The translations under genes and the position numbers were made by a program. A stretch of 64,000 nt of DNA. It comes from Vitrella brassicaformis CCMP3155 (lineage: Eukaryota; Protista; Chromerida). The notes beneath the pieces are model-generated. The model saw only the letters and a list, made by a program, of their open reading frames with translations, was not told where the DNA came from and did no database searches. The stretch covers positions 1 to 64,000 of the forward strand of contig CDMY01000461.1 in assembly GCA_001179505.1 (NCBI GenBank), in the 5' to 3' direction. Shown here piece by piece: positions 1 through 64,000 of the stretch. The stretch's first letter is position 1; each line of letters opens with the position of its first letter.

Positions 1-180
1 TGGATGCCGTCACTCGACCGCTGTCTCAACGCGATACAAAACAGACAGACTGCAGAGGTCGCTTCTGCAGTGGTGAGAACCAACCCCACAGAGAGCTCCG
101 CAGAGAGAGCTCTAGAAGATGCCTCCCCTGACTCTAGCTTTTGAGCTCGCAAATGAGCGCGATCCACGCTACTTGGCCGC
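1..180 (+). repeat. Dispersed structured repeat, copy 1 (may extend beyond the window start)
   Basis: Near-identical to the reverse complement of 17597-17781, apart from one divergent stretch of about 20 nt. Contains the hairpins CTGCAGAG-gtcgc-TTCTGCAG and AGAGCTC-cgcagaga-GAGCTCT. Confidence 0.85.
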
Positions 181-375
181 ACTTTGGCGATCGTGGACTT
201 TTAACTCGAAGCGAACCTTTTGCCTACCCTTTTGCGCTCTCTGGCTGAAACCCAAGACTTGCGAGCTTAGTACAAGAGGCAAGGGAATGCGCTGATCTTT
301 CGCCGGCCTCTTTCACTGCTGACGTCAGTCGGGCTCGTCGAGGCTTGAGGCCCGGACGGCAGAGATCTGTGCGTC

Positions 376-3300
376 ATGAGCAGCCGGGAGGGCGGCGCGC
401 CACGGCCACCCGCATCTACAGGTACAACACATCCGAAAGATGCCGTGCGCAGATAAACACATGCCCATTCATGCACGTACATTTGGACAGAGTTCTCTTT
501 CTTTTTCTCTCCTGTGTGTCTGTTCGCAGCAGGTGCTGTGTGCGTCAAGCAGGAGCCTCAGGCTGATAGGACAGCCCCGCGAGCCATCCCGGACCTCACT
601 ATGTCACCTCCCGTCCAACAGACATCCCACGGTATTCCTGGGCAGTCATCAGACCAAACCACCGACCGCTCCTCACCCGCCCTCTGCCCACCAGGCCACC
701 ATCACGATGCGGCCTCTTCCGGCGATCCTCCTGATGGTTGTGAGCGTGTTGAGACCGAAGGGGCGCAAAGTGGAAGGGGCGGGGGTGGCGGTCAGGGTGA
801 GGTCGCATCTTCGTCACGTCACCTAAGGGGTCAGCCAGCCGCGCACAACACATTGCCGGCCCGCACACGCACCCATCGATGCGTTACATTGTTCACCGTG
901 TGGACATGTATGTATGTATGCATCTTTCTGTCTTGTGTTGTCTTGTCTGGCAGCGACGGCCCTCGAGGACCTTGAGGACGACGATGGGGAGGAAGAGGAT
1001 GAGATGAAATTGCTGATATTCCGCAGCAGCGCCTTGCTTCCTCCCACGACGACAGGTGATGAGGGCGAGAGTGATGGAGCGGAGGAAGCCCAGGATCTTC
1101 GAGGAAGACGGCGCATCCTTGCCGCTCGCAAGACGGCCAAAGAATACCACTGTGAGTGAGGGAGGCACACACGCACACAGACACACACCTGCACACGGGC
1201 AGGATGATATGCATGGGTGTGTGTCATGTCTGTCGGTGGGTCTGATGTGATTGATGCGAGGCAGGTCTGGCAAAGGATTGTCCACCGGGTGCACCTGCAC
1301 CACCAGCCGGCGACCCGGGCTGCCTGGTGACAGCCGATGACGGCCTCTGCCAGTCGTGCATGAGAGCCTACAGGGTGGCTTCCAGTATTTTTACCCGCCT
1401 CCACCGCTCACACCCCAAAGTGCGGACCACCTTCACCCCCGCCCCCCCGCAACACCACCAAACACGCCTCCACCAAGACGCTGTGACAGTCACCATCGGC
1501 CCCCTGACCGACACGCGCGGCGGCCGGTACTATCTGCGGGACCTGGTCGTCCGCCCCAGAAACAAACTTCCCAAGGCCGTGAAGCCGCGAGATTCCATGG
1601 GAGGGTGGAGCTTCTTCGCCCTCATCATCAAGATCCCCGAGGTGCTGCGGGCCCCCCCTGACCCTGACAAGGACGACTTCCGCGTGGACAGCGACGGCAA
1701 GAGAGTCTTTCTCCGGCGGAAGTCACTCAGAGATTTCAAGACGGAAACGAGAGGTGAGGGAGGCAGTGAGTGGGAGGCCGGCAGATCTACATGGATGAAT
1801 GGCGAGTGTGTTGGTTGGTTCGGTGCATGCAGCCGCCCTCGACGCCTACCCCAAGCAGCGGCTCCAAGAGCTGCGTGTCCTCAACGGCTTCGGGAAGATC
1901 AACATCTCCTGGCACAAGTCCGCGTGGGAGATCCAGTTCTATAAGTGCACCGAATCACTTCTCACCAGAACCATCAGCCCGCAAGCCCGCACACAAGAGG
2001 CCATCGACAAGGCCCTCGAGGAGGCGGTGCAGACACGCAACGAGCTGGCCAGCGACCTGGGCCGGCCACCCATTCGGTCGCTGCCGTCTCGGGAGCTTCC
2101 TGGCGAGGATCGCCACGAAGATCGTCAGGGTGACTACGAGGTCGCCATTGAGGGCAGCGGCGGCGAGCCTGAGGATGAGGACAAAGACGAGAATGAGGAA
2201 GACAACCAGGGTGATAATGCCGCGCTGACCAGCTGGAAGGAGGAACCGACAGACCCCCACCAGCAGCAGCAGCAGGACCAAGTGCACATGGGAAGGAAGG
2301 GTGGTGACGATGGGAACCGCAAGGCGCCCAAGAGAGGCAGAGAGCCATCTGGAGGTGATGCGTACACAACACACACACACATGCTCATCACCCCACCCCC
2401 TCACCCACCTGTGTGTGGTTTCTTTGGATGTGTCTGTGTGTTCTGGTGTTCAGATCCGTTTGGTGGTGCTTGTGCGCTGGAAAAGGACGCCCTCGACGCC
2501 TACGCCAAGGAGCGGCAGGCCGAGCTGCGCCGCCTCAATGGCTCCATGGCAACCCACATCGGCTGGCAAAACAACGGAGGATGGGTCATTCAGATCCACC
2601 TCCAAAACCAGCCGAAGACCTGCACATTCAGAGCGCGAGCTCGCACACGAGAGGCCGTCGACGCGGCGCTGCAGGAGGCCGTCGACAAGCGCAACCTGCT
2701 GGCCAAGAAGGTTCGCCTTCCCCCGCTCCGCTTTCCCCCCATCATTGCCTCATCCGATGGAGAGGGAGAGGGCAATGATGGCGATGAGATGGACATGGCC
2801 GAGCATGGCAGCGGGGCGGCGTCTGAGAAGGATGAGGAGGAAGAGCAGAAAGACGAACACGACCACAAGAGGCGGATACGGAGAGGAGCAGCTGCAGGTA
2901 CACACACAGACACACACACACGAACGACACGAGCGCACGCGTGTGTATGTGTTGTGTTGGGCCGCTTCTGTGCCGATTGTGGTCTCTAGGTTGGTCTCGT
3001 ACCGCTGTTGCGAGGCAAAGGGACGCCCTCGACGCCTACGGCAAGCACCGACTGACAGAGCTGCGTCGCCTCAACGGCAATGAGAGCATCAACATCGGAT
3101 GGCACAACTTATCATGGCAGATCCAGTTCTGGAACAAGGGAGGACGGCTGTGGCGGAACATCAGTCTGCCAGGCCGCACCCGCGAGGCCGTCGACAAGGC
3201 CCTCGAGGAGGCCATTCACACCCGCAACCAGCTGGCCAAGAACCTGGGTCGTCCACCTATTCGGTCCCTGCAGTCGGGCCATGGCCAGGGCGTCGCTGAG

Positions 3301-6300
3301 GGATCGGGAGAGGCCCGTGGCGAGGGTGAGGATGGCGAGGTGGAGGGCTGTGTCGGGGCGCCAGAGGACGAAGAAGAGGAGGAGCAAGATGAGACAGACG
3401 GTGAGCCACACACACAGGGGGGGAGGGCGGGGTACATTGCACAAACATATGGATGAATGTGCTGCATGTGTTGGTTACATGCAGAGGAGTACACCGGCAA
3501 GGCGCAGAAGAGGCCGATAGGCAGAGGAGCGTCTGCTGCGGCGAATGGACCACCCCAGGGTGCCTCCGTGGCCCACTACCGCCCTCCACGTCCCCCTCCC
3601 CTCCTCGCGGCTGCCACGCGCCCACCCGTGCGGCCCCCCGCACCCCGTGTGTCTGCTGCTGAGGATGCACAGATGTGTGACGCCACCGATCAGCAGCACA
3701 ATGGCGTTCCCTTCTCAGAGCCGCAAGAGAGTCGACAAGTGGATGGTAATTGGGACGAGCCGCCGTCGCATAGTCCGTCCGACGTCAGGGATGCAGCGGC
3801 ATCTGCTGCCGCGAATGTCCCACGCCTCCCCCCTTTCTGGCGTGCTATGCCACCGATGCGGCCCCCCTTCTGGCAACCACCACCATCATTCTTCGGCGGT
3901 ACGCGCAAACAGAGAGGCAGACGGATGGACGTGCGGCCGACATCTCGATGCATTCATTGATGCTGCGAACCGGACAGGTCGCGGCGGCGTGGTGATGGGT
4001 GGCATGGGTGGCCCCCCGCCGGCGCCAGGGAGTCTCAACGGGGCATGCATTGCCTTCCTCCCAGGTGAAAGAAAAGTGAATGCACAACACTCAGCCAGCG
4101 CTTTGGCAGTGTCGTTGTGGTGCCATTCATTTCGGTCAGCGGTCCGGCCCCCCATAACCCCAGCAATGCCTGGCTTGACCCGCCAGATCCATGGCACCAC
4201 CAGACCACCACCACCACCAACACCACCGTCAAACCGTCCGTCAAGAGCAGCATACGGGGACAAGAGGCTGTCAAACGTGCCCCTGGGGCGACACAGACGC
4301 ATTGACCAAACACCACCGGCAGCGGCCGCTGCTTCGGGCAGGAATGAGAGAGGGCAACCAGGCGGCAATCGGCCAGAGCACGGAGGAGGGGCATCGGCCG
4401 CTGCTCGTCTTGGTGTCCAAGTCAAGATCGCCCCTAGCGGTGGCGGAAACAGCGTGCAGCAGGGCGCCTCCGAGAGTAGCAGAACCGAAGGGCAGCAGAA
4501 ACAGCAGCAGAAGCAGATGGTGCCTGCTCGGTGTATGGAGCGCCAGCTGGTCAACCTCGACCATGACGACCTGGTCAAGGCGCTGGAGCGAGATGAGAAG
4601 AGCCAACTGGCCAGGAGAGTCCTGCACATCGTTCGAGAGGTACGTCAGACCAGCTGGTCGGTCTGTAGGTCACACAGACACACAGACGATCGATATAAAC
4701 GAGGCCATGTGTGCGTCTGTCTGGTGGTTCGTTTTTGTATGCATTTATGTATGTGTGTGTCAGAGTGGGTTCAACGGGTCTCACTTGCACGAGATGAGGG
4801 GCATGACGGCCGCCCAGATCAACAGCGACTGTCTTGGCAACGCGCCCCAGTTCCGGGGACAGGCTCTCGACCTCCGCATGTGGATCGACCAAATCTACAA
4901 CAAACACGGCGTAAGCAGGCACTCACTGAAGCAGTCTGTGAATGTGAGTCAAGTCGTGCGTGTGGTGTGCAGGGCTGTGTGTGGGCCCCCGTCCGCATCA
5001 AGGAGGAACCGACAGAGGGTGAGCGAGATGGCAGCGGTGGCGAAATGGACATGGCCGAGCACGGCAGCGGGGGGCGTCTGAGAGAGACGAGGATGAGGAG
5101 CAAGACAAACACGACCGCAAAGCGCGGAAGAGAAGAAAACGGAGAGGAGCATCTTCTGGTACACAGACATACACACACGAGTGCATTCATGTGTATGTGC
5201 TGTGTTGTTTTGTGTTGGACTGCTTGTGTGCTTGTTCTGGTCGCTAGATTCGTGTCGTGTTGGTGTGGCCAAGGAGGGGGGCCCTCTCGACCTTGAGAGC
5301 ATGGGCTGCGCACCCATCCCTTCGCTGCAGTCTCGGCTTCAGAGAGGTGGCGAGGGGGAGGCCGAGCGAGACAAGGACGGCCAAGGTGAGGATGCCGACA
5401 TGGAGGGCAGCAGCGTCGCGCCTGGGGACGAGCAAGACCAAGACGACGAACAAGACAGTGAGCCACACAAAGGGAGGGAGGGAGTGGATGCCTTCATGGA
5501 TGGATGGATGGATGTGTGGTGTTCAGATGCGTTTGATGGTGCCTCGGTGGACAGGGACGCCCTCGGCCGCTACGCCAAGCACCGGCTGGCAGAGCTGCGC
5601 CGCCTCAACGACGCGCGTCGCCTTCACGGCTCCGGGATTATCAATCTCGGATGGCACAATTCCGCATGGCAGATCCAGTTCTGCCACAAGGGAGGACGGC
5701 TGTCGCGGACCATTAGACCGCCAGGCCGCACACAAGAGGCCATCGACAAGGCCCTCGAGGAGGCCATTAACACCCGCAATCAGCTGGCCAGGGACTTTGG
5801 CCGTCCCCCCCTTCGGTCGCTGCAGTCGGGGCGTTGCCACGGCGAAGGAGAGGCCCATGGCGAGGGTGAGGATGGCGAGATGGAGGGCTGTGTCGGGGCA
5901 CCTGAGGTCGAGCAAGAGGAGGAGCAAGACGAGACAGACGGTGAGCCACACATAGGCAGGGAGGGAGGGCGGGGTGCACGGGACAAACATATGGATGGAT
6001 GGATGTGCACACACTTGTCGGTTCAATGCAGAAGAGTACGGCCGCAAGCCGCAGAAGAGGGCAAGGGGGAGAGAGGCCCCTGCAGGTAGGTGACCATGCA
6101 ACACAGATATGAATGGATCACTCACCCATCCACCCTATCACAGACGTGTGGTGGTTTTGTGTGCCGGTGTTCAGGCTCGTCTGCTGATCTGGAGAAGGAC
6201 GCCCTCGACCGCTGCGCCCAAGCAGCGCCTGGCCGAGCTGCGTCGCCTTAACGAGACCGATAGAATCAACGTCAGCTGGTACGACTTTGCATGGTCTATT

Positions 6301-7167
6301 CGATTCCGCCAAGGCAGCGGACGACGACGTGCCTCGCACGCCATCAACCCACACGCCCCGCACACGAGAGGCCATCGACAAGGCCCTCGAGGAGGCCGTT
6401 GACAAGCGCAACCGCATGGCCAAGACGATGGGGTGTCCCCCCCTCCGGTCGCTGCGGTCTCGGCATCGTCCTGACACCGACGAGGGTCGCGACGGAGATG
6501 GTCAGGGTGACTATGAGGTCGTCATTGAGGGCAGCGACGGCGAGCCTGAGGATGGAGATGCGGACGAGAAAGACGGTGAGCCGCACAGACGGGGTGGGGG
6601 TGTACAGTATTGATGAAGGGACACATTATGTATCTCACCGACTTCAGACGACGATGCCGTGCTGAGCAGCGAGAAGATGGTGTGAAGTACGCCAGGGAGG
6701 AGCAGCTCGCCCTCGTGGCGGCAGCCAACAGCACAGACGGCCCCGGCACCATGATCGCTCTGCGCGACGGCCACTTCGCTGCGGGCCCTTTCCCCCCTCT
6801 GCCCATTCACATCTCGCCCACCCGGAGAGGCGTCCGCCTGGCCCTGCTGAAGGCCGTGGAGGTCAGGAACAAGACGCTCAAGGACCGCCCGCCCCTACAG
6901 CTGCCCAAGCCCCTCACCACTTCGCCCACCAGCCCCGCTGCGACGCTGCCACCAGCAGCAGCAGCTGCTGCTGCATCTGCATCTGCATCGGCTCGCGACT
7001 ACACAAATGAGCAGCAGGACCAGGCCGGCCAGAGGACTGAGGACGGCTGTGCTGGTGAACTGGGTGGTGGGCTGAACGACCGCATACGTGAGAGAGGACC
7101 GTCCCACCACACACGGCGAAGAGCAGACCCCTCGTCGCCCGCTGATCACGTGGGTGAGAGGGGATGA
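376..7167 (+). CDS. Large multi-exon protein with 5-6 tandem AP2-like repeats, a SAM-like domain and acidic linkers (putative transcription factor; 3' half frameshifted)
   Basis: Repeated exon encoding DALDxYxKxRLxELRRLNG..I.W....W.IQF...RTxEAIDKALEEAVxxRNxLA at about 1835, 2486, 3021, 5556 and 6198, with a degenerate copy near 6670. GT-AG introns join the units in frame. The AP2 assignment rests on the W..W beta-sheet plus amphipathic helix pattern, not on a search. Confidence 0.6.
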
Positions 7168-8750
7168 GACGATTGACGGCAGACGGTCAGAGGCACGGCC
7201 ACCCACCTTGCTGTTGTGTGATGTTGTGTGTTGTTGTGTGGGTCCATGCATTCATTCAGTGTGTTGTTGCCGAGGAGGCCATGCAGCCACTGGATATGGA
7301 CATGGAGGTACAGACCGCCTGACAGTACACAGGGAGGGAGGGAGGGGTGAGGGCTGGCTGGCCTGTGGGCGGACGCCACACGAGCAGAGCGACGGAACAG
7401 CGGCAATCGGTGTGTTCGTCCGTTTGCATGGCGTGGTTGTGATGTGAGTGTCTCATGTATGTGAGGTGTGGTGCATTTGTGCATTTAAGCTCAAGACACA
7501 TTTCACACACAGAGAGGAGGGACAGTTTCTTTGTGTCTGTTATCGCGCCACTCGGTTGACCGAATATGTGTGTTCAAGTCATTAGTCTCTTAAAAGTCTC
7601 CCACCACCACAACGAATTGTATGCCCACTTTCCGAGCCCCATCCCAGCCCATCCTGAGTTGTCGCATCACACCACACGCACACACAACACCATCCCACGC
7701 ACGGACGACACATAAACACATCACCACTTCAATCGTTCGATCCACCAATCGCGTCGCATCACTCTCGCTTCAAAATTGGTGCAGCACATATGCAGAGATA
7801 GATGGCATCCATCCAGCAGGGTCGGGCTGTTGTCTCCCTCCCGCTGCCAAGGTTGCCGGTCCATGCACTGCTTGCTGTCTGTCTTTCTGCCGGATCTGTG
7901 ACTGACGAACGACACTAACCACCCGTCGTTGTGTGATTCAGGTGGGTCGGAAAGAGAGAGAGAACCGATCCATGAGAAGCGGAGAGAGAACACTCACTCA
8001 CTCACAGCCACCACACACAACACACTCACACAACACACACACACACGGATGTTCCCACGCAATCAGAGAGAGGGAGAGAGAGAGCTAGTCGGTCAGTCGG
8101 TCGGCGGGGGCACTCATGCCATTCATTCCACTCATTCCTTCGTATAAAGGCCGCACGCAACGCATCAAGATACGCAAAACAGACAGGCAGACAGGCAGGC
8201 AGGCTTCATTTCAAACAGACCAAAGAGAAACCAATCCAATCCAAGCCACACACGGAGAGAGTTAGGCGAATTGCACTGCACCACACACCACACGTAGGCA
8301 AGCCACACTCATGAGCGAGCAGCCCAGCCCCCACCTGCACTCACGACGGTGTCACGTGACGAAGGCACCGCGTGTGTGGGTGGGGGGCCTGCTTATGTGT
8401 AGGCCTTCCAGACTCCCCGCCCACAGCCCATGCATCACAAACAGGGCCACCAGCAGCGACACAAGCCACGACAGAGAACGAAAGAAACATTGCACACGTC
8501 CAGCAACACCATAGCCGAGGGCGAGGTGCTTCCTCTCGCCACGCCAGCCACGACGCCGCCTGTCCCTGTGCCGTGTTTCCGCCTTCTCCCTCAGGCCCGC
8601 CTCGCTTCTCTGATGATGCCCATTTCCATCGCAACGACAACATCCACAACACGCAAGCACCGCCTCTCTCCTGACAGCCCCCCTCGTGTGTGTGGTGGTG
8701 GTGTGAGTGAGTGGGAGAGGGGATGGCTGTCGGGTGCCATCGAGTGGGGT

Positions 8751-10914
8751 TCATTTGCCCTTCTTCTGGGCGGCCTTGGTGACCTTGCCGGAAGTGGCCT
8801 CCTTCTTGGACACCTCCTTGATGACACCCACGGCCACCGTCACGCGCATGTCGCGCACGGCGAAACGTCCCAGGGGCGGGTAGTCCTGATACAAACAGAG
8901 ATTGATGGGATGGTCGGTGTATCTGGTCTGGTGGTGGTTTGGTTGGGGTGCTTACCGAGAAGGACTCGACGCACATGGGCTTCTGGGGGATGAGCTGCAC
9001 CATGGCGGCGTCGCCCGACTTGACGGCCTTGGGCTCCTTCTCCAGCTCCTTGCCTGCACATAACCACACGGAAACACACACGTGGTCATGTGACTGGCGC
9101 TGGTGCATGGTGTGTGAGGCGGCTAGCTGACTGACCCGATCGGCGGTCCATCTTGGCGCGGATCTCAGCGAACTTGCAGGCGATGTGGGCCGTGTGGCAG
9201 TCCAGCACGGGCGCATAGCCGTTCTTGATCTCACCGGGGTGGTTCAGAATGATGACCTGCACAACACACAACCCAATACACCGCACATCAGCAACACCCA
9301 CACGCCCTCACAAGAATGGCCGACACGACACGTACCTGAGCGACGAAGTACTCGCAGCCCATGGCGGGGTCGTTCTTGGAGTCGGAGGCAACGTAGCCCC
9401 GCTTGAGCTCCTTGACCGACACGTTCTTGACGTTGAAGCCAACGTTGTCGCCGGGGGCAGCCTCGGGCAGAGACTCGTGGTGCATCTCAACCGACTTGAC
9501 CTCAGTCGTCAGGTTCACAGGGGCGAACGTCACAACCTGATAGACACACACACACACACACAGATGGATGGGTTTGTGCATGGAGAGGGAGGGAGGGAGG
9601 GAGGGGCAGTGATTACCATGCCGGGTTTGAGGACACCGGTTTCGACACGTCCGACGGGGACGGTGCCGATACCGCCGATCTTGTACACGTCCTGGAGCGG
9701 CAGCCGGAGGGGCTTGTCGGACGGACGCTTGGGCGCCTGCACCTGGTTCAACGCCTCAAGCAGAGTCGGACCTGACAAACCAAACCACCACAACACACCA
9801 ACCAGACCAGACAAGGCAGGTGTATGTGTGTGTGCATGTGGCAGATCGTGTGTGTGTCGGTGTGTGTTGTATGGCTGACGGTTCGAGTCACTTACCCTTG
9901 TACCAGGACATGTTGGTGGAAGCCTCGATCATGTTGTCGCCGTTCCAGCCGGAGATGGGGACGAAGGGCACCTTGTCAGGGTTGTAGCCGACCTTCTTGA
10001 GGAAACCTGACACCTCCTTCTTGATCTCATCGTAACGGTCCTGCTTGTACCTGACCGACACGACACAGACAACACACACGACACGAACACCATGTTGTGT
10101 CGCCTTGTCGTGTCTCTCTGTGTGTGGGAGGGGGGAGGGAGAGGGGGAGTGGGTGACGGTTGCGTGCGGTGCGTACCCGACAGATTTGTCGTCCATCTTG
10201 TTGACGCCGACGATCATCTGCTTGACGCCCAGCGTGAAAGCCAGCAGGGCGTGCTCACGGGTCTGACCTGCAGGACATCACACACCAGACAGACAGAGGA
10301 CATGTGTGTGGTGTGCATCAGCACACGGAGCCACAGATCTCTCATCTCATCCACACAACACAACACACACGCTCCAGACGCCTGTGTCTGACACGTCTGG
10401 CTACACATGCACCTCTGGCTGCCCCAGATCTGCCTCCCTCCCCCCACACGCACGTAGATCTGCCTCCCCCGTCCCTTCCCCTCTCTCCCGTGTCCACCCT
10501 GTGTGTCCGCTGTCCGTCCGTACCTTCCTTGGCGATACCGGCCTCGAACTCTCCCTGTCCCGAAGCGACGATGAGGATGGCCACGTCAGCTTGTGACGTC
10601 CCCGTGATCATGTTCTTGATGAAGTCGCGATGGCCCGGTGCGTCGATGATGGTGAAGTAGAACTTGTCGCTCTCGAACTTCCACAGGGCGATGTCGATGG
10701 TGATGCCTCTCTCGCGCTCGGCCTTGAGCTTGTCGAGCACCCAGGCGTACTTGAACGACCCCTTGCCCATCTCAGCTGCCTCCTTCTCGAACTTCTCGAT
10801 GGTTCGCTTGTCGATGCCGCCGCACTTGTAGATCAGGTGGCCGGTGGTGGTGGACTTGCCGGCATCGACGTGACCGATCACCACCAGGTTGATGTGCTGC
10901 TTCTCCTTCCCCAT
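8751..10914 (-). CDS. eEF1A: Translation elongation factor 1-alpha (8 exons)
   Basis: [98 protein letters not shown]. Stop at 8751-8753. Confidence 0.99.
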
Positions 10915-11095
10915 GGCGACAAGAGATCACTGACCACTGCTGACCCTCTGACACACACGCACAGTCTCACGCACAGATCCTCTGCCTCTAGACGTTTCGC
11001 TGCCGCTGCGAGCTGTCGACCGTGGGCCCGATTCGATCAGGGTTTGTGGGGTCAAATCTGATTGACAGGAAGCAGCAAACCCTACTGCGACAAAG

Positions 11096-11856
11096 ATGAG
11101 CGATGTGAAGGCAGCTGTGCGGCAGATCCTGGGTGGCGAGGGCCTCTACAGCGCCGACAGCCTGCAGACGCTCGAGGAGTACCTAGATCAGCAATGGGCC
11201 AACGACACCTACGACGTCGAGGCCAACCTGACCATCCTGAAGCTCTACCTGATGTATCCCCAGCACATGAAGAAGGACAGGGTGCGGCAGATCTTGGTCA
11301 AGGCGCTGGGCGCCACCTTCCCCCAGAACGACTTCCAGCTGTGCATGTACCAGCTACCGCCAAACCGCTTCAGGGACATGCCCGAGGTGACTGAGCTGGT
11401 CAGGCTGGCCGCCAAGCTCGACACATGCGACTTCAAGGGCTTCTGGAGCGACCTTGACAAGTACCCCGATGTGGTGAGCTGCCCTGGGCTGCGGGCCAAG
11501 GTGAGGACGTTCATCTGTGGGGTGGTGGCCACGGCATACGCCGCTCTGTCGAGAGAAGGTCAGTGGGCAGACAGAGAAACTGCATACGCATTTATGTTCA
11601 CTGTATCTGTTGTTCATTGGATGTGATGTGTGCAGCCCTGTCTGAGTATGTGGGTCTCCCCCCTGGATCAGCCGAGCTGTCGGCGCTCATCAAGCAGCAC
11701 GGGTGGCGCGAGGAGGCCAACGGAGAGCTGCGGATCAGCGAGAGTGAAGATGACCGGGTCAAAGACGTGCTGGTCAAGGGCGAGGGGGCAACCAAGGAGA
11801 GGATCTCACCCGACAAGCTGAGGACGGTGCTCAACAGTGTCGCATCTGTCAGATAG
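11096..11856 (+). CDS. eIF3k: Eukaryotic translation initiation factor 3 subunit K (one intron, about 11559-11635)
   Basis: LEEYLDQQ...YDVEANLTILKLYLMYP...ILVKAL...DFQLCMYQL...CDFKGFW matches the eIF3k/CSN8/PSMD8 family pattern. Ends ...LRTVLNSVASVR*. Confidence 0.88.
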
Positions 11857-12483
11857 ATAGACAGACAGGCAGGCAGGGGTGCATTAACGGAAGGACGTGT
11901 GTATAGGGGGGCGGGGGGTGGCTGTGGCGTGGTGTGTGGTCATCTGCGAAGGTTTCGTTCCGCCCACTGTCGTGACGATATGGCTCTGTAGGTCAACAGA
12001 CGGGGGCCTGATCGCTCGCTTCTGTTCACCTGCATGGCCATGCACGCACGTCAGAGGGCGAGAGGGCCTCGTTACGCGACAGAGCGGAAGAGATGCAGAG
12101 CTGAGCGGGGGTGGCGTGGCTTGCTCTGAGTGTGGGAGCGTGATGAGATAGAAACGGGCCACCAGTGAGTGGCTGTCTGTGCACTTGCGCGGCCCGCCGT
12201 GATCAGCATCCCGATGGTGTCAGACAGTGGAGCCGCTGATCACACTGGGCAGCGCATAGCCACGGCAGTTTTCACTGATGGACCGATGAATGGACGTGAC
12301 ATTTACTTCTCGTCAGCGTTCGTTGTCCGTTCAAGGAGATGTGAACAAAGTCAATGTCACAGTGTCAATCCGACAGTCGACAATCAGTCACTCGTAAAAG
12401 AAAAAATGGAATTGCAGTCAGTCAGTCGGTGCATGTGCATTCCACCCCATCCACACGCGCACGCAATACACAAGTCACTCACT

Positions 12484-14118
12484 CTATGCCCCTTCCTCCT
12501 GCTCTTCCTCAGCCACCGTCTCGTCCGCCTGGCCCTCCTCTCCCACACCATCACCTGCATCCCCACCAGCACCACCGGCAGCTTCATCAGTGTCCACCAC
12601 ATCCGCAACATCCGCTGGCTGCTCTTCATGTTCATCGACAGCAGGTGCGGGGGCTTCACCCTCGCCCTCGTCTGGTCGTGGGCTGCCGAGTGTGGGGGTG
12701 GCCTCGGGGCGGGCGGGGGCCGACGCGGGGGCCGTGATGACCAAGCTTCCGCCCTCGACCGACAGCCGGTCGGCCAGCTGCCCGTAGCCGCCATTGACCT
12801 GACAGACAAGGAGACACGAGAGAGAGGCCGCTGTGTGTTGTGTGAGGGTTTTTGTTGGCTTGTTTGTTACTTCCAGGAGCTGTTTGTGCTGGGTTTCATC
12901 GATCTGCAGCTCCAGCGTCTCCTGCGTGTCGCCGTTGTAGGCTGTCACGTGCAGCCCCGGACCGTCAGTCGACATCTCTGCCCACACACCACACAGACCA
13001 GAGACACACGACACAAAAGTCCTGTCTGTCTCTACTCTTGTTCTCCCTGACCCACCCACCGATAAGCCAGTAGTCCTTGCCGATCTTGCGCCCCTCCTTG
13101 AGTACGAACTTCTGGCTCTTGGTCCCCCTCCCATCGCCCCCAGTAGACTTGGATCGGTACGAGAAGAGATCCTCAGGCCGCGTCACAGATGATGCGTGGC
13201 CTGAGGTGGCGGGGCGGGGCCGCCGTCCACTCTCCTTTGATGCCGCTGATCGGGGCGGCTTCTTGGAGGCCCTTTCCTCCTCGGTGCGGGCCGTCCTCCT
13301 TCTGCACGCAACAAGCGATGAACAAAAAAGGCACACAGAGAGAGGGGGAAAGAATGCACACAAAGAGGGATGGACGCATGAGAAGGAGAGCACAGGGAAG
13401 GATAGGATAAGCGGTAGATACATGAGGCATTCTCTGTTTGCTGATCCCTCCTTGACCCTCCCTGACCCGTCGGTGGTTGCCCGAGGGCTCCTGTCTCCCC
13501 GCCTCGAGCAAGTCGACTCGCGGTAGGTCGACAGGTTGAAGTCATCCGGCCTTTCAAAGGCATGCAGCACGTCGGGGTTCTCGCACGCATTCTTGTAGTA
13601 GGCCAGTGAGTTCTTTGCGTGGACGTCCCACTCGATGGCCGAGATGACCGGCTGGCACTCCTGGATGCGCCGGAGGATCTGGAGGTTCTCCTGCGTGATG
13701 CGCTGAGCCTGCTGCTTCCTGTAGGTACGGTGCAGAGACGACAGGCCCGTGAAGGGGCGTAGGCGGCTGTAGGTTGGGCGCTTCATGATGTCATACATCC
13801 GACGAAGCAGAATCCTGACAGACAGACAAGGGAGACAACGAACGGCCCAGACACAAAGTTGCATCCATCGATGACATCAGAGAGAGATGAGGGTTCAAGC
13901 TTGGCCGACCTGTTTTGCCTGTCGATTTCGACGTATCGTTCCTCGAGTGCCGCCTCCTTCTTTGCGTTCCACTGCATGTGCGGCTTGCCGAATGTCTTGG
14001 GAACTGCATTGTCGATGCTGGGCTTGACGGTGGCCTTGTTCCTCTCATGGATGCGCTGCCGGTGCTCCTCCCACTTCTTGTGACACACCTTGCTGCCCAC
14101 TGGGATGGCGCGATACAT
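12484..14118 (-). CDS. CFAP97/KIAA1430-like cilia- and flagella-associated protein (multi-exon)
   Basis: MYRAIPVGSK..KKWEEH..RIHERN..VKPSIDN...KKEAALEERYVEIDRQN-RILLRRMYDIM...SLH..RKQQAQRITQENLQILRRI is the CFAP97-domain signature. Acidic C-terminal tail. Confidence 0.75.
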
Positions 14119-14179
14119 CCTCCCTCCCTCCCTCACGTAGATGGCTGGCCGACGAGACAACGAAACGGATCTCGAGCCA

Positions 14180-14899
14180 ATGCAGCTCAGCCGGCTCCAG
14201 AAAGTGCTTCTCTCGCAGTCTTGTAGTGCCGTCAGCAGCCGTGGTCACGTCTTACTGTTCGCAGCCCCCACACCTGCGAGCTCGCCCCACACGAAAGAGG
14301 AAGACGATTTGTTGCAGATGAAGGCGCCAAGGGGCTTATTTGCGCTCATCTCGTCGATGGTGTACGAGATCTCTCACGTCGATGCTCACTGGAGGTCTTC
14401 CGGCCTGCTGGAGCCCCCTTCGCCAAAACAGATGAGGCGTGTACGCTGCCCGGATGGTCCTGCCGGTGCTGTCTTCCTCTCCCTCTCTCACCCCCTGCCA
14501 GTATGGCCATATCGACGAGTCCATGTCGATGGGAAGATCCGGCCACGGCTGATGGAGAGGCGGCTTCTGCTGCGGATGGGCGAAATGGGAGAGGATTCGG
14601 AGCCGCTGATGAGGATAGGTCACGGCTATGACATCCACAGGCTGGCGCCCGGCCTGCAGCTGACTGTGGGAGGCGTCAAAATCGACTATGAGAAGGGCAC
14701 TGAGGCGCACTCTGACGGCGATGTGATCTTCCACAGTTTGTGTGACGCTGTGTTTGGAGCGTTGGCGCTGCCGGACATCGGGCAGCAGTTTCCTGACACG
14801 GACCCCAAGTGGAAGGACGCCAGCTCAGACCTCTTCATGGAAGGTGAGATGGGTGGGTCTACGGCACCGACATGCTCACACGGACCAGCACATAGTCAT

Positions 14900-14937
<38 letters not shown>

Positions 14938-15218
14938 CAGATGCATGGCGGCAGATGGAAGAGAGGGGCTATCGGCTGGGCAATGTCGATGTGACGTTGA
15001 TCCTGGAGCGGCCCAAGGTGAAGGACCTCAAGGCGGGCATGAAGGACAACATCTGCCGGCTGATGCGGGTGCCCCCATCGCAGGTCAACATCAAGGCACG
15101 GACACACGAGAAGGTCGACTCTGTGGGGGAAAACAGGGCGATTGAGTGCCATGTGGTGGTGTTGCTGGAGAGAAAAATGGATGCCTTGCCGGAGAGATCA
15201 CAGACAGGCGCTAGGTAG
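14180..15218 (+). CDS. ispF: 2-C-methyl-D-erythritol 2,4-cyclodiphosphate synthase with long N-terminal extension (start uncertain; intron about 14844-14940)
   Basis: MRIGHGYDIHRL, AHSDGDVIFHSLCDAVFGALALPDIGQQFPDTDPKWKDASS, GNVDVTLILERPK, VNIKARTHEKVDSVGENRAIECHVVVLL. Confidence 0.95.
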
Positions 15219-15717
15219 GGTTGGTGTTGCTAGTATTACCAGTGGTGCAGCGTTGATCAATGCGCGTGTGTGGTCTGGATGGGATGGGCATCGATCATCC
15301 AAGGCGAGGCGAGTGTGAGGACATAGATGATCAATATGGTTCTCCTCCATGCTTTTGTTTGTGTGAGTGGACTTGTGAGCAGAGCAAGCGTGTCACCGAC
15401 GATTGAATGAAGTCAACGCAAATCGCAGTCTGTTCCCACCCAATCACCCCTCTGAAGTATGTGCACCACCCACCCTATCACCCACACGTCAATGTTCGTG
15501 CATGTCTGCAGGATTCCGTGCACTCGACCAGTCAGGCGGCCGTCTGTTGCTGTCCTTGCCCCCACCACGGCAACGGACAAGTGAGAGAGCCGATCCAGCC
15601 TCACAGTTCGGCGTCACCACAGCGGAAAGCAAGACGACGGCAGTCGCGGCAGCTCTTTCGTACCAGCAACGACCAAGGAGGTGGGTACATATTACACACA
15701 TAGGTGGATGGATGCTG

Positions 15718-15787
15718 GCTCCTCCAGCGGCCATTCGATCGCCCCCGCTGCGTAGGAATCAGACGACTCGCATCGATACAAGTCGCA
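15718..15787. repeat. Conserved ~70-bp element downstream of BTB paralogue 1
   Basis: Nearly identical to 27342-27409 (and to its gap duplicate 26132-26199), while the flanks are unrelated. Confidence 0.85.
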
Positions 15788-16262
15788 GGACACCTAATCA
15801 GCGAGGAAGAGACAGCCGCTGCACAACCAATCAACTCTCGCCCATCCGAAAAGACACACGAGGCGTTCGTGCAGAGACAGAACCACGAGTGTGATTGGTT
15901 GACACATGAATGGGTGGTCATGTTGCATGCATTGATGGACGTCGTTCCCTCAACCCAACCAACAAGTCTCTCCCTCTTCTCTACAGGGAAGCCATACATG
16001 CACCTTTGCCGGGCAATTCGCTACCGACGTCGGAACCGGGCCATCTGCCACAATCGGCAGTGCGATACATACTAGAAGTACCACCCGACCCGAATCCTGC
16101 AATTGGCGCTACTATCACACACGGCAGCTACACATCACCGGCAGCCGCCAAACCTGCACACAGACATAAGCACCGAGCACAGAACAGAGGCGGGGCGGGG
16201 AGGGCGTGTATGTATGTGTCTTCACGTGTGGCCATCCCTTGCCCTCGTGGCTCACTCGGTGC

Positions 16263-16468
16263 CTACGTACGTTGTGTGCGCAGCAGTTTGATGCTCTTCC
16301 TGATGCTGGCGAGCTGGGCCTCCTTCTGCTGCATTTCCTGCCTCGTCGTCGGCTCCAACAACACGATCATCACCGGATCATCATCATCACTCTCACAAGT
16401 TGGAGCAACCTTGCGCTTCTTCGAGGCTCCCGCGTTGCGCTCGCTGCTCAAGGCTCCCAAACGACCTA

Positions 16469-16502
<34 letters not shown>

Positions 16503-17297
16503 GGCAGACAGACAGGCAGACACAAAGACGCACGTGACAACAATCATCCTGCTGCATGCCATGCATTCAGGCAACCAACGTGAGAGCTCGACGACTTGGT
16601 GGTCGAGGTTGTCCATCACATTGTCCCACCACGACACGGGCAGCTCCAGCATCAGCTTCTGCACGGCCCCCGCCTCCCTCTCCGCCCCTCCCTTGATCTT
16701 GATCGTCATGTGCCTCACCGTAAAGCCCCTGACCATGGAACCTCACCGTTGGTGAGCCTCTCTCTGTGGGTCAATCAATGCCTGCATTCACCTGGCTTGC
16801 TGGTCCTCCACCAGAGCGGGCTTCTCGCGCAGCAGGAACGACAACACGCCGATGTTGGCCGCCGGGTCCGACCTGGTGAAGCTGTCCATGATCCGCTCCA
16901 TCACCATCCGCGCGTGGTTCTGCATGTCGAGGTAGTTGCAGGCGGACCACAGGTGCAGCAGGCCCGTCTTGGCCGCCTCGTCGTCCGACTGGTCCGCTGC
17001 CGGCAGCGAGAGCGAGAGCGCTCCAGGGCGGCGCGAGAGGTTCTGAAGATACTGCTTGGTGGTGGCCTCGTCCTGCACGTCGTGCAGCGTGGCGAATGTG
17101 CTGATGTGGCGGAACGTGTTGGGGTGAATGTTGGGTAGCGCGATGGTGTGGGTCTCCCTCTCAGCACAGGCCATATCGCCCTCCAACATGCGGTCGAAAA
17201 ACGGCGACATATGGACGAGCAGCGACTTCTTCTCGTAGAAGACGTCCTTCTTGAGGCCGACGATGAGCTTCACGTAGCCGTCCTCCTTATGCGCCAT
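16263..17297 (-). CDS. BTB/POZ-like domain protein, paralogue 1 (multi-exon)
   Basis: VKLIVGLKKDVFYEKKSLLVHMSPFFDRMLEGDM...TIALPNIHPNTF...ACNYL fits the BTB/Skp1-like pattern. Clearly paralogous to 27659-28883. Confidence 0.75.
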
Positions 17298-17596
17298 CCT
17301 GAGGCTCAGCAGCTACTCCGTCAGACGATACAGACCTGCAGGCAGGCACCAACCACAGCAGCAACGACATCTATGGAACGACATCCATGCATCCATCCAA
17401 CGTCATGCATTCGCTGCTCACCCTTGGCAAGATGTTGCCGTCGTGGTTCGATATCAGCAGCAGTGCTGTGGCCGCTGCTGCTAGCTGTATGGCTCGTCTT
17501 ACAGCAGAGAGTCGGCACGGGAGCGATGGCAGGTGGCAAAACGTCGTCACAACAGAGGCTGGGCGGCTGATTCACCCATCACAGAGAACTCATCAC

Positions 17597-17781
17597 GCGG
17601 CCAAGTAGCGTGGATCGCGCTCATTTGCGAGCTCAAAAGCTAGAGTGAGGGGAGCAAGTTGCAGGCCTAGAGCTCTCTCTGCGGAGCTCTCTGTGGGGTT
17701 GGTTCTGACCACTGCAGAAGCGACCTCTGCAGTCTGTCTGTTTTGTATCGCGTTGAGACAGCGGTCGAGTGACGGCATCCA
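17597..17781 (-). repeat. Dispersed structured repeat, copy 2 (inverted)
   Basis: Reverse complement of 1-180. Confidence 0.85.
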
Positions 17782-18094
17782 TCGGTGCCGCACGCGCACG
17801 GCGCTGAGTGTTGACTGACGTAAGCGCTGCATGCCATGCTGGCACGGCGTGCCATGCTGGCTGTGACGCACTGCACATGTGCATCATGGATGACCCTACC
17901 GCGGTCATGGAATTGGCATGATTCTGTACTCTCTGTCTGTCTGGCGCTGTCTGTGTTTCTGTGCAGCAGGTCACTGTAGTTGTTGCTTCGCTTCGCTTCG
18001 CTTCGCTCGTTGGGCGTCGGTTGCTTCGGTGGTTGATTCCCTCGGCTGTCTTGTTTGTCGGTCACTGAATTGCCTTCATCGGTCGTCGGTCGGT

Positions 18095-18743
18095 CAACAT
18101 GCCCATGACATTGTCTCCCGGCCCTGGCACTCCTCCCAACAGGCCTGCGACGATGCGGGTGCCGGACTTCACTCCCCCGTCACAGCAGCAGCAGCAGCAG
18201 CGCCGAGGTGGCTACGGCGACGTCACTCCCCCGCCAGAGCACCGAAGTGGCCACGGCGTCACGCGGCTGGACCAGGACAAGGTGCAAGGGCTCGTGGCCA
18301 TGGGCTTCCCGAGGCTCAACGCCGAATTCGCGCTGCTGGCCCGCCGCAATGGTACGCACAACACCGCACAGGGCCGCACAGTGTGGGGGGGCCAGGCACG
18401 TGATGTGCACGTGCACTTGTGTGTCTGTGTCTGTGTTGGTGTGTGTGTTGGCTGTGCTGTGCTGTGCAGACATGGGGCGAGCGATTGACTTGCTGGTGAG
18501 TATGACGAGCAGCGGCAAGTGCACGCCCCGACCACCGCCGTCCGACCCGTTGTCCTCCAAGTCACGCCCCGCCAGCAGCCGCCGCAGCAGTGTGTGGGAG
18601 GAGGTCGACCCGTTCCTTTTGTATGAGGGCCAGCCCGAGGAGGAGGTCAAGGCCCTCAGGCATGAGCTTCACCAGCGCAAATGCGCCTTCTCCCGCTACG
18701 TCAACACACTCCGCAAACAGCCACAGTAAGCCCCCCAGCACCA

Positions 18744-18777
<34 letters not shown>

Positions 18778-19852
18778 TCCATCCCTGCATCCTTAGGATG
18801 GCCGACGAGATGCGGATCAGCTCGGATTCGGGCGATAGAGTGCGGCTGGTAGACTTGGACAAGAAGGCCAGATGGGAGTTGGTCCGCGACGGGNNNNNNN
18901 NNNNNNNNNNNNNNNNNNNNNNNNNNNNNNNNNNNNNNNNNNNNNNNNNNNNNNNNNNNNNNNNNNNNNNNNNNNNNNNNNNNNNNNNNNNNNNNNNNNN
19001 NNNNNNNNNNNNNNNNNNNNNNNNNNNNNNNNNNNNNNNNNNNNNNNNNNNNNNNNNNNNNNNNNNNNNNNNNNNNNNNNNNNNNNNNNNNNNNNNNNNN
19101 NNNNNNNNNNNNNNNNNNNNNNNNNNNNNNNNNNNNNNNNNNNNNNNNNNNNNNNNNNNNNNNNNNNNNNNNNNNNNNNNNNNNNNNNNNNNNCAACATG
19201 CCCATGACATTGTCTCCCGGCCCTGCCACTCCTCCCAACAGGCCTGCGACGATGCGGGTGCCGGACTTCACTCCCCCGTCACAGCAGCAGCAGCAGCAGC
19301 GCCGAGGTGGCTACGGCGACGTCACTCCCCCGCCACAGCACCGAGGTGGCCACGGCGTCACGCGGCTGGACCAGGACAAGGTGCAAGGGCTCGTGGCCAT
19401 GGGCTTCCCGAGGCTCAACGCCGAATTCGCGCTGCTGGCCCGCCGCAATGGTACGCACAACACCGCACAGGGCCGCACAGTGTGGGGGGGCCAGGCACGT
19501 GATGTGCACGTGCACTTGTGTGTCTGTGTCTGTGTTGGTGTGTGTGTTGGTGTGTGTGTTGGCTGTGCTGTGCTGTGCAGACATGGCGCGAGCGATTGAC
19601 TTGTTGGTGAGTATGACGAGCAGCGGCAAGTGCACGCCCCGACCACCGCCGTCCGACCCGTTGTCCTCCAAGTCACGCCCCGCCAGCAGCCGCCGCAGCA
19701 GTGTGTGGGAGGAGGTCGACCCGTTCCTTTTGTATGAGGGCCAGCCCGAGGACGAGGTCAAGGCCCTCAGGCATGAGCTCCACCAGCGCAAATGCGCCTT
19801 CTCCCGCTACGTCAACACACTCCGCAAACAGCCACAGTAAGCCCCCCAGCAC

Positions 19853-19886
<34 letters not shown>

Positions 19887-20003
19887 TCCATCCCTGCATC
19901 CTTAGGATGGCCGACGAGATGCGGATCAGCTCGGATTCGGGTGACAGAGTGCGGCTGGTAGACTTGGACAAGAAGGCCAGATGGGAGTTGGTCCGCGACG
20001 GGA
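18095..20003 (+). repeat. ~800-bp direct duplication flanking gap 1 (18095-18893 vs 19194-20003), about 1% divergent
   Basis: Direct comparison shows about 9 substitutions plus microsatellite indels. Confidence 0.9.
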
Positions 20004-20440
20004 GGGTCGACTCGTTCATCGAGCGAGACATCCGGTCCCGCACACCGTACCAAGGCAAGTCTAGTGACGAGCTCTGGGACCGATGGTGTGACATCAAGTG
20101 GGGCGACCAAGTCTCGGTACGCTGATTTGAGCCGGAGGAGGCACACTGACTCACCGACTCATTGACACACTGACACACGAGTGACATGAGTGCCACACAC
20201 GCATACACACACACACACACACACAGATTCATTGTATTAATGATGCCTGTGTGTGATTGATGATGTGTGTGCCTGCAGGAGTCGGCTCAAGATGACACAA
20301 AGGCCAAGCAGGACGCCAATCTGCCGCCCAGCACCTTTCAGCACCCCGCCGACGCCAATCAAATCAAAGACGAACAAGGTAAGGCATGCACTGCATACTA
20401 TGCAACCACAACGGACAGTCACACTACACCCAAGAAATAT

Positions 20441-20472
<32 letters not shown>

Positions 20473-23400
20473 ATTGATACAACAAGCCCCAACTCCTTCT
20501 TCGTTTTGTCACTGTTCTGTCTGTCCAGTTCGCTCCAATGACGATGGCGTGTTCGGCATGACGTACAGCGAGCACCGTTGGGACTTCCACCGTGTCCGTG
20601 AGGTCGAGGCGCTGCTCAGAAGACAGCCCTGGGCGGCCATGAAGACCATCGTCGTCTTTGCGTGGCGACAGTCTGACGCTGAGATGCTTGCAGATTCCCT
20701 GATGAAAACACGTACCTTAGGACACACACACCACTCAGAGAGTGACAGTGTTGTGTTGTGATGTGTTGTGGTTTGTTGTGTGCACTGCAGGTGTGTTTGG
20801 GGAGGTGGAACCCTATCACTTGGGGCGAACGAGGGGACAGCTGGCCGCGGTGATGGATCGATTCATGACAGGTGAGGAACTGAGTGGGCTATGGGCGTCC
20901 ATCCACACACACACACACACACACGCGGAGCATACAGACACGCATGACATGGCTGCCCACGTGTGTTGTGTTGTGTCGTGTCTATGTGTGTGTAGGGAAG
21001 GTTCGCGTGTTGGTTGCGACGAGTGGCGTTGACCTCGTCCACGCAGGCCACGCGCCGCGAGCGGACGGGGTCATCCACTTGACCATCCCGAAGTCCATCG
21101 AGAACTACGTCAAGGACACCAAATACACAGGCGGACAGCCGCACCACAACGGTGCGCACACACGACCGACCGACACGTCTGCACCGTACCTCTCTCCCTC
21201 TCTCTGCCTGCCTGCCTGCCTGCTCTCTGCCTGCCTGCCTGCCTGCCTGTTTGTCTGTCTGTCTGTCAGGTGCTGATGGCCACCGCGGCCATTCTCATGT
21301 CTTTGTGCGTCCCGAGGACCTTCGAATGATGCACCGCAACGCGAGCGTGCCGTTGGTGGACCCCTGGGCGGCCACCCGCCTCGCCTGCACACTCATGGAC
21401 CACCGCATCCAGCCACGTGCCAATGCACGCACCAACACCAGCATCCACACTTTCTTACACGTCAGCCGATCGGACCAGCAGCCTGAAAGTGGCCAAGGTG
21501 GTGGTGGTGGTCGTGTGGTGGCCGTCAGTCTGCCGTCGACTCACGCCATGGCGGCCCCCAACGCCCAGGCACCCGATGACGTCACGACCTTCTTCCGCAT
21601 GCTCGACGACACGATACAGCACCAGTAGCAGCAGCAGCAAGACGACCCACCCACCACCGGCACCACGCGCATCTATCCCAACGTGCCCCTCACATACAAG
21701 CTGCGCTTCCTCCGGACCACCAAGGACGCCGTATGCGAGAAATCCGACTTCATGCGGTCCTTCATGGCCACCGCCACGCAGGACGCCAATAGTGTGTGGA
21801 GTGTACGGGCGGTGGAGGCCGTCACCGCCACGGACAGGAGCCCCCCGGAGCTGTCACAGCAGCTGGCTAACTCGGCGCATGACGAGGGCTTCACGGTGGG
21901 CAGGTGCGATTGGCATGCGAGGGGCGTGGTGGTCCACATGAGGGGAGGCGAGCCACAGGAGGATGGTCGTGAGCATGCATTTGGGGGCATCAGGGCGGCT
22001 GTGGAGGCTACCCTACAGAAGCTGTATGAGGCACTCACGTACGGGAGCGGCAGACAGGCAATACACGGACAGAGGTGGGAGGGTGGGTGAGTGGACGGGC
22101 TTGTATGTGTTCTTCTCTCTGTGTGTGCGTGTATCGATCAGGCTTAGTCTTGCCAAGTTGGAGGCGGCCTTCATGGCCTTGTACCTGTCAACCAAGGAAA
22201 CCGGCGCACAGGCGCAACTAGACAAACTGAATTCGCTCGTCCAGGTACGCACACACTCACTCACTCACTCACTCACACACACGGCCCACACCGCACTGTC
22301 CTTGAATGCGTGCAGGCGTATTTCGCGCACACCGAGGGCGGTGCTGGGTGTCACCACGGCCCGGTGCGGGTGGTGTGCGAGGCCGCCGTGGGGGCAGCCA
22401 AGGCCGACGGCCTCCGTGTGGAGTCGCTGCTGGACATCTGCGGCGGCGAGATCGGCAGCGAAAGTTTCTTAAGATTCAAACACGTAAGTCATCTGCGCGG
22501 TACGTCTGTCTGTGTCTTTGCCGAGCTCAGTGCTTTCATTGTGTGCGTGTCTGTGTCTTGTGTGCAGCTGTTTGCCTCGGTCCCCATGAACAGTGACCAA
22601 GTGGACCAGTGGGGCATCAGTACTCTCAACGGCGTCAGGCATCGCACCAAGATCGCCAACCAGCTCTCACACGCCGTCAAGAACACACTCAAGAACATGT
22701 ACGAAGTCATGCAGCACATCAATTCATCCATCCATCCATCCCCTGTGCATGCGGCTGCTTTGTGTGCTATCCATGCAGGCCTCTTCTGTACGAGTTGACC
22801 GAGCGGCGACCTACCGCGAGCGCGAGAGACGTGGCTGTCAACCACCTGGCGCCTCTCACGATCGCACGGGCCCTGGCGCGCATCAACACCCACTCCCTGG
22901 TGGGCGGAAGAAACCCCTGGCTGGGACCAAACCCATCCGTCGATCCGATCCATGATGGCATCTTTGTTTCTCTATGTGTGCAGCCCAAGTCGGTGTCTGA
23001 GGCCTTCAGCCCGATCACCATGGGTGCCCCTGANNNNNNNNNNNNNNNNNNNNNNNNNNNNNNNNNNNNNNNNNNNNNNNNNNNNNNNNNNNNNNNNNNN
23101 NNNNNNNNNNNNNNNNNNNNNNNNNNNNNNNNNNNNNNNNNNNNNNNNNNNNNNNNNNNNNNNNNNNNNNNNNNNNNNNNNNNNNNNNNNNNNNNNNNNN
23201 NNNNNNNNNNNNNNNNNNNNNNNNNNNNNNNNNNNNNNNNNNNNNNNNNNNNNNNNNNNNNNNNNNNNNNNNNNNNNNNNNNNNNNNNNNNNNNNNNNNN
23301 NNNNNNNNNNNNNNNNNNNNNNNNNNNNNNNNNGCCCGCAAGACAGAGAACAACAAGAAGGGCAACAAGAAGAGGGCGGCGGACACTGAGCTGGACGAGG

Positions 23401-23615
23401 GAGGCCAGCGAGGCGCCAAGTGGCGAAAGAGGAACCATCAGGCGGGGGAGGGCAAGAAGCGGCCGAGGGAGACGACAGCTGTGGCGCCCACCACACACCA
23501 CACGGACCAGCGCCAGCGCACCGCTCTGCCTGCTCCTGCTGCTGCTACCGCTGCCGATCATAGTGAGCCCACGCACAAGTACAACACCCGGAGCAAGAAG
23601 CGGAAGGTGGTGTGA
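18099..23615 (+). CDS. UBA domain + degenerate RECQL4-like helicase C-terminal/Zn-binding-like region (multi-exon; spans two gaps)
   Basis: UBA: DKVQGLVAMGFPRLNAEFALLARRN-DMxRAIDLL. Helicase_C: TIVVFAWRQSDAEMLADSL..YHLG..FMTGKVRVLVAT..VIHLTIPKSIENYV..GADGHRGHSHVFVRPEDLR. Basic C-terminal tail ..RSKKRKVV*. Confidence 0.65.
18894..19193. other. Scaffold gap (300 N)
   Basis: Run of N. Confidence 1.
23034..23333. other. Scaffold gap (300 N)
   Basis: Run of N. Confidence 1.
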
Positions 23616-23619
23616 CCTG

Positions 23620-25900
23620 ATCTGACCCGTGTCAGTCGTACGGTATATGCATTAGTTGACCAGACGCAGTCAGTTGTGGTGGGGTGGGCTTGCGTGGGGA
23701 GGGGAGGCGTTCTGTGCTGTGCTGTGCTGTGCCACCCACCAGTGGCAGGCAGCCCAGCCACACGTCTGCCTGTCTGTCTACCCACGCCCTTGCAATGCCT
23801 ACCTGCATCCACGTAACACTCCCACAGACGGACGGACCGCTTCTCGTAGCTACCTACCTATCTCCGTCGGCCTGTCTGTCTGGCTGTCTGTCTGGCTGTC
23901 TTGGCTGATGAATGTGTGATGTGTTTTGATTCTGTCCGTCTGGCTGGCTGTCGGTCTGTATGTGTGTGAGCATGCGCCAGAGAGGGCACAACAGACACAC
24001 ACCCAAACACACACACACACTCACCACCAATCGAAGGGGAGGGAAGGAACGATGAATGGATCAACGGCACCACACATGCCGTGACACTCACAGGGGGATG
24101 GATGGATGGATGGATGACACAGTCTGTCTGCATCGATTTATGGTGTCTGTTGTCTGTCGTGTGCTGCATGGGTGTGGTGTGCTGCAATGCAATGCACGTT
24201 TGGCTGACTGACCGATTTGTCGTCTGATGCCCTTTGTCTGTCTGGAGTGCACACTGTGATTTATGTCTGTCGTGGAGTGGACGCCTTTCTTTCTTTTTGA
24301 TGCCGTTTAGTGTGTGTGCCGGTGCGGATGGATGGATGGATGGATGACTGTTGTGCGGGCGGGAGTGCCTTGCCAGGTCTGGACAGACAAGACGAGACGA
24401 GAAGGGATCGAGACATGCATGGGATGGCGGGAGGGGTGGTCTCACGTTTCCTTTCAGACGGCCACACGATGAGCGAGGCAGACAGACAGACAGACGGACT
24501 GACGGACGGACGGACAAATAGCTCGGCTGGTCGGTGGGATATATGGGTGGGAGATGAGATGGATGCGATGCCAAGTGTGGGGTGGTGGCTGTCGCGGGTT
24601 TCATTTTGTCGTCGTCGACCTATCGGTTTTTTTCGCCACGGATGGTTGGCCTGTCTTCTTTTGGAGAGTGTCCCTTGTTCTTCCTTTCTTGTGGGTGGGT
24701 GGGTGGGTGGGTGGATGGCTGTCGTCGTTTGTCGGTCGGTCTCTTTTGAGTGGGATGGAATACGCACCGCAGTCAGTCAGCGCATTCCCTCGCCCGTCAG
24801 CCAGCCAGTCAGTCAGCCAGTCCACTGCTGCCCTGACCTTGCCGTTCTCCAGGAGATAGCGGGGGATTGATGGGTAGCGGTGGATCGACGGGCAGGGCAG
24901 GGCAGGGCGGGGGCAATGCAATGCAATGCGGGGCAATGCGTGTTGGTGTTTGTTCGTTTTCTCCCCACACCGCCTCGCAATTAGTTAACCAGTCAGCCCA
25001 TTACACACATGCTGCTTTTTCCTTCCTCTGGCCGCTTCCTTGAAGAGCTGAGGAGAGGGGCAGCGATGGACAAAATCCATGAGGCTAAGGTTCAGTCTGT
25101 CGGTCGGTCGGATGGATGGATGGGGGCACGGGTGCAGTCAGTCAGTCAGTCAGTGTGTTTGCCGTCGGTCGTCGATCCGTTGGGGCCAGTCAGTCAAGGG
25201 AAGTCAGTGTGTCCGTCGATATGTATATCTTTCCCTTTCCCTTTGTCACTCTGTCTGTCGACTCACTTGGTGTGTGGGTGCGGGGGGTCCACTCCGCGCT
25301 GTGATGTTTTCCTTTCCTTGTCGCTCGGCTCGGGTGCTTTGTTTGTTCGGTGACGCGTCTGTCTTCTTTTTGGAGAGAGAGTAAATGTGTCAAGCGCGTG
25401 AAATGTGGAAGCGAGCGTCCATTCATCCATCCATCCATCAATCGCCTCGTGTGGCACCACAGCCAGCCCATCGACCACCCAGTCAGTCAGTCAATCTGCT
25501 CGTCTGCTCGTCTGTCTGTCTGTCTGTCTTGCCCACACATACAGTAGCCAAGCCCCTCCCTCTGATAAACAGCCAGCCAAGCCCCTCTCTCTCCCTGTTT
25601 CCGTGTGCGTCTATATTGTCTGTGTCTGTCTGTCGGTGTGGGTGGCCTGGCCTGCAGCCAAGCACCCACGCCAGACAGACAGACAGATTCAATCAAGGGG
25701 GCGGGGGAGTCGAGTGCGTCTGCACAGTGTGTGTGTGTGCACACGGCATGGCTGTCTGTCTGTCTGTCTGTCTGTGGCAAAGTGGCTGGGTGGGAGTGAC
25801 GTGTGCGCGCAATGATGGTGTTTGATGCAGGGAGTGTGTGTTGGCTTGACTGACGGCAAGTGTGCGATCGATGAGCGCCGACGAAGACACGACAGTGTGT
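23620..25900. repeat. Microsatellite-dense non-coding region
   Basis: Arrays of GGAT/ATCC, GACA/TGTC, CAGT, GGGT, GGGCA and GCAAT. No credible coding frame. Confidence 0.75.
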
Positions 25901-26321
25901 GACTGGTTGGTCGATGCAGAGGGATGGAATACCCACAAATGTCAGTACTAGAGGTGCTTGCAGGCACCGATGCGTCGCGTCGAATCCTTTTCATGTCAGA
26001 GGGTCTCTCTCTTACAAAGGTCTCCATCCCGCCATCCATGGCCATTCATTCGATAGAGCACCGGTCCATCCAATGCATTGCAACGACATGTTCACTCATC
26101 AACACAGTGCCGTCGACCGGATGGAAATTCCGCTCCTCCAGCGGCCATTCGATCCCCCGCTGCGTAGGAATCAGACGACTCGCATCGACACAAGCCGCAC
26201 CAAACCGACACAGAGAGCGGGTGAAAGAGCTGCTGGAGGAACAGTGTCAGTCTTCCACCCAGGCGACAAGACGCAAAGGACGAGACAGACACCCAGGCAA
26301 AGAAAAGACACATCAGGACGT

Positions 26322-26621
26322 NNNNNNNNNNNNNNNNNNNNNNNNNNNNNNNNNNNNNNNNNNNNNNNNNNNNNNNNNNNNNNNNNNNNNNNNNNNNNNN
26401 NNNNNNNNNNNNNNNNNNNNNNNNNNNNNNNNNNNNNNNNNNNNNNNNNNNNNNNNNNNNNNNNNNNNNNNNNNNNNNNNNNNNNNNNNNNNNNNNNNNN
26501 NNNNNNNNNNNNNNNNNNNNNNNNNNNNNNNNNNNNNNNNNNNNNNNNNNNNNNNNNNNNNNNNNNNNNNNNNNNNNNNNNNNNNNNNNNNNNNNNNNNN
26601 NNNNNNNNNNNNNNNNNNNNN
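26322..26621. other. Scaffold gap (300 N)
   Basis: Run of N. Confidence 1.
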
Positions 26622-27341
26622 CGAGCGTCCATTCATCCATCCATCCATCAATCGCCTCGTGTGGCACCACAGCCAGCCCATCGACCACCCAGTCAGTCAG
26701 TCAATCTGCTCGTCTGCTCGTCTGTCTGTCTGTCTGTCTTGCCCACACATACAGTAGCCAAGCCCCTCCCTCTGATAAACAGCCAGCCAAGCCCCTCTCT
26801 CTCCCTGTTTCCGTGTGCGTCTATATTGTCTGTGTCTGTCTGTCGGTGTGGGTGGCCTGGCCTGCAGCCAAGCACCCACGCCAGACAGACAGACAGATTC
26901 AATCAAGGGGGCGGGGGAGTCGAGTGCGTCTGCACAGTGTGTGTGTGTGCACACGGCATGGCTGTCTGTCTGTCTGTCTGTCTGTGGCAAAGTGGCTGGG
27001 TGGGAGTGACGTGTGCGCGCAATGATGGTGTTTGATGCAGGGAGTGTGTGTTGGCTTGACTGACGGCAAGTGTGCGATCGATGAGCGCCGACGAAGACAC
27101 GACAGTGTGTGACTGGTTGGTCGATGCAGAGGGATGGAATACCCACAAATGTCAGTACTAGAGGTGCTTGCAGGCACCGATGCGTCGCGTCGAATCCTTT
27201 TCATGTCAGAGGGTCTCTCTCTTACAAAGGTCTCCATCCCGCCATCCATGGCCATTCATTCGATAGAGCACCGGTCCATCCAATGCATTGCAACGACATG
27301 TTCACTCATCAACACAGTGCCGTCGACCGGATGGAAATTCC

Positions 27342-27409
27342 GCTCCTCCAGCGGCCATTCGATCCCCCGCTGCGTAGGAATCAGACGACTCGCATCGACA
27401 CAAGCCGCA
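27342..27409. repeat. Conserved ~70-bp element downstream of BTB paralogue 2
   Basis: Matches 15718-15787. Confidence 0.85.
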
Positions 27410-27658
27410 CCAAACCGACACAGAGAGCGGGTGAAAGAGCTGCTGGAGGAACAGTGTCAGTCTTCCACCCAGGCGACAAGACGCAAAGGACGAGACAGAC
27501 ACCCAGGCAAAGAAAAGACACATCAGGACGTCAACTGTCCCCCCCTCCTCCCTTCTACCCCCTCCTCCCTGTCTACCCCCTCCTCCTCACACACACATAT
27601 ATAGAGGGAGGGACGAATGCACACGCTGCTACGCATCGCCAGCTGCAGGGCCACCTGA

Positions 27659-28883
27659 TCACCCAAAAGACAACACAACACAACACAACACACCAATCAA
27701 GCCAAGCCCGTGTTGGTGCAGGAGTGAATGACGGGCGCGCCTCAGGTACCTACCTTGCTGCTGCAGCACTCGTACTATCTCCCTAACGGCAGCGAGCCTC
27801 CTCTCCTCACGCTCTATCTGCAGCTTCTTGCGGTCCGCCACAGGCCCGATCCGTGTGCCTGGCGGCTGGCGTCTGTCACACCCTGGGCGCTCCAACTCAC
27901 AGTGCAGGAAGCCGATACGACCTGAATCAATCGGACATACACATACGCGCACAGGCCATCCATCCATCCACTCTTTCTCCGGTGGGGTGCGTACGTGAGA
28001 TGTCGTCCCTGGCGTCGTCCAGTCTGTCGATGACCGTCTGCCACCACGCAGCGGGCATCTCCCCCATCAGCTTCTGCACCTTCCCCGCCCCCTGACCCGC
28101 CCCCTGGCCCGTACACCCCTCCATCACGGTCTCATACACCACCCACCCCACCACCTTGTTCTTGATGGCCTTGTCGTTCTTCAAGGCCGGCTTCTCGCGC
28201 AGGACCAAGGCCAACACGCCGGCCAGGTGCAGGGCCTCACTCCCGCCGCCGATTGTGGGGTGAGAGGGGGGAGGGGCAGGCTGTGAGGGGGGACGGGCAG
28301 GCTGTGATGCGTACGTGTGGGCCGGCAGGCTGGGAAACTCGGTGGGGTATCCATCATCAGCAACGTCAAGGGGGGAGCGGGGAGTGGGAGTGGGGGAGGG
28401 GAGTGGGGAGTCGGGGAAGTGGGGGGGAGTGGGGACTATGGGGAGGGCCTTGCTTGGGGGGCCAAGAGGAGGTGAGTCGAAGTGCTCCATGATGCGGTTG
28501 AACAGCAAGTCGGCGTAGTTGTCCATCCCGAGGTAGTTACAGGCGACCCACAGGTGCAGCAGGCCCGTCTTGGCCGCCTCGTCGTCCGACTGGTCCGCCG
28601 CCGGCAGCGGGGTGGCTCCGGGGAGGCTGCGGATGTGCTCGTTGAGCTTGCGGCCATCGGTCATGCCGCGCAAAAAGGCGAAATTGATGAGCTCGCCGAA
28701 CGTGTTGGGGTGAATGTTGGGCAGCGTGATCGTGTGGGTCTCCCGCTCAGTGCAGTTCATATGGCCCTCCAACATGCGCTTGAAAAACGGCGACATGCTC
28801 ACGAGCAGCGACTTCTTCTCGTAGAAGACCTCCTTCTTGAGGCCGACAATGAGCTTCACCAAGACCTCCTCCTTGTGCGCCAT
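27659..28883 (-). CDS. BTB/POZ-like domain protein, paralogue 2 (3' end uncertain)
   Basis: MAHKEEVLVKLIVGLKKEVFYEKKSLLVSMSPFFKRMLEGHM...LPNIHPNTF...ACNYL. High similarity to paralogue 1. Confidence 0.75.
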
Positions 28884-29373
28884 CCTGAGGCTGGGCGGCT
28901 ACTCCGTCAGATGGTGCAAACCTGCAGGCAGACACCAACCACAGCAGCAACGACATCTATGGAACGACATCCATGCATCCATCCAACGTCACGCATTCGT
29001 TGCTCACCCTTGGCGAGATGTCGCCGTCGTGGTTCGATATCAGCAGCAGTGCTGTGCTCGCTGCTGCCAGCTGTATGGCTCGGCTTACAGCAGAGAGGGG
29101 CACATGAGCGATGGCAGGTGGCGCAACGTCGTCAAAACAGAGGCTGGGCGGCTGGTTGACTCATCAGAAGCCGCCAAAACACCTTCCTGCGCCTGCCAGC
29201 TACTATCACCGGTCCCCGACCGGCTGCTCAGAGCTGCGAGCTTGGCGATCTTCCCTCGAAGGTGATTTCTCTTTGGTTTGTCCTGTCTGTATGCCTGGTG
29301 CCTCACTTCTGAGAAAGCACATGTGAAAAACGACTTCGCCGCGTTCCATCTCTTCCCGGCTGCGCCATTCACA

Positions 29374-32300
29374 ATGGATCACACCAACGGGCTGCTGCAC
29401 CATGCCGATGCGTTCGTCCGGCATGTCGGGTCACTGTCGCCGTCTGAGCAAGAAGCAGTGCTCACGCAAGTGCTGGCCAGCCTGAAGGAGGGCGACTTCC
29501 AGGACGCGCTGCGGTCTGTCTACACGCTGCAGAGCTACAACGACGAGGGTGAAGATGTGCCGGCACGGCTGTGGGATGTCTGGTCCGTGCCGATCTACTG
29601 CTTCATTCTCGACCTGTGCGAGTATGTGGTGGAGAAAAACCCGGTGAGCACACAGACACAGACAGACAGACAGGGAGGGTCAGTGGTGCGTCCGGTGGTT
29701 CATTCACCGCTGCTGTGCTTGCTTTGTTTGCTTGTTTGCTTGTTTGCTTGTTTGCTTGTGTGTGTGTGTGTGTGTGTGTGTATCACTCAGGAGGCTCGTC
29801 CCGGCTCGACGGTGACGATAACTCTAGAGGAGAACTACTTTGCGTCGTATGTGCACATCTACACGCTGATTGAGAAGTGCCTCGTGCCGCACACCATCTA
29901 CCGCGACACTGACAGCCGCCGCCGCATCATGAGCCTGGTGAGCCGCATGCTGGAGAACAGCAAGCGCCGGAAGAAGATGCGCTTCGCCCGGATGTTCGAG
30001 AACCGCGTCGTGACGCTCCTGTACTCGCTCTCCGGCATTTCGGTGAGTGAGCAGGGCGGGGAATCACACATCACACAGCATACTATACCCGCTGGGTATG
30101 GTGGTCATTTCATTGGATCATGTGTGTGGTGTGTCGTGTGTGGTTGGTCAGAACATCTCGCGTCTGTTCCCGCCCAAGGCCAACCTGCGCAAGGCGCTCG
30201 AGCAGGAGATCAACACCTTCGTGGTCAGCAGCGCCGTCAAGGAGGATGACAGAGCCGCATGGGCCAAGGTACACACACACACATACACACACACACACAC
30301 ATACACACCAGCCACACCAGCCGCCACGTAACGTTACTTACTTTGCCCTCCTTCCTTGTCTTGTTTTGGCAGACGATTGGCCGCATCCGGGAGGCGGTGA
30401 GCACGCTGTTCCACACGGACGCGCTGCTCTACGGGTCGGTGGTGTCGGGCCTGGCCACCTCGGGCAGTGACGTCGACATGGTGGCGATCCTCCCCCGTGC
30501 AGAGGTGCAGAAGCTGATGGTGGGTGCGCCCAGCCACGCCTACATCGAGATGCACCGGCAGCACAAGTGGCACATCAGCAAGCGCATGATTGAGGAGGCC
30601 GACCTGCGGGCGCGGGCGTGCAACAAACTGGGGGAGTATCTCAAGGACGTGAGTGAGACGGGCGGGACGGAGGGAGGGAGGGATGGTGCAGACGGACACA
30701 TCGCATCGATGTGTGTGTATGTGTGTGTGTGTCAGCATTACAGCGGTGACATGAAGGTCGACGTCGCCAGCACAGCGCGCGTGCCAGTGGTGCGCTGCTC
30801 GCCTTTGGTACGCAGGCCAACCACACACACTCACACACACACCAATCGCCACACCCTCACTCATGCGCCTGTGGGTCTGTCTGTGCGCGCAGCCGAGCTG
30901 GGGCAGTTCCAGCCAGGACACCTGGGGAGCGGCTTCAACTGAGTGGGGATCGTCCAGCTGGGGTCCCCCCAAGACGAGCAGCAACGGCAGCGACGACAGC
31001 CGAAAGGTACCCACACGCACACACACATGACGGGCACACGACGCACAGACGCATGTGCGCGTGCGTGCGTGTGTGTGTGTGTGTGGTCAGGAGGATGGCA
31101 AGGCCGCTGGTGCGGTTGACATCACGTTCGAGAACCCTTTGGGCATCCACAACTCTAAGCTCCTGCGCGCCTACTTCGAATCAGCACCACTCGTCAGGAA
31201 ACTCGGTGAGCAGACGCATGGTGCTCTCATGTCATGTGTGTGCGGCACACACATGACGTCACAACTCGACCGGCAGAGATGTGCAGGTAATGTGTGTGCG
31301 TCTGCCTGTGTGGGTGTGTGGCGGTCTGTCTGTCAGCGTTGTTCGTGAAGAAGTGGGTGAAGGCCCGCGGTTTGTGTGACACAACTAATGGGTATTTGTC
31401 GTCGTACGCCTGGTCTCTCCTCGTGGTCTTCTACATGCAAGTCAGGTGAGACTCGTGAGATAGACAGTCGGCCTAACTGAGTGACAAGGGCACACACACA
31501 CACACACACACCAGCTCCGGCTCAATCATGTGTGCCTCTGTCTCAATGTGTGTGTGTGTGTGTCACAGGCGTCCCCCTCTGCTGCCGAATCTGCAGAAGC
31601 CTCGTGACGGCGGTGCTGCCGGCGAGGAGATCGTCGAGACCTACGACTTCCTCAAACACGCTGACATCAAACACAACGTCTGCAGCCACACACACGCCCC
31701 ACACATCCATCCATCCATCCATCCTACCTTTTCATCAGGTGTGGTTCGACGATCCGCCGCTGGACGAGTCGCGCCCGTCGTCCCGCGCCACGCAGCTGAG
31801 CAGCTCCTTCCCCTCGGAGCGTGTCTCGTCGTCCATGTCGACGGGCGTGCCGAGTGATGTCGAGGGCGAGGAGGCCTCAGAGGCGGAGAGCGAGCGTGAG
31901 AGGCTGTGCAAGGTGGAGGCCTATGTCAAGGACGCCAAAGACGAGCTCGAAATGCTCAGAATCAACAGGTGGGTGGGAGAGAAGGGTGGGTGAGGAGAGG
32001 GAGAGGGAGAGGAGGGTGGGGTGCATGCATTGCAGTGCATGGGTGGGTGTCTTGTTGGTCGCTCGTTCCTTCAGACGTCGTATCAATTCATACGCCGGCA
32101 ACGTCGAGGGCCTCACACTGCCCGACCTCCTCTATGAGTTCTTCAAGTGAGCGACCCACAAACCAAACCCACACACAGACACATCACATAACATCCTCCC
32201 CTCTCCATCTGATCGGCACTGCATGGATATCGTCAGGTTCTACGCCTGCCAGTTCAACGCGCACAAGTGCATCGCCTCCATCCGGCTCGCCCCGGCCCTC

Positions 32301-34400
32301 ATGTCCAAGCCCGAGTACATTCGCATGTACCGCCGCGAGCGTCAGTACACCAAGCGCCCCGACTCGGACGGGCCAGCCTGCCCCGACATCCAGGTTGCCA
32401 AGAGCACCCTCTTCAGCGACTTCGCCAACATCGGTGGCGGCCAGATCGACGAGAGCGGTGACGAGAAGGAGGAGATGGACAGAGGGGAGGGGCAGGAGGA
32501 CGGTGGTTTCGATAAGGAGGGGACGCCTGCAGATGTTGGAGACAAGGAGGAGGTGAGCGACGCGGAAGAAAGAGTGAACTTCATCCATATCATCGGTCCG
32601 TCTCTGTGTGTCGCTGTGTCTGCAGAAGGGTGGTTGCGAGGAGGAGGGGGAGGCAGAGAACCGCGAGGAGAGTGTGGAGCCGCCCATGTTCCTCTCCCTC
32701 GACTATTGGAAACGATTCCAGGTGGGCACATGCACAGTGTACACACGCGCCGCGCCCAGATGATGCACTGCACACGACAGAGCGCTATGGTCACTCACCT
32801 GCTGCCGCATGTATGTGTGTCTTGCTTGTCAGGACATGTGTGTTGAAGATCCCATTGAGACCGATCGCATCCTCGCCTGCGACCGACAGGTACGGTACCT
32901 ACCTGACCTGCATTGATCCATCTGCCCACCTGATGCACGTGTCCCCTTCGCCCGCCTTCGCTTCTCCAGGGGCAGGAGCGCATGGCGTTTGAGTTCCGTC
33001 GTGCCCTCATGCTGCTCGCCACCGGCCAGCCCATCAGCCGCATTGCCGAGGAGTTCAACCCGCCCGTCGACCCCAATCGCCGTGGCGCACCCCGTGGTCC
33101 AGATGAGACCGTCCCGCACTATCCCCCCTCACCGGACATGCTGCTGCCGCCGCCCGAGGCTGTTGTGCAGCCACAGCCCGCCCCGTCCCCGTCGCCCCCA
33201 CGCAAGGAAAAGGACAAGGACAAGGAGAAAGACAAGGACAAGGAGCCCAAGGAGAAGCAGCAGGTCCAGACCAAGAAGGCCCCTGCGGCTGCCAGCGCTT
33301 CTTCCGGCAGCAAGCAGGGCGGCAAGGCGGACAAGGGCATGCAGAAGGGCAAGGCCTCGGCCACAGCGAGGCAGCAGCCATTCCCTTCTCTCGTCTCTGC
33401 TCCCCAGCCTACCACCCCTCCCCAGCCCCCTCCCCCTCCATCCATGCCACATCCGGCTCGTGGTCTGTTCGGTCCTTCGCCCTCGCCCTCGCCCCCTGGC
33501 AGAATGGCGGGCCGCGGCATTCTTCCTGCCGGCATGGGTCATGGCGTGCCCCCTCAGCCGCAGCAAAGCTACCCTCCCCCGACCATCATCAGCCCCCCAC
33601 CCTCGCTGATCGCCCCACCCCCACAGCAGCAGCAGTACTACAACGTGTCGCAGGCCCAAGGCCTCATGGACCAGCTCATGGGCATGCAGCAGCAACAGCA
33701 GCCCCTGCAGCAGCAGCAGCAGCAGCAGCAGCCGGCGGGAGATGGCGGGACGTCCAAGCGCAAGAAGGGTGGTGCTTGGCAGGTGCCGTCGCCACCACAG
33801 CCGCTGGCGGGTCAGGAGCCCCCATTCCGTCCCGTATCCTTGCAGACGGTGCCTGAGCCGGAGCCATTCGTCCGCTTCACGTCCCACACCTCCACCCTAC
33901 CCCCTCCCCCATCCACCGAGACCTCTGTCGCGCCACAGAAGAAGCCACGAGGCAAGACCACGAACCGCTTCAGGCAGCAGCAGCAGCTCAACGACATCTC
34001 AGAGGAGCCCGTTGATGAAGTTGCAGTCACCAAGAGCGACGCCGGCGACCGAGCTGCCGAGTCCTTGTATGCCACCCCCGAGCGGCCGCAGGGTGGGGGT
34101 GGTCTCAATCGGGCCATGTCTGAGCGGGGCAGTGTGTCGCCGGGTCCGATCCTGCTGCGGCATGCGCATGGAGTGTTCGCCGGCATGGGTGTGAAGCCGA
34201 GCGAGGGCAAGGAGGGCGAGGATGGGGTGAACAAGGAGGGTGAGGACGGTGGTGTGAGCAGAGGCGTGTCGTCGAGTGCAAGTGCATCAGGGAGTGCAGA
34301 GGGCGGGGAGGGAGAGGCCAAGGGGAAGGGCAGAAGGTCTGGTGGCTGGTTGTCGTTCTTCGGTGGTGGTGGTGGTGGTGGCAAGAAGGGCAAAGAGTGA
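29374..34400 (+). CDS. Cid1/GLD-2/TUTase-family polyribonucleotide nucleotidyltransferase with long Pro/Gln-rich tail (multi-exon)
   Basis: LYGSVVSGLATSGSDVDM (Pol-beta GS..DxD motif), ARVPVV, VDITFENPLGIHNSKLLRAY, FVKKWVKARG..GYLSSYAWSLLVVFYMQ, LLYEFF.FY. Confidence 0.88.
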
Positions 34401-35452
34401 GTCTTGAGTGAGTCAGAGAGTCATGCTTGAGTGATACAGGCACCATACACACAGATCATCAGAGTGAGACACTGCCTTTGTTTGAGTGAGAGGTGGGTGC
34501 GTTGGGGATGGGTGCATCGGGTTGATCCTGATTGAGTTGTTCGTTGCAAGGAGACTCTTTCGTGTGTTGACGTGTTGTTCCTGTCCATCATGCGCATGAG
34601 TGTGTTCGTCGGATTCGTCGATCCAACGAAACACGCTTGTACGCACGATGGTGAGGGACTGCACTGCGACACGTCGGACCGCTCAACACGTCACGACTGC
34701 CGCCTGGTCGGGAAACCCTAACAGATGGCCCCAAACCAGCAGCTCGCACTCCCTTTCGCTCGGTCCTCAACTTGTTCGCGACGGCGCCTGGCGGCTCTAT
34801 GCCCCGGATACTCACATGGGGAGAGTGAGGGCAAGTACACAACCAGCCCCGGCCCCACCTACAGAAGAACAAGGTGATGAACGTCAAGGCCCATCCATCA
34901 ACACTGGTCTCTGTCCACGGTGCCGTCGAGTAGCCACAGAGCCTATCGAGCGCATCGTCATTGCAACTGGGCTGAGAGGCTCGGTGTTGCGGCCTCGCCA
35001 CTGCAGTGGGCCTTGCCGTCTGTGAGTGAGTGGAGGAAGGATAAGGATGCGTGTGCGGTGGGGGTCGTCTCTGATTGGCCTTGCTGTTTCGCTGGGGGTC
35101 CGCATGACTGTGGCTGAGGTCGTCAAGCCATCAGAAGACTTCTCGTGTCACGGTACGCACTGTACGCCATCTCTGCAATAACCTCTGCAATGGATCCTCA
35201 TTCCGGTGTCCGTACTGACATGCAGATTGCACTGCTCACGCGGATCTGCGTCTTGTCAAGCCTGGCGCCCAGGCGGACATTGCGTCAAAGTGTTTCTCCC
35301 CTGCTCCCCCTTCCTTCCTTGAATCGTCTTCTCTCGAGTCATCGGTCATCCCCCACACCGGCCCCTCACACACAAGACGGAGAAAGAAACATGACGCCGG
35401 CTCTTTCTCTCATGCGGCTCACAAACGCTCTCTCGACGCTACCGTTGGGTAG

Positions 35453-38400
35453 GAAGGCCAGCCTGCCGGAAATGACACGGCAGCCGGCGATGAGGCGGCG
35501 TCAGCTGCTCAGCCTGATCCGATGGAGATCGAGGGGGTGTCACGGTGCTGCTCGGAGTGCCTGAAGACACCTGGTTGTGAGATATGGCAGTATAGGATAG
35601 ATACGGCGTGCTGCGACCTATTCTCGGACAAGTTTATGACCAAGGGAGCGGAGCGGAGCAACAAGACCGTCGTTGGGATGCCTCTGCCAAGTAAGACGAC
35701 AGTGCTCATGAGGTTCATTGGTGGTGGATGCGGGCCTTTTCCCCCTCAGTTCGCAAGCCGGATGGCGGGATCTTCATTCGAGACGCCACTGAGATCGACA
35801 ACAACACCTATCTGTCCTATCGGGCCGTCGGCAAAGGTAGGTCAGACACCCATTATTCTCTCGCGCCTTGATGCCCACTATCTGTCCAGACATTCTGAGT
35901 GACGTCGCCCCGCTGCCGCGCTTCCCTTACGACTTCGCCTTCGCCACGACCAAAGGCGAGATGCAGGAGTCGCTCAAGGACGACTACAACTGCATCAAGG
36001 TGCTGAGCAATCGGGACAAGGAGGGCTACTTCTGTGCCAAGAAGGGGCTGGCGGACCTCAAGATGGAATGGCTCGTCAAAGCCGACGCCAACAAGCAGTG
36101 TGTCAAGATCGCTACCGACGACACGTCGGAGGATGGATACCTCTGCTTTGAGGGATGGCCGCAGGTGTGTGTGAAGTGGCTGCATTGCATACGTCTGTCG
36201 ATCTGTCGGTGAGTGAGTGTGTCTGTATGCAGGCCGCAGACTTGGTGTTTGTTAGCGGGGGTGCCTTGGGTCTTGAGAAGAGGGAGACCTGCATGAGATG
36301 GGTGCCCACCCTCGGCTACAAGACCTGGACAGAAGCCTACCTATGCGCACGCACGTGAGTCCAACCGAAGGGCAATGAATCAACACACACAGAGTGAACA
36401 CCCAACACAACAAACACACATAAATGCATCCCACCACCAGGCCAGCACGACAACCCCAAGCTCTACACGAAGCTGGCGGTGCCTTCCTGCAAGCAGGTGG
36501 AGGTGTGCAACACGACAGCAGGGGATCTGTGCGCCCTGACCAACAACCCCCAAGACATGAAATGCCAAACACAGGCCACGCAGTAAGCAGACACACAGAT
36601 GAAACGAACGAAGAGCTGATGTGAGTGGCACATGTCGCCTGGCCTTAGCAATGAGTTCCTGGGCAACGTGAGTCGGTCCGAGGGCGGCTGGCAGGGCAAG
36701 CTCTTCTGCGCAAACTGGGACAAGACATTCATCGCAAACCCAGGCAGGCACAACCACACCACGCAGACAGAAACATCTTGAGACACACAACACCTTCCTG
36801 CTCTCTCCCCCCCTCACATCTATCAGAGTTCCAGGCGGAGAACAAGCCCCCCAATCAGCGCAACGAGTGGTGGCTGATCCTCATCTCGCCCGACCACAGG
36901 CTGGGTGACAAGTTCAGAGTGGAGGAGGCCCGGTGCTGCGAGACCGCCTTTGGGGCCCCCTGTGTGAAGACCTTCCCCGAGGGCGCCCAGCGTCTGGCGG
37001 CCACCATCCTTAACGAGACACTGATTGTGGTCAAGGGCGACGCGGGGATGCTCAAGAATGTGGGGGAGACGGAGCAAACCTTCAAGCTGCTCGAGAAGGA
37101 ATACCTCCTCGAATGCACCGGAGGTCAGTGGTGGTGGCTGCCTTGCCGTTCATTTCTCGCTGTGTTGTCTGTCTGTTTCTTTCCTTCAGATGGGCCAGAT
37201 GAGGGCTGCGAGAGTATCCAGCCACCACACCCACCCATGTGGCAGCAAACTAGCCAGGCCTCCACGCGCTGTTGTGTGTGTGCTTTCGCAGGGGGTATAC
37301 AGCTTCGAGAAGCCCGAGCACGGAGATCAGGTCTACTGGATCGACGCACTACCAGAACCCGAATTTCGCAACTACTTCGGCCAGCTCGTGTCGTGCCAGC
37401 GACCGAGAAGGTGCGAGACGCTCTGCCTCGTCAAGCGGCCCACATACCCCCCTGGGGAATGCTCAGTCACCGATTTCGGTACCTTATGTGTCCATAACAC
37501 GCAGCCGTGGCCAGTGTTGTGTCTATGTGTCTGTTGCGTTGTGTCAGGCAATCCGTGTCTCGGGGTCGGGCCGAAGAAGGTGGTCGAGCAGACGCTGCAC
37601 TTCGTGCAGGGCCCGCCCCTGCTGCCGGTGGAGTGGCTGGGGCACTTCCTGCGCAACGGCACCAAGGAGGAGGTCTACCAGATAGTGCAGCACGCGGGCG
37701 TCCGATTCCCAAAGAAAAAGAAAGGTCAGATAATGCAGGGCCATGTCTCTCTCTCTGCCTCTCGGTGCATCAGGACCTACCTGTGTATGCTATGCTGGGT
37801 GGTCTGGTCAGTCGCTGCCAAGAAGGGCGCGAACGGGTGCTGCATGGTGCGTGACGATAAGGACGAGACCAAGCTCCTCAAGACCTGCGACAGAAAGAAC
37901 CCCATCCCTGTCGAGCGGTTCATACTCGAAACCATGCGCGACGAACCAGACCCAGTCCCTTGCAAAGGTCAACTTCTTCTCCCCATCCACCACAAACACA
38001 CAAACACACAAACACACACTCAGAGGTCTCTTTCCTTGGTCCCTCCCGTCTTTCAGATTCCCACGGCAACTGGAGTGAGGTGGGCATCAACGAGGCCTGG
38101 GTGTTGGGGTGTCTGGCGGTGGGCGGCGGCTGCAAACTGGGAGTGGGCTCCGAGGAGCTGTGCAAGGTGGAGTGCGAGCACCTGGAGGCCAAGGAGAAGT
38201 GCAACTCGTTCAACTACTTCAACAAAGACGGAAAGCCCAGCTCCGCGGAGTGCTGCCTGCAGTCGTGTCCGGATGTCACCAACCCCGTCAAGCGGCAAAT
38301 CAAGCCCAAGGAGCTGCCGGGGTGGAAGAAAATCGTCAATTTTGCCGGTCCGTGCGGCGAAAAGAGCACTTGCCACCGTCTGTCTGTATGCATGTCTCAC

Positions 38401-40588
38401 TGTGTGTTGTGCATTTGCGCACAACCAGCAACCGAGGGAATCGACGTCAGCCAGCTTAAATTCCGTAAGCCCTTTATCAATGGGGAGAGACATGGAGGCA
38501 CGAAAGAAGCTCTCTCCCTTTCTGTTGTGTGTGATTTGCAGCGTCTCCGGGGTGCAGTGCGGTGGTTTTGCAGAACAGGGATGCCAACAACGGCGTCTAC
38601 TCGTTCAACATCGACGGCATCCCCTTCAAGTCGTACTGTGTCTTCGACCGCACCAGGGGACACATATGGACGCTCATTAGGTCGGTCATGTACCAGGACT
38701 TTCTGCACAAGGAGGGCTTCGGCAGCACGGCACTCACCGACGACTACTTTGGGGCGGTGAATGTGAGCAACCTCACCGAGATAACGCACGTCAACGAGCC
38801 GCCACAAAGGGTCTCCTTCGACCTGGGATATACCGGTGCGTCTGTGAGAAGAGGTTGTGGCTGGTCATTGGACCACAGGTGGACGATTTGTGTGTGTGTG
38901 TGTTGGGTGTGGCAGATGTACCTAGCAAGCTGTTGACGAGCAAGGCGGCCGAGTGGACGCACTTCCTGGCCACGTGCGACTTCAACACCGACATGGACGA
39001 GGACTTCATGCTCTTCGAATTTCGAAAAGGAGACCAATTCCCACTCGCCCTCAACAGTGACGCCCCATCATGCCAGCACCTCGAAGCGTCAGACACCCCA
39101 ACCCAACTCAACCCACCAGACCCGCCCCCTGCCTCTCTATGCGGATCTCTCTCTCTCTCTCTCTCACTCAGATATACTCTATTGCACAAGCATTGTAAGG
39201 GCGAAAAGTGCCAGCTGCCGATTTCGCAGAAGACGGGTGAGACATCCTTCCACGTCAACCCGGTTCAGCCGTGCGAAGGGGACGATACGCTTAAGGGCGT
39301 CAGCTTGAAAGAGAAGGAGAAGTTCTTCGGCTCCTATGAGCGGCCGCCAGAGGGGGAGCGGTTCATGTGTGCCGCTTCGAAGGTGTCGATTACCAACTTC
39401 TGGCTGGGGGAAAAGTGTAAGCACCCAGACGTTCGACAAGCCAAGTGTTGTCATGTCCCTCTGTGTGTCTGTCCCTATGTGTGTGTCATGCGTGGTCAGT
39501 TCCGTCTCCTCACGAGAACTGCGGTCATTTCTTCTCGTGGGATTTGAAGCCGGGGTTCAAGTGTGTTGGGGAGATGATAAGGGAGCTGGACTGGGTGGGC
39601 ATGTACGGCACCAACAGAACCAAAAAGGAAATGGTCTGCAGGGGCGCATTCCGCGCTCAACGCACTGTGTCTCGCATACTCGTTAGAGGTGAGAAATCGA
39701 GCCATCAGACACGTCAGTCAGGGGTCCCCTGTGTTGGTTGGGTTTGGTGGGTTGTATTCCCGATATATCAGGTCGACCCCGAAGACCAGACGAAGAGCTC
39801 CTGCACGCTGTGCAAGACCTCAGAGCCTGCGGATAAGGTGTTTGAGAAGAAGCAGGGCGTGTGGAGCGGGTACAAGGTGTTCGACTACGCCGACAACGGC
39901 TCACCCAGGCCGTGCACACACTCGGACGCATGCTTCGCCGACGCACAGAGGAGCGAAACAGGTGACTGAACGTGCACAGAGACACGGAGGGCATTCATGT
40001 GAGAGAGTGTGTGTGGGTGTGTGAAGGTGTTGGTACGACCTGCGATTGGGCTGAGACGCCAGGCAAGAAGGGCTCCCCTGCTGTGCCGGCGAAAAGAGTG
40101 GCCCAGTTCAGTGTGCACGATACGGCCAGAGAAGAACCTGACCAAGACGTTCTATGCAGGCAAGCCATTCTCCCTCCCTCCCCGCTTCCCCCCCGACACA
40201 CACACACACACACACCCCACCCACCGACAATCTTCCTTACGTCTACATGCGTCTCTCTCTCTCTGACTCTCTGTGTGTGTGGCTGTGTGTGTGGCTGTGT
40301 GTTGGCGTCAGAGCGTACATGATGGAGGTGATGTTATCATGGAAGCACCACAACATCGGGTGCTATGAGGTGCACAAGGAGCGGGGCGACATCACCGTCT
40401 GCAACCTATACAACTCTACCGTCATGTGGACTGCCGGCGGCTCCTTTCGAGCAGGAAGAGTCACGTTCCCGCTCTGCCCACACATAGAGAGAAAGAGGCC
40501 GCCTGTGGCTATGCTGGCGGGCAATAGGACATCAGAGTCTGCTGTGGATAGTGGCAACATGACTCTAATAAGCCTTGTGGACAGATGA
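35453..40588 (+). CDS. Large Cys-rich modular protein with PAN/Apple-like and fibrinogen-like domains (5' end not resolved)
   Basis: PAN-like CCSECLKTPGCEIWQY...CCDLFS (35540) and CKVECEHL...CNSFNYF...CCLQS (38160). Fibrinogen-type CSAVV...NGVYSF...FKSYCVFD...WTLI (38550). About 17 spliced exons; ends ...LISLVDR*. Confidence 0.6.
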
Positions 40589-40929
40589 CGCCCGCCTTTC
40601 TGCCTCTGTGCCTCTCTCTGTGTTTTTGGCGGTTTGGTCGATGTGTGTGGCGTCTTGCTGCCTTTGGGGCGGGCAGATAAGTGTGTGCATCGCACTGTGT
40701 CTGCATTTGCTGTGATCGCAATCGCGCCTTGAGCGGCACGGACCCCTGCATGTGAACTTTCACGTAACCCTGCCAGAGCGAAGTCCACACGAACATGACA
40801 CGCATCCACTCTACTGTAGAAGAAAGTGCTACCACGAAATGGCGCCACTGCGCGGCGAACAACAGGCAGCATTCAGCGAACTACCGAGCTACGGCGAGGA
40901 AAAGACTGCTACTGAGTGAGAAACAAACA

Positions 40930-42114
40930 TCACTTTCCACCAGCGCATAATCCTCTCCGCTTTGGAGGCTCGTCAGCCATTATATCTTTGATCAAGGCTG
41001 ACGACAACAAGAGGCAAGACACAGCAGAGTCAGGTCATTCATTTACCTGTGTCTCACCTCTGTCCTTTCTGAACTCCGGCTCCCAGAAGTACTTGTAGAG
41101 CAGCCGGATCAGCCACGGCACATCCATGGTGAAGGTGTGGAAGCTCTCGGGGGTCATCCAGTCCTTGCACGCGTCGATAATGCGCGGCAGGCTGATGCGC
41201 GCGTCGTTGAGCCCCTGCTGACGCAGAAACCGCTCCAGCATCGCCTCGTACTCAGCCTGCAACGCGGTGAGATGTGGTGTGTGCATATGCACACACACAG
41301 ATCCAGGACTCTTATCGTCTCATTCACGCCTGTGTATACCCGCCCCCACCTCAGTGTAGTTCGATCGGATGAGGGGCGTAATGAGCTCCTCTTCCTCAGC
41401 AAGGTGCTGCTCGAGAGCAGGGAACCACTTCTCAAGGCTCTCACACACGTCCTCGACGATCCGGGCCTTCCCCCGCCTGCTGGTGGTCGCCGAACGGTAT
41501 GTTCTTTCGGCTGCGATGATGTCGTCCATGGTCGCCATTAGGGTGGCGTGGGAGCATGTGCACTGCTCGGGCAGCCTGCCGCACTTCCACTCTGCAAGAG
41601 GGGACACAGTGGCGTAACGATAAAGTGGGAAGGATGGTACAGGACCCAATCGCCTACCTAGTGCAGGAAAGAAGTAGATTTCCTCGTTGTCGTGGTGTCC
41701 ATGGAGGAATGGATAGAAGTAGAGCCGCCACCACTTGAAGAACCTGCCAGACAGAGAGAAACACACCAGCCAGACAGAAGAGTCCCCACTGCAAAGAGCG
41801 TCAGGATCCCGGTTGTGAGCACCTCTCTATGCGCCAGTCGTGGCCCAGCTTCAGGTACGGCAGCAGCTCCTCGGCCCGCCTCATCTCCCGCCGTAGGGCC
41901 TCATGCGGCACCAGAAAAGACAGGTCGGCGAAGTCATTCACTGCAAAGGGACACGAGGCATCACAAGGGACCCTGTCTTGTGTGTCTTTCGATTCTTTTC
42001 ACCCTCTTTGATGACTCTGCTGGTCAGCTTCTCTGGGATGGCTTTGCCGAGGGGCGGGGCGATTCTCCCCGTGGACCTTCTGCCTCCAAATGAAGAACGG
42101 GGCGAATGGAACAT
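40930..42114 (-). CDS. Hemerythrin/HHE cation-binding domain protein (multi-exon)
   Basis: VPHEALRREM, FLHGHHDNEEIYFFPAL, LEQHLAEEEELITPLI provide the H, HxxxE and H/E ligand spacing of hemerythrin-like folds. Confidence 0.8.
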
Positions 42115-42330
42115 GACCTCGGCTGCTGGTGTCGTGTGCTCCTCCGCGCCTGACCCAGCCGCCACCGCCTGCCACGAATTTCGAGCTCGCAGATCGCGAT
42201 CTACCGCTCTCTCCGCGATCTGATGCCGCAGCGCCATTCTGGTCGCCAGCGGTGCTTCTCAGAAGAAATCGGTGACTGCTGATCTTTGGTCACACTGAGG
42301 AGGCTTTCCCTGATGCCTGCGCTTCCCACT

Positions 42331-43185
42331 ATGCTTCCCCTGTCCACGGCGGGCCCTTCATCTCCCTCGGCGCGCAGCAGCGTGAGCATCTCGAGCAGCG
42401 CATACACGCACACCTCCTCGGCGAGAGGCGGCTTCGCACGAGGCGGCAGCTCCAGCTTCATGATGCCCTACCTGTCCCAGAGCCCTCCCCACCGCTCAGA
42501 GTACTTCAGGCGGATCTTTTCGGTCGCCCAGATGGACCTCGAGTACACCTTCGCGCAGATGGTTTATCTCATCATCTCGCCTCGCAAGGCCTACCAGTTC
42601 GACTCGTATCGCAAGCAGACCAAGAATCAGTGGGCGAGGGACGACCCGGGGTTCGTTGTGGTGCTCGGCTTCTTTCTCGTCATGAGTGGCCTCGCTTATG
42701 CGGCCGCTTTCCGGCTGTCGGGGGTGCGCTTCCTCGTTGCCATGTTCCTGCCGCTGGTGTACTTTCTGGTGGTGGGTGTGGTGATGGCCAGCGCTTCCTG
42801 GTTCCTGGCGAACAAGTATCTGCGGCACTACTACTCGTTCCACGCGGCTGAGCAGACAGTCGAGTGGATGTATGCGTTCGACATCCACTGCAACGGCACG
42901 CTGCTGGCCTTCCTGATATCGCTGGTGCTGCAGTACCCCTTCCTGCCTCTGCTGCTGCCCAAGGGGTACCTGCCGGCCATTGTGTGCAACACGATCAACG
43001 GCGTGGCGGTGTTTTACTACTTCAAGCTGACGATGCAGGGATACAACCAGCTGCCGTTCATCGAGCAGGCGCAGTACCTGTTCGCCCCGGTGCCCGTCCT
43101 GTGGCTGCTGCTCGTGGTGCTGTCGTGTCTGGGCATCAACTCAACCAGATATCTCGTCTACTCGTTCGTCGGCCTGCTGGCGTGA
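42331..43185 (+). CDS. UNC50: UNC-50 family Golgi/ER membrane protein (intronless)
   Basis: YFRRIF..QMDLEYTFAQMVYLIISPRKAY...YRKQTKNQWARDDPGF, EWMYAFDIHCNG, several transmembrane segments. Confidence 0.95.
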   Translation: MLPLSTAGPSSPSARSSVSISSSAYTHTSSARGGFARGGSSSFMMPYLSQSPPHRSEYFRRIFSVAQMDLEYTFAQMVYLIISPRKAYQFDSYRKQTKNQWARDDPGFVVVLGFFLVMSGLAYAAAFRLSGVRFLVAMFLPLVYFLVVGVVMASASWFLANKYLRHYYSFHAAEQTVEWMYAFDIHCNGTLLAFLISLVLQYPFLPLLLPKGYLPAIVCNTINGVAVFYYFKLTMQGYNQLPFIEQAQYLFAPVPVLWLLLVVLSCLGINSTRYLVYSFVGLLA

Positions 43186-43884
43186 AGAGGAGGGGCATCG
43201 ATCGCGAGAGTGTGATAGTGTTGTGAGAAGATGGTGTGTTGGGGGGATGCCATATGTACGCTGGACGGCTTGCTTTTTCCTGTTATATATACACACTCAT
43301 TCTGTCGCCGGACCCGCCAGATCAGATTGTGCAATGAATGAATTCGTCATGGCCGATTAGTCATCGGTCTTAAGACCACACAGGTCGGTCAAGCAAGGCA
43401 CACATACTCACATTCGCGCATTCACGCACACTTGACGATGAAGTGAGTGAACTGCCAAGTGATATAAAATGTAAGCAGCGATGCTCTCTCGTGGGCCAGG
43501 ACCGCCCATGCAATGAGCCGGTCAATAGAATGGATGGCCATCAGTACAAGACACCCACCAACCCATCTCTGTCTGTCTGTCTGCACGAGGGAGGAGGGTG
43601 CCAAGCTACCAGCCATCCAGCCATCCAGGCATCAATCCATCGCGTCCACCGCAACATCACAGCAACGGTATGAACACACGCTGCAGCCATCCATCCTTCG
43701 AGATGCTGACAGACAGACAGACAGACAGACATGTGACGGTCATCCATCGAGCAGCCGACTCATGCGATGGATGCCAAGCTGGCTACACAATGCGGCGAAC
43801 CTGCCTGCCTGCAGCGTGCTGGCTACCACCCACCCTCCCACGAAGCCACCCGCCCCCATAGTGAGTAGTATGTATGTCTTCTAT

Positions 43885-45190
43885 CTATCTATCGCTCGCC
43901 AGCCGACATGACTCGTTGGCCCCCGCCCCTCCCTCTCCCTCGCCCTCGTCTTGGGCGGAACGCGCCGGCAGGATCGGCCCGGCGATCGACGCGCGTGTGG
44001 GTGGGACGCACTGCGCCAGGGCGGCCACCACGTGGGGGTCTGGCTGCCCCACGTACGCCGACGCCCTCACTGGCCTCGGACCATCGGCCTTCTCGCGAAT
44101 GAACAGCTCGATGGCAGCCGAGGGGTCCTGCGCGTGCCTGTCGGTCAGAGCCCCCAGGACGTTGCGCTGGCCGTTGCTGGATCGCTGTGTGGACCAGAAG
44201 TTGCCGAGTGGCCCTGTGAAGGGGGGGCTGCATATGTTGTCGATCTGCACGGGGGTGACGTCGTACGGATGCGCCAGAGGTTCTCGAGCTTGAGCCGGCC
44301 GCGGAAGAACGCCGGGAAGAGGCTCGCCAGCGGCACCGTCAGCTTCCTCAGGGCGGCATCCCACCTGCAGACAGACAGACAGACAGATGATGGATGGATG
44401 GATGGATGGTCCCCCCCTCCCCCTCTCTCTGCGCGCCCCGCTGTCTCTCTGTCTCACCATAGCTGAGTAGCCGACATACGGAAACGCATGAAAATCCAGA
44501 ATGCCCCGTCCTCATTGATGGCCGGCTGGGGCACGCTGTTGATGGCATACAGGTAGTACGGCCTGTTCGCTTTCACCGCACAGAGATAAGGAGAGAGAGA
44601 CACACATATGCGTGTCGTTGGGATGCAGATTTGCGCTAGGTAGGAGGTGTAGTGCATTTGCATGTTGTGTGTGGGGGCGTGTCTCGACCGACATACCACT
44701 CGTTGAGGATGACGAGCTTCTCTGGAAAGCTAACGCCGATGGGGGTCGACTGCAAACACACATATCGGGATTTCGATACGCAAAGGACTCATCCATTCGC
44801 AGCCACTTTATCGGTCTTGTTCCTTCGACGACTCTCGTGCTGCTTCGTCCCGTTGCTGTCGTAGAATCGAGATCAAGAACACCTGCACACTCAGCCACGA
44901 AAGCGGACACCGCACGCACGATGGTCCGTTCACGCCATCAGAGGACCGACACTGCAAAAGGTACGCCTCTCTTTTGTACCTGTCTCAACTTCCTTGGGCA
45001 GCAGCTGCTTGGACAGGTACGTACGACAGGCGCTTTGTCCACTTCCCTGGCGAGACACACACATAGACATGTCGCATGCGTCTCCCTTTCGTGACAAATT
45101 CCTGTCAGTCTTTAGCGCTGTTGTGGGGAGCCCGATCAATGCTTCCTCCGGCGATTGTCCCTTCTGAAACCAACACAAACACAGGTCAGC
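43885..45190 (-). CDS. Putative multi-exon coding segment of unknown function (may be the 3' part of the multi-UBA gene)
   Basis: Spliceable coding-like exons (CRTYLSKQLLPKEVET; STPIGVSFPEKLVILNE; VKANRPYYLYAINSVPQPAINEDGAFWIFMRF; final exon ORF 43885-44368). No family recognised. Confidence 0.35.
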
Positions 45191-45499
45191 ACCCTCACTG
45201 TCACGCCCACCTGCAGACACACGAGCAGACTCCTGCACACAGACATCCACACACTTTGCACTGCACTCATGCGCGTCTCCCTCCCTCCCTCCCCTTTCAT
45301 CGTTGTCTTCGGAAGCCGGCCCTCCTTTGACTGCAGCATTAGAGCACCATCCCTACCACGAAGAAATCTCATCTTGCACGAGAGCATATATGGCTCTCTG
45401 TTATGTTTTCCTCGCCTCCATCTGATTGATTGACAGCGGACAGGAAGCTGGGCAAAGACCACCGACCAGCAGCAAATGAGGAATCCATGGAATCACTGT

Positions 45500-47128
45500 C
45501 ATGTCTCACTCTCACCTCGCCGGCGGGTGGGCCAACGATGGACATTGATGAGTAAGGAAGGGTCTTCAGATATGAAATGTAGGCGGCGATCTGACACACA
45601 TACAAAAATAGGTGGAGACATGCTTACGTGAGGTTGTTGGCAAACCCTATCGCGGCAGGTGGCCCCGTACTTCCTGAAGTCGCGTAGTCGTTGCCACACC
45701 TCCTGGCGATTGCCGGTCCTGGTAAAGGTCGAAGGGGTCGGCCTCCTCCCACACGTATCCGACTCATCAGTCCCTTACCTGTCGCGGCCTTGACGAGTGC
45801 GCACTCGGCCTGGTCCCTCTCGAGCCCAATGCTCATGAGAATCCCCACCTCCTCGTCGGCCAGCTGTGCGCTGTCACCACTGCCGTCACCTGCAGCAGCC
45901 CCCCACCCACTGCGGTCTGCGGCTAGCGGCGTGAGGACGGGAGGGTCGTTGATGTCCGGGTCGTCCATGTGTGCGATTAGCCACTCGAGGGCCGCATCGG
46001 GAGTGGCGTTGGGGACCGCCAAGACGGCACGACTGACGCACAGCACACATCAGTCAGTGACACATAGAGGTGTGTGAGGAGGGTCTCGGCTCTCTTTGGT
46101 TGTGTTTTGTTTGTGGTCACTCACTTGGCGGCGTTTTCCGAGTAGCCCATAGAGACCAGCTGCGCCACCACCATCTCATCAGGCACCTTAGCCGGGGAAC
46201 CACCATCGCCTTTGCCCCCGCCACCGCGTTTGGCAGCAGCGGCCCCCTTGACGTTGGTGCGGTAGAGGTCGGATTGGTCGTCGCTGTGGCGGGACAGCAG
46301 CAGGTCCACAGCCGCCTCGACAGCCATGCCATTGGGAACACGCAGCGCCGCTTCCCTGTGGGAGCCATCAGCCACACACAGACATGCAGGTGTGAGCGAT
46401 TAATCGATTGCATCACGCCCCTCGCTGTCTGTCTGTCTGTCTGTCGACGCGTGGGAAAGAGTCTCGTGAGATATAAAATGTAGGCGGCGATCTGACACAC
46501 ATACAGCGACGGAGATTGTGTCTCTGTATCTGTGAGGCGAAAGTGTTGCTCGCCTCCTTCTCCACCTTGAGCGCATCCCTCTCCTGCTTGACCGCCGCCA
46601 GCTCCTCCTTGAGCGTCGCGAGCTCCGCCTCCAACTCGTCGCGGGTCTTTGTCTGTCTCTGATGACAACACACGCACACACACACACCATGAATGAGCAG
46701 ACCTCAGAGATGCAGCGGCACATGTGCAGCTGTGAAGTGCTGTGCAGTTCGGTTACCGGGGGCTGCCCTGGTGGCCGCTCGATGGAGGCTTGGATGAGCA
46801 TGGCGTGGCAGCGGTCGCGGGCCTGGTTGGAGAGGGCGTTGAAGCGCAGCTCGAACTCCTGCATATATTCACGATGATGGACACAGTGAGTGAGTGCAAG
46901 GATGGACATATGTTCGGTCTCTCCTCGGAAGAGTGTTTGTTTCCATCTTAAAGCACGTACGTAACTCACGTCAATGAAGTGCACCTTCATCTCCCAGAGC
47001 TTCCACATGAAGACGACGGGGTCGTCGTCGAAGTTTGGCCAGTCGATGTCCTTGGGGTCCTCTGGAATGGTGGTCTCGTACCAGTCCTCGACGACCTCAG
47101 GATCCAGCACGTACCTGACCTCCGACAT
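45500..47128 (-). CDS. Chimeric multi-UBA protein: novel N-terminus + coiled coil + UBA-like + USP5-derived UBA-UBA cassette (3' end uncertain)
   Basis: [20 protein letters not shown]|RAVLAVPNATPDAALEWLIAHMDDPDINDPP...QLADEEVGILMSIGLERDQAECALVK parallels the USP5 sequence at 54856-55233, with identical intron positions. Confidence 0.7.
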
Positions 47129-47962
47129 CCTCTCGCACTGCCTATGGAGTGGGGGCGAGGGAGCTGGTGGTGGTGGTCAAGGTGGTGGTGGCGGGGAGTG
47201 AGGGTGAGGAAGAGGTGGACGAGAGCGGGCTAAGGGAGCTGCCACTGCGGGCTAAGAGGAGGACGATGAAGGGGATCAGGACCAAGGGTTTGGGTTCGTT
47301 TTCCGCACAAATGTCGGCCATCCACCCCTGCAGCCGGGATGCGCTGACATGGGCAGGTCGCACGGTCTTCCTGATGGCGTTGGGGAATGGCAGGCCTTGA
47401 TAGGGGAAGAGGAAGAAGAACAATGGCTTTCCTCCAATGGGAAAAAAAGAGAAAACATGCGTCTCCATTTTTTCTCTTTGCCGTCTCGATTCTCGCCAGT
47501 ACCGATTCTCGCCCAAAGAGTGACGCCGTTGTCGGAATCGTGTGCCACCAGCCAGCCGACCACATGGTAAGACGAAAACAAAACAAGATCACGCCGCCAC
47601 AATGTCATTCCGCCATGCCTTCAACGCAATGGATGGTGAGGACCGTCAGATGGAGGAAGGAAAGGATCTTTGTGCCTTTCAAATGCATGTCGACAGGCGG
47701 ACGTCTACACGCACAGACGGATGGGGAGACACTCGGGAGGGAGGGATGGGTGATGGGATGCTTACCTGCGACAACGCGTCACATATATGATTCAATCGAG
47801 CTGTATGCCGTGCACACATGCAGCCCCACACACACGTCACGCTGTCTGAACAGTGTGCACCCATCTATGGTGCGGACATACATACAGCCAAGACGAAAAA
47901 CCACACCGATGAACAAGCGAACCAACCGACAGACAGCGCACACGCAGAGAAGTCAGAGTGTG

Positions 47963-48996
47963 CTATGCATGGGCTTCGATCTCCTGCTTCCTTGCCTTCC
48001 GCCTCTCCTTCTTGCGCTGAAACTTGGCCTTGAGGGCCTCGATCTTCGACTCGGACAGCTGCTTCCCCTTCGGCCGCTTCTTTGCACGACGCCTGCATCC
48101 AACACGCACATACACACACACAGATGCATCCTTTGCGCCGCTCGATGTTTCCACACGCACGCACGCACCTTTTCGATTTGTCAGAGGCTTCGGTTGTTCC
48201 CTCTTGAGTGGCATTCTCCACAGTGCTGTTGCGAGCCCTCTTCTTGCCGCCCTTGTGTGTGGGGCCCTCATCATCGCCGTCAGCTTGGGGCTGCTCGTCG
48301 GTCTCGGTCTCGCCCCGCTTTCTCTTCTGCCTCCTGGTCTCCCTGTCGGTGGCCTCTTGTGCGATGCGCCTCTTGGTCTCCTCCATGGCACTGACGCGCT
48401 TCTGGTGAAACTGCACCAACACACCCACACCAGACACACAGATACCGGGACGATATGTGGGCCTGTAGGTGTGTGCATGGACGTCGTATGCATTCATACA
48501 GGGCTGGCTGGCCGGCTGGGTGACCGACCTTTGATTCGATGTGTCGCTCGAGGTCGATGTCGTTGAGCAGCACCTTCTCGGGACACAGCTTGCAGTAGAA
48601 CTTGCCGCGGAAGTCCCGATCCATCTCATCATCGGCATCCTCATCCTCGCCCTCCTCACCCTCACCATCGTCTTCGTCTGCACCTGCATCATCCGGCTGT
48701 TGAGGCGGCGTCACTCGCCTGTCCCTTCCTTTGACGGCAGCCTCCCGATCTGAAAGCACAAAGGAAGGCCACCATTTCCTCGCCCTCTTCTGTGTCTGTG
48801 GGCTCCTTTCACCTTCACGTAGCGTCCCATCGTCGCCCTCATCCTCTGCCTCAGCCTCTTCCTCTTCCTCGTCGCCCAAATGCTCTCTATCGTCATCTGA
48901 ATCGTCTTCCGACTCATCGCCCTCGTCCGGCTCCTCGTCACTGTCATCTGGATCAGGGTTGGACGCGTCCAGGAAGGCCAGGGCACGCTTGAACAT
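47963..48996 (-). CDS. C2H2 (U1/matrin-like) zinc-finger protein with acidic N-terminus and Lys/Arg-rich C-terminus
   Basis: FYCKLCPEKVLLNDIDLERHIESK|FHQKR after splicing; D/E tract; KFQRKKERRKARK tail suggests nucleolar targeting. Confidence 0.7.
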
Positions 48997-49111
48997 CGGC
49001 ACGGTCGATGAAGGATGGAACGGATCTGGCTGATCTTGATGGAAAACTGATGATCGAATAGTCTACAAACGCCTTCTGTCCTCTCACACTCACTCGCAGC
49101 GATGGGGCAAA

Positions 49112-50353
49112 ATGAGATCTGCACAGCTCGCAGCTAAGCTCGCAGGTGAGGTCAGCAACTTTTTCAGTTGCCTCGGCCACAAACAAGTGATTATAGAGGT
49201 GCAGGCTTCGAGAATGAACGCCTTGTTCAGTCGGCTGAGTCTTCGTGATGACGGCGGCGAGGTGAGGATTTCGTCCCAATCGGGGCAGTCGGCCTCGTTC
49301 AAATGGAGCCCAGGGGCCTCCTACGCCGACTTCCAGAAGGAGTTCACCGAGGCCTGCTGCGAACTCTTCGGCACCAAAGACAGGGAGGCATTCAGCATCC
49401 AGGTCAGCCATCAAGACACGTAGACTGTGAGCAGACATGCCATGGGATGCGTTGTGTGGTTCAGGCCGGTGCTGACAACCCGACTCTTGTTGCCCTGAGG
49501 GACGTCTTCAAGGGCAAAGTGACGGCCGTCACACTCGTGGTAAGACATCACAACCGGGGAGGGCATGGCCATCCCATCACGTGCTGCTTGTTCTCTGTCT
49601 TGTGTTGATTCGTCAGCCGTCGGGCGGGAAGCTGGAAGACGCGACGGCTGCCACCCGCCCCACCTCTGCACCCTCCCTTGCACCCGCCCCACCTCTGCCA
49701 CCTCTCCACCCGGACAAGCCATCCGGCCTACTCGCCGCCCCACCAGGTGCGATGAAGGCAGGCAGATTAAACATCGGCTGGCTGATGTTTGGTGCCGTTT
49801 TTGTGTGCAGGACCAGGTCGGATCAAGGGTCAGTCGGGTGCCAATGCGGCGGGGGGGAGCCAGATCAAGTTCATTCAGCTGATGAACGCCAACAAGAACC
49901 CCAATCCCAGTGTGGACAAGAGCAAGCTGACCAAGGAGGAGGTCGCCAAACACAAAAAGGGCGAGGACGCTTGGACGATTCTCAACGGCAAGGTCTACCA
50001 CATCTCGCCCTACCTCGACTTCCATCCTGGAGGTCAGTCCAGTCACCATACACACGCACACACACACCGACATGGGAACCTGGAGATTCATTGGCATGTG
50101 TGTGTGTGTGTGTGTGTGTTCGTGTGGTCTGGTCAGGCCGTGCGATACTGATGTCGGTAGCTGGGAAGGACTGCACAAGTCAGTTCAACAAATACCACCC
50201 GTGGGTCAACGCTGATGCGCTGCTGGGTGAGTGACGTGACCAGCACACCGCACCACACACACAGCCCAGCCTGCCGACTTTGCAGGGAAGCTGTTTCTCG
50301 GTCCCGTGAAGAGTTCGCTGCCAAAGCTGTCAGAGGAGGCAGACGAAGAGTGA
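49112..50353 (+). CDS. Cytochrome b5-like heme-binding protein (IRC21/CYB5R4-type) with N-terminal extension
   Basis: LTKEEVAKH...AWTILNGKVYHISPYLDFHPGG|..AGKDCTSQFNKYHPWVNADALLG|KLFLGPV. Confidence 0.88.
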
Positions 50354-50857
50354 TGATGATGATGTTGATGTCGGGCTGTGTATGTTTGTTGTGTGGCTGC
50401 ATGTTGTTGCTGCATGGCAGGGGGTCCATCCAACCAAGTTGGCTGTGTGTGTAGAGCCGCATTTATTGCTCATGCGGCGAGGGCCTTTTCTGTGTCGATA
50501 TGTGAGTCTCTCTCTCTCTCTCTCTCTCTCTCGGCTCTCTCTGACGTGACCACTGTAGCGATACACATACGTTTGTGTGAGCGGAGTGAAGCTCTCTGGC
50601 CAGGTGCATGATTGTACAGACATTGTCTGGGCGTAGTTGCTGCTTGCGGCATTTTTTCAGTTTCTTTTGCTCTCTTGACCTTTTGAGATGCCAAGTGAAA
50701 GGTCTGCACACATAATCCTGCCACTCTGCCAATTGAAAATAGGGTTTGGCGAGCTTTAACAGCCTCAAAGGTGTTTGAAGGCCGAAGGCGCGTGAGTTGT
50801 GTGAGGAGCACCTGCAGGGTGGCTTGTGACGTGTGGATCTGTGATCTGTGTGTGGTG

Positions 50858-53800
50858 ATGGTGTCTGAGACGGAGTTAGCGGCCGTGCGGTCGGCAATGC
50901 TCACCGTCCGCGTGCCCAATGCAAGCGACAAGGTCTTCAAAACCGAATGCCTCTTCAGGTCGGTGGCACGGCACCGACACACTGACTGACCGAAGAGGGA
51001 GGGAGAGATCTCTCACGCAACACACAGATCTACAAGTGTGTCGTGCTGTCTGTCTGCCTGCCTGTGTGGGTGTGGGTGTGGATGTGTTCAGTTTCGACAC
51101 CGTCGAGTCGCCCGACGGCCTGTACATCAACATGAGGACGTTCGAGTGCTTCGGCAGGGACTTCGTGCAGCTGGACAGCGAACGCACCGGCAACAAGCTC
51201 TACTACCACATCAAAGACGTCAAGATCCCCAAGCCGCAAACCGAGGACACCGAGACCGGAGAGGCCAAGAAGGAGCCCACCAAGCTGGCGATTGGCGTCG
51301 AGGGCGGGTAAGTGCCATGGGCATCGTGGTGGACGGTGGGGACAGACAGAACAGACGAGGGTGGGAGGGAGCTGGTTGCGGTGATGATCTCTATTCCAAG
51401 AGGTTGCTACTGAAGTGGCCGTGTTGATACCTACACTGAACAATCCGAATCTGAGCAACCGATACAGTCAGTCAGTCAGTCAGTCAGACAGGCGAGAAGA
51501 GTTTTGTGGGCGTCAGCGTCGTGTGATGACACGCGATTTTACCCACGCTTTTGATGCTTCCGAAGCGTCAAGGGCACGTGATACAGACAAACCGCTACCC
51601 TAGCCAAGCTGACCACTGCTGACGCCCACACATACACACATACACACACACACACACAGAGACAGAGAGAGAGAGAGAGAGAGCGAGAGAGAGTGCACAG
51701 TACACAGATGGCGCACGGATGGCTGCGTGTGGCTCTCTCTGTATGTGTGTGTCGTGTCAGATTCATGGGGGGCGAGGCAGCGTTCGAGACAATATCGAGC
51801 ACGTCGGTGGTGGTGCTGCCTGAGGGGTATGAGATCCCTCTCCCCTGCCAAGAGCTGCCCGAGATCGTCATCCAGGTACACACACACACACACGGAAAGA
51901 CGAAGAATGAATGCATGTGTGTGTGTCTGTGTGTCTGTGTATGTACTGTTCAGTGCATCACTGGGATCACGGCTCACTCTGGCGGTGCGATTGAGGACCA
52001 TCTCGCTGCATATGAGGAGGAACCGCCGAAGGTACCACAACACAACACAACACATTACACGCACAGTAGACGGACAGACAGACAGAACAGAATGGCCATC
52101 CCTCTCTGGTGTGCATGGTGGCGGTGTCTTGTGTTTGCTGTTTGCTGTCCTGTGGTGCAGCCGAGCAAGTACGCCGAGAATCTTATCCAGGTGGCCAACC
52201 CGCCTCAGATCCCTCCGGGGAACTGGAGGTGCGCCGAATGCGGCACCGGACAGAACCTCTGGCTCAACCTGTCCGACGGGTGAGAGGCGACGGGAGCACC
52301 ATCCCTGTATGTGTGCTGTGTGACAAATGGACGTCTGTGTGTCTTTGCTGCCTGTCGTGTGTAGGTTCATCGGGTGTGGTCGGAAGCTGTATTCGGTGTG
52401 GGATGGCTGTGTCGGCGGGCAGGAGGGCGCGGCCATCAGGCACTACCAGGTCGGTGGGCGAGTTAATTGTTCGTCCCGGCCACACACATGATTGTGCGAG
52501 TCTTTGGGCCATATTAGGACACTGGTTGCCAGTACCCCCTGGCTGTGAAGCTGGGCACCATCACCGCCCACACGGCAGACGTATACAGCTACGCCGCGGT
52601 GAGTTCTAACCTCGAGGACCCACACACACGACACTGACCGACTGACTGGCGACACTCGGAGCGATCGACGTCCGCACTGGGGCTTATGTGGGTGTGTCCA
52701 TGTGCGTGTGATTTAGGATGAGGACACCTCTGTGGAGGACCCGTACATAGCCAAACACCTCGCACACTTCGGCATCAACATTCAAAGCGTAACTGTGCCA
52801 CATAGGATACGCGACATGGCGGCATGCGTCGCGTGTGCACATGGATGTGTGTGTGTGTGTGTTTAGCTTGAGAAGACTGAGAAGACGATGACGGAGATGT
52901 CGATTGAGCACAACATCAAGTACCAGTGGGACCGCATCACCGAGGCCAACAAGAAACTCATCCGCATGGACGGACCAGGGTCAGTGAGGGAGACCACACA
53001 CACAACACACACATGTCACCAGTCGTTCGTGTGTGTACCGACCGGTGCCATTCTTGTGTGTGTTTGTGTCAGCTACATCGGTCTGAAGAACCTCGGCAAT
53101 AGCTGCTACATGAACTCTATCGTGCAGGTCACCCAAACCAGCCAATGCTCTTGACATCTCCCACTCTCCATGGGTGTGTGTCTCGGTGCAGGTGCTGTGC
53201 AGCCTCCCCGAGGCTCAGAAGAAGTTCTTCCAACACGCCGACGAGATCTTCAAGACGCTCCCACGGGTACGCGCGCATCCACATGACACCAAGATCAGAT
53301 CACCCCCCCACACCCACACCGACACCGACTTGTCTCTCTCTGGCCACACACATGAATCAATAATCAGGACACGAGCGCATCCTCCGACTTCCTGACGCAG
53401 CTGTGCAAGCTGTGTGTGGGGCTGCTGAGCGACCGCTACCCCCAGCAGCACCAGGCCGTCATGGCCAAGCGCAAGGAGCTGGCTGCCGAGGGGGTCGATA
53501 ACGCTTCGCTGTCGGAGGAGGGCACGTCGGTGTCGCCTGGCATGTTCAAGAGCGTCGTGGGCAAGGGGCATTACGAGTTCTCCTCCGGACGGTGAGCGCG
53601 AGTGAGAGAGAGAGAGAGAGAGACAGAGGGAGGGGCGGCCTCTATGTGTGTCTGTGTGGTGCATGTGTGGATGCAGTCAGCAGGATGCGTGTGAGTACTA
53701 CCAGCACCTGATCAACTCGATGATGGCCGTGGCCGAGCGGCTGCTGCCCTCACGATCGCCCGGCGCCGCTGCAGCTGCCGGCATCGACTTCACGCGGCTC

Positions 53801-55860
53801 TTCAAGTACTATGTAGGTAATGCGATTCGGTAGAGACAGGAGAAGACAGGAATGCCTGTGTGTGGTGCGTGGGCAGGAGGAACATCGCTACGAGTGCCCC
53901 CAGACCAATCGCGTAAGCAGCGCTATGTGGAAGGATGGATGGCCTGATGTATGTGTGTTGTGTATGTGCCCCCCACCAGGTCAAGTACAAGTTCAACGAG
54001 GAGGCCTTCCTGCTGCTGCCCGTCCCGGTCGAGTGCGCAACCAACAAGGAACAGGTACACACACGCGCACACAGACAGACAGACCGATACACACGCACAC
54101 ACACGGAGAGAGAGAGAGAGAGAGAGAGACTAGGCAGCCACACACAACACAACACCTGTTTCATCCGTGTGTCTTGTGTGTTTTTGCCTGCCTGGTCAGG
54201 TGCAGGAGTACGAGGAGCGCAAGGCCAAGCGACAAAAGACCGACGAGAAGGCCAAAGAGGTCTGCCAGCCACCACCCACACAGCCCGGGACAACCAACAC
54301 ACACACACCATGGGCACGTGTGTGTCCTGCGTGTCTGTGTGTATGTGTATGTGTGTGTTAGAAGGAGGAGGAGCCCATCCAGCCTCGTGTGCCCTTCAAG
54401 GCGTGCATCGACCAGTACTGCGGCCTGGGGGAGGTCGAGCTCAGATCGGAGGGACGAAATATCATCTGCCACTCACGAGTGAGTCGAACAATGGGATGAG
54501 AGAAGTGCACCCCTGTCTGTGTTGTCTGTGTATGCCACACAGGCGCGCCCCATGACGTTCCCGCCCTACCTGTGGGTGGTGCTGAAGCGCTTCTACCAAA
54601 AGCCTGACTGGACCACCGCCAAACTGGAGGCACTCGTGGAGGTCGGTAACTAACAGGCCCACACGCACTCAACAAACCGATACACACCCGACCTCTCTTC
54701 TCTTTTCTGTCCATCAGATGCCGTCTGAGATCGACCTGGAGATGTTGCGCGGCAAGGGGCCGCAGCCCGACGAGACGGAGCTGCCGTCTGAGCCTGATGC
54801 GGCCACGGCTGGTGCTGGGGGTGGTGCTGCCCCCGCTGCTGCTGCTGATGCGGCTCCTGATGAGATGGTGGTGGCGCAGCTGATGTCCATGGGCTACTCG
54901 AAAAACGCCGCTAAGTGAGAGGAAGAGACTCCTCGCCCTCTCAACTCTCTGCTTGTGTAATATGATGTCCATGTCTGTCCATGTCTGTCCATGTCAGGCG
55001 TGCCTCTCTGGCTGCCCCCAACGCCACAGCGGACGCGGCTCTCGAGTGGCTGTTCGGCCACATGGACGACCCCGACCTCAACGACCCTCCCGTCACCCCA
55101 CAGCCAGCAGCCGCCGGCGGCGGTGGTGGTGGTGGTGGTGCCGCCCAGCTGGACGACGAGAAGGTGGCGAACCTCATGAGCATGGGGTTCGAGAAAGACC
55201 AGGCCGAGTGCGCACTCCTCAAGACCAACATGGGTGAGCTGGCAGACATGGGAGGACAAGACACCTTGGTGCATATGTGTCTGTGTGTGGTTGTGTTGGT
55301 GCAGATGTGGAGCGTGCGGTCGACTGGCTGTTCTCCCACACGGACACCTTGGCTGCTGAGGTGGCGGCCATGAAGGCCGAGAGGGAGGGCGGCGGCAACG
55401 AGGCATCCAACGGTGGCGGTGATGTACAGATGGGGGGCGTCAGCAAGAAAGACCAATACCTCGATGGCGACGGTCAGCAAATCATCGGCCGTAGCGTAAA
55501 TGCCCTGTGTGTGTATTATGGTGGTGTGTGTGTGTAAGTCAGGCAAGTATTCGCTGGTGGGGTTTGTGACTCAGATGGGCAGCAACCTCGCCTGTGGCCA
55601 CTATGTGGCACACATCAACAAGGACGGCAAGTAAGGACCACTGACAAGAGAAGAGAAACACACTCTGCTCTCTCCCACTCTGAGTGAGTGGCGCCTCTCC
55701 TCCATCTCTATGTGTGTGTGGTGTTTCCTTTTCGTGTTCGTGTGTGTGACTGAACAGGTGGGTTGTGTATAACGATCGCAAGGTGGCCATCTCCGAGGAG
55801 CCGCCCTTCGAGTACGGTTACATGTACCTCTACAGGAGGAAGGACTACACGCCCAACTAG
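50858..55860 (+). CDS. USP5: Ubiquitin-specific protease 5/13 (UBP14/isopeptidase T) with nUBP, ZnF-UBP and two UBA domains
   Basis: [20 protein letters not shown]|[75 protein letters not shown]. Confidence 0.95.
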
Positions 55861-56416
55861 CTCACTCACTGACCGCCACTCGCCACTCCCTCACTCCCTC
55901 TCTCTCTCTCTCCCTCTCTCGAGGCTGTTGGTGTGTGAGTGTGACGCATTCCATTGCACTGCATGAGATGGGGCATACAGACGGGACTCTGCGATTTAAG
56001 AAATCCTCCTTTCTCCAGGGTTGGTTGGTTGGTTATTGTGTTTAACGAGACTCGTGTCTGTAACCCCGAGGGGATCCTGTCCAGGTCACGCACTAAACTA
56101 GCAGCATGCACATGCACAGAAGCATGCACACGGCCTGTCTCCCCATCCCACCCACCCACCCACCCACTCGACACGCACGTGCCACCCTATGATGGCCAGA
56201 AGAATCGCTGTCGACACCGGTTGCAGATATACGAGAATGACAGCCAGAGATAGGCACGACACCCAGAGGCTAGTCAGAGAGCTCGACGTCGAGCGCCCAC
56301 TGGTGTGAATTGCACTCGCCAAGCTGTTAGGGCTTCTCGTGAAACTCCTCCTCGCCACTTTGCCGGATCTACCGGATCACCCCCAGATCTGCCCACATCT
56401 CTCACTCCCGTCGACA

Positions 56417-57107
56417 ATGCTGTTCAAGACCCTTGCCCTCGCCCTCCTCGCTGTCGGCCTGGTCCAGGGGGAGACCATCTACGATCATGTCGAAGAGCAC
56501 GCGGACGAAGACCTAGCGACTCTCCTCGCAGCCCTCGAGGCCACCAAGGGAATCCCCAACACCGACGAGAGCCTCCAAGCAATTCTTGATAATCCAGACG
56601 CGGGCAAATACACCCTCTTTGCGCCTATTGACACTGTGAGACATGAAGCAGAAAGCCGCGTGGAATGTGTACGTGCCGTGATGTCTGGTCTGGGTGTCCT
56701 TGGTGCCTGCAGGCCTTTGCTGATGTGCCAGTTGACGATCTGCTGTGTAATGACGCAAACAAGGCTATCCTCGCGGACATCCTCAATTACCACGTCGTGC
56801 CGCCCTTGGACGGGGATCTGCACCCCCTGACCAATCCTGTCCCCACTGAACTGGCAGGCGAGACTCTTGAGGTGGTGAAGGGCGCCGATGGAGTGCCGAT
56901 GACGGTGAACGGGGCTGACGTGGACCCAGACCCGGAGCACAGCCCTCAGGACCTCGAAAACGGCGCCATCTGGGTATGCAGACTGAGATGCACATACGAT
57001 GGATACATGAGATGTTAGGTGGCTGTGTCGTGTCTGGTATGCAGGAAATCAACAAGGTGCTGCTCCCGCCGACGTTCAGCCTGGACGCCCTCACGGCCTG
57101 CGGCTGA
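56417..57107 (+). CDS. Secreted fasciclin (FAS1) domain protein (3 exons)
   Basis: Signal peptide MLFKTLALALLAVGLVQG; YTLFAPIDT|AF (H1), ILNYHVV, NGAIW|EINKVLLP (H2). Confidence 0.88.
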
Positions 57108-57974
57108 CTGCGGGCCAGAGCGGCTGCCCTGCTTTTTGTTGCTTGGGTCTGTTCTGGGTGTGTGGCGTGCCGTTCGTCTGGTCGTCTTCATCAGTGTGTC
57201 CTTTTGGTTGCGGGGTCTGTGTACACGCACTCGGGCATGAGTGGGGAGAGTTTCGTTGACGTGCATGTTCACATCACAGCCGGTATGTCGGGCTCAGGGA
57301 GATGAGAGGTGACGTTCATTTCACGTTGTATCTTTTTATCCGCGTCACGAAGGGGACCGTGTGTGGGGTGGGGTCCGCATGGGTCCTTCTCGCCGATGTT
57401 GGTTTACGCGTGCGTGGTGAGTGATGGCGTTCGTTGTCGCTTTTTTCATCCCGTGTAGGGCAGACATGCCCGCCCTTTCTTCCGCTGCTGTTTTTGAGCC
57501 GCTGCCTCACACACGCACACACGCACACACGCACACACGCACACACACACACAGAGCACAGAGGCAGGTCGGCTTTGCTGCGGTGACACACGCATGCTGG
57601 ATCCACCTGTATCAAGTATCTGTGTGATCGATCGGAAAGGGAACGGCACGGCACTCCACGATATCGCGTGACTGCTCTTTCCTTCCCACTCACACACCCA
57701 AGATCTTCACGCTGGCTGGGTTCGTGATGCATCCCGTTTCTGTGCACCCGAAGCCTTGTGACGCACCAGTTTTCGCCAGCCGCCAACGGCTGCCTCAGTC
57801 AGGTGACATGTGGGATTCTGTGAGGCGTCTTTCTTTTCGCTGACTGCCATGGGGACGACGAGGGCGAAGGTACGTTGTTCATGCCTTCACAGGCGGCCCT
57901 GATGGACGTGAGAGTGTCGCGTGTGTGTGTGTGGGTCGTCCGCACTTTTGTAGTGCTGTTTCGTTTCGTGCTTA

Positions 57975-58104
57975 TGAGCTGCGAGGGGGCGATCGCACTT
58001 CGTTCGTGCTGCATGCCAGTGAGCTGCGAGGGGGCGCTCGCACATCGAGTCACTGACGTGTGCGCGTGTGTGAGGGGGCGCTCACACATCAACTCTGACG
58101 TGTG
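57975..58104. repeat. Three diverged tandem copies of a GAGGGGGCG(A/C)TC(G/A)CAC motif
   Basis: Copies at about 57982, 58028 and 58072, period about 45 bp. Confidence 0.6.
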
Positions 58105-58637
58105 GCTGTGTCTGTGTCTGTGTCTGGAGTGTTGGGGTGTTGGCCGCGACGCCGCTGCACCCCAACGCTCGGGAGTGGAGGGGTGTCGGCGACGGCTTTC
58201 CGCAACATAAAAAGCGAGACACAGATACATTCATACTGCGTGTTAGTGGCGGGGCAGGGAGGCAGCACAGGGTGGGTACGTACACGTTGCGTTTTAATTC
58301 GCTTTCTTTGCAATCGGACCTTTTCATCGTGAGACGGAGGCATGACGATGAATGAGATAAGACACAGCGATACACCTGGCAGAACTTTGACGCACAAATC
58401 CACACCCCACACCAACACAGTGGCACGGACATGAGCACGACAAATCGACAGCCAGTCAGTCTCCCATACTCACAGTGTGTGTACTAGACACAAAAGCAAA
58501 ACTGTGTCACGAGGGTCTCTACATTCGGTATTCTACACGGCAAATCAACAACACCCACCATCGGGCGTGGGTGTCGCGTCGTCTACGCGAATTCACTCAT
58601 TCGTTGTCACATCTGCACTTCAGCCACTGACTGCATC

Positions 58638-59972
58638 TCACCCTCCCGCAGAGGTCTTCACAGCTTCGCCAGTGGCGCCAGCAGCCACAGGCGCACTCTT
58701 GGCTGCAAAGGAAGGGGTGGGGTCGGCCACGAGCGCCTCTAACTCGCGAACTACTCCCTCCCAATCTGTACCTGCACAGCCACAACGAACGATGAGAGAA
58801 GTGGTGGGAGTGGCGTGGATGTGTGTGGAGCGCGTGTGTCTGCTCTTACATCTGACTGTGTTGGGGTGCGAGAGGTCTGCCTTCTGGTTCCAGCCATAGG
58901 ATTTATCCAGATCAAACAAGATAGCCTGCACACACAGAGACAGAGGGAGAATGGGTGCAAGCCAGGGCGACACAGTCGTGTATCCCGTACGCACATGCGA
59001 ACCTTTTGCAGGCAGTGCCTGGCATCCTCAATGTATGACGGCGCGTCGTCGACCAGCGCGATGGCATTCACCTCCTCACACATCTCGCGCTTCGTCCTGC
59101 AGGTAGGCACGCCACACAACACACACACCAACACAATGTAGCCCACAACTGGCAGCACACCCACAACGCCTTTGTGCGCACCTTTTCTCTTCGTGTCCGT
59201 TGATAGAGAAGTGATTGCCGAATAGCACATCCTCAAATACGCCGGGGAAGTGGCGGTCAAGCCAGCGCCTGACCACAAAACGGATGATGCTCAGGTGGAA
59301 AGCCGGGTGCTCACGGTCCGCTGTGTCTGTGCGTGTGTGTGTGTGTGTGTGTGGCCATCTATCTCACATAGATTCCTCTTGTATGGACGTTTGCCTTGAC
59401 GTGACGACGACTAAGCGGAATCGATCTCGCAGCCTGTGGATGCCTTCCACGGCACCTGCAGAAAGGGAATGACGCCACGCCACAGGGGAAACAAACAACA
59501 ATCATATACGAGTGAGTGGACGATGTGACTTGCTGACTTGCTGACCCACCGGGGACAATCTCGAGGTTTCGGAAGTAGTCTGTCTCGAAGAAATCTGCAC
59601 CCAGCACAGCGCACCACACGCAGTGCCACACCGCCTGCACCCCTAGTGTCTTTCCCACCCACCGCGCACCATGGACTTTCTTCAGCGTGTCAGCGTATGA
59701 GCCGCCCCAGACTTCATAGAATAGGTAAGAGTGGAAGTCGGCCACCTGGTAGCTGGTGTGGTAGTGCTTGTTGTGGAAGGCTATCATGCCCTTCAGGAAC
59801 TGACACAACACCTGCACGGCAGACAGACAGACAGGCACAACCACGTTGAGTGAATGGAAACACCAGAGGAAGATGGTGTGTTGTGTGTGCTGTGTGTCTG
59901 TGCGTCGGCCACTCGTGACACCTCGTCCATGTCAATGGCGACGATAGGCTTGTGCAGGCCGTTCATCGCCAT
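58638..59972 (-). CDS. NT5C-like 5'(3')-deoxyribonucleotidase (HAD superfamily, multi-exon)
   Basis: IVAIDMDE|VL (DxD motif I), LVVVTSR (motif II), FEDVLFGNHF, K..MC...ALVDDAP (motif IV), AILFD..YGWN. Confidence 0.85.
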
Positions 59973-60106
59973 GCGGATCATCAACCAAATGACGTCAACA
60001 AGCAATCTTCTCCTAACGAGATTCACTCTTCAAGAACTCTCCTGCCGCCTGGCCTGCTGTCTGGACTGCGAGCTTGGCTGAGAATGTGCGATCCGGGGAA
60101 ACCAAT

Positions 60107-60121
60107 TAGGGTTTAGGGTTT
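60107..60121. repeat. Short interstitial telomere-like repeat TTAGGGTTTAGGGTT
   Basis: Two TTTAGGG-type units in the NT5C/DGAT2 divergent intergenic region. Confidence 0.5.
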
Positions 60122-60924
60122 ACTCCTTGGGCCATCTTCCCGCAGAGCTGTGATGCGTACGTGCATGTGCAGATCTTGAAGTGATGCATTTTGCTGTGCC
60201 AACCGGAAGCCTTCACTTCGTGACCTCATCCGCGCCCTTGAGCCACCTGCTGACCAAGCTCGGCCCTCTCTCCCATGCCCTCGCCTCCCAGCCCTCACCA
60301 GGACACCAGCCAGCATCCCCTGCTGCTGCTCCGGCCACTTGTTTCTCCTCATTTCGGCTGTTGACTCATCATTACAGCCATGTGCAGTCGGCTCTCTGTG
60401 ACCGCTTTGGCGCGTCGCGGTCATTACATAGCCCGGTGTTATGGCCGCTGGGTGGAGGGAAGGGCTTGGTTGATGCGTGGCGGGCCGCCCTCTGTCGATA
60501 TGGTGATGCCGGTGCGTCAGCAGCTGCGTGTACAGCCCTTCAGCAGCAGCAGCGGACGGCCGCCCTGCTGTTGCTTTCCCCCTCCTTCTCGCCTCAGCTG
60601 ATGCGGCCTGCCTTCCCGCTGCTGCTGTGGAGTCGTCCGCTATTTTTCCCCTTGTCGATGCTCTCTCTGCACATGAGTGCCTTCCCCCCTACCGTTGTCC
60701 AATGCCAAGACGACTCGGCGGCTCCACCCACTGAGAGCCAGCACCAGCGTCACCATGCCGACACACACACACAACCGGCCAGCAGCGAGCAGGAGTCTGC
60801 ACACGCCCACACCCCCTCCCCCTCCCCCTCTCCATCTCTCTCTCCCCTTTCGCCCATTCTTTGGCGGCGGCTGTCGTCGAGCAAGTGGTTCGGCAGACAC
60901 GCACCCCCCTGTGTGTGTGAGGAG

Positions 60925-62583
60925 ATGAAAGTGCGGGACGATGAGAGCGACCGTTCGACGGTGGTGTCTGAGGGCATGAGTGAGGTGATTGAGGACGCCG
61001 TGCTGGTGCCCGACCGGATGGCGGGCGACTGGGAGGATGAGGTGCCCGCGGGAGCCACCGTCGTGTACAGGAAGGAGAAAGACGAGGGACCCCTGGGGCA
61101 GGCCCTCGGGTAAGGAGAGGAGCTTCTGCTCGCTGGTCCGCTCCCTGTGCCCATTCTCTCCCCCCCTTCTCTCTGTGTCTGTGTGTGGTTCGACCAGGTT
61201 CGTTGCGTGGGTGTTGTTTCTCGCCTCGTACATCGTGGGTGCGACCATCCTGCCCCTGGCGGCCTTCACGGCCATAGCGCACCATGCGTGGGGGGCGGCG
61301 ACGGCACTGACGGCGCTGCTGTTGTTCCCTTTCCTGCCCGTGTCGACGTGGATCGCCAGCCTGCCCTTCACTGTGTGGGGGCTCGACGAGCTGCACTGGG
61401 CCTGCCTGGGGCTGCTCAGACAGGCCCGACACTGGACAGGACCTGGTGAGTGAGTGAGTGAGCACAGACACACCACACAGTGGCATCTCCTCTGGCGTGT
61501 GTGCGTGTGTGTTGTGTGCAGGCAGCGGAGTGGTGTATGAGGATTTGGCTGCGGTTCAGAGTGCGGGCAAGGACGGCAAACCGCCCACAGTCATCTGCTG
61601 CCACCCACACGGCATATTCGCTGCGGTATGGCCACACACACACACTCACACACACGCACGGAGGAACACGCAGCGACGGCGTGTGTGCGGTGTCTGTGTG
61701 TGTGTCTGTCAGGGTGTTGTGGTGCTGACTTCCAACGGGGATCTGAGCGGTCTGAAGGCGCGGACCATCACCTCATCGTTTCTCTACTACTTCGCCCCCA
61801 CACTCAGGTACGCACACACTCACACACACGCGCGCGCACGACGGAGCAACCAAATGAGCGTGTGTCGTGCGTGATGCATGTGATGCGTGTTGTATCAACG
61901 AATGTATCAAGGATCTTCCTGGCTCCCGCGGGTGTGCTCGGTGCGGCGAGAAAAGAGGACTTCACCAACTACATGAAGGTACCTACCTGCATGGCATGGG
62001 TCGCTCTTCGTGTGACGGCACACGTCATGCGCTTGTGTGTGTGTGTGTGTGTATTTAGCGTGGTGAGAACATGACTATGGTTCCTGGTGGCTTCCACGAG
62101 GCGACCATCTCCTGCCCACACAAAGACAGAGTCTACCTCAGAAAGCGAAAAGGTTAGTGGGAGGGAGAGAGAGAGGGAAAGGCAGGTACCACATCACGCA
62201 ACACAGCACACAGCTCACAAATCGTCTGGACGTCCGTCGTGTGTGCAGGGTTTGTCAAGTACGCCCTGCAGCACGGGTATGCCCTCACCCCCGTCTACAC
62301 CTTCGGCGAGTGCGACACATTCAGCAACGTACAGGTATGTGAGTATGTGAGCAGAGCAAGCAGCAAGACGCGACGCACAGCCAGACAGACAGACACACAC
62401 CATAACATGAATGGCTGTGTGTGTGTGCATGGGTCTATCTGTTGTGGATGAAGGGTGGGTGGAAGTGGCGGTTTGCGCTCAACAGCTTCGGCGTCCCCAC
62501 AGTGCTCTTCTGGGGCGTCCCCTTCGCACCACTACTACCACGCAGGTCACTCACAAATACCACTACAGTGGTGCGCACCCATC

Positions 62584-62617
<34 letters not shown>

Positions 62618-63076
62618 GTCTGTCTGTCTGTCTGTCTCTCTGTCTCTCTGTATGTGCAATATGTGCAGAGTGCCGATGTTGGTAGTGGTTGGGAAGCCTT
62701 TGCAGCTGCCGTGCATCCCCACCCCCACCCGCGACGAGGTGGCCGAGTACCACGAGAAGTACATCCACCACCTCCAGAAGCTCTACGACAAATTCGCACC
62801 ACTCTACTACGGACACATACAGGTACACGACACGCATCATCCTATGACATTCCGGACACTCCCCGCCCGCCCCACCAATGTGCTGTGTGTGTGTGTGTGT
62901 GTGTGTCCATCCCCCAGCCGCGTGCCAACGTTGAGTCAGGGGCGGAGCACCTGCCGCAGGTGTCCAAGAGTGCGTGGAAGCCCGACGATGAGGGCGGCGG
63001 CCAGGGGGTGGCCCCCAGAAGCAACGGCGCCAGTACCAAGTGGGAGAGAGCCCTGCCCACACTCGAGGTGTGGTAG
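60925..63076 (+). CDS. DGAT2: Diacylglycerol O-acyltransferase 2 family (start uncertain, multi-exon)
   Basis: N-terminal transmembrane segments, CCHPHGIF, VPGGFHEA, YLRKRK|GFVKYALQHGYALTPVYTFGE, VVVGKPL, YHEKYIHHLQKLYD. Confidence 0.9.
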
Positions 63077-64000
63077 CTAGTGCTGCAGACTGGGCAGACA
63101 GACAGCAGGCGGCCCCCTGGTTTTTTCGATGTGCAGAGGGAGGGATGTTTGTCATGACTCTTTTTCGGTTTTTCTGGTGGTTTCTGACCGAGTGGTGAGT
63201 GGGCGGTTTTTGCTGGTGTGTGCGGTGCGTACACGGTTGTGTGTGCGTGGAATGGACGACAAGAAGCATGGCAGTTTTTTGATGTGCGAGCGTCGTGGAG
63301 AGTGAGTGAGTCGGCCGGCTGCTCGGCCAATTGGTGTGAAATCTGGAGGCTGCTGTGTGTTGCAGCGATGGGTGGTGACGCTTAGACAGTCTTCGCAATC
63401 ACGAGCACTGTCTGCACGTCACCATGGGCTGCTGCAACACACGACAGCCTCCAAACAGCCAATCGAATGAGACTGAGTGAATTGTCGATGAGGGATGGCA
63501 TGTGTACTGCCTTTCCTGTGCATTGAGTGAGGTGAGTGTCCGTTGTCTGTCTGTCTGTCTGTCTTGTCTGTCTGTCTGTCTGGCGTGGCTTTCCATGCCC
63601 CAGCATTAGTCACCTGGTAACCTTTCAGACGGTCACCAAGCGGCTGTTGTTGAGGTTTGGACAGCCTCGTCAGCGAGAGACAGGCCCACACGCCAAAGAC
63701 GAGAGCAAAGATTCTCTGTTATCTTCCTTCCTGTCTATTCACACGCATTCGCATCGATAGCATCGACGGTTGTCTTATGTACCCATTGCCTCCATTGGTG
63801 CACCCACGCACATGTCAACCACATACACAGATATGCACGCCTCGCTCTGCACACGCTGCTGCTGAACGCCCCCACCCCTACCACCACCACCGCCACCAAG
63901 CACCCGTGCAATAGTGTCGCGCACATCGAGCTGAAACTTCGATGGCGGGCTGGACGGCCGCCTCTCGGCCCTTCCTAGACGGTTCTGGCTCCACTCAGCC

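Follow-up and report, generated by a model that had tools for sequence, protein, structure and literature searches.

A probable catalytically dead RECQL4 paralogue with a predicted UBA domain and without the RecA1 lobe in Vitrella brassicaformis

What does a gene encode that joins a UBA domain to one lobe of a RECQL4-type helicase: an active enzyme, a pseudoenzyme or the remains of either? The locus lies on contig CDMY01000461.1 (C461) of the chromerid Vitrella brassicaformis CCMP3155, and the window analysed here comprises positions 1 to 64,000 of that contig. A preliminary description, made from the letters of the window, had taken it for a dead RECQL4 half-helicase fused to a UBA domain. 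Our results make it probable that the gene is a catalytically dead paralogue of the V. brassicaformis RECQL4/Hrq1 helicase that lacks the RecA1 lobe; RecA1 is absent from the transcript, helicase motifs V and VI have been lost and another contig (C300) encodes an intact RECQL4, but a premature TAG interrupts this copy as assembled. The gene comprises 13 exons on the + strand (19198–23615), with introns of 69–162 nt and all splice sites intact, and its domain order is UBA, RECQL4 N-terminus-like stretch, RECQL4-type RecA2 with motifs V and VI erased, RECQL4 C-terminal region and basic tail. The spliced model was used only in local scripts, for translation, alignment to the retrieved loci and dN/dS.

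The gene had been described as starting at 18099, but 18099–19193 consists of sequence that the assembly holds twice, followed by a spurious gap. The first ~800 bp (ATG 18099, UBA exon, exon 2 and the start of exon 3) occur twice on the + strand, at 18095–18893 and, with 97% identity, at 19194–20002, the first copy running up to gap 1 (18894–19193), a 300-N placeholder with no exon of the gene inside. The end of the left contig equals the start of the right contig, as in an unmerged contig overlap; gap 3 of the window has the identical geometry with 100% identity, and RNA contigs match the variants of the 18095–18893 copy at 19226, 19753, 19780, 19942 and 19945 and link them to exon 5, so that gap 1 is an overlap artefact. 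The single variant per site seen in DNA runs was judged weak proof of one copy, as Logan contigs pop bubbles. Gap 2 (23034–23333), within the last exon, conceals ~208 nt (70 codons); the frame is restored by a 208-nt bridge from a related contig, C29, and an X1 RNA contig spans 23033 to 23334.

Exon 1 (19198–19450) carries the start codon, a poly-Q tract and UBA helices 1–2 (~19366–19450), and is joined to ~19581 in RNA contig X8 record 23. Exon 2 (19581–19836) supplies UBA helix 3 (19581–19612), a linker and, from ~19718, a RECQL4 N-terminal-like segment that continues in exon 3 (19906–20116) to ~20095; RNA pieces covering 19588–19836 are joined to 19906, and the GT..AG joint from 20116 to 20279 is present in X1 and X8. 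Exon 4 (20279–20378), a linker with GT..AG joints in both, is the last of four 5' exons that are unique to this locus within the Vitrella genome, and RNA splices this module straight onto the RecA2 exon. A UBA (PF00627 / PF22562) was defined as a three-helix bundle with an MGF loop and a profile score above threshold (cut-off 27 bits). The exon 1 part alone scores 19.9 bits against UBA_7 (E 6.9e-4, profile positions 1–27 of 48), below the Pfam threshold since the domain is divided by an intron, and the UBA region shares 42% identity with a genuine UBA at 55128–55250 (Pfam UBA 30.8 bits), which together support the proposed domain. Homology also links exons 2–3 to the N-terminal exons of RECQL4 on C300 (tblastn, C300 7725–7372, E 7.6e-8 in a 10-kb search, 42.7 bits), and searches of Pfam Drc1-Sld2 and PDB with this region returned no match. 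Since exons 2–3 are RECQL4 N-terminal sequence, the gene resembles a RECQL4 without the RecA1 region and with a UBA exon added.

The RecA2 lobe begins in exon 5 (20529–20711; motif IV region, KTIVVFAWRQSDAE), the first exon common to a family of paralogues and placed by family similarity and an RNA match. It continues in exon 6 (20791–20871; EPYHLGRTRGQLAAVMDRFMTG), supported by a GT..AG joint from 20711 to 20791 and by an E6/E7 junction via loose ends in X1, and in exon 7 (20996–21151), where comparison with C300 places degenerate motif V (21007–21039, VLVATSGVDLV) and degenerate motif VI (21106–21151). Single exons searched against Pfam and PDB gave a weak UBA match only, the helicase signal requiring whole paralogue proteins or a family profile, and RecA2 identity was tested via paralogues with 92–97.5% nucleotide identity to the locus. 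The best PDB match of paralogue P0001 is human RECQL4 (5LST, E 4.6e-6), family profile A2 matches 5LST at E 1.6e-14 (next match RecQ, 1.5e-7), and Helicase_C scores 20.7–25.2 bits on family members. The profile alignment extends through the HCHLFLQP..EDLRELRRH segment in exon 8 (5LST residues ~380–425), so that the assignment to a RECQL4-type RecA2 with this segment is upheld.

Motif V reads VATSGVDLV where VATxAFGMGID is expected (VATSGVDLVHAGH; VATTAFGMGID in C300), and motif VI reads YVKDTKYTGGQPHHNG followed by ADG, with no arginine (KDTKYTGGQPHHNGADG), against an active consensus of QExGRAGRDG and QETGRAARNG in C300. The preliminary description had reported the loss of FGMG and of both motif VI arginines, the latter with either of two donors; the losses hold, and the long form of motif VI (GGQPHHNG) is the correct one because its donor (21151/21152) is homologous to that of the intact C300 gene, being equal in position, phase and split Gly codon. 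Each of the five copies of the family retains the motif VI intron, GT..AG ends included; the E7/E8 junction, which is not among the RNA joints listed, rests on C300 homology and this conservation.

RNA contig X8 record 23 (1117 nt) covers 5'UTR-E1-E2-E3-E4-E5, and since spliced RNA joins these directly there is no Walker A or DEAH exon between the UBA and the helicase domain, as had been claimed. RecA1 motifs 0, I (Walker A), Ia, II (DEAH) and III, all present in C300, are absent, and Pfam DEAD and TIGR00614 gave no match at the locus. That the gaps conceal RecA1 and that splicing restores GRAGR, making this an ordinary active RECQL4, is scarcely conceivable: the N runs inside the span are all that speaks for it, while gap 1 is bordered by an overlap duplicate, the RNA from E1 to E5 holds no further exon, gap 2 falls within the final exon, well downstream of the helicase core, the C300-like donor yields GGQPHHNG, and four paralogue proteins carry the same dead motifs. 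Having neither the Walker A/B lobe nor an arginine finger, the protein presumably could not hydrolyse ATP or unwind DNA.

Exon 8 (21270–22038) encodes ADGHRGHSHVFVRPEDLRMMHR, the RECQL4-specific post-helicase segment by 5LST alignment, and then the family C-terminal region, with 66.5% identity to C300; the following intron (22039–22141) is spliced in RNA. The remaining exons are exon 9 (22142–22244; RNA contigs, five-copy comparison), exon 10 (22316–22483; GT..AG joint from 22483 to 22568, sites conserved among copies), exons 11 (22568–22698) and 12 (22779–22899), both with GT..AG joints in X1 and X8, and exon 13 (22984–23615), which ends in a Lys/Arg-rich NLS-like tail and a TGA stop (23613–23615). 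Beyond the core, the C-terminal region has its homologue in the corresponding part of the C300 RECQL4. An R4ZBD-like region had been proposed here, a likeness that sequence searches failed to detect, with no sequence match past 5LST residue ~425; Atlas features gave leads only (e.g. RecQ_Zn_bind clusters at 0.85–0.88), and an AlphaFold2 model of P0007:1–640 from a 9-row alignment was poor (mean pLDDT 37.7). A phmmer search of 1.84 billion representatives with exon 8b found Vitrella proteins only, bar two matches, to Sushi repeats and TPR, rejected as spurious, and word searches returned no relatives outside Vitrella other than generic RecQ matches to RecA2. Annotators divided the locus, protein P0002 beginning downstream of the premature TAG; a search for contigs that encode P0002 gave no record.

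The UBA–RecA2 fusion, described as an unrecognised architecture, is supported, but the truncated helicase is not singular: the locus belongs, by sequence relationship, to a family of truncated RECQL4 duplicates that is specific to Vitrella, with at least five RecA1-less paralogues (on contigs C377, C455, C384, C29 and C461), several copies being expressed, and older relics on C465. A literature search on Vitrella and RecQ found nothing relevant. The separate intact RECQL4 that the preliminary description suggested looking for is the gene on C300, with motifs 0, I, II (DEAH), III, IV, V and VI all present, Pfam DEAD at 41.9 bits and Helicase_C at 43.5 bits, human RECQL4 5LST as best PDB match (E 3.8e-21) and a spliced C-terminus recorded as a transcript-sized contig (P0009). 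This gene is the source of the family. The five half-copies are DNA-level duplicates of its 3' part, introns retained, starting at the RecA2 exon; family similarity in C461 begins at ~20403–20453, within intron 4. Identity to C300 is ~38–40% in RecA2 and ~67% (range 58–70%) in the C-terminal region, and every one of the five copies has one shared, conserved, non-catalytic sequence in place of motif V AFGMGID and the motif VI arginines.

The ORF and the GT..AG sites have been preserved throughout the five copies, with the single TAG of C461 as the sole exception, exons are more alike than introns, and dN/dS among the paralogues is 0.40–0.61 overall, which argues that the family is a maintained pseudo-helicase. 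RecA2 is under purifying selection in the same comparison (dN/dS 0.20–0.47, about 0.3) and is now more constrained among the copies than the C-terminal region, though less identical to C300. The TAG (21626–21628, + strand) lies in frame within a CAG run, so that the gene as assembled ends at codon 533, in exon 8 of 13, with a product of 532 aa; C29 has CAG there, and the other three half-copies have Gln or His. Reading TAG as Gln under an alternative genetic code was dropped, as a C-to-T change at a single site explains the CAG of the paralogues, as was an intron excising it, for which there is no plausible GT..AG pair and through which the paralogue proteins read straight. The exact DNA pattern across the site had no match in metagenome contigs, and the RNA variant rows listed contain none for 21626.

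It is a serious possibility, if somewhat short of an even chance, that C461 is a young, still-transcribed pseudogene which, after its split from the sister copy C29, lost constraint and acquired TAG in place of CAG, so that any UBA–RecA2 product would be functionless. The TAG is confined to C461 among the five copies, the annotation is split at it, and a stop this early, in exon 8 of 13, would be expected to provoke nonsense-mediated decay; changes on the C461 branch (16 nonsynonymous, 5 synonymous) are near neutral, compared with 12:8 on the C29 branch, although these counts are small and the branches not significantly different, and C-terminal dN/dS between C461 and C29 is 1.10. Decay sits less well with splice sites that are all intact, 5' exons that are spliced and expressed, and a TAG within a length-variable CAG repeat, where the assembly is weakest. 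Alternatively, and with slightly more doubt, the TAG may be an assembly error or rare allele and C29 an alternative assembly of the C461 locus, the real gene being intact at ~1020 aa (UBA, RECQL4 N-terminal segment, dead RecA2, C-terminal region). C29 is a 3982-bp orphan contig that begins at the repeat boundary and is 94–97% identical to 20452–24585, including introns and 3' flank; all four runs give its form alone at 23559–23663 and elsewhere mix C29-type and window-type variants in mosaic, and every run contradicts the window at 8 sites in 19898–20191, the start of its second contig. A divergence of 5% is nevertheless high for alleles, no run was seen with C at 21626, and RNA confirms other window-specific variants (e.g. 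the three-base change at 20597–20599), the exon 5 RNA contig showing 0 differences to the window versus 9 to C29. RNA contigs are mosaics of near-identical paralogues, and locus-specific expression covers only E1–E5 and parts of E11–E12.

Several known proteins resemble a RecA1-less RECQL4 paralogue in part. The C-terminal cassette of Brr2 is an inactive helicase cassette that acts as an interaction platform, a helicase fold without catalysis, but it has both RecA lobes and belongs to an active enzyme, whereas in C461 a single lobe stands alone. WRNIP1 (UBZ) and ZRANB3 (NZF) are replication-stress factors that likewise carry a ubiquitin-binding module on a helicase-family protein; they are active ATPases, C461 has a UBA instead, and the replication-stress link is an analogy only. 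With human RECQL4 (5LST) and yeast Hrq1, of the RecQ4 subfamily, C461 shares RecA2 and the HCHLF..EDLRELRRH-type segment, and with Vitrella's own RECQL4 the C-terminal homology and motif VI intron; it differs in lacking RecA1 (motifs 0, I, Ia, II and III), motif V FGMG and the motif VI arginines, in its N-terminal UBA and multi-copy state, and in an R4ZBD and zinc ligands undetected by sequence. Yeast Sld2/Drc1 is a stand-alone non-helicase homologue of the RECQL4 N-terminus (PMC4227796), a RECQL4-related protein that functions without helicase activity; C461 retains a segment homologous to the Vitrella RECQL4 N-terminal exons, but Sld2 is an N-terminus only, whereas C461 keeps RecA2 and the C-terminal region and Pfam Drc1-Sld2 is undetected. 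The hrq1-K318A allele is catalytically inactive and reportedly dominant-negative via DNA binding (PMC13586618), a RecQ4-family protein that, though inactive, could go on occupying substrates or partners; it is a point mutant made in the laboratory and has both lobes, whereas C461 is a natural truncation in a maintained gene family.

Tentatively, from sequence comparison, the retained RecA2 together with the RECQL4-specific C-terminal region and basic tail would form a nuclear module that binds the DNA or protein partners of RECQL4 without enzymatic activity, serving as adaptor or competitor, and the UBA of C461 would read ubiquitin. With the TAG, C461 would yield only UBA, N-terminal segment and RecA2, or is becoming a pseudogene. 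It is similarly speculative that Vitrella maintains, under purifying selection, a RecA2-only, RECQL4-derived pseudo-helicase family as non-enzymatic nuclear adaptors or competitors of RECQL4, retargeted by differing 5' modules (the UBA in C461, low-complexity sequence in three further members and, on C465, possibly a kinase-like region).

The value of the C461 locus alone is limited by the premature stop and patchy assembly. Among the human RecQ helicases RECQL4 is the least understood, and it is still debated which of its functions depend on catalysis; repeated retention of RecA2 and the C-terminal region without the ATPase lobe amounts to a separation-of-function experiment done by nature. 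RecA2 has diverged further from the parent gene than the C-terminal region yet is the more constrained of the two among the copies, which speaks for a role of this lobe outside catalysis, and the UBA fusion suggests one route by which such modules may be redirected. If the scenario of retargeted adaptors holds, the copies would form a natural 'half-helicase' pseudoenzyme family that arose by exon shuffling.

A 13-exon gene on the forward strand (19198–23615) encodes a UBA-like domain, a RECQL4 N-terminal-like segment, a dead RecA2 lobe, a C-terminal region and a basic tail. Its splicing was assessed with Logan contigs of four public sequencing runs aligned to 19194–23700. Introns are covered in X3 and X4, identifying these as DNA runs, and X1 and X8 carry GT..AG joints that are missing from the DNA runs and are therefore spliced RNA. 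Joints were seen directly at 19450|~19581, 19836|19906, 20116|20279, 20378|20529 and 20711|20791 in the 5′ half and at 22483|22568, 22698|22779 and 22899|22984 in the 3′ half; loose ends of RNA contigs provide the evidence for 20871|20996, and the 103-nt intron 22039–22141 is removed in RNA, in which base 22038 differs (introns across the gene, 69–162 nt). The RNA joints listed do not include 21151|21270, the junction deciding motif VI, and its support comes from comparison: GT..AG is kept in all five RecA1-less RECQL4 paralogues (hereafter half-copies), annotated paralogue proteins cross in the same way and, most tellingly, the intact parent gene on contig C300 has an intron at the same place and in the same phase, splitting the same Gly codon (AAT G|GT..AG|GT in C300, AAC G|GT..AG|GT in the window copy, C461). 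A single RNA contig of 1117 nt comprises the 5′UTR and exons 1–5, so the UBA exon is joined to the RecA2 exon without an intervening RecA1 exon; it contains no Walker A or DEAH exon between the two domains, as the preliminary description had claimed.

That description had also named, as a refuting condition, a RecA1 domain hidden in the gap, which is excluded for gap 1 (18894–19193). Within the eukaryotic assembly compared (72.7 Mb, 1064 contigs), all three gaps in the window (C461 bases 1–64000) are 300-N placeholders. The ~800 bp that end at gap 1 (18095–18893) match the ~810 bp that follow it (19194–20002) at 97% identity, the end of the left contig thus repeating the start of the right one; gap 3 (26322–26621) has the same geometry (overlap 910 bp, 100% identical), as does a gap on C465, and all three reflect an assembly habit of leaving contig overlaps unmerged. 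A genome-wide search found no second occurrence of the 5′ exons, and RNA contigs carry the variants of the stretch before gap 1 in exons 1–3, followed by exon 5 as it reads in the window. Given this overlap geometry, the unique 5′ exons and these RNA contigs, 18095–19193 is read as redundant, with gap 1 concealing none of the gene. Gap 2 (23034–23333), in the last exon, is bridged by the near-identical sister copy C29 with 208 nt (70 codons), restoring the frame of the Lys/Arg-rich tail, and one RNA contig runs across it from 23033 to 23334.

The UBA-like domain is encoded by exon 1 (19.9 bits alone) and the start of exon 2, and is 42% identical to a Pfam-passing UBA at 55128–55250. The latter is a bona fide domain (30.8 bits, +) in a downstream gene; a weaker UBA-like stretch lies inverted at 45792–45884 (−). 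The surrounding 44654–47093 is 80–94% identical to C465:729–2186, suggesting a segmental duplication. Directly upstream of the gene, an ORF at 16788–17297 (−) appears BTB/POZ-like by eye (KLIVG..KSLLVHMSPFFDRMLEG).

Exons 2–3 are homologous to C300 exons upstream of the helicase core, collinear and on the same strand, and exons 5–8 encode the RecA2 lobe. Searched one at a time, exons of the window were too short to give a helicase match. The best PDB match of the paralogue protein P0001 (953 aa) is human RECQL4 (5LST, E 4.6e-6), and a family profile reached 1.6e-14 against 5LST and 1.5e-7 against bacterial RecQ, the alignment covering the RECQL4-specific segment past motif VI. Motif V reads VATSGVDLV compared with VATTAFGMGID in C300, and motif VI KDTKYTGGQPHHNGADG compared with QETGRAARNG. 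The proposed RECQL4-type half-helicase that has lost motifs V and VI is supported. The R4ZBD-like (RecQ4-specific zinc-binding) label for the C-terminal region is unproven, because past 5LST residue ~425 no resemblance to RECQL4 from other species is detectable in the sequence; this region is 58–70% identical to the corresponding part of C300.

A six-frame genome search with P0001 recovered full copies on C377, C455, C384, C29, C461 and C300, as well as divergent relics (C465) and isolated pieces of the basic tail exon (C176, 48788–49033; C13, 182787–182921), the latter 59–74% identical and with no other family exons nearby. The separate intact RECQL4 that was to be looked for is present on C300 (~1000–7800 of G000:C300:1-10000, minus strand), a RECQL4/Hrq1 orthologue with all helicase motifs (FGLESFRDGQ, MPTGAG/GKSLCYQLPAL, CFDEAHCIS, LTATAT, VATTAFGMGID and QETGRAARNG), Pfam DEAD (41.9 bits) and Helicase_C (43.5 bits) matches and RECQL4 as best PDB match (E 3.8e-21). 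Its RecA1 region is broken by 300-N gaps at ~4460–4760 and ~5434–5740, and its spliced C-terminus is encoded by a transcript-sized public contig. Introns are common to all five half-copies and C300, so the half-copies arose by DNA duplication and not by retroposition. Similarity of C461 to the other half-copies starts in intron 4 (~20403–20453), and a low-complexity N-terminus unlike that of C461 is present in C377, C455 and C384. An older dead copy on C465 (~2950–5100 of G000:C465:10001-20000, minus strand; also L011, 448–534 and 3435–3545) is 45–62% identical, has an intermediate motif V (VATSAFCVNL), lacks GRAGR and has exon-5-like sequence doubled across a 300-N gap. A possible further 5′ partner is encoded upstream of it on that strand, by an ORF whose glycine loop resembles those of kinases (YGKGSFAWAFKG..VAFK). 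The transcriptome-derived protein A0A7S1JWJ1 (UniRef) joins an acidic unrelated N-terminus at a poly-Q (CAG) run to family sequence that switches among C29-, C455-, C377- and C300-type segments, and looks like a chimeric transcript assembly.

The open frame of exons 5–13 and all GT..AG sites are kept in the five half-copies, with the exception of one TAG in C461. Exons are 92–97.5% identical compared with 86–94% for introns, and pairwise Nei–Gojobori dN/dS values, a check run on the paralogues, are below 1 (0.40–0.61 overall, 0.20–0.47 for the dead RecA2, 0.42–0.72 for the C-terminal part), in keeping with a constrained family. Identity to C300 is ~38–40% for RecA2 and ~67% for the C-terminal region. 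These values suggest rapid change after RecA1 loss followed by constraint, and the family accordingly has the marks of a maintained pseudoenzyme.

The in-frame TAG (21626–21628) lies within a CAG run in exon 8, where C29 has CAG and the other three half-copies Gln or His. The C461 product is predicted to end at 532 residues, and the TAG led annotators to split the locus, the annotated protein P0002 starting 3′ of the stop. A real nonsense allele is the somewhat favoured reading, with an error or alternative allele only a little less probable. Branch changes polarised with three outgroups (16 nonsynonymous and 5 synonymous in C461; 12 and 8 in C29) are, with such small counts, only suggestive of relaxed constraint on the C461 branch. 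In the public contigs, segments from near-identical copies are combined as mosaics: 19898–20191 mismatches all runs at 8 sites, and 23559–23663 has the C29 form in every run. Across 23535–23663, the 3′ end in all four runs (DNA and RNA) is of C29 type: it differs by five substitutions and 3 inserted nt and finishes in ...KKRKLT before the stop. The window's ...KKRKVV end was found in none of them.

The C461 gene descends from and works like RecQ4-family helicases, but two of their defining features are missing, the RecA1 lobe and the catalytic motifs V and VI, and it is therefore not to be classed as a helicase. We found no description of such a RecA1-less RECQL4-derived family in the literature. 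Beyond the established architecture, splicing, losses, family, parent gene and constraint, a C461-type protein would be without ATPase or unwinding activity, and its basic tail points to a nuclear location. A laboratory precedent exists in catalytically dead Hrq1, which is reported to be dominant-negative via DNA binding (PMC13586618). In C461, the UBA would read ubiquitin, while RecA2 and the C-terminal region would bind RECQL4 partners or DNA.

Follow-up and report, generated by a model that had tools for sequence, protein, structure and literature searches.

A minus-strand segment at 46183-45779 resembles two exons of a USP5 gene that lies 9 kb away on the plus strand, which raises the question of whether part of USP5 has here been built into a new gene and, if so, what kind of protein that gene encodes. 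The window (the whole stretch of DNA analysed, 64,000 nucleotides) is contig C461 of the 72.7-Mb Vitrella assembly G000, which was used for searches of the own genome; it has 58% G+C, and its introns measure about 60-150 nt.

A sequence-only reading had placed the segment in an intact reading frame behind an unrelated W-rich N-terminus and a coiled coil. An exon model agrees with this: six exons with GT-AG introns, between 47128 and 45624 on the minus strand, translate exactly to P0001, a 332-residue Vitrella protein of the public annotation that was retrieved by word search with the open frame over the first exons and carries the UniRef name 'UBA domain-containing protein'. The P0001 cluster has a single member on a single contig, and exact look-ups of P0001 and of P0005 (a chimera annotated on another contig, C465) returned no records. 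Intron 5 is 60 nt long, in frame and stop-free. The parts of the gene, with the basis for each assignment in brackets, are:

46970-47128, minus strand: exon 1, residues 1-53, W-rich N-terminus (exon model)
46757-46858, minus strand: exon 2, residues 54-87 (exon model)
46501-46658, minus strand: exon 3, residues 88-140, coiled coil (exon model, AF2 helix)
46184-46355, minus strand: first part of exon 4, residues 141-197, a half-UBA vestige (end of helix 2 and helix 3) and linker (BLASTP against exon 5)
46125-46183, minus strand: last part of exon 4, first half of UBA1, from USP5 54856-54914 (92% DNA identity, UBA_7 and UBA Pfam matches)
46033-46124, minus strand: intron 4, 92 nt, phase 2 (position homologous to the USP5 intron 54915-54997)
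45779-46032, minus strand: exon 5, second half of UBA1, linker and helices 1 and 2 of UBA2, from USP5 54998-55233 (alignment)
45624-45718, minus strand: exon 6, a new tail of 31 residues and the TAA at 45626-45624 (no USP5 counterpart)

Continuation of the gene to 43885, which had been raised as a possibility, did not hold, as the annotated reading frame ends at 45624. A model extended to 43885 was discarded because a leader-like motif and a new ATG exon follow 45624. Splicing of exon 5 to a downstream 'GKWT..' exon, as occurs in P0005, was also discarded: in the window copy this path meets a TGA. The downstream exons at 44699-43888 gave no match to a Pfam family.

The donor is a genuine USP5/UBP14 orthologue. 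Translated in three frames, it reveals a ZnF-UBP, Cys and His boxes, QQDA and the C-terminus, and USP5 of Chromera velia (P0018) maps colinearly to 51084-55836 on the plus strand, in addition to the minus-strand segment. Furthermore, a fully spliced mRNA (L048, JGI sample 3300017297) aligns to the gene at about 100% identity across 23 blocks, with blocks at 54716-54915, 54998-55233 and 55304-55473 around the UBA domains. The relevant donor features are:

54856-55233, plus strand: end of the exon with the N-terminal half of UBA1, intron, and exon with the C-terminal half of UBA1 and the N-terminal part of UBA2 (L048 mRNA, colinear Chromera USP5)
54915-54997, plus strand: USP5 intron that matches intron 4 of P0001 (shared position)
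55304-55345, plus strand: start of the USP5 exon that encodes helix 3 of UBA2, uncopied (L048 mRNA, translation)

The minus-strand segment, which we call the cassette, is an inverted partial duplicate of about 400 bp of USP5 54856-55233. In its exon parts it is 75-92% identical to USP5, and the USP5 match in the search of the own genome has an E value of 1.5e-49. Three inverted arms were returned by the repeat finder:

46120-46183 against 54856-54919: arm 1, 64 nt, 92% identity
45893-46037 against 54993-55137: arm 2, 145 nt, 75% identity
45786-45890 against 55122-55226: arm 3, 105 nt, 81% identity

A match at both DNA and protein level had been claimed by the earlier reading, and the repeat finder and the genome search confirm it, with its limits exact: the CCT of 'PDEM' occupies 46183-46181 in the copy and 54856-54858 in USP5, and the exon part ends, just ahead of the GT donor, at 45779 in the copy and at 55233 in USP5. 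The copied stretch takes in the final 59 nt of an exon together with the intron and the whole exon that follow, and runs a few bases further. A phase-2 intron follows 'NAA' in both copies (AA/gt...ag/T in the cassette and AA/gt...ag/G in USP5, exon boundaries marked by slashes), and a phase-1 GT donor follows the first two helices of UBA2 in both. The intron had been described as lying after NAAK; its position and phase are indeed common to the two genes, but the junction codon of the copy encodes N instead of K. Likewise, the donor said to follow the second UBA is at the same position in both genes, although only helices 1 and 2 of UBA2 precede it. Divergence of the intron next to an intact frame was also borne out. 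In a pairwise alignment the exon parts are highly identical while the intervening intron (92 nt in the cassette, 83 nt in USP5) is almost unalignable, with 54% identity in a global alignment against 46 ± 3% for shuffled sequences; the two indels that separate the cassette from USP5, of 1 and 5 codons, are both in frame. Because introns are found at the same positions and phases in the copy and in USP5, copying took place at the level of DNA and not of RNA, and a retrocopy is ruled out. The direction of copying, from USP5 to the minus-strand gene, follows from the presence of UBA1-UBA2 at this place in USP5 of many eukaryotes.

The earlier reading had seen no USP catalytic motifs in the minus-strand gene, and there are none: P0001 has no UCH or zf-UBP match in Pfam, and the catalytic segments of Chromera USP5 map only to the plus-strand gene. 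P0001 is therefore a carrier of a USP5 UBA cassette, and the idea of a full USP5 paralogue was rejected on these same grounds.

Of the copied module, only UBA1 (residues 199-246) is complete. When the Pfam UBA families PF00627 and PF22562 were used, UBA1 scored 79.5 bits with UBA_7 (cut-off 27, E 1.7e-22, profile positions 1-48 of 48) and 28.8 bits with the UBA profile (cut-off 22.4). The SMGY loop is kept, and AF2, run on an alignment of 73 sequences, predicts helices at 200-208, 213-222 and 228-237. UBA1 is modelled with a predicted confidence (pLDDT) of 91-98; a long helix spanning 93-144 reaches 80-90 and the pair of helices in UBA2 80-94, and linkers and tail stay under 50. The pTM of 0.39 indicates no global packing. 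The closest solved structures to the cassette are the tandem UBAs of USP13 and USP5 (2LBC, 3IHP). UBA2 (residues 272-303) lacks helix 3, as the USP5 exon that starts at 55304 was not copied and the unrelated exon 6 stands in its place; moreover, its MGF loop has become IGL, and it has no significant Pfam match. A polyubiquitin reader made of UBA1 and UBA2, as proposed from the sequence, is thus not what the gene encodes.

The proposed additional UBA-like unit upstream does exist (residues 141-163, EAALRVPNGMAVEAAVDLLLSRHSDD..DL); however, it is not a full unit, as it consists of the end of helix 2 and helix 3 only, and it has no Pfam match. It starts at the same phase-2 acceptor position as exon 5, and BLASTP aligns the two from residue 2 of both exons (E 0.002, 36% over 55 residues). 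Its best DNA match within the USP5 gene is 55049-55082, the end of helix 3 of UBA1, with a score equal to the best of 200 shuffles. From these similarities, the unit most likely arose by duplication of the first half of exon 5, being either older or free of constraint, and persists as a half-domain scar. The resemblance of AVEAAVDLLLS to the uncopied helix 3 of USP5 UBA2 had suggested a circular permutation in which the unit would be the missing helix. This was rejected, as the best DNA match and the colinear BLASTP alignment point to the second half of UBA1 and the start of exon 5. In the reading favoured below, both the copied half of UBA2 and the upstream half-UBA are vestiges.

Is the remaining complete domain maintained? 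A dN/dS comparison of the cassette with USP5 had been named as a check, and the Nei-Gojobori method over 98 aligned codons gave dS 0.55, dN 0.167 and omega 0.30, in a cassette whose frame is intact. Pairwise omega was 0.18 for UBA1 alone and 0.42 for the rest of the cassette. As a pairwise omega mixes two lineages, changes were polarised with outgroups (Chromera USP5 and 12 other USP5s). Among the 9 differences in UBA1, 3 are derived in the copy (K19N, which falls on the splice-junction codon, A30P and F38I) and 4-5 are derived in USP5 (E15K, V25A, A39G, I46L and perhaps V9M). The USP5 of L049 (ENA ERZ893784), an environmental Vitrella relative with 91% identity, retains the GAA (Glu) and GCC (Ala) states of the copy, and hence those changes are recent in CCMP3155 USP5. 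In the comparison with L049 and CCMP3155 USP5, 73 sites were copy-specific, against 8 and 6, which places the duplication before the split from L049. Together with a dS of about 0.55, this makes the duplication, to judge from divergence, an old one.

Neutral simulation of the copy branch at K=0.28 yielded an expectation of about 21 amino acid changes in UBA1, and five or fewer were seen in none of 5000 runs; at K=0.14 the probability of five or fewer was 0.009. The 3-5 derived residues of the copy, set against about 21, indicate purifying selection: UBA1 of the copy has been under purifying selection comparable to that on its parent. Changes specific to the copy are more frequent in the half of UBA2 (D82A, M92I, F94L in the MGF loop, T106A and N107A), a pattern that fits relaxed constraint after the loss of helix 3. 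In contrast with the residue counts, the open frame of the cassette is weak evidence, since 21% of neutral simulations remain open.

The interpretation to which we give somewhat better than even chances is that P0001 is a genuine chimeric gene of this lineage, in which one USP5-type UBA, carried on a coiled coil, does the work, and that its product is a non-catalytic ubiquitin-binding adaptor. In its history, about 400 bp of the USP5 orthologue would have been duplicated at DNA level, in inverted orientation and 9 kb off, and joined to exons of a lineage-specific gene family with W-rich and coiled-coil parts; a complete USP5-type UBA1 would then have been held by purifying selection since the duplication. 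A coiled coil of about 50 residues may pair or oligomerise the single UBA, so that ubiquitin chains or ubiquitinated partners would be bound with avidity. Both the binding of ubiquitin and the oligomerisation are predicted here from the domain family and the modelled fold. That exons 1-6 form one mRNA is what we infer from the gene model.

The family that supplied the N-terminal half helps to place this event. The N-terminal exons have no similarity to USP5. Pfam, the ESM Atlas and word searches found nothing outside Vitrella for the W-rich N-terminus, and a full HMMER search gave, among the matches listed (down to E 3e-10), only P0002 and none outside Vitrella. The N-terminus and coiled coil thus appear, on sequence comparison, to belong to a Vitrella-only orphan family, and the N-terminus having no outside relatives counts against our preferred interpretation. 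Exon 1 has paralogues at C465:721-870 (82% amino acid identity) and at C465:11322-11453, a more distant W-rich exon (48%, with a TAG), and no others; against the C465 copy, exon 1 shows dS 0.32, dN 0.085 and an omega of about 0.26, based on small counts. The search of the own genome also showed that contig C465 carries the second cassette exon once more, as a third copy with 82% identity. Indeed, C465:600-2180 is a rearranged and decayed duplicate of the whole composite, with the W-rich exon, exon 2 and a coiled-coil exon with deletions. Exon 5 is followed there by sequence matching window 45127-44663. RecQ-like fragments adjoin the C465 copy, and this decayed sister illustrates the fate of a copy free of constraint.

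The copy and the C465 relic have the derived states SMG-L and VKAATG in common, which indicates a single USP5-to-copy event followed by a secondary duplication, and the decay of the second composite indicates that the locus is part of a mosaic of segmental duplicates. Local exon shuffling, as envisaged by the sequence-only reading, therefore stands as far as an inverted DNA-level partial duplication 9 kb away is concerned, but a single clean event does not, given the half-UBA duplicate, a repeat at the junction of the two halves of the gene (described below) and the decayed sister on C465.

The same mosaic is the basis of a contrary explanation that we consider unlikely but take seriously: P0001 would be a by-product of segmental duplication that has lost its function or never had the annotated one, its reading frame having been pieced together from a mosaic of gene fragments by the gene predictor; constraint on UBA1 would date from part of its history, in an earlier gene context, and the locus would now be silent and decaying like C465. 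In favour of this explanation, six P0001 peptides used to scan the JGI collection retrieved no P0001 transcript, only foreign UBA proteins with at most 56% identity, in a collection where spliced Vitrella USP5 mRNA does occur (one Vitrella transcriptome is demonstrable there, and records close to the genome of the window may be absent from the searched set); word searches returned no transcript-derived reading frame for P0001. The state of the sister points in the same direction, as it lacks exon 4, has a 24-nt deletion in helix 3 of UBA1, and is annotated as two other chimeras: P0002, made of RecQ-like C-terminal exons, the W-rich exon and the coiled coil, and P0005, which begins inside the decayed cassette. 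The C465 and window blocks are 80, 85, 89-93 and 94.5% identical, figures that indicate repeated rearrangement, and in P0001 itself one UBA is a vestigial half and UBA2 is truncated. Against a silent relic, UBA1 has no more derived residues in the copy than in the parent. In addition, all five introns remain GT-AG, the indels of the cassette are all in frame, and 332 codons are free of stops in a copy of this age.

A different reservation concerns the junction between the two halves of the gene. A 42-nt direct repeat, at 46464-46505 and 45563-45604, flanks the UBA part:

46464-46505, minus strand: leader-like motif copy 1 (TGTGTGTCAG ATCGCCGCCTACATTTTATATC), at the 5' end of intron 3 (repeat finder)
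45563-45604, minus strand: leader-like motif copy 2, 20 nt past the P0001 stop (repeat finder)

The 3' end of copy 2 lies about 22 nt before the ATG of the next minus-strand gene (MSIVGPPAGE/gt), and this arrangement of motif and first exon is conserved at C465:11812. In addition, the last 35 nt or so of exon 3 and its donor AT/GTGTGT derive from a repeat unit of about 100 nt (46539-46446). This unit matches C465:589-687 and an inverted copy in L008 with 85-89% identity, and it is non-coding at its other sites. The join of the N-terminal and UBA halves is therefore evolutionarily secondary, and the fusion of the two could be a product of annotation.

On these grounds one may suppose two transcription units, namely a W-rich/coiled-coil gene and a short UBA gene that would start from the motif in intron 3, with Met149 as first residue and about 184 residues in length; alternative isoforms are a variant of the same idea. 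The core of the motif, CAGATSGCYGCCTACATTTTATAT, has 608 matches genome-wide at up to 3 mismatches, against 0 for the reversed control. In 37 copies inspected the flanks are unrelated, and upstream there is a tract rich in pyrimidines and TG whose last letters are CAG, as at a 3' splice site; in the interpretable cases a first-exon ATG follows 5-90 nt downstream on the same strand. Starts preceded by the motif include those of the next gene, its C465 paralogue and the W-rich exon 1 of the C465 copy. Moreover, the W-rich gene of C465 has its own stop codon before the UBA relic (P0002). Against the supposition, the UBA frame could be entered from the first ATGs past motif copy 1 only if a small intron were spliced out, and no reading frame of 77-245 residues with exon 5 turned up in the protein collection. 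Any leader role of the motif is putative; our literature search found no report of a Vitrella spliced leader or promoter motif. All in all, we regard a division into two genes or isoforms as improbable.

If P0001 is taken as the chimeric adaptor that we favour, a more specific role can be imagined. The protein might be expressed and maintained by selection, and might bind the same free or K48-type chains as USP5, at the site that its UBA1 takes up there, thus tuning the activity of USP5 or the recycling of chains. We hold this to be a rather doubtful extension. Were it true, a tuning protein with its donor, its product and a decayed sibling in one genome would be a natural model for the origin of ubiquitin receptors.

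The locus opens no new kind of biology, and its function is something that we infer. Its value lies rather in the unusually complete anatomy of the birth of a putative ubiquitin-binding protein by partial duplication: one domain is under selection, two half-domains persist as scars, and a sister copy is decaying. The case adds to the picture of a Vitrella genome in which rearranged pieces of genes abound. A more interesting lead may be the 24-nt leader-like motif, which is abundant and was met at module junctions.

As to known systems, an origin by partial duplication followed by recruitment is a classical mechanism. Jingwei of Drosophila is a classical example of a chimeric new gene formed by partial duplication or exon shuffling. 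As in genes of that kind, a parent fragment with its introns was duplicated nearby and recruited with unrelated exons, and donor and recipient can both be read; P0001 has an identifiable donor, shared intron positions and phases, an intact frame with unrelated exons and canonical splice sites. It differs from the jingwei type in that it is known from sequence, its recipient belongs to a rearranging orphan family, and the copied module is partly vestigial.

With regard to the module itself, the cassette descends directly from the tandem UBA module of Vitrella USP5, the counterpart of those of USP5 (IsoT), USP13 and plant UBP14 (3IHP, 2LBC, 2DAG, 1VEK). UBA1 of P0001 aligns end to end with UBA1 of USP13 and USP5, including the 'HMDDPD(F/I)NDP' extension. 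The UBAs of USP5 form an insertion within the catalytic domain and cooperate with it; in contrast, P0001 lacks the ZnF-UBP, the Cys box and the His box, and only its UBA1 is complete. The nearest parallel is a protein of Phaeocystis cordata (EP00908_P003919, here P0153, 454 residues), which among the matches listed is the best non-Vitrella match to the cassette (56% identity) and is likewise non-catalytic with USP5/13-like UBA1 domains. It differs from P0001 in its independent origin, in its two complete UBA1-like repeats together with UIM-like motifs recognised by eye, and in having neither a coiled coil or W-rich N-terminus nor a traceable donor locus. The Phaeocystis protein shows that outside Vitrella, too, a USP5 UBA has found a second use as a free reader of ubiquitin.

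The UBA part of P0001, the annotated W-rich and coiled-coil protein that carries the inverted UBA cassette, is flanked by two copies of a 24-nt leader-like motif, and the following features were located around it:

45570-45593 and 46471-46494, minus strand: 24-nt motif CAGATSGCYGCCTACATTTTATAT, with further copies genome-wide (e.g. on G000 contigs C542, C677, C113 and C283).
45547-43885, minus strand: gene 3' of P0001, with N-terminus MSIVGPPAGE; its exons code for ..VSFPEKLVILNEW.. and ..RPYYLYAINSVPQP...
45719-45778, minus strand: fifth intron of P0001, an in-frame, stop-free stretch of 60 nt.

When the 72.7-Mb genome was searched allowing up to 3 mismatches, the motif gave 608 matches, while the reversed control gave none. 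A pyrimidine/TG-rich tract was found upstream of every copy inspected (37), and the flanks of these copies showed no relatedness from one copy to another. In interpretable cases, the ATG of a first exon lies 5-90 nt 3' of the motif on the same strand. The complement of the motif contains TATAAAA. The motif could be a core-promoter element, or else a conserved leader or 3' splice-site module; a literature search retrieved no paper describing a motif of this type. In three annotated models (P0001 and the chimeras P0002 and P0005), the motif sits within the intron that links unrelated modules.

Contig C465 (G000:C465:1-13400), the location of the two chimeras, has a mosaic structure. C-terminal exons resembling a RecQ helicase, together with the approximately 100-nt leader-like unit, are present twice, at about 1-690 and, inverted relative to that copy, at about 12790-13350; the RecQ part of P0002 matches window positions 21236-21373 (48% at the amino acid level). 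Two copies each of the W-rich exon and of the start of the gene 3' of P0001 are found on the same contig. This gene, for which no Pfam family was found, is partly duplicated there, and its exons are annotated within P0005.

As for P0001 itself, retention of intron 5 would add 20 residues and leave the tail unaltered.

At the USP5 locus, a spliced mRNA (JGI sample 3300017297) matches the window at 100% identity across nearly all exons. The mismatch, 13 gapped positions at 54716-54915 (94%), falls in the Gly/Ala-rich linker immediately 5' of UBA1, a low-complexity stretch, and represents either polymorphism in length or a difference between strains or assemblies. An environmental metagenome contig (ENA ERZ893784, k147_4690031, 2171 nt) shows 91% identity to 54434-56012, introns included. 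It suggests that Vitrella brassicaformis has a close relative that is uncultured and usable as an outgroup.

Outside Vitrella, the nearest match to the cassette among those listed is a 454-aa protein of the haptophyte Phaeocystis cordata (P0153; EukProt EP00908_P003919), which is non-catalytic and combines two USP5-type UBA1 repeats with UIM-like motifs.
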